This document shows positions 1 through 52,961 of a DNA stretch of 52,961 bases, one piece after another. The DNA lies in contig CAYYOO010000002.1 in the NCBI GenBank assembly GCA_964473335.1, forward strand, positions 1 through 52,961, read 5' to 3'. Source of the DNA: an uncultured Thermoplasmatales archaeon. Its GTDB lineage: Archaea; Thermoplasmatota; E2; DHVEG-1. The notes beneath the pieces were generated by a model. That model searched no databases and had not been told where the DNA came from. It worked only from the letters and a program-made list of their open reading frames with translations. The position numbers and the translations under genes are program-made. Numbering within the stretch: the first letter of the stretch is position 1; every line of letters begins with the position of its first letter.

Positions 1-51
1 ACATATGGGACTGTGGATCCTCTGTGGCGGGTTCAAATCCCGCCGCGGGCC
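1..51 (+). tRNA. tRNA-His(GUG), 3' portion; the 5' end lies upstream of the window
   Basis: Anticodon arm tggga/CTGTGGA/tcctc at 6-22 has a canonical 7-nt loop C-U-GUG-G-A. T arm gcggg/ttcaaat/cccgc is at 27-43 and the acceptor 3' strand cgcgggc at 44-50. The discriminator at 51 is C, as expected for prokaryotic tRNA-His. No CCA is encoded. Confidence 0.7.
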
Positions 52-55
52 TACT
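38..55 (+). repeat. attL: 18-bp direct repeat tcccgccgcgggcctact overlapping the tRNA-His 3' end
   Basis: An exact copy is present at 11278-11295 (read directly). It covers the T-stem 3' strand, the acceptor strand and 4 nt downstream. Confidence 0.85.
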
Positions 56-119
56 GTGTAAAGGTAAAAGGCCCGTAACCTTTATTTACCAACTAAATAT
101 TACACTATTAGGGGTTTTT

Positions 120-1394
120 ATGAAAAAAGGTTACACAGGCCGTGTTTTAGAAACTGGTTTAAACTACTTGAATAAAAGCAGGATTGATAAAAAAAATAAA
201 CAAACCATTAAAGATTTTGTAAATTCACTTTCAGCAGAAGGAATAACCCAAGACCGTCAATGTAAATATATCTATACACTTGTTAAAATTTCAAGAAAGA
301 TAAATAATAAAGATTTTTCAAAGCTTGCAAAAACAGATATTGAAAAATTAATAGGTAAACTAAACAATGAGGATCTTTCAGAATGGACCAAAAGAGATTA
401 TAGAATAGTAACTAAAAGATTAATGAGGTACATTAGAAACAAAGAAATTGAAGAATACAACAAAACACATAAGAAAAAAAAGAAATTATTTGGAAAAAAA
501 GAATATCCAAATGAAGTAAATTGGCTTTCTTCAACTATCAAAAAGAAAGATAAAAGAAAATACAAAAAAGAAATTCTAAAACCCGATGATATAAAAGAAC
601 TTGCTGAAGCAACATTCAATCTTAGAGATAAAGCATTTATTCTTTTTCTATATGAAAGCGGTGCAAGAATTGGCGAAGTAATGAATATGAGAATTAGGGA
701 TTTTAAACCTGAAGAAGCCTGGGCCAATGCAACACTTTTTGGAAAAACAGGTGAAAGAACTATTACTATTATTTCTTCAGCACCCGCAATAAACAACTGG
801 ATAAAACACCATCCAACTAGAGATAACGAAAATAGTTATCTATTCTGTTCTTTAAATCATTCAACTAAAGGCGATTTGAATAGTTATTCATATTTTAATA
901 AACTAATTAAAGAAGCAGCTAAACGTGCTGGATGGATTGATAAAAACGGGAATATTACAAGAGCTGTTAATCCACATCATTTTAGACATTCAAGAGCAAG
1001 TGAGCTTGCTAAAAAATTTACAGAAGCACATCTTTGTAATTACATGGGGTGGGAAATAGGATCTAAAGAAGCAGCAGATTATGTACATACAAGCAGAGAT
1101 GAAACAAATAATGCCTATAAAGTAATGCATGGGCTTGCAGTTGAAGAAGAAGAAAAAAACAAGTTTAAACCTATAGAATGCCCAAGATGTAATATTATGA
1201 ATGATCCTAGTGCAAAAAGGTGTATGGGCTGCGGTCAATTCTTAGATGACGAAAGCATAGACGAATATCTTAAACAAAAAGATGAAGCAACAGATATAGG
1301 ATTGTTATTGAAAAAATCAAAAAATAAAGATGAAATAAAAGAAATGTTAAGACCAATGCTTATAGAACTACTTAAAGAATCAGATAAAAAATAA
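120..1394 (+). CDS. Tyrosine recombinase/integrase with C-terminal zinc ribbon
   Basis: Start is the in-frame ATG at 120 (MKKGYTGR); the track ORF from 24 runs through the tRNA. Catalytic signature: ESGARIGE (Arg), GKTGERTI (Lys), HHFRHSRAS (His-x-x-Arg), GWEIGS and ADYVH (Tyr). It is followed by CPRC-x13-CMGC. Confidence 0.8.
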   Translation: MKKGYTGRVLETGLNYLNKSRIDKKNKQTIKDFVNSLSAEGITQDRQCKYIYTLVKISRKINNKDFSKLAKTDIEKLIGKLNNEDLSEWTKRDYRIVTKRLMRYIRNKEIEEYNKTHKKKKKLFGKKEYPNEVNWLSSTIKKKDKRKYKKEILKPDDIKELAEATFNLRDKAFILFLYESGARIGEVMNMRIRDFKPEEAWANATLFGKTGERTITIISSAPAINNWIKHHPTRDNENSYLFCSLNHSTKGDLNSYSYFNKLIKEAAKRAGWIDKNGNITRAVNPHHFRHSRASELAKKFTEAHLCNYMGWEIGSKEAADYVHTSRDETNNAYKVMHGLAVEEEEKNKFKPIECPRCNIMNDPSAKRCMGCGQFLDDESIDEYLKQKDEATDIGLLLKKSKNKDEIKEMLRPMLIELLKESDKK

Positions 1395-1419
1395 ATTTAA
1401 ATTTTTCAATATTTTTTCT

Positions 1420-2151
1420 TTATTTCACATTGAAATATTTGTTATATTCTTCGAAAAAATCATCAATCTTATATTCTTTTTTATATAATTTCTTTTTAAT
1501 TCCATCTAAATCAAGAGCTTCTTCATAGAATGTTAAAAAACCTGTATAAGTATAGGTTTTAAACAACTCTGAAACATAAGAATTAATTTTAGATAATTTA
1601 TAATGAACTCTAATATACTGTTTATCTAAGATTTTATCAGAAAATTGATCTATTGCTTGATTTACCAATACAATATTAAAAAAATTAATCCCCTCAAAGA
1701 TTCTTTCAAAAAAATCAATGTTTTTACTAAAATCATAATTTTTTATTGCATTTTCAATTAAATCTCTTGCGAGAAATAAACTTAAAATACTATCTAATTC
1801 CTTCATTTCTTCATTGTTAAATTTAATATTTTCTTTTTTCAATTTATCAAGAATAGCATTTTTCAAAGGATCTAATAATGAAAAATAATACTGTCTTTTT
1901 TCAGCATTACGACTAGAAAAATCCAATTTATCTTTATAGATATCCATCAAGTTATTTTCTTTGGCTATTTTACTATCAGCTTTTATAATCCATCCTTCTT
2001 TTTCTAATTTTTTTATTTCAGGATATATGCCTTTTTTTTTAGGATCTCCATATATCAGTTTAGAAATTTCCATTTTATAACGAGGCTTAGTATAACAAAG
2101 TAAATAGATTTTTTTTCCTAAATTATGAATTTTATCATTGTTTTTCTTCAT
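1420..2151 (-). CDS. Hypothetical protein, possible N-terminal winged-helix
   Basis: 243-aa ORF divergent from the RHH gene. The N-terminal segment ISKLIYGDPKKKGIYPEIKKLEKEGWI resembles a wHTH recognition region. No other motif was recognised. Confidence 0.35.
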   Translation of the reverse strand: MKKNNDKIHNLGKKIYLLCYTKPRYKMEISKLIYGDPKKKGIYPEIKKLEKEGWIIKADSKIAKENNLMDIYKDKLDFSSRNAEKRQYYFSLLDPLKNAILDKLKKENIKFNNEEMKELDSILSLFLARDLIENAIKNYDFSKNIDFFERIFEGINFFNIVLVNQAIDQFSDKILDKQYIRVHYKLSKINSYVSELFKTYTYTGFLTFYEEALDLDGIKKKLYKKEYKIDDFFEEYNKYFNVK

Positions 2152-2164
2152 ATAAACACCTTTG

Positions 2165-2216
2165 AACGTAAGATAAAAGCTTTTTAACTTACGGTAAGGT
2201 AAATTAAACTTACCTT
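2165..2216. promoter_or_regulatory. Candidate operator in a divergent promoter: four GTAAG/CTTAC half-sites
   Basis: gtaag at 2168-2172, cttac at 2188-2192, gtaag at 2194-2198, cttac at 2209-2213. This includes a 7-bp inverted repeat aaggtaa/ttacctt (2196-2202 / 2210-2216). The region lies between divergent genes 1420-2151(-) and 2258-2416(+). Confidence 0.35.
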
Positions 2217-2257
2217 TAGCTCATCTTAATATATTAGGGTATATATATACTTTAGTG

Positions 2258-2416
2258 ATGGCGAATAAACAGTCTAATATTAAAACACCGAAATGTGTAA
2301 CACTAGATCAAAACACAATAAAAAAATGTGAAAAATATGCAGAAGAACATGCTTTGAGTGTATCTGCTGTTATTAGATTTGTATTAAATGAATTTTTTAA
2401 TGGGGTGAATCAATAG
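2258..2416 (+). CDS. Ribbon-helix-helix (CopG/Arc-like) DNA-binding protein, 52 aa (absent from the ORF track)
   Basis: Translation is MANKQSNIKTPKCVTLDQNTIKKCEKYAEEHALSVSAVIRFVLNEFFNGVNQ. It shows the beta-strand (VTLD) then helix-helix pattern typical of RHH proteins. Confidence 0.55.
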   Translation: MANKQSNIKTPKCVTLDQNTIKKCEKYAEEHALSVSAVIRFVLNEFFNGVNQ

Positions 2417-2580
2417 TGGAAAACTCCAATAATTCTTCTAAAAAAAATTATGATTCAATGACTTTTGAAGAACTCCTGTCTTTAGCTAAAAAAAGAGGTT
2501 TGATATGACAGAATTTAGACTTTTCATATTTCACAACTCCTGTGCCCAAATCCGTGATAAAAAAATAAGAGGTGCAGGAA

Positions 2581-2748
2581 ATGAAAGAAAAAAACTACAG
2601 TACATACTTAAAAATCGAATGTAGAGGTATCACAACCTTGCGGTTGTTAAAAGCATTGCAAAACCTCCGCAACGGAGGGTTAACTGAATTTAAATTTGAA
2701 AAAGAAAAGGACAAGGATTTATATGGAAAAGGTAAAAATTGTTTATGA
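2581..2748 (+). CDS. Hypothetical small protein, 55 aa (absent from the ORF track)
   Basis: The ATG is preceded by GAGGTG 7 nt upstream. Translation is MKEKNYSTYLKIECRGITTLRLLKALQNLRNGGLTEFKFEKEKDKDLYGKGKNCL. It overlaps the next ORF. Confidence 0.35.
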   Translation: MKEKNYSTYLKIECRGITTLRLLKALQNLRNGGLTEFKFEKEKDKDLYGKGKNCL

Positions 2749-2899
2749 AGATGGGGATCAGGTTAGAGCTGTAACAGGTTTTTTACTTAATGAAGATCAG
2801 AATTTTATTAGTATACAACTTGAAAACACGAAACTTAGAATACATCTTAACCATATTTTTAAAATCGAACATCTAACAGGAGGAAAAAATGTCAGATAA
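2723..2899 (+). CDS. Hypothetical small protein, 58 aa
   Basis: In-frame ATG inside track ORF 2696..2899 (MEKVKIVYEDGDQVRAV...). No family was recognised. Confidence 0.35.
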   Translation: MEKVKIVYEDGDQVRAVTGFLLNEDQNFISIQLENTKLRIHLNHIFKIEHLTGGKNVR

Positions 2900-3161
2900 A
2901 CAATTCAAACAAGTACATACAACGATACCAAAAAAATACTGGGAATATGCAAAAAATAAAAAACTAAGCTGGAGTGAATTACTGATTTTTGCAATAGAAC
3001 ACCAAATGAATACAGATCCAGCTATAATAAAAGAAAAACTAAACAAGAACCATGAAGAAAGACAAATACTACAAGACCAACTGAAAAAAGCAGAAAAAAC
3101 ACACCAGGTGAAAAAAACCAAAGTAAAAGATCTACATAAGGGGTTGATACCTGTTGACTAA
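2889..3161 (+). CDS. Hypothetical protein, possible RHH-like N-terminus
   Basis: GGAGGA lies upstream of the ATG. VHTTIPKKYWEYAKNKKLSWSELLIFAIE resembles the RHH strand-helix-helix. The C-terminus is charged and coiled. The gene overlaps the MCM start. Confidence 0.4.
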   Translation: MSDKQFKQVHTTIPKKYWEYAKNKKLSWSELLIFAIEHQMNTDPAIIKEKLNKNHEERQILQDQLKKAEKTHQVKKTKVKDLHKGLIPVD

Positions 3162-5085
3162 AATCTTACCAGATAATGAAACCATAGGTCAATGGGAGCA
3201 ACTACTAACAGATAAAAACTATTTGAAACCAGAATTAGAAACCGCAAGAATAGAAAATATTTTTAAATTTGAATTTGAAAAAGTAGACAAAACAAACCCT
3301 GAACTAGGAGAATTACTTTTAGAAAATCCAATAAAAGCAATAGGTAACTTACGATATGCATTAGAGAATCAGGGCCTAAAAAAATATCAAATAGATATTA
3401 CAGGTCTTCAAGATATAAACCAAAAAAATATTGCAAATCTAAAAACCAATGATCTAAACAAACTCTTATCAATTGAGGGAATAGTATTACAAGCAACAAG
3501 TGTAAACCCTAGATTAACTCTAGGGGCTTTTCAATGCCTAAAATGTGGAGCAATCATAAGAGTATCGCAAGACATAATAAATAATGATAAAATAAAACTT
3601 CCAAATGAATGCTATGCAGATCAAGGCGGATGTGGAAGGGTATCTAATTTTAATCTTTTACCACATCTATCAAAATATATAGATTTTCAAAAACTATTAA
3701 TTACAAATCCATACTATGAACCACACCGAAGGGAACTAGAGATACATTGCTACAAAAACCATTGCAATAAAGTATTACCAGGTGAAACAATAACAATAAA
3801 CGGCCAATACTGCATAAACCAGGATATAAAGAAACTAACACAGGATACATATTTTTATACCTATGGTTTTGAAAGTGCACAATCAAAAAACCTTATTTTT
3901 AATGAAGAAGAACTAAAAAAAGCTAAGAAACTTGCACAATCAAAAAAACTATGGACCACACTAATAAACAGTTTTGCACCATCTATATATGGATATGTAC
4001 CACAAAAAGAAGCAATGCTTCTTCAACAGATAAGCGGTAACTGGCATAATATACAAGATGGAACTACAAGAAGGGGAAGCATACATATACTTCTAGTAGG
4101 TGATCCAGGAACAGTAAAAAGTACACTCATGCAAGCAAGTGCAAGAATTGCACCAATATTTACAAAAGCAAGTGGAAGGGGTGCAACAGTTGCAGGAGTT
4201 ACTGCTGGAGCTGTAAAAGATCCTTTAGGGGATGGATGGATATTACAAGCGGGTGCACTTGTAAGGGCTAATAATGGAACCTGTTTTCTTGATGAATTTG
4301 ATAAACTTCCAAAAGAAGTACAAGGTTGTTTACATGGGCCAATGGAGCAAGGAGTTGTAGAGCAAAGCAAAATGGGAAGTGTAAACCAAAGTCTTGCAGC
4401 AAGAACAGGCGTAACTGCAAGTATGAACCCTAAAATGGGGCGTTTTGATTCATTTGAAAAATATATAAATCAAATAGATATAGAACCAGCACTCCTTAGC
4501 CGTTTTGACTTGATTTTTGCGGTAACTGATACAACAGATAAAGAAACAGATTCTAAAATAGTGGACCATATACACCAAACAATATATGAAGAAAATAAAA
4601 AATCTAATAATTCTTCAATTCTTGAACCTGATTTTTTAAGAAAATATATACACTATGCAAAAAAAATAAAACCTAAGATACCACAAGAAATAAACAACAA
4701 AATCAAAGAATGGTTTATTGAAAAAAGAACTATCGAAGACTATCATATTAATTTTAGACATTATGAAGCAATTAGAAGACTAACAGAGGCAAGTGCAAAA
4801 ACAAGACTTGCAAAAACTGCAAATGAAAAAGATGCAAAAAGAGCACTTGAACTATTTGAATATAGTCTTGATACACTAGGAGTAAAAGATATTGATTCAA
4901 TAACTACTGGAATATCTACAAAGGAAAAAACTATACTTTATTCTGTTAAACTTATACTTCCAACAAACTGGAATGATATTCTTGCACAAGGATATAAAGA
5001 AGAAGACATACAGGCATTGATTGACAAAGAGTTTCTTTTTGAGGGAAAAGACCAAAGAATACATTTTAGGGGTGAAAATCAATGA
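3154..5085 (+). CDS. mcm: MCM-family replicative helicase (mobile-element copy)
   Basis: 643 aa with a TTG start per the track. Zn finger CLKCG...CGRV, Walker A LLVGDPGTVKST, Walker B CFLDEFDKL, arginine-finger region SRFDLIF, and a C-terminal wHTH-like tail. Confidence 0.85.
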   Translation: MTKILPDNETIGQWEQLLTDKNYLKPELETARIENIFKFEFEKVDKTNPELGELLLENPIKAIGNLRYALENQGLKKYQIDITGLQDINQKNIANLKTNDLNKLLSIEGIVLQATSVNPRLTLGAFQCLKCGAIIRVSQDIINNDKIKLPNECYADQGGCGRVSNFNLLPHLSKYIDFQKLLITNPYYEPHRRELEIHCYKNHCNKVLPGETITINGQYCINQDIKKLTQDTYFYTYGFESAQSKNLIFNEEELKKAKKLAQSKKLWTTLINSFAPSIYGYVPQKEAMLLQQISGNWHNIQDGTTRRGSIHILLVGDPGTVKSTLMQASARIAPIFTKASGRGATVAGVTAGAVKDPLGDGWILQAGALVRANNGTCFLDEFDKLPKEVQGCLHGPMEQGVVEQSKMGSVNQSLAARTGVTASMNPKMGRFDSFEKYINQIDIEPALLSRFDLIFAVTDTTDKETDSKIVDHIHQTIYEENKKSNNSSILEPDFLRKYIHYAKKIKPKIPQEINNKIKEWFIEKRTIEDYHINFRHYEAIRRLTEASAKTRLAKTANEKDAKRALELFEYSLDTLGVKDIDSITTGISTKEKTILYSVKLILPTNWNDILAQGYKEEDIQALIDKEFLFEGKDQRIHFRGENQ

Positions 5086-5240
5086 ATTTTAATGTACATT
5101 GCATGTATAATGTACACTATAATGTACATTCAAATGTACATACTCCTTATAGGGTGTTTTTATTAAAACTTAGAAATATAAGCCCTACTCTACTCTCTAC
5201 TCTTTCAATGTTCATGTACTGTACATGTACATTACTACAT
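5086..5240. repeat. Iteron-like cluster of AATGTACA/TGTACA motifs (candidate origin or MCM loading region)
   Basis: AATGTACA occurs at 5091, 5109, 5121 and 5133 (spacing 18, 12, 12). Overlapping ATGTAC/TGTACA/ATGTACA cores lie at 5214-5231. TACTC occurs three times at about 5185-5203. The cluster begins 6 nt after the MCM stop. Confidence 0.5.
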
Positions 5241-5277
5241 ATACATACAATATTTTCTAAATTTTGGAGGGATTTTT

Positions 5278-5529
5278 TTGAATTTGGGTACTAATCAGCT
5301 TTTGCTTTTGAAACGTTGTTTGTATAGCAAAAAAAAGTTTATCACAGATCGTGATGTTAAGTTAGTCTATGGTTTTAAAGATAAAAATAAGAGAAAATTA
5401 GTTTTTGAAAAACTTGAGATTAAAGGGCTTATGTTTTGTATGGATCGTAAACGTTGGAAGCTTACATATTATGGTAAACAGGTTGTTAGGGATAAACTCA
5501 GATCTATTCATAATGGGGTGAGTAGTTGA
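5278..5529 (+). CDS. Hypothetical protein, 83 aa
   Basis: TTG start preceded by GGAGGG. Basic small protein with no motif recognised. Confidence 0.35.
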   Translation: MNLGTNQLLLLKRCLYSKKKFITDRDVKLVYGFKDKNKRKLVFEKLEIKGLMFCMDRKRWKLTYYGKQVVRDKLRSIHNGVSS

Positions 5530-5569
5530 AGGTTTTGGGTTATATAAATTTTTTAAGGAGGTTTATTGA

Positions 5570-5803
5570 ATGAAAAAGAATTTAATTTTACCACAAAGTG
5601 TTTCTTTAGACGATGCAATAAAAAATATGTTATTGTTTGATAATGATCTACATGAGAGAGCAGTTAAATGTAAATACAGAACTAAATATCATTATTGTAC
5701 TCTTAAGAAAAAAGATGTTCATTTGTTGAATCATTGTATTGATTGTGAGTTTTTACCAGATAGTGATTTGGATATCGAATTTGTTTCTTTGGAGGTTGAT
5801 TAA
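5570..5803 (+). CDS. Hypothetical Cys/His-containing small protein
   Basis: 77-aa ORF preceded by AAGGAGG. Contains HYC...HC-x2-C. Confidence 0.4.
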   Translation: MKKNLILPQSVSLDDAIKNMLLFDNDLHERAVKCKYRTKYHYCTLKKKDVHLLNHCIDCEFLPDSDLDIEFVSLEVD

Positions 5804-5806
5804 TTT

Positions 5807-6118
5807 TTGACTAGAGTTTTTAGTGTAAGAATCAGTAAAGAGCTATTTGATAAAATAAACTCTGAAATTAAAGAATTGGGTATTTCACGCAGAGAATGGT
5901 TAACAAGTCTATATAATTCAAAAAATACACAAAAAAAACACGTATACAGTAGCGTATACAAACAAAAAAGGTGTAGCACTATGAATGAGTTGCATAGTTT
6001 TTGCGATAGCTTAAAACCGTCTAATTTTAAAGATTCTAGTATTTCTGATAATAAAGAGGATATCAGAGAGATTCTAAAAAATATTAAAACGGTTTCTGGG
6101 AGGTACAAAAAAAGTTGA
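5807..6118 (+). CDS. Hypothetical protein with RHH-like N-terminus
   Basis: FSVRISKELFDKINSEIKELGISRREWLTSL fits the CopG-type strand-helix-helix pattern. Confidence 0.4.
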   Translation: MTRVFSVRISKELFDKINSEIKELGISRREWLTSLYNSKNTQKKHVYSSVYKQKRCSTMNELHSFCDSLKPSNFKDSSISDNKEDIREILKNIKTVSGRYKKS

Positions 6119-6300
6119 GATCTACAGAGGAAAAAATAGGTCTTATGAAAAACCGTATCAATGTTCTAGGTTATCAGATAGAGAAACGAAAAAATGAGAT
6201 TAAAAAACTAAAAATAGAGATATCTAGGCTTAGGGAAAAACAAAAAAAAGAATCTAAAGAAAAATTTAGAGAGAGATTGTTATGTATATGGGATATCTAA
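6115..6300 (+). CDS. Hypothetical coiled-coil protein
   Basis: 61-aa highly charged heptad-like sequence. It overlaps both neighbours by a few nt. Confidence 0.3.
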   Translation: MRSTEEKIGLMKNRINVLGYQIEKRKNEIKKLKIEISRLREKQKKESKEKFRERLLCIWDI

Positions 6301-6647
6301 AAAACAATAACGGTGGTGGTATTACTCCAATATCTGTGTTGATTATTATAGTGGTTTTTGTGGTTTGTGTTTTTATTATTGTTACAGGTTTTATGCCACA
6401 TAAACCATCATGTAATCCTGAGGATCAAAAAAAACTGAGGGGTATTCTTAGGGGTTTTTATGAAAACAGTAGTTATTATTCTGTGGTTGTTGGTAATCAA
6501 TCTTATGTTTTTTGTTATGTTCTTTCTGAATCTTATCTTAATCAGTTTATAGGAGAAAAAGTTGAAATAACTTATTGTAGGAATGTTAATAGTTTACGTG
6601 ATGTAAAGGTTTGTTTTGATATGGTTGGTTGTGTTATTGTAGAGTAA
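6282..6647 (+). CDS. Hypothetical membrane protein
   Basis: Single N-terminal TM segment (ITPISVLIIIVVFVVCVFIIVTGF). Confidence 0.4.
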   Translation: MYMGYLKNNNGGGITPISVLIIIVVFVVCVFIIVTGFMPHKPSCNPEDQKKLRGILRGFYENSSYYSVVVGNQSYVFCYVLSESYLNQFIGEKVEITYCRNVNSLRDVKVCFDMVGCVIVE

Positions 6648-6742
6648 AAAAAAACATTATTTTTTTTGAAGAAGTTTTACGTATGTTTGCATTTTTGTTT
6701 TTGGTTATTTATCTGTTGAAGTTTTTATATCTTGCATATTTG

Positions 6743-6770
6743 GTGTTATTGCTCAGGGGGATAGAGAGAG
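6743..6770 (+). repeat. 28-bp direct repeat, copy 1 (gtgttattgctcagggggatagagagag)
   Basis: Exact match to 6912-6939, read directly. Confidence 0.85.
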
Positions 6771-6911
6771 TAAATATTAACTATAGTTTTATTTTGAGGG
6801 GGGTGATCTTAGTTAAAAAATGTTGTAAATGTTGGTTTTAAATGGTTTTTAAATGTTTTATAATTTTTATAATAAATGTTAGAGTTGTTTGTTTTATTTG
6901 TTTTTGATGTT

Positions 6912-6939
6912 GTGTTATTGCTCAGGGGGATAGAGAGAG
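6912..6939 (+). repeat. 28-bp direct repeat, copy 2
   Basis: Exact match to 6743-6770, offset 169 bp. Confidence 0.85.
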
Positions 6940-6971
6940 ATTATATATTTTTTATTTTTGTTAGGTTTTTT

Positions 6972-6989
6972 TGTAGGTATTGTAGGTAT
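6972..6989 (+). repeat. Tandem 9-mer tgtaggtat x2
   Basis: Read directly at 6972-6980 and 6981-6989. Confidence 0.8.
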
Positions 6990-7109
6990 TTTTCAATAGT
7001 TGTTTTTTAGATATAGGTTTGTTAATTTTGTTTAGTTATATTGTAAGATTGTAGCTATATGTGAGAGTAGGAAATGGTATATACAAAAAAATTTTTGTGT
7101 TATTTTTTT

Positions 7110-7195
7110 GTATCATATTTGATATAAACAATTGTTAATACCATATTTGTTATAAACATTTGTTATGTTTTTGTTATCATATATGATATTAAACA
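7110..7195. repeat. Short-repeat and palindrome cluster
   Basis: tttgttat occurs at 7146, 7159 and 7170. A 14-bp perfect palindrome tatcatatatgata lies at 7175-7188. A related copy tatcatatttgatata lies at 7111-7126. Confidence 0.6.
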
Positions 7196-7743
7196 GGAGG
7201 GATAATGTAGTAAGCTTGTTATTTGATGCTGAATCAAGACTTGGGGAAATACTAGATAACCGTGTTCATCAACAAGAACACGGCAATGATGGAAAGTTTG
7301 AAGAAAAATTACCTAAAGGATTAGATAGAAAACAATCACACTATGCACAAGAACTCAAGATGGATGTACCTTGTATTATCCGTAAAGATCTAAAAGAAGA
7401 ATGGCAGATAGAAGAACAACTCATATCTGATAATTTACTAAGAAGACACCTAAGTGACTACCAAAAAGTAGAATGTGATGATAAATTAAAAAACATCGAA
7501 GACATAAAAGCAAAACTAAGAAAATTATCAACTTTAAAAAGAGGAGATAAACTCCCCGATACCCAAAATTTTGGGGAACGGGACAATAATAAACATTCAG
7601 GGGAATCATTACAAAAACGTGCTAAAAAACTAGGGACAAACAGAGAAACACTCAGACAAGCACGGAAAATATACCACGAAGCACCAGAACCAATCAAAAA
7701 AGAATGGCAACAGAAAAACAATAATGGTGGTGATGCACAATAA
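7165..7743 (+). CDS. Hypothetical protein, 192 aa (start uncertain)
   Basis: Long charged ORF with no family recognised. The predicted start lies inside the repeat cluster. Confidence 0.4.
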   Translation: MFLLSYMILNRRDNVVSLLFDAESRLGEILDNRVHQQEHGNDGKFEEKLPKGLDRKQSHYAQELKMDVPCIIRKDLKEEWQIEEQLISDNLLRRHLSDYQKVECDDKLKNIEDIKAKLRKLSTLKRGDKLPDTQNFGERDNNKHSGESLQKRAKKLGTNRETLRQARKIYHEAPEPIKKEWQQKNNNGGDAQ

Positions 7744-7748
7744 AACAA
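7714..7748 (+). repeat. 35-bp direct repeat, copy 1 (covers the 3' end and stop of ORF 7165-7743)
   Basis: aaaaacaataatggtggtgatgcacaataaaacaa. It matches 7947-7981 with one mismatch (7723 a versus 7956 g). Confidence 0.85.
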
Positions 7749-7946
7749 AATAATTGGAGTCTAAAAAACAAAGGATTATCCAGTTATCCCAATGGGAAAC
7801 CTGTAGAGATATACCCAAAACATATCATTGAAACACTCCATCAGAAATTGAAAGATGATATATTAACTATATTTGATGAGATGTGCGGCAGAGATAAACT
7901 CGAAATTATCAATTCTCTTTTAAACTGTATCGACCAACGATTCGGT

Positions 7947-7981
7947 AAAAACAATGATGGTGGTGATGCACAATAAAACAA
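7947..7981 (+). repeat. 35-bp direct repeat, copy 2
   Basis: Offset 233 bp from copy 1. It again ends an open frame with ...GGDAQ-stop. Confidence 0.85.
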
Positions 7982-8087
7982 CAATGTTCCCAAAACCGTT
8001 TTTCTTTAAATACTATTTCTTCCCAAATTGTAAATATTTGTGTTTTGGGAAGAAAAGGTATATATATTTATGGAGGGGTGGGAAGAA

Positions 8088-8279
8088 ATGCATTTTGAAG
8101 AACGAAAAAATTATGTACGTTTTCGTAAAGACCTAAAAGATAAAAACGGAAAGTGGTATCAAAAAACAATTTTTAAAATCCCGAAACTACCAAATGGGAA
8201 ATGGGCACCCTTACACTTTCCTTTTATATATCAGGGAAGCTCAAACATACTAATAGAAAACATAAAAAAAAATGTATAG
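8088..8279 (+). CDS. Hypothetical small protein, 63 aa
   Basis: In-frame ATG preceded by GGAGGGGTGGG (MHFEERKNYVRF...). Confidence 0.4.
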   Translation: MHFEERKNYVRFRKDLKDKNGKWYQKTIFKIPKLPNGKWAPLHFPFIYQGSSNILIENIKKNV

Positions 8280-8347
8280 TTTTGACAACTTAACACTCTA
8301 GGAAGGTGTGTGATAGTAACCAATTTTTTTTTTATTTCAACTTATCT

Positions 8348-8719
8348 TTATATTAAATCAGTTGCAGAACCCACAGGATCTAATTCTGATATGTTTAAAA
8401 AATTCAATAATTCAAAGTAACAATCCAAGCAAATATAACAACAATTGTAATGTGGTTCTACAAAAGTCATTTTATGTTCAATTGGTTCTAATATTTCTTC
8501 AAATTTTAAAATATCTTTTTCAGGTGTACTCTTAGGAAGTTTCATTTCTATTATATCCATATTTCCATCCTTACAATTAAGACCTATAGTTCTTGCTTCA
8601 GGATATTCTGCTTTTTTACCGCATCTTTGGCATATATGATTATATCTAGCTTTTTCAAATGTTTTTTTTAAGTTTTTTTCTCTTTCTCTTGCGTTTTTAT
8701 CTAAAGTGTTCGTTTTCAT
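8348..8719 (-). CDS. Hypothetical Cys-rich (zinc-ribbon-like) protein, 123 aa
   Basis: Contains CQRCG...C and CCYICLDC motifs. Its start codon directly abuts the stop of the upstream RHH gene. Confidence 0.45.
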   Translation of the reverse strand: MKTNTLDKNAREREKNLKKTFEKARYNHICQRCGKKAEYPEARTIGLNCKDGNMDIIEMKLPKSTPEKDILKFEEILEPIEHKMTFVEPHYNCCYICLDCYFELLNFLNISELDPVGSATDLI

Positions 8720-8875
8720 TTATTTCACCTTATCCTTATTTTTAAAATAGAATTTCATCATATGTCTAAACTGATCGCTAGGCCCTCTTGTTTCTTCTTT
8801 CTGTAGTTTGTCAAATAGTTTTTTTTCTTCTTTTGTTAATGATATTGTTACATTTGGCATTCTTTTCATAATCAT
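8720..8875 (-). CDS. RHH (CopG-like) small protein, 51 aa (absent from the ORF track)
   Basis: Translation is MIMKRMPNVTISLTKEEKKLFDKLQKEETRGPSDQFRHMMKFYFKNKDKVK, with the VTISL strand plus two helices. The TAA stop is immediately followed by the ATG of 8348-8719. Confidence 0.5.
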   Translation of the reverse strand: MIMKRMPNVTISLTKEEKKLFDKLQKEETRGPSDQFRHMMKFYFKNKDKVK

Positions 8876-8983
8876 ACACCGTATATTTAATATTTTTATT
8901 GCCTTTTATTGTTTTCGCAATAATTTTAAATAGTGGTTTATTGTTTAGATAATTTAAAAAAATGGATAGGTGAAAAAGAAATT

Positions 8984-9163
8984 ATGTATGAAGAAAAAAA
9001 TATAGAAAATATAAAAGCAGATGATCTAAAAAGAGAGCTACCTGTAAACATGGATTTTGAAACAACACTACCCGTTGAAGTAATACAAAAACTAGGTCTT
9101 AAATCAGATGACAACCTAGTATTCATAGAGGAAAACAACCGTATCTATATAGAGAAAGCATAA
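8984..9163 (+). CDS. AbrB/SpoVT/MazE-like small DNA-binding protein
   Basis: In-frame ATG with GGTGA 10 nt upstream. LPVEVIQKLGLKSDDNLVFIEENNRIYIEK resembles the swapped-hairpin AbrB fold signature. Confidence 0.45.
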   Translation: MYEEKNIENIKADDLKRELPVNMDFETTLPVEVIQKLGLKSDDNLVFIEENNRIYIEKA

Positions 9164-9183
9164 AAAAAAAAGAGGGATAATTT

Positions 9184-9339
9184 ATGAATGATACCAGTAT
9201 TTTGAAACAACTAGAGTTCCCAGATGTTTATATAAAACAAGTTGAAAATGTTGTAAATGATCCAGATCTGTTTTTTGATGATATGAAAGAGTTCCTTCGT
9301 AACGCTGTTAGGGATTATTATAACAGAATGAAAAACTAA
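9184..9339 (+). CDS. Hypothetical small protein, 51 aa (absent from the ORF track)
   Basis: The ATG is preceded by AGAGGGA. Translation is MNDTSILKQLEFPDVYIKQVENVVNDPDLFFDDMKEFLRNAVRDYYNRMKN. Confidence 0.3.
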   Translation: MNDTSILKQLEFPDVYIKQVENVVNDPDLFFDDMKEFLRNAVRDYYNRMKN

Positions 9340-9423
9340 AAAAAACATATTTCTCTTATTTTTTCTTTAGTCATGTTACGAGTTTTACGTAACATTTAAG
9401 TATTTACTAATCATTATTAGATC

Positions 9424-9888
9424 ATGACAAAACTTAGCCCTCAGGAAATAAACTATTTACGCAACCCAGAATATTTTAAACCAGGTTATCAAAGGGTATT
9501 ATCACACAGAATAAATAAAAAAGTTAGTAATAGTAAGAAACTGTTAAATTATGTTGATAAACACGAAAGAGCAATGGTTACGCAAGGAAAAAGGCAAGAA
9601 TATGATAAGGAAACAGCATACTTGAAAAAATTAAAAGAGGAGGCAAAGAACAGAGCAATAACTGTATTTACACCTAGTGTAAGGCAAAGAGCAAGACAAA
9701 TTGAAAGAGATTTATACTCTCTATCAAACAAGATCAATAGGTTTTCAAATGTTTTAAAAAATCACGATATGACAATATCTCAAAAGAAAAAAGCAAGGCT
9801 TTATGTTAAACAATTAAAAAATCAAATTGATAAACAGTTTGTCGAACTCGATGCAGTATTCAAGGCTGAAAACGAATTAATTGAGTGA
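9424..9888 (+). CDS. Hypothetical basic protein, 154 aa
   Basis: ORF with a coiled, Lys/Arg-rich sequence. No family recognised. Confidence 0.4.
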   Translation: MTKLSPQEINYLRNPEYFKPGYQRVLSHRINKKVSNSKKLLNYVDKHERAMVTQGKRQEYDKETAYLKKLKEEAKNRAITVFTPSVRQRARQIERDLYSLSNKINRFSNVLKNHDMTISQKKKARLYVKQLKNQIDKQFVELDAVFKAENELIE

Positions 9889-10096
9889 TTTTTTTTCTTT
9901 TTTACGTTAAAGTACATTTTTATACATTTACTCCTTAACAAAGTTGGCTTAAAACGGTTTCTGTGCATGAAACATAGGGGGTTTTGTGAAAGAAAAACAG
10001 GGTTTTTTAAACTATCTATTTACAGGGGGGAAATACCGATTATTTGTAAATATCTCTCGAAACCTTTAAGTATATTGAATTATATAAATATATATA

Positions 10097-10384
10097 ATGC
10101 TAAAATCTGAGAGAAAACAAAAAACCTATGGGAAAAAAATACATTACCCACAACTAGATACGATACTAATGGTAGAAGAAAAAATACAGGAAATGGATTA
10201 TCCAAAAAAAACAGAACTATGGAGAGCACTACCAAAAAAAGTAATGTATCAAACATTTAACCTTATAATTGATTATCTCGAAAAATCAGGGAAAATATTA
10301 ATCGATGATGATGCTAGAATAGTATGGATCTGGAATCCAGATTTAATGAAAAAAGTTATTTCCTCTGGAGTTAAATTCAAATGA
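10097..10384 (+). CDS. Putative antitoxin or wHTH-like partner of the downstream toxin
   Basis: 95 aa. It overlaps the next gene by 4 nt (ATGA), the typical type II TA architecture. Confidence 0.4.
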   Translation: MLKSERKQKTYGKKIHYPQLDTILMVEEKIQEMDYPKKTELWRALPKKVMYQTFNLIIDYLEKSGKILIDDDARIVWIWNPDLMKKVISSGVKFK

Positions 10385-10719
10385 ATAACTGTAAGATTGA
10401 AGTTGTTTTTGTAGATAAAAAACTTCAAAGGGATTTTGAAAAACTTAAACATGGGAAAACAGAAGATAGAGAACTATATGATTTTATAGATAGAGCTACA
10501 GATGATTTAAAAGAAAAACCTATGTGTGGTATTAAGATACCACGAAAGTTGTGGCCAAAAGGGTATATTAAAAAATATGGTATTGATAATCTTTGGAAAT
10601 ATGATTTACCTAATGCTTGGCGTTTGATCTATACGATTGTAGGCGATGAAGTTAAAATTTTGAATGTACTTCTTGAATGGTTATCTCATAAGGATTATGA
10701 AAAGAGATTCAGGTATTAA
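10381..10719 (+). CDS. RelE/ParE-superfamily-like toxin
   Basis: The C-terminal pattern LWKYDLPNAWRLIYTIVGDEVKILNVLLEWLSHKDYEKRF matches the RelE/ParE consensus shape (hydrophobic-R-hydrophobic-I-Y ... I-L ... H-x-x-x-Y). Confidence 0.5.
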   Translation: MNNCKIEVVFVDKKLQRDFEKLKHGKTEDRELYDFIDRATDDLKEKPMCGIKIPRKLWPKGYIKKYGIDNLWKYDLPNAWRLIYTIVGDEVKILNVLLEWLSHKDYEKRFRY

Positions 10720-11032
10720 TCTTTGTTTTTGGTTTGATATGGTACTTATTATTAATGTTGATAATTTGTATTAGAAAAACCAATAGAATAGTATGATTAT
10801 TACTGATATGTTATGAATAGTACCAAAAAACAGGGTGAAACAACATTTTATTTTTATCTAGGGTTTATTTAAAAACCCCTGTTAGCCAAAACATAATGAC
10901 TTGAGGGGTTTAACATTCAGCAATATACACGTATTTAGTTACAAATGTTCCAAAAACAAAAATAACATAACTCTGCTATTTTTTCTATATTAATTTAAAT
11001 ATCTCTAGATTATACAAAAAAAGGATTAGAAA

Positions 11033-11173
11033 ATGATTGAGATTGATAAAGATAAATATCCTAGTGCATATCGTCTTTTAAAAGAAACAGGTATGACATT
11101 AGATCAAGCTTTAATTTATACAGAATCAGAGCTTGAAAAACTTGAAACAAACAAAAAAACCAGCAAAAATTAA
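11033..11173 (+). CDS. Hypothetical small protein, 46 aa, next to attR (absent from the ORF track)
   Basis: Translation is MIEIDKDKYPSAYRLLKETGMTLDQALIYTESELEKLETNKKTSKN, preceded by AAGGA. Function unknown. The antisense track ORF 11061..11243 is less plausible. Confidence 0.25.
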   Translation: MIEIDKDKYPSAYRLLKETGMTLDQALIYTESELEKLETNKKTSKN

Positions 11174-11277
11174 GGTTTTTAAATATATAAAAATCATGCC
11201 TATAATAATAAGCTCTCCTTAGAGCGGTTTTTCGTAAAAACACTAAAATAAAAGGGCCTTTTACTTTTGTAAGTAAC

Positions 11278-11295
11278 TCCCGCCGCGGGCCTACT
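11278..11295 (+). repeat. attR: second copy of the 18-bp tRNA-His 3'-end repeat
   Basis: tcccgccgcgggcctact, identical to 38-55. Confidence 0.85.
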
Positions 11296-11446
11296 TTTAA
11301 AGATAATCATTTTCATATATTAAAAAATATTATAAAAAAATTTTTAAACAAGTATACAATGAATAAAACTCAAGAATTACTTGAGGAAAAGTTTTAATAT
11401 GCTTAATTTATTAAAAAACATTAGATATTTAACTTAGGGGGTAAAA

Positions 11447-13414
11447 ATGTATAAGAAAATTTTTTGCGTAATAGCATTGTCAATGCTTGTCTTATCAGGT
11501 ATAAACGTTTTTGGAACTAATTTAAAAGAAAAAGAAACCAAACAAATGATTTATTCTCAGAAATCAATAGAAATGGAGTTTACTTTTTCATATCCCGAAA
11601 TCTATGAACAATATAACTACTCAGTGATCAAAATTAATGAAACAAATCATAATAGAATAAAGATGTTTGATTATGACACAAATTATCCGGTTCTACCTGT
11701 TAATCTAACTGTTTTTAAATTTAATTTTGGTACAAAAATACTGAATATGAGCTATAAAACATCTGAACCTGAAATAATAAAACTTGATTCATTACCTTCT
11801 TTTGGTAGATCTCAATTTGATAGTATTAATTATAGAACTTATCAGAAATTTGATAGTAAAAATTTATATGAAAATCTAGGCGATTACCCAGAAAAATGTG
11901 TATCATTTCATACAGGTGGCGGTTTAGACTATAAAAATAGAGTAAGCTATCTTGTTTTACAAGTATACCCCGTAAAATATTTGCCAAATAATAACGAGAT
12001 CTCTTTTTCTTCTATTATTAAGGTAAATATTACCTATGAAGAACCAGAAGAATCAATTATAGATGTTGAAAATAAACAAGATCTATTGATTATTGCGCCA
12101 AATGAGTATACAGATACATTAACAAAGCTTGTTGATTTTAAAAACAGTAAGGGCGTAAAAACTAAGATGTTCTCTACTGAAGAAATTTACAATGAAAAAC
12201 TTTTAAGAGGAAGAGATGAACAGGAAAAAATCAAGTATTTTATAAAGGGAGCAATAGAAAAATGGGATATCACACATGTTTTACTTGTTGGCGGTATAGA
12301 TGGACAGAACGATAAATGGCATATTCCTATTAGATATAGCTATGTTGTTCCACCTGAAGAACAAGAATTCCCTGAAGAACGTTTTGTAAGTGATCTTTAT
12401 TATGCAGATATTTATGACTCTGAAGGTGCTTTTTCAAGCTGGGATTCAAATGATGATAATAAATTCTCTGTTTGGAATGAAACCTACAAAGAAGAAATGG
12501 ATCTGTATCCTGATGTATATCTCGGGAGATTACCATGCAGGAACAGATTTCAAGTAAGAACAATGGTTAGAAAAATAATAAATTATGAAAAAAATAATGT
12601 AAAATCAGAAGGATGGTTTGATAACCTTTTGTTGGTTGGTGGTGATTCTTATCATAATGATGGTCAATGGCCTCCTGGAGAAGTCGTTATAGAAGGAGAA
12701 ATAGCTTGTGATAAGGCTTTAGAACTGATGCCTGGTTTTAATCCACTTAAGGTTTATTCATCAAATGAAGATATTAATGGAAAGACTGTAAACGAAGAGT
12801 TCAACAAAGGAGCAGGTTTTGCATATATATGTGGTCATGGAAGTAGGGTTTCATGGAGTACGCATTTCCCAGATCCAATAGATGAAAAAGACAACTGGAC
12901 AACTGGATACAGGGTACAGGATATGCCCCTTTTAAGAAATAGAGATAAACTACCTGTAGCAGTTATTGGCGGATGCCATAACGGAGAATTTGATAAAAGT
13001 ATACTTCAAAATATTATAAACGGTGTAGGTAGAGGCGGTCTAAAATATCTATATAATAGATTTTTATATGATGGATGGGTGCCAAAGTGTTGGGCATGGT
13101 GGCTCACTAGTAAACCAAATGGTGGTACAATTGCAACAATTGCAAACACGGGCTTAGGAACTCATGGTGATGGCGATCAAGATCTTAATGGCGTGATAGA
13201 TTATCTAGAAATACTTGATGGCTATCTTGAATTGAGATTTTTAGAGTTATATGGTATGGAAGATGAAGATGATCTTGGACTAAACCACGGGCAAACTATG
13301 GCTGAATATCTACATGAATTTTTAGATGATAATTCCAAAATGGATGTAAAAATGGTACAGCAATGGGAATTATTTGGAGATCCTAGTTTAAAAATAGGTG
13401 GATATAAAAAATAA
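11447..13414 (+). CDS. Secreted peptidase C25 (gingipain)-like cysteine protease
   Basis: N-terminal signal/TM segment. C25-like blocks: LLIIAPNEY...VLLVGG...IP, SDLYYADIYD, YLGRLPCRN...MVRKIINYE, catalytic-type His in YICGHGS and Cys in VIGGCHNG. Confidence 0.65.
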   Translation: MYKKIFCVIALSMLVLSGINVFGTNLKEKETKQMIYSQKSIEMEFTFSYPEIYEQYNYSVIKINETNHNRIKMFDYDTNYPVLPVNLTVFKFNFGTKILNMSYKTSEPEIIKLDSLPSFGRSQFDSINYRTYQKFDSKNLYENLGDYPEKCVSFHTGGGLDYKNRVSYLVLQVYPVKYLPNNNEISFSSIIKVNITYEEPEESIIDVENKQDLLIIAPNEYTDTLTKLVDFKNSKGVKTKMFSTEEIYNEKLLRGRDEQEKIKYFIKGAIEKWDITHVLLVGGIDGQNDKWHIPIRYSYVVPPEEQEFPEERFVSDLYYADIYDSEGAFSSWDSNDDNKFSVWNETYKEEMDLYPDVYLGRLPCRNRFQVRTMVRKIINYEKNNVKSEGWFDNLLLVGGDSYHNDGQWPPGEVVIEGEIACDKALELMPGFNPLKVYSSNEDINGKTVNEEFNKGAGFAYICGHGSRVSWSTHFPDPIDEKDNWTTGYRVQDMPLLRNRDKLPVAVIGGCHNGEFDKSILQNIINGVGRGGLKYLYNRFLYDGWVPKCWAWWLTSKPNGGTIATIANTGLGTHGDGDQDLNGVIDYLEILDGYLELRFLELYGMEDEDDLGLNHGQTMAEYLHEFLDDNSKMDVKMVQQWELFGDPSLKIGGYKK

Positions 13415-13432
13415 AAAAAATTATTTTTTTTA

Positions 13433-13930
13433 TTAAAACGGTAATCCACTGTATAAACTATTTGTAAGGCCAATTGTGGTGCCAGTAAATATTGCAGTTA
13501 TTACTATGTATCCGCCAATAAGGATTAATCCTAGTCTAATGTATTTATCTAGTTTGGTATTTAAAAAGCCTCCACCAAACATCATTACTCCTGCACCAAG
13601 AAGACCAAAGGTAGTAAGAAAGTTACCGATAGTATCATATGCTGAATGTTGAATTATCAAGCTACCAATCCATGAGATCAAAATACCTACTAAAAATCCA
13701 AGCATTACAAAAATTTTTGAAAATATGGTATCTACAAATCCTTCAAGACTAGTTCCACCCATTTTTTGTGCTGGACGTGTTTGATAGGTCTGTCTTTGAG
13801 GTGGTGCCTGAGGTTGAGCTCTTGGTTGAGGTGGTGCTTGTGGTTGAGTTGGTTTTACAGCCCCACAACCCGGGCAAAAAGATGCATCATCAGGAATATC
13901 AGCTCCACATTTATTACATTTAACAGTCAT
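13433..13930 (-). CDS. Zinc-ribbon membrane protein with Pro/Gln-rich linker
   Basis: CNKCG-x11-CPGCG at the N-terminus, a PQAPPQPRAQPQAPPQ linker, then three to four TM helices. Confidence 0.6.
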   Translation of the reverse strand: MTVKCNKCGADIPDDASFCPGCGAVKPTQPQAPPQPRAQPQAPPQRQTYQTRPAQKMGGTSLEGFVDTIFSKIFVMLGFLVGILISWIGSLIIQHSAYDTIGNFLTTFGLLGAGVMMFGGGFLNTKLDKYIRLGLILIGGYIVITAIFTGTTIGLTNSLYSGLPF

Positions 13931-14006
13931 ATTTTTTCCTCCCTACTAATTGATTTGAAATAAAAAACATGTTATATATTCCTTTCTTTTTAATTAAAAA
14001 TCAGTT

Positions 14007-14138
14007 TTATCTTTTACATATCTTGCAAACCCTAGAATGATGATCAAAACAATTATTACAAACCAATCTTCCACAAAACATGCATGAATGCATAGCTCCA
14101 GGTTTTTTACATATTGAACATAAACCTGTCATTTCCAT
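14007..14138 (-). CDS. Small zinc-finger protein, 43 aa (absent from the ORF track)
   Basis: Translation is MEMTGLCSICKKPGAMHSCMFCGRLVCNNCFDHHSRVCKICKR, with eight Cys plus His. The ATG lies 4 nt after the stop of the upstream HTH gene. Confidence 0.5.
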   Translation of the reverse strand: MEMTGLCSICKKPGAMHSCMFCGRLVCNNCFDHHSRVCKICKR

Positions 14139-14142
14139 AGTT

Positions 14143-14844
14143 TTATTTTTCACCTAAAAATATCAATCTTTTTTTAATTTCATCAAATGAAAGATTACAT
14201 GTTACAAGAGGTATGTTTTCTCTATCAGCTAGTTTTATTGCAAGAGAATCAACTGAACCAGGTCTATGATATACAACAAGCGTTGGTTTAACTGGATGGA
14301 CTCTTATTGCAATCATTGGGCTTCGACCATATCTAATTCCAGTAAAAATAATTGCACGCTCAGTACTCCACCCATATAATTGACTGTAATCACCTGAGTT
14401 GATCGTTTCAATTGTTTTAACACTATCTACAAGTGTAAAACCCTTAACATTCTTCTTAAGACCTATCTTACTTTTTGTAAGAATGTTTCCATCGATTTTT
14501 TTAATGAATTTTTCAACATTCACAGACATCGGATATTCCATTATTTCAAGAATTCCTTCTTGTGTTTCTATCATTGAATCATACTGATGAAGGATCTTTC
14601 CTCCTCGCTCTATATCTATTTCAATTAAAGCTTTAATAATTTTTTTTACAGTCTGTATACCTGGAGATTTTCTCCTACCTGATTCATAGTCTGATACAAC
14701 ACTTGGTGAAAGCTCTAGATATTTTGCTAGATCGGTTTGGCTTATATTAAAGATATTTCTCCATTTTCTAATTGTTTTTCCAGGTGCAGGGCTTAAAGTT
14801 ACTTCACCTGCTATTTTTTCAGATAATGCATCTTTTATATTCAT
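14143..14844 (-). CDS. XRE-family HTH transcriptional regulator with uncharacterised C-terminal domain
   Basis: HTH segment ISQTDLAKYLELSPSVVSDYESGRR. The start overlaps the DUF35 gene stop by 4 nt. Confidence 0.65.
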   Translation of the reverse strand: MNIKDALSEKIAGEVTLSPAPGKTIRKWRNIFNISQTDLAKYLELSPSVVSDYESGRRKSPGIQTVKKIIKALIEIDIERGGKILHQYDSMIETQEGILEIMEYPMSVNVEKFIKKIDGNILTKSKIGLKKNVKGFTLVDSVKTIETINSGDYSQLYGWSTERAIIFTGIRYGRSPMIAIRVHPVKPTLVVYHRPGSVDSLAIKLADRENIPLVTCNLSFDEIKKRLIFLGEK

Positions 14845-15257
14845 TTTTTTCCCCTCAATGGCTTAAATTTATAACCATAGTAAATTGCACCTGTGTATCC
14901 ATCTTCTTGAATACGTCTGAAGGTGCTTTCAACTTTCATTCCAATTTTAACTTCATCTATCTTGCAATCCACTATTTGAGCAGTTATCTTTGGTCCTTCA
15001 TCAAGCTTGATTATTGCAACAGGGTATGGTACTTGTTCTTCAAAAGCTTGTGGGCCAGCATGAACAATAGAATATGTTAATATTTTGCCTTTTCCACTCA
15101 GTTTTTCTTCTTTCATTTGCCCCATACTTTGCCTTCGGCAGTATGGACATGCCTCTCTAGGTGGGAAAAATGTTTTACCACATTTTCCGCATTTATTTGC
15201 CAATAGATTGTATCTCTGAGGTATTTCTCTCCAGAATCTTGCTACATCAGATTTCAT
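14841..15257 (-). CDS. DUF35 Zn-ribbon/OB-fold protein (scaffold of the archaeal thiolase-HMG-CoA synthase complex)
   Basis: CGKCGKTFFPPREACPYCRR followed by an OB-fold-like C-terminus. It has the conserved position downstream of the thiolase. Confidence 0.8.
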   Translation of the reverse strand: MKSDVARFWREIPQRYNLLANKCGKCGKTFFPPREACPYCRRQSMGQMKEEKLSGKGKILTYSIVHAGPQAFEEQVPYPVAIIKLDEGPKITAQIVDCKIDEVKIGMKVESTFRRIQEDGYTGAIYYGYKFKPLRGKK

Positions 15258-15259
15258 TA

Positions 15260-16426
15260 TTAATCAGACTCCATTATATGAACAACACAAGTTGCACCTG
15301 ATCCGCCTACATTATGAGAAAGACCAATATTTGCATCTTTAACTTGTCTTTTATCTGCTTTTCCTCTGAGTTGTTTTACGATTTCTACGATTTGGGCGAC
15401 ACCGGTTGCACCAACGGGATGACCTTTTGATTTTAATCCTCCACTTGTATTAACGGGGAGTGTTCCATTAAGTGTTGTTATTTTTTTATCAACTGCTTTT
15501 CCACCTTCTCCTTTTTTTACAAATCCAAGGTCTTCAATTGCACAAATTTCGGCTATTGTAAAACAGTCATGCACTTCAGCTAAATCAACATCATTGGGGC
15601 TGATTTTTGCTTTTTTATATGCCATTTTAGCAGCATGAACTGTTGCATCAAGAGTGCATATATCTCTTCTTCCGTGTAGTGATAATGTATCAGATCCTTG
15701 TCCTGAGCCAATAATTTTTACAGGCTTTCCTGAAAACTTTTTTGCTTTATTTTTTTCACATAAAACAAGTGCTGCAGCACCATCTGTAACTGGTGAGCAG
15801 TCAAGTAGGCCTAATGGTTCGGCAACTGGTGTTGAGTTCAATGCTTTTTCAATTGTGATTTCTCTTCGAAATTGAGCATAAGGATTTTTTGCACCATTTG
15901 CATGGTTTTTTACTGCAACTTTTGCTAGATCTTCTTTTGTTGTACCATATTCATGCATATGTCTTTTTGCAATCATTGCATATAATGCAGGAAATGTAGC
16001 TCCAAAAAATGCTTCCCATTCCTGGTCTGCAGCTGTTGCTAGAGTTTCAGTTGCTGCAGATCCTCCCACATCATTCATCTTTTCGATTCCGCCGATTATT
16101 ACTACATCGTTTTCACCTGATAGTATTGATAAGTAACCTTCTCTAACTGCAAGGCTTCCTGATGCACAAGCTCCTTCTACACGTGTTGAAGGAATATGCA
16201 TATGTGAAAAACCTGATGCGTCTGCAACAAGTGCGCCGACATGTTCCTGTCCAACGAATCTGCCTGAGCTCATTGAGCCTATATACATAGCATCTATATC
16301 TTTTCCACTTATACCTGAATCTAGAATCGCCTTTGAACCTGCTTCTGATATCAATTGCCTGAATGATCTATCCCATAATTCTCCAAATTTGGTCAGTCCA
16401 ATTCCAATTACTGATACTTCTCTCAT
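15260..16426 (-). CDS. Acetyl-CoA C-acetyltransferase (archaeal thiolase)
   Basis: Start at [10 protein letters not shown] with GGGAGTGAT upstream; the longer track ORF overlaps HMGCS. Active-site Cys in EGACASGS, then [17 protein letters not shown] and GGSGATC. Confidence 0.85.
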
Positions 16427-16430
16427 TTTA

Positions 16431-17480
16431 TCACTCCCAAAATAAAAGATCTGTAAGCTTTGCGTATGTTCCATAATCGATGTATTCTTTGTCTTCAACC
16501 ATCTCTGATACAAAAGGTGCTTTGTTTCTTTTCATTTTTTTAATGTAATCAGTTACTCTAATATCAAAACTATCGCTTCCAGCTCCGGATCCATAACTAG
16601 TTAAAAAAATCCTATCGTTTGGTTTTGCTACATCAAGTACTGAGGAAAGTCCGACCATGGTTGCACCAGAATATGTGTTTCCAATGTTTGGGGCCATAAG
16701 TCCTTGTTTTATTTGATCATAATTAAAACCTAACATTTTTGATACTTTTACCGGAAATTTTCCATTTGGTTGGTGAAAAATTGCATAATCATAATCTTCT
16801 GGTTTTGTTCCTACTTTTTCCATCATGTTTTTTGATGCGTTTGTGATGTGTTTAAAGTAAGCTGGCCCACCTGTGAATCTTCCTCCGTGTGAAGGATATT
16901 TTCTTTCCGCTCTTCTCCAAAAATCAGGTGTGTCAGTTGTATATGATAACGTATGATTGATTATTGCAATGGGGTTATCCTTTCCTATTATAAATGCTCC
17001 TCCGCCTGCTGATGCAGAAAATTCTAATGCATCACCTGGTGCTGCTTGGGAGGTATCTGCGCCTATTGCTAGACCGTATTTAATCATGTCTGATTTTACA
17101 AGGGCAGTGCATGATTGTATGCCTGCTGTTCCAGCTTTACACGCAAATTCATAATCTGCTACCATCAGATCCGGTGTGGCACCAATTGCTTCTCCAACAA
17201 TTGTGCCTGATGGTTTTACAGCATATGGGTGGGATTCACTTCCAATGTATATTGCTCCTATATCCTTTGGATTTATATTGCATCTTTTTAGTGCATTTCT
17301 AGCTGCTTCTACACTGATTGTTGCAGTGTCTTGGTCAATACCTGGAACTGTTTTTTCGTTTATACCTAGGCCCTGGGATATTCTTTTTCCATCTTTTCCC
17401 CATACTTTTGCTATTTCTTCGGCTTTAATTCTAAATCTTGGAATATATGATCCATAGCTTATAATACCAATATCATCCAT
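16431..17480 (-). CDS. Hydroxymethylglutaryl-CoA synthase (archaeal type)
   Basis: 349 aa. Contains [10 protein letters not shown] (catalytic Cys), HQPNGKFP and NTYSGA motifs. Operonic with the thiolase and DUF35. Confidence 0.85.
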
Positions 17481-17572
17481 AATTTTATTCCCATTTTAAG
17501 GAAAAACAACGTCATATATATAAAATTGTCGATTTAAATTTCGTTTTTTATCGAATAAATTTTTTTAAAAGG

Positions 17573-18778
17573 TTATAATAAATTCTTTCTCAACTCTATC
17601 ATATGAAGATTTACGCCTATCTCTTCTAATCTTAAAATATACGCTTTTCCCATCCTTTTTTTGAAAAGGTCTAAAAAATCTCTTCCCGCTTTTTCACCTA
17701 AAGAAGTTGAGACTTTTTCCATCATTCTCTGAATTGCACGCCCAAGTTCAGAGGGACTTACATTATTTATTTCATCAGATACTTCTATTGCTTCAATTCC
17801 ATCTGATAGATGTAAAGCATCAATATTTATCAATTTCAAAAAATCAAATTTATCTTCGTATTTGTTTATTATATTAGATAATATCATAACTGAATAGCTT
17901 TGAGTGGTCGATTCAGCTAAAATTTGGAGTAGTGATTGGATTGTGTGTTTTAAAAGTAAGGTCTGTTTAAGTTTTATTACATCAAAATTAACTCCCATTT
18001 CATTTAACTTGTATGAATAGTCTGCACTAATGTTGTTTTTTATTTTATCCATTATTAAGAGAAACTTTTTTTCATCAAAGTCCATTGAGAGTTCTTGGAT
18101 AATCTTTTGAATGCAAACTCCAACCTCCTGGGAATCTAATTTATTAATTTGTTTATCTGTATTAATTAGTTCTACATTCTGTATAGATCTAACATCATTG
18201 ATTTTAACATAATTTAAAGCCTCATACTGGGTGTTTAATCGATTTATTAGTTCATCAAGAGTTTCATATGCAACATCTCTTCCAGATTCACTATCAACTA
18301 TCTCAAATAGAACAGTAAGAACATGATTCATAACTTCAGAGTTTTCAATACTAAACTTAAATGAGTTTTTTATCTCAGTTATAAACTCTGATTGAATATA
18401 ATCAAGATCAATACCTAAATCGCTCATGATATTTTCATATTTGTATGGTATATCCTCTTTGATTTCTTTAATAAAATAAAAGCCTGCATCTTTTCCCATA
18501 GTATTTGCAATATTTATCATAAAATCTTTAATTGCAATGCCGACGTTTTTTACATTTTCATTGTTGATCTCATCATCAATATCTATTACATTTATAGTTT
18601 CTTTATATCTGTCTTTTTCGATTTTTATATTTCTTAAAAACTTATGTTTTTTACTTATATTACTAAGAACTGATTCAAGTGTCATATTAGCATATGCCTC
18701 AGATGTCCTTCGACCAATTACGCCTAAAGTAGATTTTAGAATAGTTCCAAGAAGTTCAGTATTATTAATTTGAGGCAT
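17573..18778 (-). CDS. Hypothetical protein built from three internal repeats
   Basis: Three alignable modules of about 75 aa each (see finding). No family recognised. Confidence 0.5.
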   Translation of the reverse strand: MPQINNTELLGTILKSTLGVIGRRTSEAYANMTLESVLSNISKKHKFLRNIKIEKDRYKETINVIDIDDEINNENVKNVGIAIKDFMINIANTMGKDAGFYFIKEIKEDIPYKYENIMSDLGIDLDYIQSEFITEIKNSFKFSIENSEVMNHVLTVLFEIVDSESGRDVAYETLDELINRLNTQYEALNYVKINDVRSIQNVELINTDKQINKLDSQEVGVCIQKIIQELSMDFDEKKFLLIMDKIKNNISADYSYKLNEMGVNFDVIKLKQTLLLKHTIQSLLQILAESTTQSYSVMILSNIINKYEDKFDFLKLINIDALHLSDGIEAIEVSDEINNVSPSELGRAIQRMMEKVSTSLGEKAGRDFLDLFKKRMGKAYILRLEEIGVNLHMIELRKNLL

Positions 18779-18838
18779 TTAATACAACCAATGGTTTACA
18801 ATATGTAAAATTGTAATTATGTTTTTATAACTTCTTAT

Positions 18839-21673
18839 TTAGTTATCCCAAAAACCTCTCGTGCGAGCATAAGTTAATTCAGCCTTTAAAATATCTTTTA
18901 GAAATTTTATTTGTGTTTCCTCTGAGTTTTTTAGTGAAACCGCATTATATCTTCTAAGTATCCTTGCAGCTGTATCAGGACCTATACCTCTACCAGACAG
19001 AGCAAGTATTGCAGGTTTTCCATAGTTTAAGACAAGGCTGGCATTTTTATGTAATCTTTTCAGTTCTTTTTTTTCTTTATCGTTTTTTGGTTTTTTATTT
19101 AATATATTTTTTTTATCCTTGTTGTATCTTCTGAGAACCGCAATTTTTATTGCATTACATTTCGGACATTTTGGATTATTCTCAACCCTTCTAACAACAG
19201 TATTTTTAAGATATCCACAGTTTGTACATACTAAAACTATATCTGAGTCATTAAGTCTTTTATTAAGAGTCATAAGTATTGACCTATCTGCTCTTTTTGG
19301 AACCATTAGCCCCTTGATTGTTTCATAAGCAGCAACTGAGATAGGTGAAAGCCTTTGAACGCATATTTCTATATCATTATCTTGTATTTTTTTCAAGATT
19401 TTTTTTGTATTTTCTATATCCATTTTTTCAAAGATAATTTTATCAATTGCTTCATCCTGAATCAAGGTGTTTTCAAATAAATTGAATAATTTTTTTGATC
19501 CGACATGTTTGTAATCAAAATCTTTTTTTATTGCGCCAAATTTTCTTGCAATATGAACTATTTGCCATCTAATATAATTAGAATTCCTAAGAATCCTATT
19601 TAAAATGTAAAACAAAGATTCAGGTTTAATTTCAAGAAGTATTTCTCTAATATTTTTAGGATTAATTCTTGTGGGAAGTTCAAGATTTATTCTATATGGA
19701 TCGCAATTTACACCGACACTTTCACCTAGTCTTTGGACAAGTAAAGCTGAAATAATTCTACCAATTGTTTCATTTACTTTTGATCCAAAACAAGCATTGA
19801 TTACAATAGTTTTATCTTCAACTTCAATTGTTATATTTTTGTCATCAGGAATTATAAATTCCTGTTTTTTTTGTTTTTTAATATAATTTATAAATTTTTT
19901 TGCTGAGTTTTTATCTGTTCTAAAATTTTTTAGGATGTAGGATTCAGAGTGTTTTCTTCTAAGTTTTCCAAGGTTCATTGCTACATCAAAGGGAACGGGT
20001 ATATCTTCACCTGTCCAAGAGGGAATATTTCCTATATCTTTTGATTGCGAGACAAGTATTTGATCATCTTCCATTTTTATAATGGTCCAGGGTTTACCAC
20101 GCAGAATAAAAGAACTTTCTTCAAAATCTGAACTTAAAACAAAGCTTTCGTCAAGTTTACCTATTTTTCTTCTATTTGAGATATCAACAACTGAAAAAGT
20201 CTTTTCATCTGGGATCATAGATATATTTTCTAAAAAATAGTTTCTTGAAAATCTTCTTTTTGTAATAAATCCTTTTTCATCAAACCAAACACTTCTTTGT
20301 CTTTTGAGTTGTAATAATAGTTTTTCAAAAATTTCTTTTTTTAGTGTGTTAAAAGGATATGATCTAGTAACAATCTCATAGATTTTATCTGTATTGATTT
20401 TTCCATATTCAAGTGCAATTGATATTATTTGATTTGATAGAACCGATAAAGGGTTTTTTCTAATTTTTAATTTTTCTAATTCACCTTTTAATGCTTTTTT
20501 TGAAATGACCATGCTTTCAGCTAGATCTTCAGGATGAGTTGAAAGTATCAAGCCCTTTGATGTTTTGCCTACACTATGGCCTGATCTACCGACTCTTTGT
20601 AGAATTCTTTTTACTTGTCTGGGTGAATTATATTGTATTACAAAATCAGTATTTCCAACATCTATTCCAAGTTCCAGTGATGAAGTACATATCAATGATT
20701 TTAGTTTTCCAGATTTAAAACTATCTTCAGATTCTACTCTAGCTAACTTTGATAAAGATCCATGATGTACTCCTATCTTTAAATTATCTTTCCAGATGTT
20801 AAACCGTGAAGCGAGGATTTCTGCGCCATCACGAGTATTAATAAATAAAAGTGTAGAATTGTGTTTTTCTATTAGATCATGGCTTCGTCTTAGACATGCA
20901 AAAGAAACTGGTTCGATATAGAGTTTTTTTGCCATTTTATAATCTGTTTTTATGGTTTTAGGTAATTCAGCTTTGATTTCTATTAATTTAGTTGCATCGA
21001 CCTCGATAGTTTTTACCTTCCGCTCTTTCTGTTTTGTTTTTCCAACTAAGAATCTAGCTACCTCTTTAGGTGATCCAACAGTAGCTGATAGCCCAATTCT
21101 TTGAAAACTATGATCTTTTTCTTTTGTAAGTTCCTCTAATCGTTCAAGTGCAACTGATAATTGAGCTCCTCGCTCATCACAAGCTAATTCATGTATTTCA
21201 TCTACTATAACAAATTTTATTTTACTAAGGTGTTTTCTCAATCTTCTACCTGTAAACATTATTTGAAATGTCTCAGGTGTTGTGATCAACATATCTGGCG
21301 GATTTTTTGACTGTCTTGCTCTTTCTTTTCTACTAGTATCACCATGTCTAACAGAAATATCAATATCAATATGCTTTCCTAGATCTATTGTCCTTTTTAG
21401 CATATCTCGATTTAGTGCTCTAAGTGGAGTTATATATAAAATTGAGATTCCCAGATCTTTTTCTTCTTTTTTAATCTTTAAAAAATTATCAAAAATAGGT
21501 AATAGAGCTGCTTCAGTTTTTCCTAGCCCTGTAGGTGCAATAAGTAAAACATTTTTTCCTTTGGAAATGTAGGGTATGGCCTTTTTTTGCGGTTCAGTAG
21601 GCCTTGTAATATTGTTTTTTTTAAGAAACTCATTTATTTTTGGGTTTAATTCTGAAAATAACTGCATTATCAA
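18839..21673 (-). CDS. lhr: Lhr-family DEAD/DEAH-box helicase
   Basis: APTGLGKT (motif I), VDEIH (II), SAT (III), QRVGRSGH (VI). A long C-terminal extension carries a CTNCG...CPKC zinc ribbon. 944 aa. Confidence 0.8.
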   Translation of the reverse strand: MIMQLFSELNPKINEFLKKNNITRPTEPQKKAIPYISKGKNVLLIAPTGLGKTEAALLPIFDNFLKIKKEEKDLGISILYITPLRALNRDMLKRTIDLGKHIDIDISVRHGDTSRKERARQSKNPPDMLITTPETFQIMFTGRRLRKHLSKIKFVIVDEIHELACDERGAQLSVALERLEELTKEKDHSFQRIGLSATVGSPKEVARFLVGKTKQKERKVKTIEVDATKLIEIKAELPKTIKTDYKMAKKLYIEPVSFACLRRSHDLIEKHNSTLLFINTRDGAEILASRFNIWKDNLKIGVHHGSLSKLARVESEDSFKSGKLKSLICTSSLELGIDVGNTDFVIQYNSPRQVKRILQRVGRSGHSVGKTSKGLILSTHPEDLAESMVISKKALKGELEKLKIRKNPLSVLSNQIISIALEYGKINTDKIYEIVTRSYPFNTLKKEIFEKLLLQLKRQRSVWFDEKGFITKRRFSRNYFLENISMIPDEKTFSVVDISNRRKIGKLDESFVLSSDFEESSFILRGKPWTIIKMEDDQILVSQSKDIGNIPSWTGEDIPVPFDVAMNLGKLRRKHSESYILKNFRTDKNSAKKFINYIKKQKKQEFIIPDDKNITIEVEDKTIVINACFGSKVNETIGRIISALLVQRLGESVGVNCDPYRINLELPTRINPKNIREILLEIKPESLFYILNRILRNSNYIRWQIVHIARKFGAIKKDFDYKHVGSKKLFNLFENTLIQDEAIDKIIFEKMDIENTKKILKKIQDNDIEICVQRLSPISVAAYETIKGLMVPKRADRSILMTLNKRLNDSDIVLVCTNCGYLKNTVVRRVENNPKCPKCNAIKIAVLRRYNKDKKNILNKKPKNDKEKKELKRLHKNASLVLNYGKPAILALSGRGIGPDTAARILRRYNAVSLKNSEETQIKFLKDILKAELTYARTRGFWDN

Positions 21674-21710
21674 AATAAAAAATGGTTGCTATTATTTTAT
21701 ATTTACCGAC

Positions 21711-22031
21711 TTAAGATTTTCTTTCCTCTGTGTATATTATAATTCCAATACCTAGCCACATAACAGATATCACATAATACCAGAAAAATGGTAAATCAAG
21801 AACATTTATCTCAATTCCACTAATAAAGAAAATACCGCCTAAGAATATTAACGTTATAGGTAATATTATACACAAAAATAATCTAATAGCTTTTGAATAT
21901 TTAGGTTTAAGATTAAAACTTTCTGTAAGAAGTAACAACAGATATTGTAGAATTCCTAAGAAGATAATTGTAATTATCCTTAATGCAATCAACAGATTTT
22001 CTTTCAATGGATCTATGACCAGGGCACTCAT
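21711..22031 (-). CDS. Small integral membrane protein
   Basis: 106 aa with three to four hydrophobic helices. Confidence 0.5.
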   Translation of the reverse strand: MSALVIDPLKENLLIALRIITIIFLGILQYLLLLLTESFNLKPKYSKAIRLFLCIILPITLIFLGGIFFISGIEINVLDLPFFWYYVISVMWLGIGIIIYTEERKS

Positions 22032-22135
22032 TTTATATCTTACCTTTATCTTTTTTTTTATTAGGATTTCCTCATATAAAATAAGTATTATTTAAGCTTA
22101 CCTTTTTATTTGTACACTAGATATTTCCAAATTAT

Positions 22136-23239
22136 TTAGTTCAATAATATATCAGCATAATAATATCTTTTTTTCTTGTATGGTTTAAATTTGTTTTTAT
22201 ATATTTCTAAATCTTTTTTCCATGTTGGACCATCATTGATATATTTATAACCTAGATTTTTGATCTTTTTCCAAAAAAGGAATTGGGAAAACTCTGAAAG
22301 ATGAGGAATATTTACATCTGAAATACCTATCGAGTGAGCAAAAACATTTTGTTTTTTGTATATTCCAAGAGGAAAACCTAAGTTAAAAGAAGCGATTTCT
22401 CCATCCACTTTTAATACATTTGTAACAGTCTTTGAAAAATCGACTAATTCACTTTTATGATTTTGAATTGAATTATAGTTTTTCCCAAAAAATCTTGCAC
22501 CTAGTTTATCTGAGCGCATATTTACATAAGAAAAATCTCTTTTTTCGATTGCATCTTTTCTCCATTTTCCAATTAGATGAATTACTGGTTTAATGTTATT
22601 TTCAAGATTGACTTCTCTAACTTCATGATCATCTTTTTCAAAATTATTCAAATGCCATCTAAGATTTGAAAATTTCTTTCCAGAGAGTTCTATAGATTTT
22701 TTAATATCATATATGCCATATCTTATTTCTCTAAGTGAATTAATTTTTAAATTAGATTTTTTTTTCTTTAAACTATTTATAATTTTATCATCGATATCTC
22801 TGATAGTGATTTTTTCTATTTTTTGTTTTTTTAAAATTTTTTTAATAACTGAGTTTGATAAGAATTTAGATAAATTTTCTATTGCATCACTTGGATTTTT
22901 GTATATGGGAAGTGATAGCTCGATTTTAGAAAAATTTCTGTCAATAAATGATGCAAATATTAAAGTTTCATCTATATACGATAAAATAGGAAACCTAGGA
23001 TAATAAGAATAGTATAACAAAAAATGATTAATACTTCTGTTGTATGAAATTTCATGTTCTCTAATTTTTTCTTTTTCTATTATTTTTGAAAAATTTTTTT
23101 CAATTTTTGACAAGAAATCAAATAAAGAATTAAATGAGGTATTTTTGTCTGATGGTCCTTTCAAATACCATATATCTTTATTTTCAGATAACAATTTAAT
23201 AATTTCTTTTTCAATATTTTTTGTTTTCATTTTTTTCAA
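22136..23239 (-). CDS. Hypothetical protein, 367 aa
   Basis: No family recognised with confidence. There is only a weak impression of DUF2156-like sequence (FSNLRWHLNNF...WRKDA). Its start directly abuts the stop of the phosphoesterase gene. Confidence 0.3.
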   Translation of the reverse strand: MKKMKTKNIEKEIIKLLSENKDIWYLKGPSDKNTSFNSLFDFLSKIEKNFSKIIEKEKIREHEISYNRSINHFLLYYSYYPRFPILSYIDETLIFASFIDRNFSKIELSLPIYKNPSDAIENLSKFLSNSVIKKILKKQKIEKITIRDIDDKIINSLKKKKSNLKINSLREIRYGIYDIKKSIELSGKKFSNLRWHLNNFEKDDHEVREVNLENNIKPVIHLIGKWRKDAIEKRDFSYVNMRSDKLGARFFGKNYNSIQNHKSELVDFSKTVTNVLKVDGEIASFNLGFPLGIYKKQNVFAHSIGISDVNIPHLSEFSQFLFWKKIKNLGYKYINDGPTWKKDLEIYKNKFKPYKKKRYYYADILLN

Positions 23240-23989
23240 CTAAATATCGTTTGTTTTTCCTAGATATGTTCCATCAAGCAGGAATATTTTACTATTTTTT
23301 ATATCTGCAATTTTTGCTATAGGTCCAACTATCCCTTCTTTGTTTATAGCTAGTCCTCCACATAACGGATTAAATGCAGGCATTATCAAAAGATTAGGAT
23401 TATTTTCAAGTGAATATTTTTCTTTAAGTTTTTTAACTATAAACTTTGTTTTTATCCAGCAAGACTCATATGTTTTAAATTCCATTCTATCCTTTAACAT
23501 AACTGTTGGATGTGTATGGGCCATGATTATATTTTGACATTCAAAAATTTCTTTATTTGGCCATCTATGTCCATGAATAAAACCAATTTTATCAATAATA
23601 AGTCCACTTGACGGATGAATAGATATTTCACTAGGAGTTAATTTACTAATATTTCCATCATGGTTACCCGGAATTATGTGAATTTTTGCATATGTATTTA
23701 TCTTATCAAGGAATTTTTTTACATCCTTTCTTTCTTGAAATGTTGAAGTTGGAATATTATGTTTAATATCGCCAAGCAAAATGATATCTTTTGGTTTATA
23801 TTTTTTAACGATTAAATCTATCTTTTTTATTAGTTTTTTGTTCTGCGAGCCACTGTGTAAGCCGTATTCTTTCAGCTCTTCTTCTATTCCAATATGCAGA
23901 TCAGCGATAACCAGAATTTTTTTATTTTTAATAAATAATGCTGGTTGGTCCTGAATCGGTTGTATTGAATTTTCTTCCATATTTATCAT
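23240..23989 (-). CDS. SbcD/Mre11-related metallophosphoesterase (archaeal COG1407-like)
   Basis: Calcineurin-fold motifs DLHIG, GDIKHN, GNHDG, GHRWP and AHTHP in the canonical order. Confidence 0.75.
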   Translation of the reverse strand: MINMEENSIQPIQDQPALFIKNKKILVIADLHIGIEEELKEYGLHSGSQNKKLIKKIDLIVKKYKPKDIILLGDIKHNIPTSTFQERKDVKKFLDKINTYAKIHIIPGNHDGNISKLTPSEISIHPSSGLIIDKIGFIHGHRWPNKEIFECQNIIMAHTHPTVMLKDRMEFKTYESCWIKTKFIVKKLKEKYSLENNPNLLIMPAFNPLCGGLAINKEGIVGPIAKIADIKNSKIFLLDGTYLGKTNDI

Positions 23990-24067
23990 TTTAAATTTTT
24001 AAAATATTTTCATTAAATGCAAATTTTTTTATGCTTTATTTGAATTAATATTTTTTGGGAAAAAAGA

Positions 24068-24835
24068 ATGTATGTTTCAAAGGATGCTAAAATAATATCT
24101 ATGATATCTGCTCTTAGCGGTTTAATTGCTTTTGTTTTTTTCTATATTTTTGCATTTGATTCCATTTCTAAAAATCCAAATTTTGAATTATTACAATTGA
24201 TGATTTTTAGTTTTTTGTCTTTTTTTGCGTTTGTATTGATTATATCAGTTATCTCTTTGGTTAGAGATAAAAAGCTTAAAGAAGAACATCTAAGAAATAT
24301 TAGGCTAAAACAAGAATTACAATCTCAAGATAAAGATTTTTTTGAAGAGAAAGTAAAGATTCCTTATAATAAATGGGGTTTAATCTCTTTGATTATTTCC
24401 TCTGGAATTGGGATAATTGTGTTTCTTTATATTTATTCTTTTTTTGCAAATGCTAATAAAAATATATCTGGTGATATCCAAGTTGATCCTGCAAGTATTG
24501 AAGCCGGTTCTCAGATGATTTTTGTTTTTTTAACCATTTTAATGATTATTTTGATTTTCAGTATTTTTTCACTTATCAAAAAAATACAAAACCCTGTTTT
24601 TTATAAATATGAACCATGTCCAGTTTGTGGAAGTAAAAACATTGAGAAAGTTGAATATTCTTGGTTTGGCGGACTTTTAGCATCTGCTTTTAATGTAGCT
24701 AGGTGTAAAAAGTGTGGTAAATCATATAACGGTGCTACTGGTAAAGATTTGAAAAAATATAATGCTGTGATCATAATCATTTTAATAATATTTATTTTGC
24801 TTCAGTTGCTTAGGTTCCTGATTAGGACTTCATAA
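24068..24835 (+). CDS. Membrane protein with cytoplasmic zinc ribbon
   Basis: Several TM helices plus CPVCG-x25-CKKCG. Confidence 0.5.
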   Translation: MYVSKDAKIISMISALSGLIAFVFFYIFAFDSISKNPNFELLQLMIFSFLSFFAFVLIISVISLVRDKKLKEEHLRNIRLKQELQSQDKDFFEEKVKIPYNKWGLISLIISSGIGIIVFLYIYSFFANANKNISGDIQVDPASIEAGSQMIFVFLTILMIILIFSIFSLIKKIQNPVFYKYEPCPVCGSKNIEKVEYSWFGGLLASAFNVARCKKCGKSYNGATGKDLKKYNAVIIIILIIFILLQLLRFLIRTS

Positions 24836-26347
24836 AAATTTCTTTAAAACATTTGGAATTTCTTCAATTATATCTGTTGAAATAAGCCCATATGATTTTT
24901 TTTCAAAAGCATTGTTTCCAGCATAACCATTTATAAAAACTGCAGTTCTAGCAGCATTAAAAGGTTCAATTCCTTTTGATAAAAGTGCTCCAGTTATGCC
25001 TGCTAGTACATCTCCAGTTCCTCCAACTGTCATCGCTTGATTATGAATATCATTCAGTTTTACATTTTCATTATTACTAATAACATCTATATGACCTTTT
25101 AGAATAATTGTCACTCCAAGTTTTTTTGCCCATTCTTTTGTTTTTTTACTTCGTTCATCGATATGATCTGATAGTTTTATACCAGTTAGTTCTTCGAACT
25201 CCCCTGTGTGTGGTGTTATAACTGTTTTTGAGTTTTTTATAATGTCTTTATTTTTCCCAATTACTTTTATTGCATCAGCATCTACTACAATTGATTTATT
25301 TTTTGAGACAAAAAACTTTATAATTTTTTTAACTGAATCTTGTGTTTCTTTATTATTTCCAATGCCGGGGCCGATTAAAAGTGTGTCAACTTTTTTTTCA
25401 TATTTTTTTACAATTTCATAATCACTTGGAACAATTATTTTCTCATCCGATAGCTCTTTTACAATTAGGTTTGGTGAAAACACAGCAAGCTTTTTTGCTA
25501 GTTTTTTTGGTTTTAAAATAAGTGGAGAATATGATGTAATTGCTTTTGCTACTTTTTTAGGAGTTAAAGTAAATACTAGATCTGCACCTGTTCTTAGAGC
25601 TGCAAAAGATGAAAGTGCTGGTGCACCATAAAATGGTCCTCCTCCAATGATCAATAATCTTCCGTTTTGACCTTTGTGTGATTCTTTTTTTGGTTTATGA
25701 TAAAAGACTTTTAACTCACCTGGTCCCACGTATTTTATTCCCTTATCTGGTATCTTTATATCAACAATTTTTATTTTTCCACAGTTTTTATTATTCATTC
25801 CTTTTTTTATATCGTGAAAAGTTACTGTGTGATCTGGTTTTATTTGCTGGTTTGTTCCAAAACCTGTTGGAATATCAACCGAGATTATTGTTTTATTTTT
25901 TTGTTTGTTTATTTTTTTAACTATTGTTTTGTATGGTTCTCTTAAATCTCCTTTGATTCCAATACCAAGCATTGAGTCGACTATAGTATCATTTTTTTGA
26001 ATTAGACTATTGATTTTGTCTAAATTTTCAATATTAAAGATTTTAATATTTAGTTTTTCAAGTTTTTTAAAATTCTCTTTTGCAACTTTTGTATGGATAT
26101 CTTTTGCCTTTCCAATTAAAAATAATGTTACTTCATATTTTTTTGAAAGATATCTAGCAGCAACAAAACCATCACCACCATTGTTTCCTTTTCCACAAAA
26201 TAAAACAATTTTTTTTCTTTTTGACTTAATTTTTTTTGATATATGTTCTGATACTCCTCTTCCTGCGTTTTCCATTAGTTTTTTTGCTGGTGTACCGTAG
26301 TATTCTGAATTTATATCTGAGACATGTACTTCATTGGCAGTAAGCAT
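24830..26347 (-). CDS. nnr: Bifunctional NAD(P)H-hydrate repair enzyme (epimerase/ADP-dependent dehydratase)
   Basis: N-terminal YjeF_N motif GKGNNGGDGFVAARYL. C-terminal carbohydrate-kinase motif GGTGDVLAGI. Confidence 0.85.
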   Translation of the reverse strand: MLTANEVHVSDINSEYYGTPAKKLMENAGRGVSEHISKKIKSKRKKIVLFCGKGNNGGDGFVAARYLSKKYEVTLFLIGKAKDIHTKVAKENFKKLEKLNIKIFNIENLDKINSLIQKNDTIVDSMLGIGIKGDLREPYKTIVKKINKQKNKTIISVDIPTGFGTNQQIKPDHTVTFHDIKKGMNNKNCGKIKIVDIKIPDKGIKYVGPGELKVFYHKPKKESHKGQNGRLLIIGGGPFYGAPALSSFAALRTGADLVFTLTPKKVAKAITSYSPLILKPKKLAKKLAVFSPNLIVKELSDEKIIVPSDYEIVKKYEKKVDTLLIGPGIGNNKETQDSVKKIIKFFVSKNKSIVVDADAIKVIGKNKDIIKNSKTVITPHTGEFEELTGIKLSDHIDERSKKTKEWAKKLGVTIILKGHIDVISNNENVKLNDIHNQAMTVGGTGDVLAGITGALLSKGIEPFNAARTAVFINGYAGNNAFEKKSYGLISTDIIEEIPNVLKKFL

Positions 26348-26455
26348 ATATTGTTAAATAAAAAAGGAGTCTAAATATTTTAGGATGATTTTTCAAAATC
26401 TTAAAATATATCATGCGTGTTATTAAATCTAGAAATTAAGGGAGATTTTATTGAT

Positions 26456-26806
26456 ATGATGCCTGGTATGCCTGGTAAAATGAATTCCAGACAAATGCAG
26501 CAAATGATGAAAAAACTTGGAATAAACATTAAGGAAATTAAGAACGTTGAAGAAGTAATTATTAGAACTGACTCTAAAGAATATATCATTGATAATGCTG
26601 AAGTAACTATAATGGATGCCAAAGGACAAAAAACCTATCAAGTCACGGGTAACGCTCGTATTGAAGATAGAGAAGAAACAATCCCTGATAAAGATATTGA
26701 ACTAGTTGTCGAACAAACTGGTGCAAATAAAGAAGATGCAGAAAAAGCACTTGAAGAAAGCAACGGAGATATCGCTGAAGCAATCATGAAATTGACTGAG
26801 GGATAA
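26456..26806 (+). CDS. nac: Nascent polypeptide-associated complex protein (archaeal NAC)
   Basis: Start at MMPGMPG with AAGGGAG upstream. NAC domain (RQMQQMMKKLGI...) and C-terminal UBA-like ANKEDAEKALEESNGDIAEAIMKL. Confidence 0.8.
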   Translation: MMPGMPGKMNSRQMQQMMKKLGINIKEIKNVEEVIIRTDSKEYIIDNAEVTIMDAKGQKTYQVTGNARIEDREETIPDKDIELVVEQTGANKEDAEKALEESNGDIAEAIMKLTEG

Positions 26807-26807
26807 A

Positions 26808-27989
26808 TTACTGATTTCTATAAAAATACATCTTTTTTGATCTGTCATCAATATTTTTTCTTTCACCTATTCTGCTCATAAAATCACTAGCACTCTTTGC
26901 TTGGAATTTAGTTCTATTCTCAGCTTGTTCAACAGTATTTATTTCATGCAAACAAAAACTAAGGGATCGTATCTTCCATCTAAAGTAATATTGTTCAATT
27001 AGTTCTTTTGAATATTTTTTTACAAACCAATAAAGAAGTTCCACCCAGATATTTATGTCAATTCCTTTTGTTCTTTTGTAAAAAGAGTCAAAATCCTTCA
27101 ATTCCTTTAACTGATAGAACATATCATCATGAGTTAGAGGTAATTTTTTCATTAACTTCAAGTTGTTCATGGTTCGATTTACTTCTTTTTTGATATCCAT
27201 ATATGTTTCATCAAATGTAGTATTCTTTTTGAATGGTGAAGAGATCATTGTTATTGGAAAAATTTTTTTTCTAACTGGTAGTTCATAGAAATAATGGACC
27301 ATTCTTATAGCTTCAATAAAACATTCATTGAACATTTTTCTTAGATTTGTAAGGGTTTTTTTACCATGCATCTTTTGCCCTAAATATACTTCTCCCATCC
27401 TATATCCATACATCAAAGATTTCATGGTGATAAATGTATCAATCCCCCAACCTAATGGGGGGTTGATTCCTTTTTTAAATAAATCCTCTAAAACTTCCTT
27501 TTTTAATGAAAGCTCTCCGCCTAGAGGCTGATCTATTTCCCATGCTTGAGGTAAAAACATTGCAATGATCGGTTTTGTGATATGTCTTGTGATTTGCCCG
27601 TCTGCAGGGTTTCTTGAAAATGAAGCCTTGACTATGTCAATGTCTCTATCTATTGGATCAAACAAAAACTGCATCCATTTTGAGATATTTGGATTGTATA
27701 TGTCGCCATCTATAAAAGCAATTTTGTCAAAGTCTTGTTTAAGAGCAGCTATTCCTCCGTTTATCATTCCTATGCCTTTGCCAAATCTGTTTGTTTTGAA
27801 ATATTTTTTTTCAAAAATGATTTCTATTTTTTTCTCTTCTCTTTTTTTAAGTCTTTTGAAGGTTTCTTCATTTGAACCATCAGATATAATGACTTTATCT
27901 ACAACACCTGATTCAATAGCTTGTTCTGCAATTGAAATTGGATTCAAACCTTCATTTTTTGATATTACAAGTAAACAATTACCTGGCAT
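26808..27989 (-). CDS. GT-A fold glycosyltransferase (glucosyl-3-phosphoglycerate-synthase-like) with a C-terminal extension of roughly 150 aa
   Basis: VIISDGSNEET, GKGIGMINGGIAAL and the DxD-type FIDGDIYNP fall in the order seen in GpgS/MpgS-type enzymes. The C-terminal part has no recognised family. Confidence 0.5.
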   Translation of the reverse strand: MPGNCLLVISKNEGLNPISIAEQAIESGVVDKVIISDGSNEETFKRLKKREEKKIEIIFEKKYFKTNRFGKGIGMINGGIAALKQDFDKIAFIDGDIYNPNISKWMQFLFDPIDRDIDIVKASFSRNPADGQITRHITKPIIAMFLPQAWEIDQPLGGELSLKKEVLEDLFKKGINPPLGWGIDTFITMKSLMYGYRMGEVYLGQKMHGKKTLTNLRKMFNECFIEAIRMVHYFYELPVRKKIFPITMISSPFKKNTTFDETYMDIKKEVNRTMNNLKLMKKLPLTHDDMFYQLKELKDFDSFYKRTKGIDINIWVELLYWFVKKYSKELIEQYYFRWKIRSLSFCLHEINTVEQAENRTKFQAKSASDFMSRIGERKNIDDRSKKMYFYRNQ

Positions 27990-28193
27990 TTTTCCCTCTT
28001 TACTCCATTAATTCAATATAAATTACATTACAAACTACAAAAGTTTAACAAACTATAATAAATACTAAATTTACTGCAGTCCATCCTCAAGAAAAGTAAT
28101 AGAACTAGTAATATAAATACTGTGCTATTTTTAGTTAAAAGGTTTATAAATACAAAAAGCATTTGGTAACAATGATTGTTTTAGGTGTAAACC

Positions 28194-29069
28194 ATGAATA
28201 AGGACACAAATATTTATGAAAAATCAAATAAAGAGTTAATGACAGATTTAGAAAATCCTGATTGGAAGAAAAGAGCTAAAGCAATCTATATTTTAAAAAA
28301 CAGAATGGACAAAAAAGTAAATAAAAAACTATTGGAACTTCTTAATGACAAAAATGACAATGTTTGGTTGTCAGTTGTTAATGCTCTCAGACATACAAAA
28401 GATGAAAAACTAGTAAATTCTTTAATAGATAGACTTGAAAATTCAGATAGTGATGAAGTAAGATGGCATGCAGCTTATTACCTGGGTGAAATCGCAGATA
28501 AGAAAGCTGTAGATTATTTATGTAAGGCCTTAAACGATAAATCAACAGATGTTAGACTTAACGCTGCTAAGGCACTTGGTAAAATTGGTGATAAAAATGC
28601 TGTTGATCCTCTTTTAAGGGCGTTAGATGATGAAGAATCCATCGTGAGAAAAGAAGCCATTTCCTCAATAAATCTTATATCGCCAAGAAAACCTGTTTCA
28701 ACTCTTGTAAAATACTTAAAAGATGATAATGAACAGGTTAGATCCTTAGCTGCTATAATAATCGGCAAGACAAAAACAAAGGATTGCTTTGATGAGTTGA
28801 TTGGTAGACTTAACGATGAAAATAATATTGTGAGAGTATCAACAATATATGCACTTGATAAAATAGGGGGAGATGAAATAGTGGAACCTTTAGTTGATGC
28901 CTTAAAAGACCCATATTGGGAGGTTCGAAGTGATGCAGCTAAGGCACTTGGAAATGCAGAGGATGAAAAAGCTGTTGTGCCTTTACTTGAAACATTAAAT
29001 GATGAAAATAACTATGTCAGACATAGTGCATTAAATGCTCTTAAAAAATATAAGATTTTCAAAAAATAA
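28194..29069 (+). CDS. HEAT-repeat (PBS-lyase-type) protein
   Basis: At least seven repeats of the form D-x-x-x-x-VR-x-x-A-x-x-ALG-x-IGD-x-x-AV-x-PL. An AAAGGTTTATAAATA BRE/TATA-like box lies about 45 nt upstream. Confidence 0.75.
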   Translation: MNKDTNIYEKSNKELMTDLENPDWKKRAKAIYILKNRMDKKVNKKLLELLNDKNDNVWLSVVNALRHTKDEKLVNSLIDRLENSDSDEVRWHAAYYLGEIADKKAVDYLCKALNDKSTDVRLNAAKALGKIGDKNAVDPLLRALDDEESIVRKEAISSINLISPRKPVSTLVKYLKDDNEQVRSLAAIIIGKTKTKDCFDELIGRLNDENNIVRVSTIYALDKIGGDEIVEPLVDALKDPYWEVRSDAAKALGNAEDEKAVVPLLETLNDENNYVRHSALNALKKYKIFKK

Positions 29070-29145
29070 CTTTGATTCTATTATGGTAATCTATTAATAA
29101 GACACTTATTATAACAGGTTTTTAATTATTGAAGGTGACGCTGGT

Positions 29146-30384
29146 TTGAGAGATAAATATTATTTATTTTTAGGTTTAATAATACTAACTTTTGCCGTAT
29201 CTACTTCTTTTTGTCTTGCAGATCCAGCTGTGATGATTTCAGATTATGAGTTAGAGCCTAGTATATTTATGCCGGGTGATGAAGGTATCCTTTCTATTAC
29301 AGTTACTAACGGAGAATCCACATCAACTACAACTACTACTGAGACAACAGTTAGTGGCGGCAACACAGATACAACTAGTACCACTGATGTTAATGGGGTT
29401 TTTTTAACAAAGATTTGGATGATCAGTGCATCTGATGGTGATAAAGAAATAAAGGCAAGTGATTATTATTCAGATGTAGGCAGATTGTCTGCTGCAAAAA
29501 GTATTGCTATCGATTTCAAGGTCACAGTTGATGAAAATTTTTCTGAGGGAATATACTTTCCAAAAATTAAGATAAATCCCAGTGGATATAATGTTATAAA
29601 TTATCCTATTAAATTCCAGGTTAGTAATAATACAGTTGATTTGATTTCAAAAAATATTCCTAGCCAAATATCTCAAAGTGGTTCTACTGACATAACAATA
29701 TCAGTTGTGAATAATCGTGAGAACTCTGTGGATGGCGTGCATGTTTATGCTGATGAAATCGAGGGTATAAATTTCATTCCAGATAGCATTTTTGTTGGTT
29801 CACTTGATTCAGATTCCTCTGAAGATGTAACCTTTTCAATTGTCCCAAACAAAGTTGGGAATTATAATTTAAGTTTCAGAGTTGATTTTAAAAATGGTGA
29901 TAATTTACATAATTCTACAGCCATTGTTCCAATTAAGGTTGTTACAAACTATGATGTTGCACCAGTAATTTACTCTTTTCCAGAGACTGTTGTAAAGAAA
30001 GGTAGTGCAGATATAAGACTTGAAGTTTACAATGCAAAGACAGAGGAGATAACCGGTGTTATTGTCAAACCAATTACAAACATCTCAGTTTCTCCATCTG
30101 AGTATTTTATTGGGTCAATGGATCCAGATGATGTTTTTTCAGCAAGTTTTGATATTGATTCAGATAAATTAGAAGTAGGTAAAAATTATAGTGTTGATTT
30201 TAAAGTAACTTTTAAACAAGGTGATAACTACTATGAAACAAAAAGCGTTGGTTCTAGTTTTTATGTTTCTGAAGAATTAGTAAAGCAAAACAATAATTTG
30301 TTAGCATATCTATTTTTGTTTGTCATAATACTGATAGTGCTGATCTTGATCTATCGTTTTTTTAAAAAAAGGCGTCTTAAATGA
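29146..30384 (+). CDS. COG1361-type (CARDB/S-layer-like) surface protein with C-terminal TM anchor
   Basis: TTG start with GAAGGTGA upstream. Signal peptide, Thr-rich tract, beta-sandwich-like repeats (ITVTN..., ISVVNNRE..., LEVYNAK...) and a C-terminal TM followed by KKRR. Confidence 0.55.
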   Translation: MRDKYYLFLGLIILTFAVSTSFCLADPAVMISDYELEPSIFMPGDEGILSITVTNGESTSTTTTTETTVSGGNTDTTSTTDVNGVFLTKIWMISASDGDKEIKASDYYSDVGRLSAAKSIAIDFKVTVDENFSEGIYFPKIKINPSGYNVINYPIKFQVSNNTVDLISKNIPSQISQSGSTDITISVVNNRENSVDGVHVYADEIEGINFIPDSIFVGSLDSDSSEDVTFSIVPNKVGNYNLSFRVDFKNGDNLHNSTAIVPIKVVTNYDVAPVIYSFPETVVKKGSADIRLEVYNAKTEEITGVIVKPITNISVSPSEYFIGSMDPDDVFSASFDIDSDKLEVGKNYSVDFKVTFKQGDNYYETKSVGSSFYVSEELVKQNNNLLAYLFLFVIILIVLILIYRFFKKRRLK

Positions 30385-31070
30385 GAGAAGATGATTTTGT
30401 AATCGTTGCAAAAGATATCAATAAAATTTATGGTAAGGGTAAAAACAAAGTGCATGCCTTAAAGGATGTGAACATCGAAATTAAAAGAGGCGATTACATA
30501 ACAATTATCGGCCCTTCTGGTAGTGGTAAATCAACTTTTATGAATATACTTGGATGTTTGGATAAGCCTACTTCAGGTAAGTTCTTCATTGAAAATACTG
30601 ATGTTTCTACATTAAGTCAAAATAATCTAGCTAAACTTAGACGGGAAAAAATTGGTTTTGTCTTTCAAAAATATAATCTTCTTCCAACTCTTAATGCAAT
30701 TGAAAATGTATCTCTTTCTATGAGCTTTGCTGGTGTTGAGTATAGAAAAAAAATAAAAAGATCCAAGGATTTACTTGAAAAAGTAGGTCTTTCTCATAGG
30801 CTGGATCATAAACCTTCTGAGTTAAGTGGTGGTGAACAACAAAGAGTTGCAATTGCTCGCGCTCTTTCAAATAATCCATCTATTATTCTTGCTGATGAAC
30901 CAACTGGAAATGTTGATTCAAAAAGCGGAAGTAAAATAATGAACATTTTAGAGGAAATCAATAATCAAGGAGAAACTGTAATTGTTGTAACCCACGATCC
31001 AAATGTTGCAAAACGTGGTAGTTGGACCATTCGTATACATGACGGGGTGGTTAGTCCGTATGCTGATTGA
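30381..31070 (+). CDS. ABC transporter ATP-binding protein (MacB/LolD type)
   Basis: Walker [10 protein letters not shown], signature LSGGEQQR, Walker [12 protein letters not shown], and the H-loop VTHD. Confidence 0.9.
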
Positions 31071-32280
31071 TAATTTTAAGATCTCGATAAAGAATATCAA
31101 GGAGCGTAAATCACGTGTTGCGTTAACTTTGATTGGTATAGCAATAGGCATTATGGCTATTGTTGCTTTGATGAGTATTGGAGAGGGCATGCAATCAGCT
31201 GTAACTAGTGAACTTTCTTCTTTATCTGATACAATAATTGTTACCACTGGAAGTGTTGATGTAAATCCGATGGGTGGTGGTTTTTCTGGTAACGAAGGTA
31301 CTTTTTTTACCCAAAGAGATATTGATGATATTAGACGGATTGATGGACTTGAAAGTGTAAATCCAATTATGTTTGGCATGGCAACTATTGAATTTAATGG
31401 CGAAAATAAATTTGTTTCTCTTATTGGAATGGAACCTGAAAGCATGGCTGATATTTTTGGAATAGATTTTTTAGGACTATCTGATGGGGAGTTCATGCAA
31501 AATGGCGATCAAAATAAAGGTATAGTTGGTTATAATGTTGCAAATGAATATTTTGATACCAAAATAAGGGTTGGAAATAAAATAAAATTAAACGATCATA
31601 ATTTTTATGTTAATGGTATTTATAAAAAACAAGGCGCTGGTTTTTCAACTGAGACAGATGACTATATTCATCTTTCTGTTAGGGATTTCAAGAAAGTTAC
31701 TGGTCAAGAAAACATTAGTGGAATTTTAGTAAAAGTATCCGATCTCTCTGGTATTGAATCTATTGCTGATAAAATTGAATTTTCTTTAAATGAAAATCAT
31801 GGGTCTAATGATTTTGCAAATGTAATTACTATGTCTTCTATTCTGGAAAGCATTCAAAGTGTTTTATCAATAATTAGCCTATTTTTAGTTGGAATTGCAG
31901 CTATTGCTCTTGTTGTTGCATCCATTGGTATAATGAATACCATGCTTACATCTGTTATGGAAAGGACCCATGAGATCGGTATTATGAAAGCAATTGGTGC
32001 AGACAATTTTGATGTTATGGTTATATTTCTTACAGAAGGTATTTTAATTTCCTTTATTGGAGGTGTTGTGGGAACTATTCTTGGAATTGTTGGAGGCAAA
32101 GTTTTTTCTACTTTGTCATCAAGCAGTGCAGGTCCAGGTATTCCAATCGAGCCATCGGTTTCTATTTTTACAATTAGTCTTGCAATAGGTGTTGCTTTGT
32201 TTGTAGGAATCATATCAAGTTTATATCCAGCAAGAAAAGCAGCTAAAATGAGCCCTATTGAGGCTGTCAGATATGAATAA
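31060..32280 (+). CDS. ABC transporter permease (MacB/FtsX type)
   Basis: Start at [17 protein letters not shown] overlapping the ATPase stop. N-terminal TM, periplasmic-type domain and a C-terminal FtsX-like 3-TM bundle (RTHEIGIMKAIGA). Confidence 0.8.
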   Translation: MLIDNFKISIKNIKERKSRVALTLIGIAIGIMAIVALMSIGEGMQSAVTSELSSLSDTIIVTTGSVDVNPMGGGFSGNEGTFFTQRDIDDIRRIDGLESVNPIMFGMATIEFNGENKFVSLIGMEPESMADIFGIDFLGLSDGEFMQNGDQNKGIVGYNVANEYFDTKIRVGNKIKLNDHNFYVNGIYKKQGAGFSTETDDYIHLSVRDFKKVTGQENISGILVKVSDLSGIESIADKIEFSLNENHGSNDFANVITMSSILESIQSVLSIISLFLVGIAAIALVVASIGIMNTMLTSVMERTHEIGIMKAIGADNFDVMVIFLTEGILISFIGGVVGTILGIVGGKVFSTLSSSSAGPGIPIEPSVSIFTISLAIGVALFVGIISSLYPARKAAKMSPIEAVRYE

Positions 32281-32428
32281 TCATTTTTCAAAAGTAATAT
32301 AAGACATTTGCCGATTAGAATTTGTCTATTAGAACAAATCATATATATTTCGTTTATAGTCGAAAAATTAATCGACAAAAATATAAATGACTTCCTTCTA
32401 ATATATAGATAAGGATTCTTTAAAATGG

Positions 32429-33808
32429 ATGGCTGAAATCTTGATTTCATATGATAAATATTTAAAAGAATTTGAACATTATATTAAGAATTATATTCCA
32501 CCCAAAAAAACTTGGACGCCAGCTGAAAAAGCAGTTTACGGGCCAAAAGATTTTTTTAAGACACCTATAAAAGAGGCAAAGAAACTTAAACTTAATGCAA
32601 TAAAATACCAATTTAAAAATCATTATGAAAACAATAAGATGTACAATGGTTTTTGTAAAGAAATGAAAGTTAAACCAGAAGATATAAAAGAACACAAAGA
32701 CCTTGAAAAAATTCCCTTGGTACCTGGTGAATTCTATAAGGATTATCCTGAAGGAAAAGAATTTGCTCACTGGATTGCAAATATTTTTACTGGTGAAATT
32801 CCAAAGGTTAAGATAAAAGGTAAAAATCCTTCATTTGATCAAATAATAAATTCTTTTAACAACGCAGGTCTAAAAGTTGCTTACAGCAGTGGAACAAGTG
32901 GGATACATACTGTCATACCAAGGGATGAACGAACCTTTAACGCATCTGAATACGCAGTATCTAAAGCAGCAATATCTATGATTTATCCAATGTGGAAATA
33001 TGATTGTAAGGGTTATCTACTTATGCCTAATCCTTTTAAAACAAATGTATTTGCAGGAAAAGTATGCAGTATATATTATGATGCAATATCAGATGTTAAA
33101 TCAGCAATTGACAAACAAATTAACGCTGAAGTAATTAAGCTTAGCATGGGTGGAGAAAGTGGTCTTAAAGCAAAGATAATCAAAAAAGCCATTCAAAGTA
33201 AATACAAAAAAATTGTTAAAGATATTATAAGGTGGCTTGAATATCACTCAAAAAGAGATACAACAATAACATTTGTAGGAGCGCCATTTTTACTTTTTGC
33301 AGTAACAAACGCTTTAAAAGAAAAAGGAAAAACTTTTGATTTTTCAAACAGAGGAGCAATACTCACAGGTGGTGGTTGGAAAGCACAAGAATCACACCGT
33401 ATGCCTGTAGAGGAATTCAGATCCCAGATGCAGGAAGTACTTGGAATTGAACCTAATCATTGTATAGATATATATGGTATGGTTGAGGGAAATGGATGGA
33501 TGGTACATTGCCCTGAAGGTCATTATTTACATATCCCACATACTTATTATCATGTGATGGTCCTTGACGATGAATTCAAACCAATTGGATACAATGAATG
33601 GGGAAGATTTGCATTTATGGATGGATCCACATCAAGTTACCCTGGTTTTATCGTATCAGGGGACAAAGTTAAATTGCTTGAAAGATGTCCTGTGTGTGAT
33701 AGACCAGGACCTGTCCTTGAACCTGAAGTGACAAGAGCCACTGGTAAAGAAATGAGAGGATGTGCCGAAGAAGTAAGAAGAATGATTTCAAAAGACATAG
33801 GAGAGTGA
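32429..33808 (+). CDS. LuxE-like acyl-protein synthetase / adenylate-forming enzyme
   Basis: YSSGTSGIHTVIPRD (SSGT[ST]G adenylation loop), TGGGWK, DIYGMVEGNG (YGxxE-type), and a C-terminal CPVC. Confidence 0.55.
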   Translation: MAEILISYDKYLKEFEHYIKNYIPPKKTWTPAEKAVYGPKDFFKTPIKEAKKLKLNAIKYQFKNHYENNKMYNGFCKEMKVKPEDIKEHKDLEKIPLVPGEFYKDYPEGKEFAHWIANIFTGEIPKVKIKGKNPSFDQIINSFNNAGLKVAYSSGTSGIHTVIPRDERTFNASEYAVSKAAISMIYPMWKYDCKGYLLMPNPFKTNVFAGKVCSIYYDAISDVKSAIDKQINAEVIKLSMGGESGLKAKIIKKAIQSKYKKIVKDIIRWLEYHSKRDTTITFVGAPFLLFAVTNALKEKGKTFDFSNRGAILTGGGWKAQESHRMPVEEFRSQMQEVLGIEPNHCIDIYGMVEGNGWMVHCPEGHYLHIPHTYYHVMVLDDEFKPIGYNEWGRFAFMDGSTSSYPGFIVSGDKVKLLERCPVCDRPGPVLEPEVTRATGKEMRGCAEEVRRMISKDIGE

Positions 33809-33812
33809 AAAA

Positions 33813-34790
33813 TTGACAAGTCTTAAAGAAATGAAAGAAAGAGAATACATACCCCAAAAAATGTATGCCAAACTCTACATTGGAGGTGCACTTTCACTTA
33901 GTAAAACCCTTTTATTTAACTTAGGTGAACTAAAAAAACTTAGAAATCTACCTAAGGATTCTGAAAGATATGTAAGACCTAAAAGAGAATATGAAATACC
34001 AAAATATAAAAAAAATATGAAGGTATCAAATTCAAATGAAAAATATCTTCGCCCTACCTTATATTGTGATCATAGAGAACCTGAAGTAATAGCTCTAGCA
34101 CACAAATTAGGTGCTTTTAAAAAAAGTGATAAGGAATATGCTGAAGCCGCTTTTGAACTTGTAAAAGAAAAAATGACTCTTGAAATATGTGAGATGAACA
34201 GAGTAGGAAAGACCTTAAAAAGAGGAACAGGAACCTGTTTTCATTTGATTACTGCTTTTATTGCATTATGTCGTGCTGCTGGAATAAAAGCAAGATACAA
34301 GGTGTTTGCAATGAATATGATAAAAGCATGGTATGATTCAGTTGTACAAGCAGATCCTCTTATAAAAAAATGGTATGACTCAATGGGTTATTTTATGCTT
34401 GAAGGTGAAGGTGAAGCATATATAGATGGTAAATGGATTGTAGCACATGTTGGTCCAAGAGCAGCAAGACAGGCTGCAGCTGGAATACCTATTACAAATT
34501 TTGGAGAAGATTCAATTGGCAGATGGTTTTTTGCAATACCTGGATCAATTATGAGGATGGAGTCAGTTCCATATGGTTTTTCCGGCTCAACAAAATTTCT
34601 AAAAAAATTAGCTCCAGGTTCAATGGAACGGGTAAACATCAGTATCTTAAAACAAATAAAAAAAGGAGAAAAAATAATCAAAGATGCAGGTGGAATTAAG
34701 GCCTACGATCGAAATGCAAGAAAAGAAAAAGGCCCGAAAAAACCTGATATAAAAATAGAAAAAACAGAAAAAATTGTTTTTGAGGAGTGA
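33813..34790 (+). CDS. Transglutaminase-like (papain-fold) domain protein
   Basis: The core motif GTGTCFHLITAFIALCRAAGIKARY matches the G-x-C...R-x-x-GIPAR signature. TTG start 4 nt after the previous stop. Confidence 0.5.
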   Translation: MTSLKEMKEREYIPQKMYAKLYIGGALSLSKTLLFNLGELKKLRNLPKDSERYVRPKREYEIPKYKKNMKVSNSNEKYLRPTLYCDHREPEVIALAHKLGAFKKSDKEYAEAAFELVKEKMTLEICEMNRVGKTLKRGTGTCFHLITAFIALCRAAGIKARYKVFAMNMIKAWYDSVVQADPLIKKWYDSMGYFMLEGEGEAYIDGKWIVAHVGPRAARQAAAGIPITNFGEDSIGRWFFAIPGSIMRMESVPYGFSGSTKFLKKLAPGSMERVNISILKQIKKGEKIIKDAGGIKAYDRNARKEKGPKKPDIKIEKTEKIVFEE

Positions 34791-34796
34791 TTTTTT

Positions 34797-36269
34797 TTGA
34801 AAAAAAATACTATTTCTTTTCCCGAACCAAACAAAGTAATAAATGAAAAACCATCTTTGAAAAAATATTTGAAATATTTGCTTTTTTTTGGTCCTGGTGC
34901 TATTGTTGCATCAATGACAATTGGCCAAGGTCAACTTATATTAGGTCCACAAATTGGAGCCTGGGCAAAATTTGGCCTTTTATGGATTATAACTGTAAAT
35001 ATTGCATCGTATATTTTTTGTTATATTGGTACTAGGTTCACAATGCTTTCTGGGATAAATGTTATGGATATTTTTTCATACAAGACAAAAAAAGGATGGT
35101 TTAACTGGCTTCTTTTGGTAATTATCTTTATTTTTTTACCTATTTTTACAGCAACAATTATTACAACAGTTGGCCAGTCTTTGTCGTGGATAATTCTTGG
35201 TTCGCCTAATAATAATCTTTATCTTCCTATGGGCATAGCTGTTTGTTTATTAGCTGCATTTCTGATTTTAAATGCTAAATACAAGTTTTTAGAATATATT
35301 CAGGCTTTTTTCATAGTTATTCTTGGTGTTGGAGCAGTAATATCAGGAATTCTTGTTCTACAATCAGTATCAGGTGTTGATTATTTTGATATGTTTATTA
35401 GTTTTTTTAAATTTGGAAATGTTCCAACTTACCCAGCTTGGGTGGATGGTGTTGAAGGTTTTACAAAGACACCTATTCCAATGCTTATGCTAGGTTATCT
35501 AGGTACCCTTACGATCTCTATGATTCCGCTTGTTGGGTATCTTGGATGGATCAAGGTCAAAGGCTGGGGTATTTTTAGAAATAAGAAAGATCCTAATAAA
35601 TTTGAAGAGGAAAGCATAAAGAGATTTAAAAAAGATAAAGGAAAAATTACATATCTTCCAAATTCAGATGAGGAAGTAAAAAAATCAAGAAAGCTCATGA
35701 TACCTTTAAAGGTGGATTTATTTATTGCTTTTATTGTAGTGTCAATTATTTCAGCCGCTTATGTAATATGCGGAGTGTTTTTACTTGGTAATCAGGAAAG
35801 TTTACCTACTGACATAAATCTAATTGAAAAACAAGCAAGAATTTTTACTACTATTTCGCCTTTTTTAAAGCCCCTGTTTCAAGTAAGTGTATTTTTTGCA
35901 TTTTTTGGTACTATATATGCTGGTTTTGAAGCAGCAGCTAGAATGATTTTTCAGACATCTAAAAACATCATTCCTAAAGTAAAAAATATTGAATATAAAA
36001 GATATTTATTGTATCTAATATTGTATGTTCTTCTCACTGGAATTCCATTATCTATTATGATATATAAGGGATTATCTTTCTTTTTGTTGCTTAGCTTAAC
36101 ACTATTATTCATTGGAGTGGTTGGAGTTTTATTTTATGGTATAGCTGTAATCTATATGTCCCAAAAGATTTTACCAGAAAAATATAGGCTAAGTAATTTT
36201 GGCCTTATTCTTGGAATTATTGCGATTGTTTTGATGATAATTCCTTTCCTTGCTTTTGTTTATGGATGA
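34797..36269 (+). CDS. Nramp-related polytopic membrane transporter (non-canonical)
   Basis: GPGAIVASMTIGQGQLILGPQIGAWAKFGLLW parallels the Nramp TM1 block GPG...DPGN...G...LLW, but DPGN is replaced by TIGQ. About 11 TM helices with a Lys-rich cytoplasmic insert. Confidence 0.45.
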   Translation: MKKNTISFPEPNKVINEKPSLKKYLKYLLFFGPGAIVASMTIGQGQLILGPQIGAWAKFGLLWIITVNIASYIFCYIGTRFTMLSGINVMDIFSYKTKKGWFNWLLLVIIFIFLPIFTATIITTVGQSLSWIILGSPNNNLYLPMGIAVCLLAAFLILNAKYKFLEYIQAFFIVILGVGAVISGILVLQSVSGVDYFDMFISFFKFGNVPTYPAWVDGVEGFTKTPIPMLMLGYLGTLTISMIPLVGYLGWIKVKGWGIFRNKKDPNKFEEESIKRFKKDKGKITYLPNSDEEVKKSRKLMIPLKVDLFIAFIVVSIISAAYVICGVFLLGNQESLPTDINLIEKQARIFTTISPFLKPLFQVSVFFAFFGTIYAGFEAAARMIFQTSKNIIPKVKNIEYKRYLLYLILYVLLTGIPLSIMIYKGLSFFLLLSLTLLFIGVVGVLFYGIAVIYMSQKILPEKYRLSNFGLILGIIAIVLMIIPFLAFVYG

Positions 36270-36327
36270 TTTGAATTAATTATAGGAAAAAATATATAAG
36301 AACGCTTAATTATATTTGGTTTAAAAT

Positions 36328-39300
36328 ATGAAAATGAAAAAATATATTGTAATTATATTAATACTAATGTTCTTTCTTAGTCCAATTAATATTTTGACTG
36401 ATGCAGATCAAATTAGATCAACTGATTTATCAACTTATCAATATAAACAGATTATTTCAATTCCTTTTGACACAAGTATAGAACAATCAAAATTTTATCC
36501 AGTTGATATAAAGATTAATTTTGAAAATCCATGTTATGCAGCTGATGAAAAAGATAATTCAGTTAGAATTGGCTGTGAAATAGACCTAGAATTAATCGAA
36601 CTTGAATCCCAGATCTATGATCTTAAAAAAACAGATGATAATTATATATCATCTTGTAATGTTGTTTTTCTAATACCAGAAAATGCAGATGGAAAAGAAG
36701 AATACTATGTATTCTATGATTCAGAAAAAAAAGATTCACCTGATTATGAAAAACATATTGAACTTACTGATTCCCATTATTTTTATGAACCAATATCTGG
36801 ACAAAAAATAGATCTTGATTACTATGGAATAAAAGAAAATGATAATGTTATTTATGGAATATGTCAAACTGGTGAACTTCTTGGTAATCCAATTGCATTA
36901 AGTGTATTAAAATTCAAACCAAATTCAAAGATTTTTGAAACATATAACATTGATCAACTAGCAGTCTTTGATATGCGATATGGAATAAATCCTCAACCGG
37001 GATATGAAGGGACATCATGGGCTGAAAATGTAAAAAAAACAGTTCTAGTTGATGGAAATCTAATGGTGAGAGTAAGACTTGAAGCAGAATCTCCAAAGGG
37101 AAACATTCTATCTGATAATATCTATACATACTATCATTCACCAACTGAAAATAAAAAAATTGTTGTAGATTGTTATCACGAGATTTTAAGTGATATATAT
37201 GTCGAAGAACCAAGTCTTTTAGATGGTACATATGGTGGAATTGTATCAATTAAATCGAGAAGCTCAACAATTGAAAAAATGAATGTCGGATCAATTCTTC
37301 CTAAACTATATGTGTATACTGAAGATGAAACAATAAATGATTTTTCTGTTCCACAAAACCCAAGTACAATCGAAAGAGAGGCAATCATTTCAACTGAGGA
37401 TGATATAGATCTAGGTAACTCAGCTTGGCTTTGCTCAAAGGATCCAGATAGAGGTATATTTCATGGTTTAATAGTTGATTCAAACAAAGGTTTTACTGAA
37501 GAAAATGATGGGATACAGGTTAAATCATGGGTTAAAGAAAATATCAATTATCCTGGTCTTGAGGCAGATACAGGTAATCTCTATATTTCAAGAAATTCTT
37601 ATGAAAATAAAAAACATAACCCTGATCTGATAGATGGTTTTAATGTAAATTATAAAGTAGAATTTTTCACTATAAAAAGTGAGAAAATAAGTAATATAAA
37701 TGATAGATCTGAAATCTTTCAAAATGCTCAATTAATCTTTCCTTCCTTTAGAAAAAATATTACTTCAGAAGAAACCGAAAAAAAAGAACGATTTAATCTT
37801 ACAACATATGTACATATGGCTACTTCTTTTCCTCTTGGTTCTCTTCTATCTGCTAGATTTGGTAAAAAACTACCCTACATATATGCTGAATTGTATAAAG
37901 ATAACACCTTTAAATCATCAGGATCAGTTGGTAGACTTACCGTTGGATCAGTCGATCTTGATTTAGAGGGAAAGACACTGATAGGAAAAATCAGAACAAT
38001 ACTTGGGATATTTGATTTTAAGAAGAGCTCTTTTTTCAAAAGAATTGTTTTTCCAGATCTTGAAGAGGGTAGATATGTCATTAAGATTTTTAGAGAAAAC
38101 CCGTTTTTTTCAGATGAAAGAAAATATATTGGTTATGGAATTGTTGATGTAGATAAAAATACAACACTTAGAATATTTTGTACATCTGAAGCAAAAAGCA
38201 ATTTTAAAATTAAGGATCAAGATCAAAATGGTATAAAAGATGCTGAATTTTTTATTTTATCAGGAGAAAATATAATTGCAGATGAAAGATCTGATAAGAA
38301 TGGTACAGCTAAACTTTCAGCTCCAGCTAGTTTTAAAGATAAATATAAACTAAGGATTTTATACAAAGGGTTTCTTGTTTCTGAAGAAGAAATAAAACTC
38401 GGGTTTCTTAATCATTTTAAGGAATTAAATAAAAATTACAAACTAGATTTATATGACCTAAATATAAGACTAAAGGATTTATGGGGATATACACCTGAAG
38501 TAGATGTAAATATCTTTTTAGAAAGTAATGAAATGGTTGATGAATTTACAATTACATCAGAAAAAATTGATAGAAAAAACTATATTTTTAAGGATTTATT
38601 ATCAAGTAAATATGATCTTTTTTTAAAGTATAAATCGTTTGAACTAAAAGAAAATATTGATCTAAAAAATGATGATACAATAGATCTATTATTTCCTGCT
38701 GAATACAAAACAGATATCAACTTTTTCAATCTTTTTGGTGAGAAGATTTCAAATGGCAAAGTAATTGTTACTAGAAATAACAAAAAAATAACATTAGATA
38801 TTGATGAAGATGGACATTCTTCTTTTATTGTTCCACCTGGTGAGTATAGATTAGATATTGTTAATGAAGATGAAAAGATAGCATTTCAAGATATCAATAT
38901 TAAAGGCTCAAAGAAAATTGATATTGTTACTGATACTGGTTCTTTGATTCATTATGCAGTTACTATTCTTGGTATCATTGGTCTAATTATTTCATTTGTT
39001 TATATGATATACAAAAAGAAAATATGGGCTGGTTTGAAATTAATAGTAATCTTCTTGATAGTTATCTCTATTTTTCAACCCTGGTGGGTTTTAAATGGGG
39101 ATAACAGTGTCAAAACAACTACTACAACAACTTTATATCCACCTAAAATGGTATCTTTTACTGAAGGTGCTGAAGGAATGGGCGGGAGTGTAAGTATTCT
39201 TCCTCCTGAGTTAACAAGTTTACTAACGATCCTTTCAGTAATTCTATTTGTATCTATAATATTTATCTTGTTATCAATTGTTTCAAAAAACAGGTTTGAA

Positions 39301-39570
39301 AAAACAAGTAAAATATTATCTTTTATAAGTATTATACCAGTAGTTATCACTCTAGGTCTTTTTTATTATGCATTGTCCTTGTTAACTGAACTTGGTGTCG
39401 GTAGTTTTATGGGAACAGGTCAAGTTATGGCAACAGTTCCAGGTCAAGTAGAATCTGTTTTAATTGACAGTAGTTGGGGGCCGGGACTTGGTTTTTATAT
39501 AGCATTGGTTACAATTTTTATCATGTTTATTTCCCTTATTTTTAAAAAAAAGTTTAAAAACAAGTTTTAA
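36328..39570 (+). CDS. Large (1080 aa) envelope protein: signal peptide, long extracellular region, C-terminal 5-TM domain
   Basis: N-terminal hydrophobic leader. A prealbumin/CarboxypepD_reg-like segment (KIKDQDQNGIKDAEFFILSGE...DKNGTAKL). Five hydrophobic helices in the last ~230 aa. Confidence 0.45.
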   Translation: MKMKKYIVIILILMFFLSPINILTDADQIRSTDLSTYQYKQIISIPFDTSIEQSKFYPVDIKINFENPCYAADEKDNSVRIGCEIDLELIELESQIYDLKKTDDNYISSCNVVFLIPENADGKEEYYVFYDSEKKDSPDYEKHIELTDSHYFYEPISGQKIDLDYYGIKENDNVIYGICQTGELLGNPIALSVLKFKPNSKIFETYNIDQLAVFDMRYGINPQPGYEGTSWAENVKKTVLVDGNLMVRVRLEAESPKGNILSDNIYTYYHSPTENKKIVVDCYHEILSDIYVEEPSLLDGTYGGIVSIKSRSSTIEKMNVGSILPKLYVYTEDETINDFSVPQNPSTIEREAIISTEDDIDLGNSAWLCSKDPDRGIFHGLIVDSNKGFTEENDGIQVKSWVKENINYPGLEADTGNLYISRNSYENKKHNPDLIDGFNVNYKVEFFTIKSEKISNINDRSEIFQNAQLIFPSFRKNITSEETEKKERFNLTTYVHMATSFPLGSLLSARFGKKLPYIYAELYKDNTFKSSGSVGRLTVGSVDLDLEGKTLIGKIRTILGIFDFKKSSFFKRIVFPDLEEGRYVIKIFRENPFFSDERKYIGYGIVDVDKNTTLRIFCTSEAKSNFKIKDQDQNGIKDAEFFILSGENIIADERSDKNGTAKLSAPASFKDKYKLRILYKGFLVSEEEIKLGFLNHFKELNKNYKLDLYDLNIRLKDLWGYTPEVDVNIFLESNEMVDEFTITSEKIDRKNYIFKDLLSSKYDLFLKYKSFELKENIDLKNDDTIDLLFPAEYKTDINFFNLFGEKISNGKVIVTRNNKKITLDIDEDGHSSFIVPPGEYRLDIVNEDEKIAFQDINIKGSKKIDIVTDTGSLIHYAVTILGIIGLIISFVYMIYKKKIWAGLKLIVIFLIVISIFQPWWVLNGDNSVKTTTTTTLYPPKMVSFTEGAEGMGGSVSILPPELTSLLTILSVILFVSIIFILLSIVSKNRFEKTSKILSFISIIPVVITLGLFYYALSLLTELGVGSFMGTGQVMATVPGQVESVLIDSSWGPGLGFYIALVTIFIMFISLIFKKKFKNKF

Positions 39571-39577
39571 ATAAACA

Positions 39578-40411
39578 TTGAAAATTCACTCTTTTGTTAT
39601 GAATAAGTCTTATCGAATCGGAAATTATGAAACTAGACCTTATTCAAAATTTAGAAAAGATATTGAAATTGTAACTTCTGAAGGATGGAGAAAAAGAAGT
39701 GCTCATGCAATTCTTGAAATAGATGTGACAGTTGCCCGTGAAAAAATTAAAAAAATTAAAGGAAAAACTGGAGAAAAACTTTCTTTTACTGGTTTTATAA
39801 TCAATTGTGTATCTGAATCAATGACCAAACATAAGAGTCTAAATTCATATAAACTTGGTAGAAAAAAGATTGTTTCTTTTGATGATGTAGATGTAGCAAT
39901 TCCTGTTGAAAAAAAAACTGATGAAGAAGTAAGACCCCGGGTTTATATCGTCAGAAAAGCTAATGAAAAAACAGTTTCAGAAATCACTAAAGAAATAAGA
40001 TCAGTTCAAAAACAAAGCGTTGAAAATAAAACTGAACTATTAGGTGAAGAAGAAACGAAGTTAGAGCGTTTTGTTTTAAGCCTTCCCTTTTTTCTTAAAA
40101 AAATACTTATGCGTTTTATTAGAAAAAAAGGGCTATTTAAAAAGAAATATATGGGTTCAACTGCTGTTACTGCAATTGGCATGAAAGGTAATTTCAAAGG
40201 ATGGATTGTTCCACTTGGTGGTACTGCTACAACTCTTTTTGTAGTAGGTGGTATATCAAAAAAACCAAGGGTTGTTGATGATAAAATTGTTCCAAGAGAA
40301 ATACTTCATTTAACAATAACAGTTGATCATGATTTAGTTGATGGCGGCCCTCTTGCTAGATTTGTTGAAACTCTTACAAATCTTATGGAAAAAGGATATG
40401 GTTTAGAATAG
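39578..40411 (+). CDS. Stand-alone 2-oxoacid dehydrogenase E2-type acyltransferase catalytic domain (CAT fold)
   Basis: The C-terminal catalytic motif LTITVDHDLVDGGPLARF matches DH[RD]xxDG. No lipoyl or subunit-binding domain is present. An alternative in-frame ATG lies at 39599. Confidence 0.65.
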   Translation: MKIHSFVMNKSYRIGNYETRPYSKFRKDIEIVTSEGWRKRSAHAILEIDVTVAREKIKKIKGKTGEKLSFTGFIINCVSESMTKHKSLNSYKLGRKKIVSFDDVDVAIPVEKKTDEEVRPRVYIVRKANEKTVSEITKEIRSVQKQSVENKTELLGEEETKLERFVLSLPFFLKKILMRFIRKKGLFKKKYMGSTAVTAIGMKGNFKGWIVPLGGTATTLFVVGGISKKPRVVDDKIVPREILHLTITVDHDLVDGGPLARFVETLTNLMEKGYGLE

Positions 40412-40454
40412 ATAAAAAAAATTTTAAAAAAAGTTTTTTTGAAAAGAATATTGT

Positions 40455-40583
40455 TTAGTTTGTATCCTGTAAACTTGCAAAGCAAATCGGGCAGACTCTT
40501 TTAATTTCTCCATCGATTATTTTTACATGATTATTGTTTACAATTTTTTGGTTATTGCAGCATCTACAGTTTTTTCCGACCAT
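40455..40583 (-). CDS. Small zinc-ribbon protein, 42 aa (absent from the ORF track)
   Basis: Translation is MVGKNCRCCNNQKIVNNNHVKIIDGEIKRVCPICFASLQDTN. A TATTTATA box lies about 30 nt upstream on the minus strand. Confidence 0.4.
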   Translation of the reverse strand: MVGKNCRCCNNQKIVNNNHVKIIDGEIKRVCPICFASLQDTN

Positions 40584-40791
40584 TGTATCAGTAACACTCA
40601 ATTTTAGTAGTGTATAAATAGCTTTTGGTTATAATTTATATAGATTTATATAAATGCATTTTTTCATTTTACAAACGTAAATTATTAGACAGAAAATCTT
40701 AAAAATATATCAAAAACTAATCGGATTTTTTTATAAAAGTTTAAATTATTTGTTTTTATACAAATATCATAATTGTTTTGAGGAGAGAACC

Positions 40792-43700
40792 ATGAAAAAA
40801 TTCCTTATATTATCTGTAATAATTTTGTTAGTTGGAGCTGTTTTTTTAACTGGATGCGTTCAAGAAAATACTGATGAAAATGATGATGGAACAGATGATT
40901 TAGAAAATACAATAGATCAAAGTGAAGCATACAATATTTTACTTGAAAATATCCTAAAACCCGGCTCATCCAATAGTCAATCTTCGGCTTTTATGCTAAC
41001 TGAGATGTTGAAACCAGGGGATGTAATAACTTCAGATAGTGGTGAAACATATACAATTGATAAGGATACCTGGTTTGTATTTATTGACGATCAACCTTGG
41101 GCTTTTTTTTCTCACCCTGTAAGATATATAAAAATCAATGCACAAACTGGTAATTATGAAGTGATAAACGAGAATTGGCCTCCATTGATAAACAATAATT
41201 CACTTTGGGATAAGGTAAATCATAATCGAGGAAATGTTAAAGACATCTATCCAGTTTTAAATCAATCTGTTCCGATAAATAGTACTGATGATACAGGCGC
41301 ACCAAATGCTGATTATGGTGATGCGCCTGACACTCAGAATGCTTATTATGGTGTGATTGGTTCTTTTCCAACTTATTATAATACTACCAATAGCAGAGTT
41401 GGTTATCCTGGCGCACATACATTAAATACAGGTGAGGAAACACTTGGTTTAACTGTAAGTGCTGAAGTCGATGCAAGTGATCCTAATGATCCAGATCTTG
41501 TCCCTAATCTTGTTGACTCAGATAAAGATGATTCTTTGTATGTATATATCAACAATCAGAATGCTCAATTATCCTTTACAGTAAAAGTAAGTAAAAATGC
41601 TCCAGATGTCAATCGTTATATCAATGTTTTAATTGATTTTGATCAAAATGGAAGCTGGATTAAAGGCAGTTATGGTGAAGAATGGGTTATTAAAAATTAT
41701 GAAGTAAATGTAAAACCGGGTACTACAAAAACAATTACCACACCTCAATTTTCTTGGGGTAACAAATCAACTTCTCCTTCTCCTGTTTGGATGCGTGTAT
41801 CTTTAACCAGAAAAAAAGTTAATGAAACTTTATTTTCAACTGTTGGAGGATGGGACGGCAGTGGTCAATTTGAATATGGTGAAATTGAAGACCACATTGT
41901 TTATCTGACTGATGATATACCTGAACCTGAGAAAGTATGGCCTCCTTGGCCTAAGAACCCTCCAAAGGGTGGAACTCCTAATCCGCCAGGGGGCGGAGGC
42001 CCTCAACCACCCGGTTCAACTACTGGGCCATGTGGAACAACTGTAAACTATCACTCGATTATCATCAGCGGTGGTGACTCAAGTAGCCATCTGGGAAAAG
42101 GACTAAGTCCAGCAACTGAGGCAGTAGGCACAATGACTGATTTACTTAGTGATCAGGGATATAGCTCTGTTGGAAGCCTTGGTCCTGGAAGTAACTCTAT
42201 GGCTGATATTGAGCAGGCTTTTGAAAACCTAAAAGCATCAGTTAAGTGCGGCGATCATGTTCTTATATATATTGTTGGTCACGGTAAACCTGCAAAAGAC
42301 GGAGGAGGTATTGCAATGAAAGGAACTAGTGGTAAAACACATGATACAATGAAACCAAGTGATCTGTCAAACCTTTTGGATTCAATTCCAGCATGTCCTG
42401 ATGAGGATTGTGATGTAGAGGGAAAATGCTGTCATGTAACGGTTGTGATTGAATCATGTTATGCAGGAAATTTCAATGATGATAGTATCAAAGGTACTGG
42501 TAGAACAGTCATGGGCTCATCAGATGATGAACCAGCCGCTGCAACAGGCGGAGGTGTGTTTACAAGCGGTTTTAGCGATGCATCAAATAATGAAGATAGT
42601 GATGCTGATGATGATGGAACAGTTACACCGCAGGAAGCATTTGATGGTGCTGAAGATAGTGTTTCAGATAACAATAAAAAATCAGGTAGAGGACAAGAAC
42701 CCTGGTCTGACAGTCAGGAATGTGAATGTAAATGTCCGTGCAGCCCAAGTATTGATGTTGATAAATACGTTTTAGATGGTGATGACTGGGCAACAGAAAT
42801 CGATGCATTTTTAGGCGATAGTGCTTCTTTCAAGGTTACTATTCTAAATGATGGAAAATGTAGGGATATTTCAGATCTATCTTTTGTTGACAGTCTTCCA
42901 AGTTGCTTAGGTTATGGTAGTGATGGAAGTGTAACATATACTGATTCTGAAGGACAAATATCAGAACTTAGCTTGTCTCCTTCATTGTCTGATACCGCCG
43001 GTGGCGGAACCCAGCTTACTTGGGATATTGGATCTGAAATCGGTCTTTTTTCACCTGATGAAGTGATTACTATTGAGTATTCAGCAACAACACTTGAAAT
43101 CGGTGAAAACACAAACATTGCAAATGCTACAGCAAAATGCACATATGATCCAAGTATTACAGTTAGTGATAGTGATTCAGCAACTGTTAATGTAGCGTCT
43201 GAACCTGTGGATGAAATACCTCCTGTTGAAGAAACAATGTCTGTTTTTTTAGAGGGATCTGGCGAATGTAGCTGTGTGGGTGAAGAATGTTCGGGAACTA
43301 TTACAATTTCATCATATGGAGCAACTGATTTGTCAGATGGTCAATATCCAATTTCTGAAGTAACTTTATCTATTAATGGCATACAAAAATCTTCAGCGAC
43401 ATTAACCTCAGATCCTTTCAGTAGTTCTTATTCAGAGGAATTTTCAGATTGTTCATTACTATATGATGTTATAGTAACTGCTACAAACAGTGCGGGTCAA
43501 AGTCTTAGCACAAATGCCACTCTAGAACTTGTAACAATATTAAGTATTGATGTCAGTGCAACAGCAGAATCATATTATGAATATCAAGGTAAGGAGATTA
43601 CAAGCTGTATAAGCTATCTAAATGTTACATTTGAAGCAACTGATCCATCTGGTGAAAACCCTATTCTTGAAGTAAGTATGACAAAGACTAATGATGGAAA

Positions 43701-43869
43701 TACTGAAGATATTGAAGTCACTGAGCCTTTAGGATCTAGTGATTTTTTACAAAAGGAATATTATCAAACAGATTGTGGCGAGACGTTTACTTTTGAAATG
43801 ATTGTCACAACTTCAAAAAAAGTTAGGGAAACATCGATAATTATTACTACACCAACTCCAGAGTTATAA
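40792..43869 (+). CDS. Large secreted lipoprotein: GEVED-like domain, Pro/Gly linker, clan CD (caspase/legumain-like) peptidase domain, DUF11-like repeat
   Basis: Start MKKFLILS...LTGC (lipobox-like) with GAGGAG upstream. DYGDAPD...FEYGEIEDH, PPWPKNPPKGGTPNPPGGGGPQPPG, the His/Cys dyad IYIVGHGKP ... VVIESCYAGNF, and VDKYV...FKVTILNDG...VDSLP. Confidence 0.5.
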   Translation: MKKFLILSVIILLVGAVFLTGCVQENTDENDDGTDDLENTIDQSEAYNILLENILKPGSSNSQSSAFMLTEMLKPGDVITSDSGETYTIDKDTWFVFIDDQPWAFFSHPVRYIKINAQTGNYEVINENWPPLINNNSLWDKVNHNRGNVKDIYPVLNQSVPINSTDDTGAPNADYGDAPDTQNAYYGVIGSFPTYYNTTNSRVGYPGAHTLNTGEETLGLTVSAEVDASDPNDPDLVPNLVDSDKDDSLYVYINNQNAQLSFTVKVSKNAPDVNRYINVLIDFDQNGSWIKGSYGEEWVIKNYEVNVKPGTTKTITTPQFSWGNKSTSPSPVWMRVSLTRKKVNETLFSTVGGWDGSGQFEYGEIEDHIVYLTDDIPEPEKVWPPWPKNPPKGGTPNPPGGGGPQPPGSTTGPCGTTVNYHSIIISGGDSSSHLGKGLSPATEAVGTMTDLLSDQGYSSVGSLGPGSNSMADIEQAFENLKASVKCGDHVLIYIVGHGKPAKDGGGIAMKGTSGKTHDTMKPSDLSNLLDSIPACPDEDCDVEGKCCHVTVVIESCYAGNFNDDSIKGTGRTVMGSSDDEPAAATGGGVFTSGFSDASNNEDSDADDDGTVTPQEAFDGAEDSVSDNNKKSGRGQEPWSDSQECECKCPCSPSIDVDKYVLDGDDWATEIDAFLGDSASFKVTILNDGKCRDISDLSFVDSLPSCLGYGSDGSVTYTDSEGQISELSLSPSLSDTAGGGTQLTWDIGSEIGLFSPDEVITIEYSATTLEIGENTNIANATAKCTYDPSITVSDSDSATVNVASEPVDEIPPVEETMSVFLEGSGECSCVGEECSGTITISSYGATDLSDGQYPISEVTLSINGIQKSSATLTSDPFSSSYSEEFSDCSLLYDVIVTATNSAGQSLSTNATLELVTILSIDVSATAESYYEYQGKEITSCISYLNVTFEATDPSGENPILEVSMTKTNDGNTEDIEVTEPLGSSDFLQKEYYQTDCGETFTFEMIVTTSKKVRETSIIITTPTPEL

Positions 43870-43889
43870 AAATCTTAAAAAAATGTTAA

Positions 43890-43906
43890 ATGCTCCCGAC
43901 GAGCAT
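43890..43906 (+). terminator. Hairpin atgctc-ccgac-gagcat downstream of the lipoprotein gene
   Basis: Perfect 6-bp stem with a 5-nt loop, 21 nt after the stop at 43869. Confidence 0.3.
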
Positions 43907-44074
43907 ACCTGTTAAAAGTAGAATGCTCTTAATTTAACAATTTGATATTATTATTCCGTTTAATTGTTTTAATCGGCAGATTATATAATAAAACTAGAAA
44001 ACAACAGTAATGGCCTTTATTTTGCAATAATTTGATTTTGTATTATTTTTTTCTAGGAACTTATTTTATACCTG

Positions 44075-44126
44075 AATTCCTACATTAATAAACAAAATAG
44101 CTTGTTTTTCGAATTTTGTAGGAATT
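44075..44126. promoter_or_regulatory. 10-bp perfect inverted repeat aattcctaca / tgtaggaatt upstream of the UbiA-like gene
   Basis: Arms at 44075-44084 and 44117-44126, 32 nt apart and about 60 nt upstream of the ATG at 44185. Confidence 0.3.
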
Positions 44127-44184
44127 TATCCTATTTGGGCTTTATGTTTACATAATATATTATTATATTAGAGGCAAAAGAAGA

Positions 44185-45108
44185 ATGACCGAATGTGAAT
44201 GTCCAAACATTTACGAAAAAGTAGATTTCCCTGCAGAAAAATTAATTAAAAAAACAACTAATGCTAAAAAATTTATTTGTAATGAATTTATTTATGGGGG
44301 GCATTGGCTTTCACTTGGGGGTTCTGCTTTTATTTTGTCAATAATGTTAATGCTGCAAATCTCATTTAGATGGGAATTAGTTATTATTGTATATTTGTTA
44401 CTCCAAATCGTATATAATTATGATCACTACACATTTTTGGAGGAAGATTCTAAAAATAACCCAAATAGAACAAACCATCTTAAAAAATATCAAAAATTCT
44501 TCCCTATATTCCTAGTAATTTATAGTTCTTTATTCTTTGGATTATTGTATATTTTTGGTAATACAATAAGTTTTATTTTTGGAACTTTTTTATTGACTTT
44601 AGGCCTTTTATATACTATTTTTTGTAAAAAACTTACATCTAAAATTGTAGGTTTTAAGAATTTTTATACATCTTTCTCTGTTTCATTATTAGTTATATTT
44701 GTAACTTTTCATAGTTTTTATGAGATAAACATTTTATCTCTTATATTCATTTTATTTATCTTTATACGCCTTTTAGTTAATACTAGTTTTTGTGATCTAA
44801 AAGATATGGATATTGATAAGAAACAAAATTTAAAAACGCTACCAATCTATTTTGGAAAACAAAAATTTCTTACATTCCTTCATATCCTAAACTTTATTTC
44901 ATTTATTCTTTTGTCAACTGCTATTGTTACAGGTATAGCACCATCGTTTTCGATATTTTTACTTTTGTTTTTTCCATATGTATATTATTATATCAAAAAA
45001 GCAAAAAAAACAGATACCGATCTTCAATCATTGTCTAGTTTTGCAGTTGATGGAGAATTTATAATATGGCCGATTTTATTATTTATAGGATCCATTTTCA
45101 TATTTTAA
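44185..45108 (+). CDS. UbiA-superfamily-like polytopic prenyltransferase, paralog 1
   Basis: Eight to nine TM helices. The second Asp-rich block DLKDMDIDKKQNLKTLPIYFG fits D-x-x-D-x-x-x-D...G-x-x-T-x-P...G. The first motif is non-canonical (YNYDHY). Confidence 0.5.
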   Translation: MTECECPNIYEKVDFPAEKLIKKTTNAKKFICNEFIYGGHWLSLGGSAFILSIMLMLQISFRWELVIIVYLLLQIVYNYDHYTFLEEDSKNNPNRTNHLKKYQKFFPIFLVIYSSLFFGLLYIFGNTISFIFGTFLLTLGLLYTIFCKKLTSKIVGFKNFYTSFSVSLLVIFVTFHSFYEINILSLIFILFIFIRLLVNTSFCDLKDMDIDKKQNLKTLPIYFGKQKFLTFLHILNFISFILLSTAIVTGIAPSFSIFLLLFFPYVYYYIKKAKKTDTDLQSLSSFAVDGEFIIWPILLFIGSIFIF

Positions 45109-45153
45109 ATAAAATGTAGCAAAAGTTATATATTTAAAACGAGATAAAAATCT

Positions 45154-46308
45154 ATGAAAATAAAAAATAATGTTAGAGATATCATGATTGTAGGAGGAGG
45201 CCCTGCAGGGGCATATTTAGGATATCTTCTTGCAAAAAATAATATTAAACCAATAATTTTTGACCATTCACACCCACGTGAGAAACCTTGTGGGGGAGGT
45301 ATTAGTGCTTTTGCTTTAAAAAAATTTTCATTTCTAAATGAGATATCTGAAGTATTTGCCCCGAAAAATGAATATGAAGGTGAATTAATATCGCCTGAAG
45401 GAATAAATGTAACAATAAAAGGAAAAGAACCTTCTTGGACGATCTCAAGAAAGATCTTTGATAATTTTCTTCTTAATAAAGCATTAGATAATGGTGTAAA
45501 ATTAATCAAAGAGCAAGTTATAGATGTAAAACAAATAGATAATTTATGGGAGATTAAAACAAAAAAGGGGACTTATAAAGCAAAAATATTAATTGGTGCT
45601 GATGGAGTTAATAGTATAGTTCGGAAAAAGATACTTGGACCAATACCAAAATCTGATATTGGCATATGTTATGGCTGTTTTGCTGTTAGTAAAAAACAAG
45701 AGATACCAAGAGTAAAATATTTGCTAAATGGCGAGGGGTATTTTTGGTGTTTTCCTAGAGAGGATCATTTGAGTATAGGTATTGGTATACCCTCTTATGA
45801 GAAAAAAGATGTAAAAGAATTACTAAATAATTTTATAGAGGAGTATTATCCTAATATTAAGATACAGTCAAAATGGGGGGCAACAGTTCCATTTATCAAT
45901 GATACTAATTTTTATAATACACCATGTTCGGGTGATAATTGGATATTAATAGGTGATGCTGCAGGTCATGTTGACCCGATAACGGCAGAAGGTATCACTT
46001 ACGCACTATGGTCTGCAGAATTAGCTTCTAAAGCAATCATAAATGGCGATATTTCTTCATATGATAATATGTGGAAACAAGAATATGGTGAAAAACTATT
46101 AACTGGATGTAAGATGAGACACATGTTTTATAATCCTAGTTTTCTTGAACAATCAATGAAGATTGCATCTAAGAGTAAAACCTTTTCCAGTTTACTCTAT
46201 GATATAATGCAAGGTAAACAAAGATATCAATCTCTAATGAGAAGAGTGATTATTGATTCTCCAAAAATAATAAAAGAATATTTTATCAAATCAATTGAAG
46301 AGTATTAA
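45154..46308 (+). CDS. Geranylgeranyl reductase family FAD-dependent oxidoreductase
   Basis: IMIVGGGPAGAYLGYLLA (dinucleotide fold), PCGGG, GADGVNS, and GDAAGHVDPITAEGITYA. Confidence 0.7.
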   Translation: MKIKNNVRDIMIVGGGPAGAYLGYLLAKNNIKPIIFDHSHPREKPCGGGISAFALKKFSFLNEISEVFAPKNEYEGELISPEGINVTIKGKEPSWTISRKIFDNFLLNKALDNGVKLIKEQVIDVKQIDNLWEIKTKKGTYKAKILIGADGVNSIVRKKILGPIPKSDIGICYGCFAVSKKQEIPRVKYLLNGEGYFWCFPREDHLSIGIGIPSYEKKDVKELLNNFIEEYYPNIKIQSKWGATVPFINDTNFYNTPCSGDNWILIGDAAGHVDPITAEGITYALWSAELASKAIINGDISSYDNMWKQEYGEKLLTGCKMRHMFYNPSFLEQSMKIASKSKTFSSLLYDIMQGKQRYQSLMRRVIIDSPKIIKEYFIKSIEEY

Positions 46309-46391
46309 TTTTTCTAGTATTTATTTTTAAATCTATAATTTATATAATACTTTAAATATTACGAAATTAATTAGTATCTAGTGAAAAAATA

Positions 46392-47252
46392 TTGAAAAAG
46401 ACAAATTTTATTTGGGAAGAATTCATCTACGGGGGGCACTGGTTTTCCCTAAGTGCTTCAGCATTCGTGTTAACTATAATAATCCTCCTTGAGTTAAAAA
46501 TAAAATGGGAGCTTCTACTAATAGTATATCTTCTTATTCAATCAGTATATAATTATAATCACTATAAAGAAATAAACATAGATTCTTTATTAAAATCAGA
46601 CCGGACAAATCATATTAAAATATATTATAGCATCCTTCCCATGCTTACTATTTTTTATGGAATTGGGTTTGTTATACTAACACTTATTTATGGGAATCTT
46701 GAAAGCTTAGTTATGGCTGGATTTTTACTAATTATTGGATTTTTGTTTACAAAAATATTTAAAAAATTTTCAAAAAAAGTTATTGGATTTAAAACATTCT
46801 ATGCTTCTTTTACATTGTCCCTATTAATAATATTTATTTCTTTTTTCTATATCCATTCAGTAACTTTCTTAGTTATAGAATTATTAATTTTCTTCTTCTT
46901 ACGTTTTATGATAAGTTCAAGTTTTAGCGATATAAAGGATATCGACATTGATAAAAAATTTCATTTGTTAACTTGGCCTGTTTATTTCGGAAAAAAGAAA
47001 TTTTTAACGTTTCTACATATATTAAATTTTATTACAATAATTCCATTATTCATCATTGTATTTAAGATACAACCTTTATTTTCTATCTTTGTTATTTTCT
47101 CTTATTTTTACTGTTCTTATTATATTGAAAAAGCAAAAAATACAAAATCCGATATTCATTCACTGACAAACATTATAGTTGATGGAGAATTCTTATTTTG
47201 GCCCTTTTTTTTGTATATTGCGTTAATCTTAATGCAAATTTTCAAAATTTAG
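46392..47252 (+). CDS. UbiA-superfamily-like polytopic prenyltransferase, paralog 2
   Basis: Clearly alignable with 44185-45108 (EFIYGGHWFSL..., YNYNHY, DIKDIDIDKKFHLLTWPVYFGKKKFLTFLHILNF, VDGEFLFWP). TTG start. Confidence 0.5.
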   Translation: MKKTNFIWEEFIYGGHWFSLSASAFVLTIIILLELKIKWELLLIVYLLIQSVYNYNHYKEINIDSLLKSDRTNHIKIYYSILPMLTIFYGIGFVILTLIYGNLESLVMAGFLLIIGFLFTKIFKKFSKKVIGFKTFYASFTLSLLIIFISFFYIHSVTFLVIELLIFFFLRFMISSSFSDIKDIDIDKKFHLLTWPVYFGKKKFLTFLHILNFITIIPLFIIVFKIQPLFSIFVIFSYFYCSYYIEKAKNTKSDIHSLTNIIVDGEFLFWPFFLYIALILMQIFKI

Positions 47253-48382
47253 ATAGATAATGTAATAGATAACGAGTCGCGAATTGAAATTTTAAAATTA
47301 TTAAATCGAATATCTTTCCCAATTGATTCAGAAACAAATCCAGAGAGAATACCGCGAAAAATTATATACTTTGAATGCTCTGAATATACAGACCATGGAT
47401 AAAAAATAGTTACTAATTTTGGAGGATCATGATCAATAAAAATACTTTCCCCAAAACCAATTCCTGAAAAAAAATCCATAATAAATTTCTTATAATCTGT
47501 GTTTCCAGAAAGTTTTTGTAAAATTCTCCCATATTCAAAACATATATCAAAGAGGAGTTGCTCTCCACCTTCTAAAATACTAATTTCTTGCTCAAGAAGA
47601 TATAAGATTTGAGATTCACAGCCAAAAAATCTATTATTCTTATAAAAAAAACAACCTTCATCATATTTAAAGAACTTTGCATCGAGAAGTTTTTTCATTG
47701 TCATGTGTGAATATTTTGTTGGTTGAATTTTATTTAAAGACTTATACTTTGCATCAAACTTATATTCTGGTAAATTAACTTCATGAAAAAAAAACTCATT
47801 ATTTTCTATAAATTTTTTTCCAGGCAAACATTTTACAAGGCAGCAAGTATTTCCTCTCCCTTGACATTCCGTTTGAATCCCTTCAATGGTTTTGTCTTGA
47901 ACAATAAATGACCATATACCAACACTTCCGCCATCAGTCATTAAATATCCCTGTCCATTGTTAGGACAAATAATATAATCCTTAAAGGAAATTGTAAACT
48001 CTTTTTCACTAAAATCTGCTTCATGAGTTACCTGCTTTGAAAATGTAACCTCCATATAACGAACAAGACCATATAAAAAATCTTCCAACTCTTTCTTAGA
48101 ACTATTATTAACTGTTGGAAAATTTGACATTGAAGAATATAAGTATCCAAATTTTTTCCCTGCCGAATAAAGTACTTGTTTTCCTTGATTGCCATATTTT
48201 TCAACAATTTTATTTTCAATCATTTCAAAAAGTTTTTCAGGTAAGAAAACTTCTCTAAGAAAAGTAACTGTATCATTTTCAGTAAACGTTGTTATAATAA
48301 ATCCTGGTTTGTCGATAATTTCTCTCTTAGGTACAATGATATTTTTTATAAACCATCTAACTATTCTATCTTTAGCCGGCAT
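47249..48382 (-). CDS. Hypothetical protein with V4R-like (4-vinyl reductase / Bet3-fold) region
   Basis: LYSAGKKFGY ... IQTECQGRGNTCCLVKC resembles the start and the Cys-containing end of V4R domains. The C-terminal half may be a second degenerate copy. Confidence 0.35.
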   Translation of the reverse strand: MPAKDRIVRWFIKNIIVPKREIIDKPGFIITTFTENDTVTFLREVFLPEKLFEMIENKIVEKYGNQGKQVLYSAGKKFGYLYSSMSNFPTVNNSSKKELEDFLYGLVRYMEVTFSKQVTHEADFSEKEFTISFKDYIICPNNGQGYLMTDGGSVGIWSFIVQDKTIEGIQTECQGRGNTCCLVKCLPGKKFIENNEFFFHEVNLPEYKFDAKYKSLNKIQPTKYSHMTMKKLLDAKFFKYDEGCFFYKNNRFFGCESQILYLLEQEISILEGGEQLLFDICFEYGRILQKLSGNTDYKKFIMDFFSGIGFGESIFIDHDPPKLVTIFYPWSVYSEHSKYIIFRGILSGFVSESIGKDIRFNNFKISIRDSLSITLSI

Positions 48383-48422
48383 AGAAAAATCATCTTCTGC
48401 AAGTATAAAAGATTATAATATC

Positions 48423-49124
48423 TTAATCTTTGATTAAAATTCCATTATCAGTGAATTCAAATCTATGAGGAACATCATTAATTTTTGTCCATCTTAATTT
48501 TTCAATCTCAATAGTACGATTAGAGGTATCACCAAGTATTTCTCTTCCAAATGATAACAATCCATCTCCAATATATTCAAGCATTTTATTTGTTGGTTTT
48601 CTTTCATCTTTTTGAGCAATACATACTGTTGTTATTCCTTTTTTAGTTGTCTTGTCAAAGAGTTCAAGAAATTCTAAATAAGATATTGGAATTGGCGCAT
48701 GAGCTATTGCGCTAATGCTATCAATTACTACTCTATCATACTGATCATTTTCAACGTCTTCTAAGATATTTTCTAACATTTTTTTACTAATCGGTTTTAA
48801 GAAATCAAAATGCGCAATTTTTAAAGATCCTTGTTTTTGCCATTCAGTAAAATTCCAGTTGAACTGAATTGCTTGTTTAATTATTGCTTCAGGTGATTGT
48901 TCAACAGTTATATATAAACATTTCTCGTTATTTCGGCATCCTTCAGCAATATACGCCATGCCAAATAACGTCTTTCCTGTCCCCGGTAGACCAGATAATA
49001 CTATGTTAGAACTTTTTGGAAAACCACCTTCCATAAAATTATCTAAACCCTCTATCCCTGATTTTATACGTTCAACTTCTTTTGTTAATGTATTAAAATT
49101 CATGCTTTGTTCCATCTTTTCCAT
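48423..49124 (-). CDS. KaiC-like single-domain RecA-superfamily ATPase
   Basis: IKSGIEGLDNFMEGGFPKSSNIVLSGLPGTGKT (Walker A) and Walker B RVVIDSIS. 233 aa. Confidence 0.75.
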   Translation of the reverse strand: MEKMEQSMNFNTLTKEVERIKSGIEGLDNFMEGGFPKSSNIVLSGLPGTGKTLFGMAYIAEGCRNNEKCLYITVEQSPEAIIKQAIQFNWNFTEWQKQGSLKIAHFDFLKPISKKMLENILEDVENDQYDRVVIDSISAIAHAPIPISYLEFLELFDKTTKKGITTVCIAQKDERKPTNKMLEYIGDGLLSFGREILGDTSNRTIEIEKLRWTKINDVPHRFEFTDNGILIKD

Positions 49125-49448
49125 CCATCCTCTTTTAATATATAATTTGCATCTGTAATCAAGTAAATAGATTTTGTGGTTGTTATAATTTGAAAAAGGG
49201 AGATTTGATGTTAAAAAACCAGAGATATAAAAAAATAGTTTATTTTTTACTTCAAATAAAATATTATATTACTACTTTGATTTAAAGGGTGAAATCGTGT
49301 ACGGGAATAAATTTGAATAAAACTCCTTCTAGCTCCTTTTAAAATACGATATGAAATAAGGGGGGAAGGGATTTGAACCTTTAGCGATAATGCTTAAAAG
49401 AAGCATTTGAAAAAAGAAGGTCTTTTCTCCTGTAAAAAGTATATCGAG

Positions 49449-49543
49449 TGCTCCCGACGGGATTCGAACCCGTGTAGCTGGCTATCTTCAGGTTAAATAC
49501 CTGCGAAAGGCCAGAATGATTGGCCGGACTACACCACGGGAGC
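49449..49543 (-). tRNA. tRNA-Glu(UUC) with a 20-nt intron after position 37
   Basis: Minus strand reads GCUCCCG-UG-GUGU-AGUCCGGCCAA-UCAU-U-CUGGC-CUUUCG[CAGGUAUUUAACCUGAAGAU]A-GCCAG-CUAC-ACGGG-UUCGAAU-CCCGU-CGGGAGC-A. The intron maps to 49484-49503. No CCA is encoded. Confidence 0.85.
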
Positions 49544-49605
49544 ATATGAATTATTTTTCCCTAAACACACATTTGTTATATAAAATTACTTACAAATTTA
49601 GGTGA

Positions 49606-49678
49606 TAGTCCCGCCCAGATTCGAACTGGGGTCTCTGGCTCCAAAGGCCAAAATGATTGACCGCTACACTACGGGACT
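49606..49678 (-). tRNA. tRNA-Gln(UUG)
   Basis: Minus strand reads AGUCCCG-UA-GUGU-AGCGGUCAA-UCAU-U-UUGGC-CUUUGGA-GCCAG-AGAC-CCCAG-UUCGAAU-CUGGG-CGGGACU-A. 73 nt with all stems paired. Confidence 0.85.
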
Positions 49679-49795
49679 AATTATTTTTTAGAATGGTGCA
49701 TAAGGATTTTACTATATAATATTTAACGTTATTTAAGAAGTATAAAAAAAAGAAATTATTTTGCAGCTATCTAAACTGCAAAACTATTTGTTTTA

Positions 49796-50209
49796 TTATT
49801 CAGTTACAGCAACAACTTCAATTTGAGTTACGTCTGTTGTAGCTGTGAGTGTAGTATCTGTCTTATCTGTTACTGTTAGTGTAACGTTATATGTCCCAAC
49901 AGTTTCATAAGTATGTGTTGGGTCTGTTTCGTTGCTAGTTGTTCCATCGCCAAAATCCCAATCGTAGGTTAGCTCTGTTGCATTTGCATCTCCTAATGTA
50001 ACAGTAGATGTGAAATTAACCTGAGTTGTATTTGTGATATTTACGTTCATTGGCGTGTATGTAAAACTTGCTGTAGGCATTGTTGGTGTTGTTGGTTCTT
50101 CTTCCTCTTCCTCTTCTTCCTCTTCATCAGTAGTTTCTTCTACACATCCGCTTAATATACCGACTACTAGTGCTATTGCTAACATTAAAATTATTATTTT
50201 TTTCTTCAC
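49796..50209 (-). CDS. Secreted lipoprotein with a poly-Glu linker and PKD domain
   Basis: LSGC lipobox-like signal, a run of 11 consecutive Glu, and the PKD signature YDWDFGDGTTS...HTYETVGTYNVTLTVTD. Confidence 0.7.
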   Translation of the reverse strand: MKKKIIILMLAIALVVGILSGCVEETTDEEEEEEEEEEPTTPTMPTASFTYTPMNVNITNTTQVNFTSTVTLGDANATELTYDWDFGDGTTSNETDPTHTYETVGTYNVTLTVTDKTDTTLTATTDVTQIEVVAVTE

Positions 50210-50368
50210 TTTATCTTTCCTCCCACTTTTAATCTCTATATTTTATATAGAATATATATTTTATATTGTTAAGTTTGCATTATAAGAATATTATTTAATA
50301 GTTTCGAATTTTTAGAGGTTTAATGTTTTTAACCTAAAAAACAATTAAGATTTGCTGAGGTATGCTTA

Positions 50369-50848
50369 TTGATTGATAAAAAAATATTAAAAAATCTATC
50401 AGATGTTCTTAAAAAAAAGAATTTAACTATTGCTACTGCTGAATCAGCAACTGGTGGACTTATTGCAAATGTTCTTACAGATATTTCTGGTAGTTCAGAT
50501 TATTTTGATAGAGGTCTAGTTACATATAGTAATAAAGCAAAGATTGAATTATTAGGTGTTTCTGAAGAAGCTATTAACAAAAATGGTGCAGTAAGTAAAA
50601 TTGTTGCTAGGCAAATGGCGGAAGGCGCGAGAAAAAAATCAAATGTAGATATTGCAGTTTCAACAACTGGTATAGCAGGACCTACAGGTGGCACTAAAGA
50701 AAAACCAGTTGGAACTGTTTTTATTGGTTTTTCATCAAAAACTAAGACTCTTGTTAGAAAATTTCAATTTTCTGGTGATAGGTTAGAAATAAAAGAACAA
50801 TTTTGTAATAAAGCACTTGAACTAGTTTTAGAAAATATCTCTAAATAA
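50369..50848 (+). CDS. CinA C-terminal domain / nicotinamide-nucleotide amidohydrolase PncC-like
   Basis: TIATAESATGGLIANVLTDISGSSDYFDRGLVTYSN and STTGIAGPTGG. Confidence 0.8.
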   Translation: MIDKKILKNLSDVLKKKNLTIATAESATGGLIANVLTDISGSSDYFDRGLVTYSNKAKIELLGVSEEAINKNGAVSKIVARQMAEGARKKSNVDIAVSTTGIAGPTGGTKEKPVGTVFIGFSSKTKTLVRKFQFSGDRLEIKEQFCNKALELVLENISK

Positions 50849-50935
50849 AAACAATATTTTTTTAAAATCTATATAATTTTTTTTTTCGTAATACTTTTCT
50901 ATATAATCTATATACTGCTTTGATGGGAGGAATGA

Positions 50936-52180
50936 ATGGTTCTGGATATTAATCTGTGGATAATCATAGCAGTTACTAGTGCTATTGCATTTTATATGGC
51001 ATGGAGTATAGGTGCAAATGATGTAGCCAACTCTATGTCCACAGCGGTTGGAGCAAAAGCAATAACACACAAGCAAGCGGTGATAATTGCAGGAGTTCTT
51101 GTCTTTTTAGGTGCAGTTCTTGTAGGGCCTCATGTTACAGAAACAATTAAATCTGATATTATAAAAGTTGAAAACATCTCAACTAGCATTTTAATAATTG
51201 GTTTTGTTTCTGCACTACTTGCTGCAGCAATCTGGGCCACACTTTCGACTTGGAAAGAAATGCCTATTTCTACAACTCACTCTATTATCGGAGCGTTGAT
51301 GGGTTTTGGAATTGTCGCCGGTGGAATCAGCTATGTAAACTGGTATAAAATAGGGTCAGTTGCAGCAAGTTGGGTACTTTCACCATTGTTTGGATGCATT
51401 CTTGCTTTTCTAATATTCAAAACTATTGTTAAATTTATTTTTTCAAAAGAGGAACCAGTAGAATCAGCAAAGATTATAGGACCAATCATAATTGGAGCTA
51501 CAGCTTTTTTGATTATGTCTTCTTTTTTATTAAAAACACCTTTAAGCAAAGGATTAAATTTATCTTTATTATTTAGCATTGGCTTATCTTTATTAGTCTC
51601 AATATTGGTAGGTGTAATCAGTATTATATTGCTTAGAAAAGTAAAAGCAAAGAAAATAGAAGATTATGCTACAGTTGAAAGCATTTTTAGAAAACTTCAG
51701 GTTGGAACATCCTGTTATGTTGCATTTTCAATTGGTGCAAATGATGTTGCAAATGCAATTGGACCTGTTGCAGGTATAATTCCTTTAGCACAAAACGGTA
51801 GTTTCAGTCAATATGGAACTATTCATCCAGGTCTTTTAGTTTTAGGAGGGTTTGGTATTGCATTTGGTGCATTAACCTGGGGTAAACGTGTTATGAAAAC
51901 AGTAGGCGGAAGAATTACTAGTCTTACTAATACCCGTGGTTTTTCTGTTGATTTTGGTGCTGCGACTACGGTTCTAGTTGCTTCAAGACTTGGAATGCCT
52001 ATTTCAACATCGCATACGGTTGTAGGGGCAGTAATAGGCGTTGGTCTGGCTAGAGGACTTGAAGCAGTTGACTTGAGTGTCATTAAAAAAATAGTTGCTT
52101 CATGGCTGTTGACGCTACCTGTAGCAGCAGGTACGTGTATAGGAATTTTTTTATTATTGAAAACAATATTAGGAATTTAG
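50936..52180 (+). CDS. Inorganic phosphate transporter, PiT (PHO4) family
   Basis: Duplicated GANDVAN motifs (GANDVANSMSTAVGA and GANDVANAIGPVAG) and about 10 TM helices. Confidence 0.85.
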   Translation: MVLDINLWIIIAVTSAIAFYMAWSIGANDVANSMSTAVGAKAITHKQAVIIAGVLVFLGAVLVGPHVTETIKSDIIKVENISTSILIIGFVSALLAAAIWATLSTWKEMPISTTHSIIGALMGFGIVAGGISYVNWYKIGSVAASWVLSPLFGCILAFLIFKTIVKFIFSKEEPVESAKIIGPIIIGATAFLIMSSFLLKTPLSKGLNLSLLFSIGLSLLVSILVGVISIILLRKVKAKKIEDYATVESIFRKLQVGTSCYVAFSIGANDVANAIGPVAGIIPLAQNGSFSQYGTIHPGLLVLGGFGIAFGALTWGKRVMKTVGGRITSLTNTRGFSVDFGAATTVLVASRLGMPISTSHTVVGAVIGVGLARGLEAVDLSVIKKIVASWLLTLPVAAGTCIGIFLLLKTILGI

Positions 52181-52193
52181 AAAGGGTGATATT

Positions 52194-52892
52194 ATGAATG
52201 AAGATAAAAATCATTTCAGAGCTCCAGTATCTGACGTTTTTAGAAGAAAAACTCCTTTTGTTCAACTTGTAAACCATATGTGTAAGGTTCGTGAGGGAAT
52301 TGGTATTTTACATAAAAGTATAATAAAATATTATCAAGGTGACTACAAAGGTTTTTCTGATATTGCTAAAAAAGTTTCAAAAATAGAACATGAAGCAGAT
52401 ATTATCAAGGGAAATCTTAGAAATCATTTACCTTCTAGTCTATTAATGCCTGTTGATAAAGGTAAGTTTTTATGGGCACTTAGAGAGCAAGATGCTATTC
52501 TTGATCATGCTGAGAATCTTGCAGAAATGCTCGATATGCGTCATACTAAGATTCCAAAAGAGTTACAAGGTTTATTTTTGGAACATGCAAATCTAGTTAT
52601 GGATACAATCAAAGCTATGGAAAAAGCAGTGTGCAATATTAGAGATCTTGTTGTCACTGGTTTTGTTAAAAGAGAACGTGAACAAACAAAAGAATTCATT
52701 TATAAAATTCATAAACTCGAATATAAAGCAGATAAGAAAAAATATGAGATGAATAAAGGAGTTTATAAACTTGAAAAGAAACTTGATCCAATGGATGTTT
52801 ATCATCTTTTGAAAATAACTGATTGGGTAGATGAAATAGCAGATCACGCTGAAAACGTTGCTGATTGGCTTAGGTCCATGATAGCAAAATAA
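52194..52892 (+). CDS. DUF47/TIGR00153-type PhoU-like phosphate-transport accessory protein
   Basis: KIEHEADIIKGNLRNHL...MPVDKGKFLWALREQDAILDHAENLAE, plus the second half-repeat YKADKKK...ITDWVDEIADHAENVA. It has the conserved position downstream of PiT. Confidence 0.7.
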   Translation: MNEDKNHFRAPVSDVFRRKTPFVQLVNHMCKVREGIGILHKSIIKYYQGDYKGFSDIAKKVSKIEHEADIIKGNLRNHLPSSLLMPVDKGKFLWALREQDAILDHAENLAEMLDMRHTKIPKELQGLFLEHANLVMDTIKAMEKAVCNIRDLVVTGFVKREREQTKEFIYKIHKLEYKADKKKYEMNKGVYKLEKKLDPMDVYHLLKITDWVDEIADHAENVADWLRSMIAK

Positions 52893-52898
52893 TTTTAT

Positions 52899-52961
52899 TT
52901 ATTCAATTCCTACTAAGTGATTTATTACTGTTTCAGATATATCTTCAGCGTATTCACCTAT
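52899..52961 (-). CDS. PhoU-family protein, C-terminal fragment (gene continues beyond the window)
   Basis: The minus-strand translation IGEYAEDISETVINHLVGIE-stop resembles the conserved PhoU C-terminal helix (IGD-x-A-x-N-I-A-E). Confidence 0.4.
   Translation of the reverse strand: MGEYAEDISETVINHLVGIE

Follow-up and report, generated by a model that had tools for sequence, protein, structure and literature searches.

A probable plasmid-like element with its own MCM helicase integrated at the tRNA-His gene of an uncultured low-GC archaeon

Results

An 18-bp repeat at tRNA-His bounds a block of genes

The window, that is, the whole 52,961-nt stretch of DNA analysed here, contains two exact copies of an 18-mer, TCCCGCCGCGGGCCTACT. 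Between them lie a tyrosine integrase gene, an MCM helicase gene with a small ORF before it and a putative origin after it, and a series of mostly small ORFs (Table 1). The preliminary description had proposed that this repeat, at the 3′ end of tRNA-His, bounds an integrated element. Both copies were recovered, and the 5′ part of the tRNA was supplied by another contig, C28. No further copy was found in the window at up to two mismatches, 100 dinucleotide-preserving shuffles yielded no match, and a search downstream gave no degenerate third copy.

Table 1 Features of the element and its ends in the window
Feature	Position	Strand	Basis
tRNA-His(GTG), 3′ 51 nt	1-51	+	5′ part on contig C28
attL core, 14 nt of tRNA 3′ end + TACT	38-55	+	exact 18-mer
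Right arm GTAAAAGGCCC of perfect 11-bp inverted repeat	64-74		repeat search
Tyrosine integrase, 424 aa, XerA/XerC-like	120-1394	+	PF00589, E = 8.7e-18
243-aa protein, tail-to-tail with integrase	1420-2151	-	homologues, 47-58%
Small Arc/RHH-like regulator	2255-2416	+	DUF6364, 4.8e-5; PHROG transcriptional regulators, 5e-4
Two overlapping small ORFs, 2572-2748 and 2696-2899	2572-2899	+	upstream of replication block
RHH-like protein, 90 aa, long coiled-coil helix	2889-3161	+	orthologues and AF2 model
MCM helicase, 643 aa, element type	3154-5085	+	PF00493, E = 8e-66; MCM_OB and MCM_lid domains
Putative replication origin	5086-5250		4-5 AATGTACA iterons, AT-rich spacer, overlapping TGTACA palindrome cluster
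Five small ORFs, 83/77/103/61/121 aa	5278-6647	+	tblastn against L082
G+T-rich non-coding stretch	6650-7160		duplicated 28-mer, palindromes, GC skew +0.5
Decayed cargo: ParB-like fragment, duplication, methylase remnant	7165-8279	+	profile, repeat and alignment
Two-gene cassette: 51-aa RHH-like and 123-aa Cys-rich protein	8348-8875	-	RHH_1, 0.067; DUF6290, 0.018
AbrB/MazE-like 76-aa protein, 51-aa ORF, 154-aa protein	8933-9888	+	PF04014, 4.8e-4; TIGR01439, 3.8e-3
Toxin-antitoxin-like pair: 95-aa and 112-aa ParE/RelE-like proteins	10097-10719	+	4-nt overlap
TATA-box-like 43-nt sequence towards attR	11178-11220	+	exact match to C52
Left arm GGGCCTTTTAC of 11-bp inverted repeat	11254-11264		repeat search
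attR core	11278-11295	+	exact second 18-mer copy, 18/18 bases identical

The window corresponds to an entire contig (G000:C2) whose first base already lies within the tRNA gene, which is why ARAGORN reported no tRNA-His there. The reverse complement of C28 carries a complete tRNA-His(GTG) at its end and overlaps window positions 1-55 by exactly 55 nt, so that joining C28 and C2 gives a predicted full-length tRNA-His; tRNA-identical direct repeats with the tRNA left intact are what a tRNA-targeting element produces. Judged by its acceptor stem, the tRNA has C73 as its last base, at window position 51, and the core therefore consists of the last 14 nt of the tRNA plus TACT. The two arms of the inverted repeat would flank the core in attP and constitute a candidate binding site for the integrase. 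The TATA-box-like 43-mer occurs identically in the second element of this genome, on C52, where, as here, it precedes the att core by 57-58 nt, and may act as a promoter.

The integrase gene adjoins the core and is not split

The tyrosine integrase that had been placed next to the tRNA is indeed there. It matched the XerA profile NF040815 at 6.5e-23, below the cut-off, and its matches in the structural database (PDB 4a8e and 5hxy) are XerA. The motifs ARIGE (182), HHFRHS (286), MGW (309) and DYVH (320) supply the catalytic series R...HxxR...W...Y, and a CPRC...CxxC zinc ribbon is present at the C-terminus. In SSV-type (type I, ‘suicidal’) integrases, attP lies inside the integrase gene, which is split on integration. 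This type was rejected here, since 64 nt separate the core from the start codon that follows it and, once attP is formed, the core is preceded by an in-frame TAA (11270-11272) from the attR side; integration therefore leaves the gene unsplit. The intact recombinase, its catalytic residues and the adjoining att site instead conform to the lambda/pNOB8-type (non-suicidal) arrangement.

The RHH-like protein, the MCM and the putative origin form a conserved block

The MCM announced for the interior was confirmed with its OB and lid domains, and we located Walker A (GDPGTVKS), Walker B (LDEFDK), the Arg finger (SRFDL) and the zinc motif. The mobile region thus encodes an MCM with intact ATPase motifs, distinct from the chromosomal one: it is 35% identical to the chromosomal host MCM on C105 and 35-37% identical to host-type MCMs. 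The phylogenetic placement proposed earlier bore this out, as the element-type MCMs, about 26 metagenomic sequences, form a clade apart from the chromosomal MCMs, the host's included, with support of 100/100 and a stem of ~1.5 substitutions per site. On this sequence evidence, the MCM was not recently acquired from the present host.

The stop codon of the preceding 90-aa ORF overlaps the MCM start, and its orthologues, 40-70% identical, lie directly upstream of MCM in all nine related loci (9/9). The protein has no significant Pfam or PDB match, and neither it nor 9184-9339 is matched by an RHH family profile. Its AF2 model (helices 15-23 and 28-41, long helix 44-85; pLDDT 72) is compatible with, although not diagnostic of, an RHH protein, which it may be, and we regard it as a candidate origin-binding partner of the MCM. 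Six of the seven TGTACA sites in the first 14 kb fall within 5086-5250. All relatives show this two-cluster arrangement after the MCM stop codon, with iteron sequences specific to each element, and the stretch would function as the replication origin. DNA similarity among eight related loci is limited to window positions 2878-5283, which correspond to the RHH-like gene, the MCM gene and the origin.

Of the genomes of 117 other species in the order, only three contain an element-type MCM. Nearest to the element (MCM 74%, RHH 70%) is an 8,582-nt contig whose identical 77-nt ends close it into an 8,505-bp circle, in which the MCM gene is intact over 643 aa. Other cargo genes are common to a 13.1-kb circular PrimPol plasmid, present in at least 10 contigs. 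The relatives are known from metagenome contigs only, with none in IMG/VR, the phage records or the literature searched, and the earlier guess of an undescribed family is therefore reasonable.

The remaining genes are a mosaic, part of which is decayed

The 243-aa ORF has no Pfam, PHROG or NCBIfam match, and its AF2 model is all-helical (pLDDT 62) with no fold match. Its tail-to-tail layout with the integrase recurs in related elements, and one homologue adjoins the integrase of the circular PrimPol plasmid. The ‘at least four RHH regulators’ of the preliminary description exist as candidates, although all of them fall below the Pfam curated cut-offs: the best, 2255-2416, reached 24.2 bits against DUF6364 (cut-off 27.3), 5807-6118 matched RHH_1 weakly (E = 0.15), and the RHH_1 value of the two-gene cassette belongs to 8720-8875. 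The circular relative L081 contains a homologue of 2255-2416 and one of 2572-2748 (44%); the latter ORF and the overlapping 2696-2899 were both called as genes on the Logan contig. Similarly, the AbrB-like protein was found at 8933-9163 (PF04014, E = 5e-4), although both of its AbrB/MazE-like matches are below cut-off, and the 51-aa ORF and the 154-aa protein listed with it have no family match.

For the suggested ‘TA-like pairs’, a ParE/YoeB-like match was obtained at 10381-10719, although it is sub-threshold (ParE_toxin, E = 3.5e-4, 21.5 bits against a cut-off of 23; YoeB, 1.8e-3, 18.7 against 27). The two-gene layout with its 4-nt overlap fits a type II toxin-antitoxin pair, and the cassette recurs at other loci in five related genomes at 70-78% DNA identity, being mobile among them. 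The PrimPol-type circular plasmid L082 has the pair at 8348-8875 (55% and 31% identity) and, by tblastn, four of the five ORFs in 5278-6647 (5278-5529, 39%; 5570-5803, 85%; 6115-6300, 47%; 6282-6647, 40%). These five ORFs have no family matches in Pfam or PHROGs, and the last, of 121 aa, includes a hydrophobic segment. The G+T-rich stretch gave no Rfam match and no DNA similarity in relatives.

Decay is evident in 7165-8279. The ParB-like fragment (7165-7743) matches phrog_4715 at 1.3e-5, a 35-nt duplication occupies 7714-7748 and 7947-7981, and 8040-8279 is the N-terminal remnant of an N6/N4 DNA methylase, which aligns at 31% identity with residues 1-56 of the L030 methylase in a match that stops before the DPPY motif. 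The GC content hardly differs, at 28.8% in the element versus 30.6% in the genome, which counts against a mobile element.

Viral hallmark genes are not detected

As the preliminary description had remarked, no capsid, portal or terminase was found by Pfam or PHROGs. More broadly, none of the 27 ORFs matched a virion or conjugation gene in Pfam, PHROGs or NCBIfam, and such families were not found in the element's relatives either; this is negative evidence. The hallmarks of Caudoviricetes are the major capsid protein, portal and terminase, and we rejected a head-tailed provirus, as Pfam and PHROGs gave no hallmark match and the element measures just 11.2 kb. Pleolipoviridae are marked by a VP4-like spike/fusion protein, a VP3-like membrane protein and a conserved NTPase. 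Membership in this family was also rejected: Geoglobus pleomorphic virus 1 is matched by the integrase only, with no VP3-like or VP4-like protein, no spike-sized ORF and no PHROG structural match.

It is accordingly improbable that a small archaeal virus not yet described has integrated here as a provirus, with its virion proteins among the small ORFs, for example in 5278-6647 with its membrane protein. The best virus-record matches of the integrase are those of Archaeoglobi pleomorphic viruses (31-32% identity over 88-94% of the protein), the majority of the ORFs are without assignment, and the 5278-6647 block is kept across two replicon types, as a morphogenesis module might be. L081 also encodes a 279-aa AAA-like ATPase that matches a virus protein family (phrog_22963, 1e-27), but this ATPase is absent from the window's element. 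Further arguments against a provirus are that the largest ORF besides integrase and MCM encodes only 243 aa, that neither element nor relatives have structural matches in PHROGs or Pfam, and that IMG/VR contains neither the MCM nor the att core.

Element-free loci in congeners and assembly forks at the core

An element-free site in related genomes had been anticipated, and three congeneric species (G002, G003 and G004) provide it: each has tRNA-His at the syntenic locus without the element, and the element DNA is absent from all three genomes. Between species, the target site is thus polymorphic for the presence of the element. Orthologues of window 13433-13930 or 14143-21667 lie within 0.15-1.6 kb downstream of the tRNA, and in G004 the genes of the C28 flank are found on the opposite side of tRNA-His as well. 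A site joining tRNA-His directly to position 11296, as had been predicted, was not what these genomes contain; their tRNA-His is joined to orthologues of 13433-13930 or 14143-14844. The gene for the C25 peptidase that immediately follows attR in the window (11447-13414) is located elsewhere in congener genomes, and the original target site is therefore not exactly reconstructed.

In the k=55 genome assembly, C28 and C2 break while sharing exactly bases 1-55, and an independent Logan contig assembled at k=31, which matches 26-9020 at 100% identity, stops exactly at base 26. Both assemblies place a graph fork right after base 55, the last base of the att core. The fork is not due to the att repeat, because an 18-nt repeat cannot fork the graph at k=31 or k=55. 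The 43-nt repeat accounts to the nucleotide for the other Logan break (11207), supporting the reading of the breaks as graph forks. The fork after base 55 is indirect evidence for a polymorphism within the species, suggesting that not all cells are alike at this junction. C2 is unbroken through attR, although a fork would be expected there too if attB and integrated forms were simply mixed.

These data bear on two further explanations. One is that the repeat is a coincidence or the assembly a chimera, and the block ordinary chromosome. The window does begin within a tRNA, and the genome, a metagenome bin, is fragmented into 162 contigs, with graph junctions at 113 of the 324 contig ends. Nevertheless, the shuffles never reproduced the 18-mer, independent Logan contigs agree at 100% identity over 26-9020 and 9219-11207, the syntenic congener site is without the block and the integrase adjoins the att core, so that this scarcely credible explanation is essentially refuted. 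The other is that the same integration took place but excision and replication were then lost, leaving a fixed genomic island. The methylase and ParB-like remains and the internal duplication fit such a remnant, as does the unbroken passage of C2 through attR; in addition, a metagenome-contig scan for the 18-mer returned only chance matches in high-GC bacteria and no free or empty-site sequence. Against it, the att cores are identical in all 18 bases, the integrase, RHH-like protein, MCM and iterons are all intact, and two assemblies fork exactly at the core boundary. We consider an immobilised remnant unlikely.

Discussion

Taken together, window 56-11277 is very probably a plasmid-like mobile element integrated in the genome of an uncultured low-GC archaeon, a cryptic integrated element sensu Krupovic et al. 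2019, and it is reasonable to regard it as a new family within a well-known kind, the MCM-encoding archaeal integrated plasmids or cryptic integrated elements. In the model we propose, the element's own unsplit tyrosine integrase would catalyse integration at tRNA-His from an attP core flanked by the 11-bp inverted repeat, rebuilding an intact tRNA at attL and leaving a 14-nt tRNA fragment at attR. The circular form would replicate by a compact replicon, in which the 90-aa RHH-like protein probably recognises the iterons and the element-type MCM probably recruits the host replisome. The remainder would be exchangeable mosaic cargo, comprising small regulators, a toxin-antitoxin-like addiction pair and the decayed ParB/methylase remnants. 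The element may still excise, to which the forks of both assemblies after base 55 and the occurrence of relatives as circular contigs point indirectly.

Several known systems resemble parts of this element. Geoglobus acetivorans pleomorphic virus 1 (GacPV1; BK065156, Pleolipoviridae) has an integrase 32% identical over 398 aligned positions that also ends in the CPRC...CxxC zinc ribbon, and a small circular genome with the integrase near the junction; its VP3-like and VP4-like genes and rolling-circle Rep are absent here, where MCM is found instead. The SNJ2-type integration modules of haloarchaeal pleolipoviruses, which are exchanged between unrelated elements, have a 14-bp att core (Wang et al. 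2018, PMC5861418). They share with our element a short core equal to a tRNA 3′ end (18 bp here) and an adjoining integrase gene, whereas Orf2/Orf3-like accessory genes were not identified and pleolipovirus structural genes are lacking in the element. MCM-encoding plasmids and proviruses occur in Euryarchaeota and Crenarchaeota (Krupovic et al. 2010, Mol Biol Evol 27:2716, via PMC6563490). There too, MCM is the element's replication protein, distinct from the chromosomal copy, whereas the MCM described here forms its own clade on a long stem and points to no recent capture from the present host.

The closest parallel in organisation is with the cryptic integrated elements defined for Thaumarchaeota (Krupovic et al. 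2019, PMC6563490), among them the MCM-encoding NitGar-E6 and NitEve-E3. Like these, the element is below 20 kb, att-flanked by short direct repeats at a tRNA 3′ end, and equipped with an integrase, candidate RHH/wHTH regulators and MCM as the sole recognisable replication protein, with no virus or conjugation hallmark genes. Unlike them, it resides in another host phylum and shows no sequence relationship beyond the hallmark genes; its replicon is defined more fully, with the RHH-like partner, the MCM and the iteron origin conserved in relatives, and free circular relatives were found for it.

Delimitation of the integrated element at tRNA-His

The 18-bp sequence TCCCGCCGCGGGCCTACT occurs exactly twice in the window, verifying both copies of the exact repeat that had been read as the borders of an element in the tRNA-His 3′ end. 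No further copy was found in the window even with up to two mismatches, and 100 dinucleotide-preserving shuffles gave 0 matches. ARAGORN reported no tRNA-His within the window, because the contig (C2) starts inside the gene. The complete tRNA-His(GTG) lies at the end of the reverse complement of C28, another contig of the same genome, the last 55 nt of which are window bases 1-55. According to the acceptor stem, the tRNA ends with C73 at window base 51, and therefore the repeat consists of the final 14 tRNA nucleotides plus TACT. At the 3′ ends of tRNA genes, att cores this short are usual, that of SNJ2 being 14 bp (PMC5861418). When the ends of the element are joined to form attP, the core is placed between the arms of a perfect 11-bp inverted repeat, and these arms are likely to be the integrase binding sites.

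Features of the element and its right flank (window coordinates)
Feature	Position	Length	Remark
attL core TCCCGCCGCGGGCCTACT	38-55	18 bp	3′ end of tRNA-His
Inverted repeat arm GTAAAAGGCCC	64-74	11 bp	
Integrase gene	120-1394		Pfam-confirmed
Region of DNA similarity to eight related loci	2878-5283		similarity limited to this region
90-aa ORF	2889-3161		overlaps MCM start
MCM gene	3154-5085		OB, P-loop and lid domains (Pfam)
Small-ORF block	5278-6647		shared with 13.1-kb circle, up to 85% identity
ORF within the block	5278-5529		homologue in second element
G+T-rich stretch	6650-7160		GC skew about +0.5
ParB-like ORF	7165-7743		resembles part of ParB-like proteins
Direct duplication	7714-7748 and 7947-7981	35 nt	97% identical; spans ParB-like ORF stop codon
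Methylase-like stretch	8040-8279		matches first 56 residues only of a relative's N6/N4 methylase
RHH-like and Cys-rich pair	8348-8875		also on 13.1-kb circle
ORF within the pair	8720-8875		homologue in second element
Right-end sequence TTTAAATATATAAAAATCATGCCTATAATAATAAGCTCTCCTT	11178-11220	43 nt	identical at C52 1670-1712 (second element)
Inverted repeat arm GGGCCTTTTAC	11254-11264	11 bp	
attR core TCCCGCCGCGGGCCTACT	11278-11295	18 bp	
C25 (gingipain-like) peptidase gene	11447-13414		outside the repeats, directly after attR

The tyrosine integrase was indeed beside the tRNA, with its start codon 64 nt downstream of the att core. It is XerA/XerC-like, with the motifs ARIGE, HHFRHS, MGW and DYVH, and carries a C-terminal zinc ribbon (CPRC...CxxC). 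On the attR side, the core is preceded by a TAA in frame. As the core is outside the gene, which integration leaves whole, the enzyme is of the lambda/pNOB8 type and not of the SSV type, in which the gene is split (classes according to PMC8371274).

To test for an insertion, we compared the locus with those of four congeneric species. None of the four had the DNA of 56-11277, with the exception of a toxin-antitoxin-like cassette that has copies of 70-78% identity at other loci. At the protein level, the genes left of tRNA-His on C28 and those from 14143 rightwards in the window are syntenic with the tRNA-His loci of three congeners (G002, G003 and G004). There, 0.15-1.6 kb separate the tRNA from the orthologue downstream of it, that of 13433-13930 (G003) or of 14143-14844 (G002 and G004), so that about 14 kb are extra in the source genome. 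This includes the C25 peptidase gene, which is missing from the tRNA-His locus of the three congeners and has counterparts of 66-74% identity on other contigs, near tRNA-Cys in G003 and G004. The possibility that this gene belongs to an older element was considered, and no degenerate third att copy was found downstream. The stretch after tRNA-His was variable in every species examined. The predicted empty site, with tRNA-His joined to 11296, was therefore not confirmed from other species. An 18-mer scan of JGI metagenome contigs for the att core gave 25 matches, all by chance, on contigs of 58-77% GC and none in tRNA-His.

Assembly forks at the att core

The overlap of C28 and C2 is exactly bases 1-55. 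As the assembly was made with k=55, this marks a fork of the graph right behind base 55, with which the core ends. Of the 324 contig ends of the genome, 113 were junctions of this kind. In SRR15425350, an independent Logan contig (k=31) matches 26-9020 with 100% identity; its end is precisely at base 26, which places the fork node at 26-55. Since forks at k=55 and k=31 are beyond the reach of an 18-nt repeat, the reads must hold another sequence that shares the tRNA end and TACT and diverges at base 56. Such a fork would arise from an empty site, or from another insertion that used the same core. A simple mixture of attB and integrated copies is disfavored, however, by the continuity of C2 at attR. 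The method of reading breaks is supported by a second Logan break at 11207, for which a 43-nt exact repeat, also present in a second element of the genome, accounts to the base. Contig counts for element and host proteins in SRR15425350 and SRR15425351 gave no signal of presence/absence, most host proteins also being on a single contig, and queries with the C25 protein (guessed partial and full-length) retrieved no Logan contig on record spanning attR or attB. On balance, we lean towards an element that is still mobile.

A conserved replicon with a divergent MCM

Pfam confirmed the MCM inside the element with all three domains. Its relatives in metagenomes number about 26, are about 640 aa long and are 43-78% identical, and the next-best matches are host-type MCMs of about 702 aa with 35-38% identity. 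The phylogenetic placement proposed in the preliminary description was carried out for the MCM. In the maximum-likelihood tree, the element-type MCMs were separated from the chromosomal MCMs with 100/100 support and a stem of about 1.5 substitutions per site, and the host's own MCM (contig C105) fell inside the chromosomal group. Element-type MCMs were found in 3 of 117 other species of the order. The only match in a scan of GTDB genome contigs with the MCM as query was from Nanoarchaeota (26% identical), and neither the MCM nor the 18-mer was found in IMG/VR.

The 90-aa gene lies directly upstream of the MCM in every relative, with 40-70% identity. The MCM stop codon is directly followed by four to five AATGTACA iterons; beyond an AT-rich spacer come overlapping TGTACA palindromes in a cluster. 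Of the seven TGTACA sites in the first 14 kb, six are in this stretch. The two-cluster layout is present directly downstream of the MCM in every relative, with a repeat unit that varies by element (GTACAT, GGACAT/GTCCAT or TACGTAT). The putative DNA-reading strand of the 90-aa protein is LTTSIP in place of VHTTIP in the sole TACGTAT relative, a single case that is no more than suggestive. The AF2 model of this protein, with two short helices and one long helix, is compatible with a ribbon-helix-helix (RHH) dimer bearing a coiled-coil tail, and a fold search of the model against the PDB gave nothing significant. Judging from the conservation of this arrangement, the RHH-like protein would mark the origin, and the MCM would be loaded there.

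Cargo and signs of decay

The preliminary description had also assigned RHH, AbrB-like and toxin-antitoxin-like labels to the small genes; matches exist for these regulators and toxins, but all are below threshold. Its statement that capsid, portal and terminase genes are lacking held: searches of the element and of its relatives gave no family with a role in virions, packaging or conjugation. The methylase-like stretch ends before the catalytic motif, and this and the ParB-like stretch look like remnants. A start-less coding-like segment lies between the two copies of the 35-nt duplication, which resembles a scar left by recombination or by the decay of a gene. The G+T-rich stretch appears non-coding; it contains several palindromes and two copies, 169 nt apart, of a 28-nt sequence, and no similarity to it was found in related elements. 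An Rfam search of 1-14200 gave no match, and no CRISPR-spacer-like match to the element was found elsewhere in the genome.

Circular relatives and exchange of modules

The closest relative (L081; MCM 74% and RHH-like protein 70% identical) is an 8,582-nt NCBI contig (GCA_039908135.1, JAMOBG010000130.1) with ends identical over 77 nt. When closed, it is a circle of 8,505 bp, with the MCM intact over 643 aa. It was deposited in a MAG labelled Magnetococcus sp. YQC-3, where it was probably mis-binned, given its 32.8% GC and archaeal-type MCM content. It carries an integrase of its own and a 279-aa AAA-like ATPase, as well as homologues of two small regulators.

The 243-aa gene tail-to-tail with the window integrase has a homologue (58% identical) that occupies the equivalent position on a 13.1-kb contig (JGI 3300029267, Ga0310068_1009952; ENA ERZ27256770), which was recovered in at least 10 contigs. 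An AF2 model of the 243-aa protein (low confidence, pLDDT 62) gave nothing significant in a fold search against the PDB. Terminal overlaps of 141-144 nt and rotated versions indicate that the 13.1-kb contig is also circular. It replicates with a 782-aa PrimPol-D5 helicase in place of the MCM and also encodes an integrase and about 20 small ORFs. It seems to represent a plasmid family of its own in the same host lineage, apparently one not yet described. Seven cargo genes are common to this circle and the element, and the sharing of cargo across MCM and PrimPol circles makes the element a mosaic in a network of small circular plasmids.

No tRNA was found beside the elements of the relatives in the loci retrieved, and the only repeat was a weak one of 12 nt in locus L030. 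In another of these loci (L031, 1630-2502), a 290-aa protein directly upstream of the integrase matched phrog_6247 ('DNA topoisomerase', 2.8e-90), and may represent a small stand-alone topoisomerase-like gene of mobile elements. Separately, an isolated tRNA 3′-end fragment, GGGGTTCAAATCCCGATGCGGGCG, lies at about 1318-1342 of locus L079 (G076:C84, from another genome compared), 7 kb from an integrase-MCM element and with host-like genes between, and may be an att remnant of another element.

A second element with the same right-end sequence

The source genome carries a second element of about 18 kb, in a chain of contigs inferred from 55-nt overlaps: C113 (end), C125, C75 (reverse) and C52 (reverse). 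Its insertion site is a tRNA (CAT anticodon) that contains an intron and lies at the end of C113, and the 15-bp repeat ATCCCGCCCCCGACA marks the borders of the element. Its 466-aa integrase is 39% identical to that of the window element, and it also carries a ParB-like gene. A contig break falls exactly at the end of the att core here too. The 43-nt right-end sequence, identical in both elements, is 57-58 nt upstream of the attR cores, and we hypothesize that it is an archaeal TATA-box promoter facing outwards. In the circular form, this promoter would direct transcription across attP and on into the integrase gene; after integration, it would read towards the host C25 peptidase gene.

Discussion

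Collectively, the window element is a real, well-bounded integrated plasmid-like element. Considering the findings jointly, we tentatively propose, at slightly less than even chances, that it and its approximately 26 metagenomic relatives constitute a previously undescribed family of integrative plasmids. These small plasmids (8.5 to about 13 kb), with uncultured low-GC Thermoplasmatota-like archaea as hosts, would be defined by the 90-aa RHH-like protein, the divergent MCM and the two-cluster iteron origin. In this proposal, the RHH-like protein, and not Orc1/Cdc6, would pick the origin for the MCM, iteron specificity would shift per element, integrases and cargo would be swapped with co-circulating PrimPol plasmids, and the conserved outward right-end promoter would turn the integrase on only in the circle.

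To our knowledge, hardly anything has been learned about mobile elements in uncultured sediment-type archaea, organisms for which genetic tools are lacking. The replicon of about 2.4 kb (RHH-like gene, MCM and iteron origin), as delimited by comparison, is a natural start for a shuttle vector, and the element supplies an integrase together with the att site that belongs to it, for which the tRNA target is known. It is also a simple system for asking how the MCM reaches an origin without Orc1/Cdc6. More broadly, the small archaeal plasmids of this lineage are mosaics that trade replication modules (MCM or PrimPol), integrases and cargo.

Among virus records, the best matches to the integrase were those of the pleomorphic viruses of Archaeoglobi, which share its zinc ribbon, and the rest of the element had no match to these viruses. 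On the features tested, the element departs from both pleolipoviruses and head-tailed proviruses. The recruitment of MCM genes by archaeal viruses and plasmids is known (PMC6563490, citing Krupovic et al. 2010). Cryptic integrated elements are small and att-flanked; they encode an integrase and in some cases an MCM, and their remaining genes are unassigned (PMC6563490). The window element agrees with this kind in the features tested. The general picture of archaeal integrated elements is unchanged. The kind is known, and the element represents a new family within it, one with a replicon that is clearly delimited and with relatives that exist as free circles.

Follow-up and report, generated by a model that had tools for sequence, protein, structure and literature searches.

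The closest described systems to the gene cluster reported here include the LuxE-LuxC fatty acid reductase of bioluminescent bacteria (7xc6). A Lys/Arg pair of LuxE performs adenylation and thioesterification, and the acylated Cys on its flexible tail passes the acyl group to a Cys of the partner protein (PMC9157457). Among transporters, the SLC11 (Nramp) family is marked by a universally conserved Asp (PMC8806188). We analysed a 52,961-nt stretch of DNA from an uncultured Thermoplasmatales archaeon (hereafter the window), in which a LuxE-like gene is followed by genes for a transglutaminase-fold (TG-like) protein, an Nramp-like permease, a 1080-aa membrane protein and an E2-type acyltransferase (Table 1).

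Locus organisation

The five ORFs lie on the same strand with intergenic gaps of 4, 6, 58 and 7 nt, and their coordinates and strands agree with the co-directional arrangement given in the original prediction. ORFs of such length in DNA of ∼30% GC, each with many conserved homologues, are not chance occurrences. In the database, the E2-like protein is 270 aa long, against 277 aa for the ORF; its start is therefore probably the ATG at 39599, which would widen the last gap from 7 to 28 nt. The motifs quoted earlier (SSGTSG, GGGWK, YGMVEG and DHDLVDG) were all located in the proteins, and the assignments made with them were borne out by the profile and hydropathy results given below: LuxE-like, TG-like and E2-like families, a non-canonical Nramp-like permease, a large membrane protein, and an orphan E2 domain with an intact catalytic motif.

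Upstream of the LuxE-like gene is a 148-nt AT-rich gap, preceded by a MacB-type permease gene, with a TATA-like AATATATAGA at 32400-32409, 20-29 nt before the ATG. A sigma-70 scan of this region, using a model irrelevant to archaea, returned no more sites than shuffled sequence. At the other end, a T8 run lies directly 3' of the E2-like stop codon, and the next gene begins at 40750, after 338 nt devoid of ORFs. As read from the DNA, both edges look plausible for an operon, and the five genes probably form a single co-transcribed unit.

Table 1. Features of the cluster and its flanks (positions in the window).
Feature	Coordinates	Strand	Basis
Upstream intergenic region, candidate archaeal promoter	32281..32428	+	Sequence reading; putative function
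LuxE-like acyl-protein synthetase, 459 aa	32429..33808	+	Pfam LuxE; PDB LuxE alignment; AF2/Foldseek
Transglutaminase-fold protein, 325 aa, putative Cys142-His212-Asp233 triad	33813..34790	+	Pfam; AF2/Foldseek; adjacency
Nramp-like (LeuT-fold) permease, 490 aa, without SLC11 metal-binding residues	34797..36269	+	NCBIfam; hhalign
Membrane protein, 1080 aa	36328..39570	+	Hydropathy; orthologue profiles
Stand-alone E2-type (CAT-fold) catalytic domain, 277-aa ORF	39578..40411	+	Pfam; PDB E2 cores; DHxxxDG motif
Candidate terminator, A/T-rich with T8 run	40412..40445	+	Sequence reading; putative function

A conserved two-gene core

Gene neighbourhoods were surveyed at 80 related loci from species-representative genomes, the number of assessable loci differing from gene to gene. 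Of 79 loci assessable for the TG-like gene, 73 had it directly 3' of the LuxE-like gene and co-directional with it, and 76 had it within 6 kb. The median gap between the two was 1.5 nt, with 62 of 68 gaps no longer than 20 nt. Both proteins retain 50-85% identity across Thermoplasmatota, Methanomassiliicoccales included. The other genes were less constant: the Nramp-like permease gene was present in 34/65 loci, the 1080-aa gene in 25/57 and the E2-like gene in 4/46. The original prediction had treated all five genes as a functional set; the LuxE-like/TG-like pairing stood, but the complete order recurred outside the window only in its closest relatives (L005, L007 and L008; LuxE-like identity 74-81%).

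The conserved unit is thus the LuxE-like/TG-like pair, an uncharacterised pair kept across Thermoplasmatota, and the remaining three genes are lineage-specific additions. We hold with high confidence that the cluster is real and consists of this core, an accessory permease and 1080-aa protein, and a loosely linked E2 gene. We found no published description of the pair in the literature and no fusion of its two proteins, every representative of the TG-like family being ∼320 aa long. Outside the archaea, a cassette of LuxE-like, TG-like and MFS transporter genes was seen in a closed Anaerolineales chromosome and in MAGs of Coprothermobacterota; these copies are closest to those archaeal loci that carry an MFS gene.

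The LuxE-like enzyme

The first protein matched Pfam LuxE (PF04443, E 2.6e-30), with SSGTSG at residues 153-158, GGGWK at 314-318 and YGMVEG at 349-354. LuxE itself (7xc6_E) was matched over the C-terminal half at E 2e-19 and low sequence identity; K318, R436 and C445 align with LuxE K238, R355 and C364, and all three are invariant in alignments of 84 and 39 LuxE-like sequences. The AF2 model (pLDDT 85; residues 441-459, the tail, of low confidence) had PaaK1, BT_0428, ClxA and a phenazine-biosynthesis adenylating protein (3hgv) as its best Foldseek matches, at E of about 5e-15, and the N-terminal region matched PaaK and F390-synthetase models weakly. No TM segment or signal peptide was detected by hydropathy. 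Residue conservation supports an adenylate-forming enzyme with a putative acyl-accepting C-terminal Cys.

Alternatively, the pair could belong to a lux-like carboxylic-acid reductase, in which the LuxE-like thioester would be reduced to an aldehyde by an NAD(P)H-dependent SDR (Epimerase/NAD_binding_4 type), with the TG-like protein as helper or editing thioesterase. An SDR gene is indeed found near the pair in about 10-11 loci and in several arrangements (SDR loci named are L001, L010, L012, L019, L022, L023, L028, L029, L032, L033, L064 and L089), and its product matches NAD_binding_4, a thioester reductase family, at E 9.6e-21. However, no SDR homologue is encoded anywhere in the 53-kb window or in most loci, the gene is often on the opposite strand, and the best matches of its product are sugar-nucleotide epimerase/dehydratase families. 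With the TG-like gene, not the SDR, as the constant partner, we consider a reductase very improbable.

The transglutaminase-fold partner

The TG-like protein matched Pfam Transglut_core (PF01841, E 2.4e-9) over profile positions 2-75 of 108; searches of the PDB returned no sequence match for the family, and hydropathy indicated no TM segment or signal peptide. The family is small and distinct, with 57 clusters (50% identity, E ≤ 1e-30) among 1.84 billion representatives. All 36 sequences compared have C142, H212 and D233. In the AF2 model (pLDDT 81.7), C142 sits at the start of a helix and H212 at the end of a strand, with D233 21 residues beyond H212; the protein looks catalytically competent, with a predicted Cys-His-Asp triad. 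Its top Foldseek neighbour was 3isr, a putative cysteine protease (E 3e-4), and further neighbours were TgpA, TG2/FXIIIa, arylamine N-acetyltransferases (NATs) and GdmF. NATs and GdmF are thioester-using acyl transferases. Proteins of the transglutaminase fold are commonly hydrolases or proteases, which counts against a transfer role.

The two core genes might encode a synthetase and a hydrolase, much as a papain-like amidase domain accompanies glutathionylspermidine synthetase. The LuxE-like enzyme would make a conjugate through a thioester or amide bond, and this bond or a related one would be cleaved by the TG-like protein, in this reading a cysteine amidase or peptidase. The acid might be released from an imported conjugate before re-activation, or the ligation reversed. 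Putative cysteine proteases (3isr, and also 3kd4) among the top structural neighbours are in keeping with this, as are TG-like genes immediately 5' of permease genes, a position that fits the processing of an imported compound. Nevertheless, an invariant LuxE-type tail Cys implies a thioester bound to the protein and destined for a partner, and no constant partner other than the TG-like protein is available. We regard a synthetase/hydrolase pair as unlikely, although the observations fit hydrolysis as well as transfer.

Permease and surface protein

The permease matched NCBIfam Nramp_1 over its full length and above the model cut-off (E 1.3e-18). Its orthologues matched Pfam Nramp weakly, and no PDB sequence match was obtained, even by profile search. 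In an hhalign comparison with E. coli MntH, which was weak (E 0.0074, probability 5%) but collinear and backed by the full-length NCBIfam match, GQGQ stands opposite MntH DPGN and I-P-L opposite M-P-H. G43 and G45 are invariant among orthologues. Judged by these residues, the protein is probably not a metal carrier.

Immediately 3' of the TG-like gene, most loci with a following gene encode a secondary transporter of one of two unrelated families, Nramp-like (34 loci; median gap 6 nt) or MFS (15 loci; median gap -4 nt). This pattern, together with the bacterial LuxE-TG-MFS cassettes, supports a link to small-molecule transport; the link is not universal, since about half of the loci, including all those of Methanomassiliicoccales, have no adjacent transporter.

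In the 1080-aa protein, an N-terminal TM segment or signal anchor precedes ∼850 aa of ectodomain carrying transthyretin-like repeats, and five TM segments lie towards the C-terminus (hydropathy segments 6-24, 873-891, 899-917, 967-985, 996-1014 and 1054-1072). The window's copy had no Pfam match and the orthologue profile no PDB match; 13 of 17 orthologues matched CarboxypepD_reg (best E 2.4e-10). In 24 of its 25 loci (57 assessable) the gene co-occurs with the Nramp-like gene. Such a surface protein, or another envelope protein, could be acylated, cross-linked or processed by the pair, given its co-encoding in 25/57 loci and the presence of protein-acting animal transglutaminases among the TG-like neighbours. 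We consider protein modification decidedly improbable. Both core enzymes lack a signal peptide and TM segments and are thus cytoplasmic. Over half of the loci lack the 1080-aa protein, others have an MFS permease in place of the Nramp-like/1080-aa unit, and the surveyed loci showed neither a conserved small ORF nor any other candidate target beside the pair.

The E2-like acyltransferase

The last protein matched Pfam 2-oxoacid_dh (PF00198, E 1.2e-21) and, in the PDB, E2 cores (best 3mae, E 3.9e-9); its catalytic motif reads DHDLVDG, and DHxxxDG is invariant in 25 sequences. This intact motif is one ground for a single five-protein pathway in which the E2-type enzyme performs the key acyl transfer to an envelope protein, lipid or exported molecule. 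Gene position is another: the E2 gene begins 7-34 nt after the 1080-aa gene in the window, L005, L007 and L008, and lies directly upstream of LuxE-TG-MFS in a different arrangement in L023. In L089 it lies 3.7 kb downstream, and in L087 the distance is 3.5 kb. However, it is missing from 42 of the 46 loci with sufficient flank. When the neighbourhoods of six E2 orthologues were inspected in turn, four proved to be unrelated contexts (L085, L086, L090 and L091), and recurring neighbours (Ski2-like helicase, HhH-GPD, Peptidase_C25) point to ordinary synteny. Furthermore, E2 cores normally use acyl-CoA or lipoyl thioesters, and a CoA ligase is absent. A five-protein pathway is accordingly quite improbable; we place the E2-like acyltransferase outside the core, as either an occasional addition or a bystander.

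Proposed mechanism

The original idea that a carboxylic acid is activated and its acyl group then transferred is still the most plausible chemistry for the cluster, but the transfer is more likely the work of the TG-like protein than of the E2; nothing was found in support of the suggested fatty-acid substrate or envelope target. The conserved motifs suggest that the LuxE-like enzyme adenylates a carboxylic acid, and residue conservation that the acyl group would move, in the manner of LuxE, to its own Cys445 on the flexible C-terminal tail. The tail would then hand it to Cys142 of the TG-like partner, which may take the place of LuxC, as near-invariant adjacency and translational coupling suggest. 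The evidence for this hand-over is the adjacency of the genes. From its fold, the TG-like enzyme could carry out ping-pong acyl transfer to an amine or other nucleophile, like transglutaminases, NATs and GdmF. Judging from gene context, the co-encoded secondary permease may carry a small-molecule substrate or product; in the window this would be an Nramp-like carrier that lacks the metal site and works with the 1080-aa surface protein, and elsewhere an MFS carrier. As a whole, the statement that this is a lineage-specific, probably co-transcribed cluster built on a Thermoplasmatota-wide LuxE/TG core with an acyl relay is put forward tentatively, as a real possibility.

Comparison with known systems

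PaaK-type phenylacetate-CoA ligases and short ANL enzymes (BT_0428, ClxA, 3hgv) are the best overall structural matches of the LuxE-like protein, yet sequence profiles assign it to LuxE rather than PaaK, and its LuxE tail Cys motif implies self-thioesterification rather than CoA ligation. With the transglutaminase/NAT/GdmF acyl transferases, and with 3isr and TgpA, the TG-like family shares the predicted core fold and a Cys at a helix N-terminus followed by His and Asp at canonical spacing, but it has its own N- and C-terminal helical extensions. The E2-like protein shares the CAT-fold catalytic domain and invariant DHxxxDG of 2-oxoacid dehydrogenase E2 cores; unlike these, it stands alone at ∼270 aa without lipoyl or E1/E3-binding (PSBD) domains, has no E1 or E3 genes nearby, and belongs to an orphan family of its own, widespread in Thermoplasmatota MAGs. 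A full-length collinear match to the Nramp model and a multi-TM LeuT-type layout relate the permease to SLC11/Nramp (MntH) and NRMT Mg2+ transporters, from which it differs in the replacement of the universal Asp by Gly43, of Asn by Gln and of Met-Pro-His by Ile-Pro-Leu, in a hydrophilic insertion of ∼50 residues between TM6 and TM7, and in its pairing with the 1080-aa surface protein.

LuxE-LuxC differs in that LuxC is an aldehyde-dehydrogenase-fold reductase, whereas the partner here has a transglutaminase fold. LuxD and LuxAB are absent, the LuxE-like protein is 86 aa longer than LuxE, and the hosts are archaea and a few Chloroflexi and Coprothermobacterota. What the two systems share is the LuxE family itself, the Lys/Arg pair and the tail Cys, together with a synthetase gene tightly coupled to that of a partner enzyme with a nucleophilic Cys.

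Cluster organization and conservation of a two-gene pair

Five ORFs separated by gaps of 4, 6, 58, and 7 nt follow one another on the forward strand of the window, which has a GC content of ∼30% (Table). The packed, co-directional arrangement described in the original prediction was thus confirmed, all of the motifs it quoted were located in the sequence, and its family assignments were upheld by profile searches: LuxE (Pfam PF04443; E 2.6e-30, 106 bits against a cut-off of 24.9), Transglut_core (PF01841; E 2.4e-9, 37.9 bits against 23), Nramp_1 (NCBIfam NF037982; E 1.3e-18, 67.5 bits against 50) and 2-oxoacid_dh (Pfam; E 1.2e-21). Judged by database names, the nearest homologues belong to Thermoplasmata/Thermoplasmatota MAGs; together with a tRNA-Arg of 96 nt, probably containing an intron, these names assign the window to an uncultured archaeon of the Thermoplasmatota. 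Upstream, the cluster is set off by 148 nt of AT-rich DNA in which a TATA-like element lies 20–29 nt ahead of the first ATG; at the 3' edge come a T8 run and a further 338 nt without coding sequence. Scans for bacterial-type promoters and terminators, using models that are inapplicable to archaea, found sites no more common than in shuffled sequence.

Table. Coordinates of features in the window and at loci from other genomes (L numbers)
Feature	Sequence	Position	Strand	Remarks
LuxE-like protein	window	32429–33808	+	459 aa
Transglutaminase-fold (TG-like) protein	window	33813–34790	+	325 aa
Nramp-like permease	window	34797–36269	+	490 aa
1080-aa membrane protein	window	36328–39570	+
E2-like protein	window	39578–40411	+	start probably ATG 39599
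Tyrosine integrase	window	24–1394		Phage_integrase, E 1e-17
MCM helicase	window	3154–5085
Peptidase_C25 gene	window	11447–13414
CARDB surface protein, ABC ATPase, MacB/FtsX-type permease	window	29146–32280		just 5' of cluster
GEVED-domain protein	window	40750–43869		1039 aa; next gene after E2-like
UbiA prenyltransferase, geranylgeranyl-reductase-like flavoprotein, second UbiA-family gene	window	44185–47252		in a row, downstream
tRNA-Arg(TCG)	window	49448–49543		96 nt
tRNA-Gln(TTG)	window	49604–49679
Three LuxE-like genes, single TG-like, single Nramp-like	L003	5374–12810
Nramp-like/1080-aa fusion ORF	L009	8319–12866		rejected
TG-like/Peptidase_C1 fusion ORF	L050	2642–6085		1147 aa; set aside

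Gene presence was scored by tblastn and by clustering of all ORFs at 80 loci with LuxE-like relatives from species-representative genomes, plus three metagenome loci. The TG-like gene was adjacent to the LuxE-like gene, directly downstream and on the same strand, at 73 of 79 assessable loci (76 of 79 when distances up to 6 kb were allowed). The gap between the two had a median of 1.5 nt and was no longer than 20 nt in 62 of 68 cases. An Nramp-like gene was present at 34/65 assessable loci, the 1080-aa protein at 25/57 (24 of these 25 also had the Nramp-like gene), and the E2-like gene at 4/46. Only three loci, those of the nearest relatives (L005, L007, and L008), repeated the complete five-gene order. 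Conservation of the originally predicted five-gene set therefore held for the pair of LuxE-like and TG-like genes and failed for the full order and for E2, making the pair, not the five-gene set, the unit of analysis and the experimental starting point.

Four architectures were distinguished: LuxE-TG-Nramp-1080aa, with or without E2 or an SDR gene; LuxE-TG-MFS; LuxE-TG(paralogue)-short Nramp-like-SDR(opposite strand)-TG-MFS; and LuxE-TG alone, the type of every Methanomassiliicoccales locus. Median gaps downstream of the TG-like gene were 6 nt to Nramp-like and −4 nt to MFS genes, while the gap from Nramp-like to 1080-aa gene was 50–150 nt in every case. The gene after the pair often encodes a secondary permease of one or other of two unrelated families. 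A bacterial LuxE-TG-MFS cassette occurs on a closed Anaerolineales chromosome (L031) and in Coprothermobacterota MAGs, and these copies are most similar to the archaeal loci having the MFS gene. A 2.4 kb contig from a “Bacteroidales” MAG (L035) was not counted as a bacterial occurrence; it is probably mis-binned, since its LuxE-like gene shares 97% identity with the one at the Thermoplasmatota locus L038.

Paralogue expansions were seen in L003 (Table), L047, L051, L052, and L062, and several loci carry tandem TG-like genes of distinct subtypes (∼68% versus ∼53% identity to the window protein). Other recurring neighbors, identified from their sequences without profile search (QueE-like, proteasome alpha, SBDS, Rrp4, PAN, aRF1, and GPN GTPase), were rejected as pathway parts and attributed to housekeeping synteny.

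The LuxE-like enzyme

In LuxE, adenylation and thioesterification rely on K238 and R355; the acyl group is loaded on Cys364, within the flexible C-terminal motif TRxxKGCxLS, and the tail then swings into LuxC and acylates its active-site cysteine (PMC9157457). By sequence search, LuxE from the LuxC-LuxE complex (7xc6_E) was the sole solved relative of the window protein (E 2e-19). K318 and R436 align to the catalytic Lys/Arg pair and R443-G444-C445 to K-G-C364, a short C-terminal motif here replacing the ANL C-terminal subdomain. K318, R436, and R443-G444-C445 were invariant among 84 locus-derived and 39 database sequences. Together with the profile match, these residues identify a true LuxE-family acyl-protein synthetase, and at the level of sequence they directly support an enzyme built for predicted self-thioesterification. 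The protein is a family member and not an orthologue of lux LuxE, because it scored 92.7 bits against the NCBIfam LuxE equivalog, far under the 550-bit cut-off. An exact-sequence look-up of the window protein returned no match. In the AF2 model, pLDDT was 85 except in the tail, where it fell from 54 to 40, and the top structural matches were PaaK-type short ANL enzymes.

No LuxC-like (aldehyde-dehydrogenase-fold) gene was detected in the window or at any of the 80 loci. A lux-like reductase could instead employ the SDR that recurs at some loci; SDR is, however, absent from the window, and we regard this as the least probable of the readings considered. The LuxE-like family has a further set of invariant residues, C361, H365, H368, C420, and C423 (HCPEGHYLH ... 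CPVCDR), which lie outside the LuxE motifs described in PMC9157457 and might form a metal (Zn) site.

The TG-like protein

The AF2 model of the TG-like protein (pLDDT 81.7) gave as its best Foldseek match the putative cysteine protease 3isr (E 3e-4, probability 1.0), and further matches included TgpA, TG2, FXIIIa, arylamine N-acetyltransferases, and the amide synthase GdmF; PDB searches with the sequence or its profile returned no meaningful match. The Pfam alignment stops short of the histidine and aspartate of a putative triad, C142 (helix N-terminus), H212 (strand end), and D233, which is invariant, and whose order, spacing, and secondary-structure positions are canonical according to conservation and the model. 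The family is small and uniform: of 1.84 billion representatives searched, only 57 clusters (50% identity) reached E ≤ 1e-30, every full-length member is ∼320 aa, and none of the representatives is fused to other domains. An ORF at L050 in which ∼225 aa of TG-like N-terminal sequence (68% identity) precede Peptidase_C1 and lectin-like domains was set aside as a single case with a truncated TG part, which could be a genuine fusion or a chimeric assembly.

No transmembrane segments were found in the LuxE-like, TG-like, or E2-like proteins. The LuxE-like synthetase is almost always encoded with a cytoplasmic putative Cys-His-Asp enzyme, to which it is probably coupled in translation. The two could form a synthetase/amidase pair, which we consider doubtful; that the pair modifies proteins, as the matches to TG2 and FXIIIa might suggest, appears distinctly improbable.

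The permease and the 1080-aa protein

The NF037982 match covers permease residues 32–457, or profile positions 1–402 of 404, although Pfam Nramp gave no match and PDB searches with the sequence or its profile gave no meaningful one. The helix-1 aspartate is universally conserved in SLC11 (PMC8806188). The metal-binding Asp of helix 1, with Asn, and the Met of helix 6 that characterize SLC11/Nramp are absent here: in a collinear but weak alignment to E. coli MntH (E 0.0074), G-Q-G-Q replaces D-P-G-N and I-P-L replaces M-P-H, and G43 and G45 are shared by all 22 orthologues. Lacking this defining feature, the permease, judged by its residues, probably carries no metal.

Hydropathy suggests that the 1080-aa protein consists of an N-terminal transmembrane segment, an ectodomain of ∼850 aa, and five C-terminal transmembrane segments. 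CarboxypepD_reg-type beta-sandwich repeats were matched in 13/17 orthologues; the window protein had no profile match, its N-terminal 600 residues matched nothing, and a PDB search with the family profile found no meaningful match. The fusion ORF at L009, apparent Rosetta-stone evidence linking permease and 1080-aa protein, was rejected as a scaffolding artefact because its junction is a run of N (scaffold gap).

The E2-like protein

The E2-like protein (270–277 aa) is a catalytic CAT-fold domain alone, its start being placed from the 270-aa length of the database copy. Its family has an invariant DHxxxDG motif, and no lipoyl or peripheral-subunit-binding domain was found, so profile and conservation agree with what had been predicted. 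It shares the catalytic domain with 2-oxoacid dehydrogenase E2 but not the lipoyl/PSBD domains or the E1/E3 neighbors, which were absent among the window ORFs scanned and at E2 loci L085–L091.

By database search, this orphan family (∼270 aa) is large and its members mostly lie elsewhere in the genome, adjoining HAD or adenylate-kinase genes and Peptidase_C25 genes (L085, L086) or Ski2-like helicase, HhH-GPD, and primase genes (L090, L091). At L087 a distance of 3.5 kb separates E2 from LuxE-TG, which is on the opposite strand, E2 is 3.7 kb 3' of the 1080-aa gene at L089, and E2 is directly 5' of LuxE-TG-MFS at L023. A metagenome scan with the E2-like protein found only L084, with no cluster genes near. 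The nearness to the pair is above chance expectation but compatible with loose ancestral synteny. The system does not include E2 as a constant component, and the E2-centered pathway of the original prediction, for which the tight spacing in the window might speak, is accordingly improbable.

The gene after E2 in the window encodes the GEVED-domain protein, whose caspase/C13-like matches are weak and sub-threshold; at L085 and L086 Peptidase_C25 is one gene away from the E2 orthologue, and the window has another Peptidase_C25 gene. Any link of E2 may be with such surface peptidase genes and not with the LuxE cluster.

Other features of the window

The CARDB/ABC ATPase/MacB-FtsX block is kept upstream of the cluster in the closest relatives (L004, L005, L007, and L008). 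An ABC ATPase also follows LuxE-TG in Chloroflexi L039 and L040, and in L040 there are also downstream matches to FtsX-type permeases; these genes could be a third transporter type tied to the pair. The integrase and MCM helicase genes at the window start may belong to an integrated element or provirus. The UbiA block probably serves isoprenoid lipid or quinone metabolism, and a UbiA gene is also close to the cluster in L002 and L007. The tRNA-Arg(TCG), a neighbor of tRNA-Gln(TTG), probably contains an intron, judging by its length.

A possible acyl relay and its relation to known systems

The simplest reading would be an acyl relay in which an acid is converted to acyl-AMP, then to acyl-S-Cys445 and acyl-S-Cys142, and finally passed to an acceptor; the steps beyond Cys445 self-acylation we infer, and the permease would import substrate or export product. 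It is possible, and we propose tentatively, that the pair constitutes an unrecognized, phylum-wide archaeal acyl-relay system yielding an amide or ester, served in some lineages by a new non-metal Nramp branch and a giant surface protein. The role of such a relay would be to synthesize or recycle something typical of Thermoplasmatota, whether a metabolite, a lipid head group, or a protein modification.

Literature searches on LuxE/acyl-protein synthetase with transglutaminase, in archaea or Thermoplasmata, found no description of the pair. In the sources, LuxE-like proteins are named “hypothetical protein”, “PaaK-like adenylate-forming protein”, or “long-chain-fatty-acid--luciferin-component ligase”, and TG-like proteins “hypothetical protein”, “transglutaminase domain-containing protein”, or “transglutaminase family protein”. 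If the relay is true, LuxE-type acyl-protein synthetases would reach beyond bioluminescence as general modules for acyl delivery, able to pair with various cysteine enzymes, here one of transglutaminase fold. Two proteins that rank among the better-conserved “hypothetical” gene products of Thermoplasmatota, Methanomassiliicoccales from gut and sediment among them, would gain a first function, and a branch of the Nramp superfamily would be defined that probably carries no metals.

Compared with the Lux fatty-acid reductase system, the LuxC partner, along with LuxD and LuxAB, is missing, and the constant neighbor is instead the TG-like gene. Every part comes from a known superfamily, so the proposed system would be an adenylation-thioester relay with a new partner rather than something categorically new.
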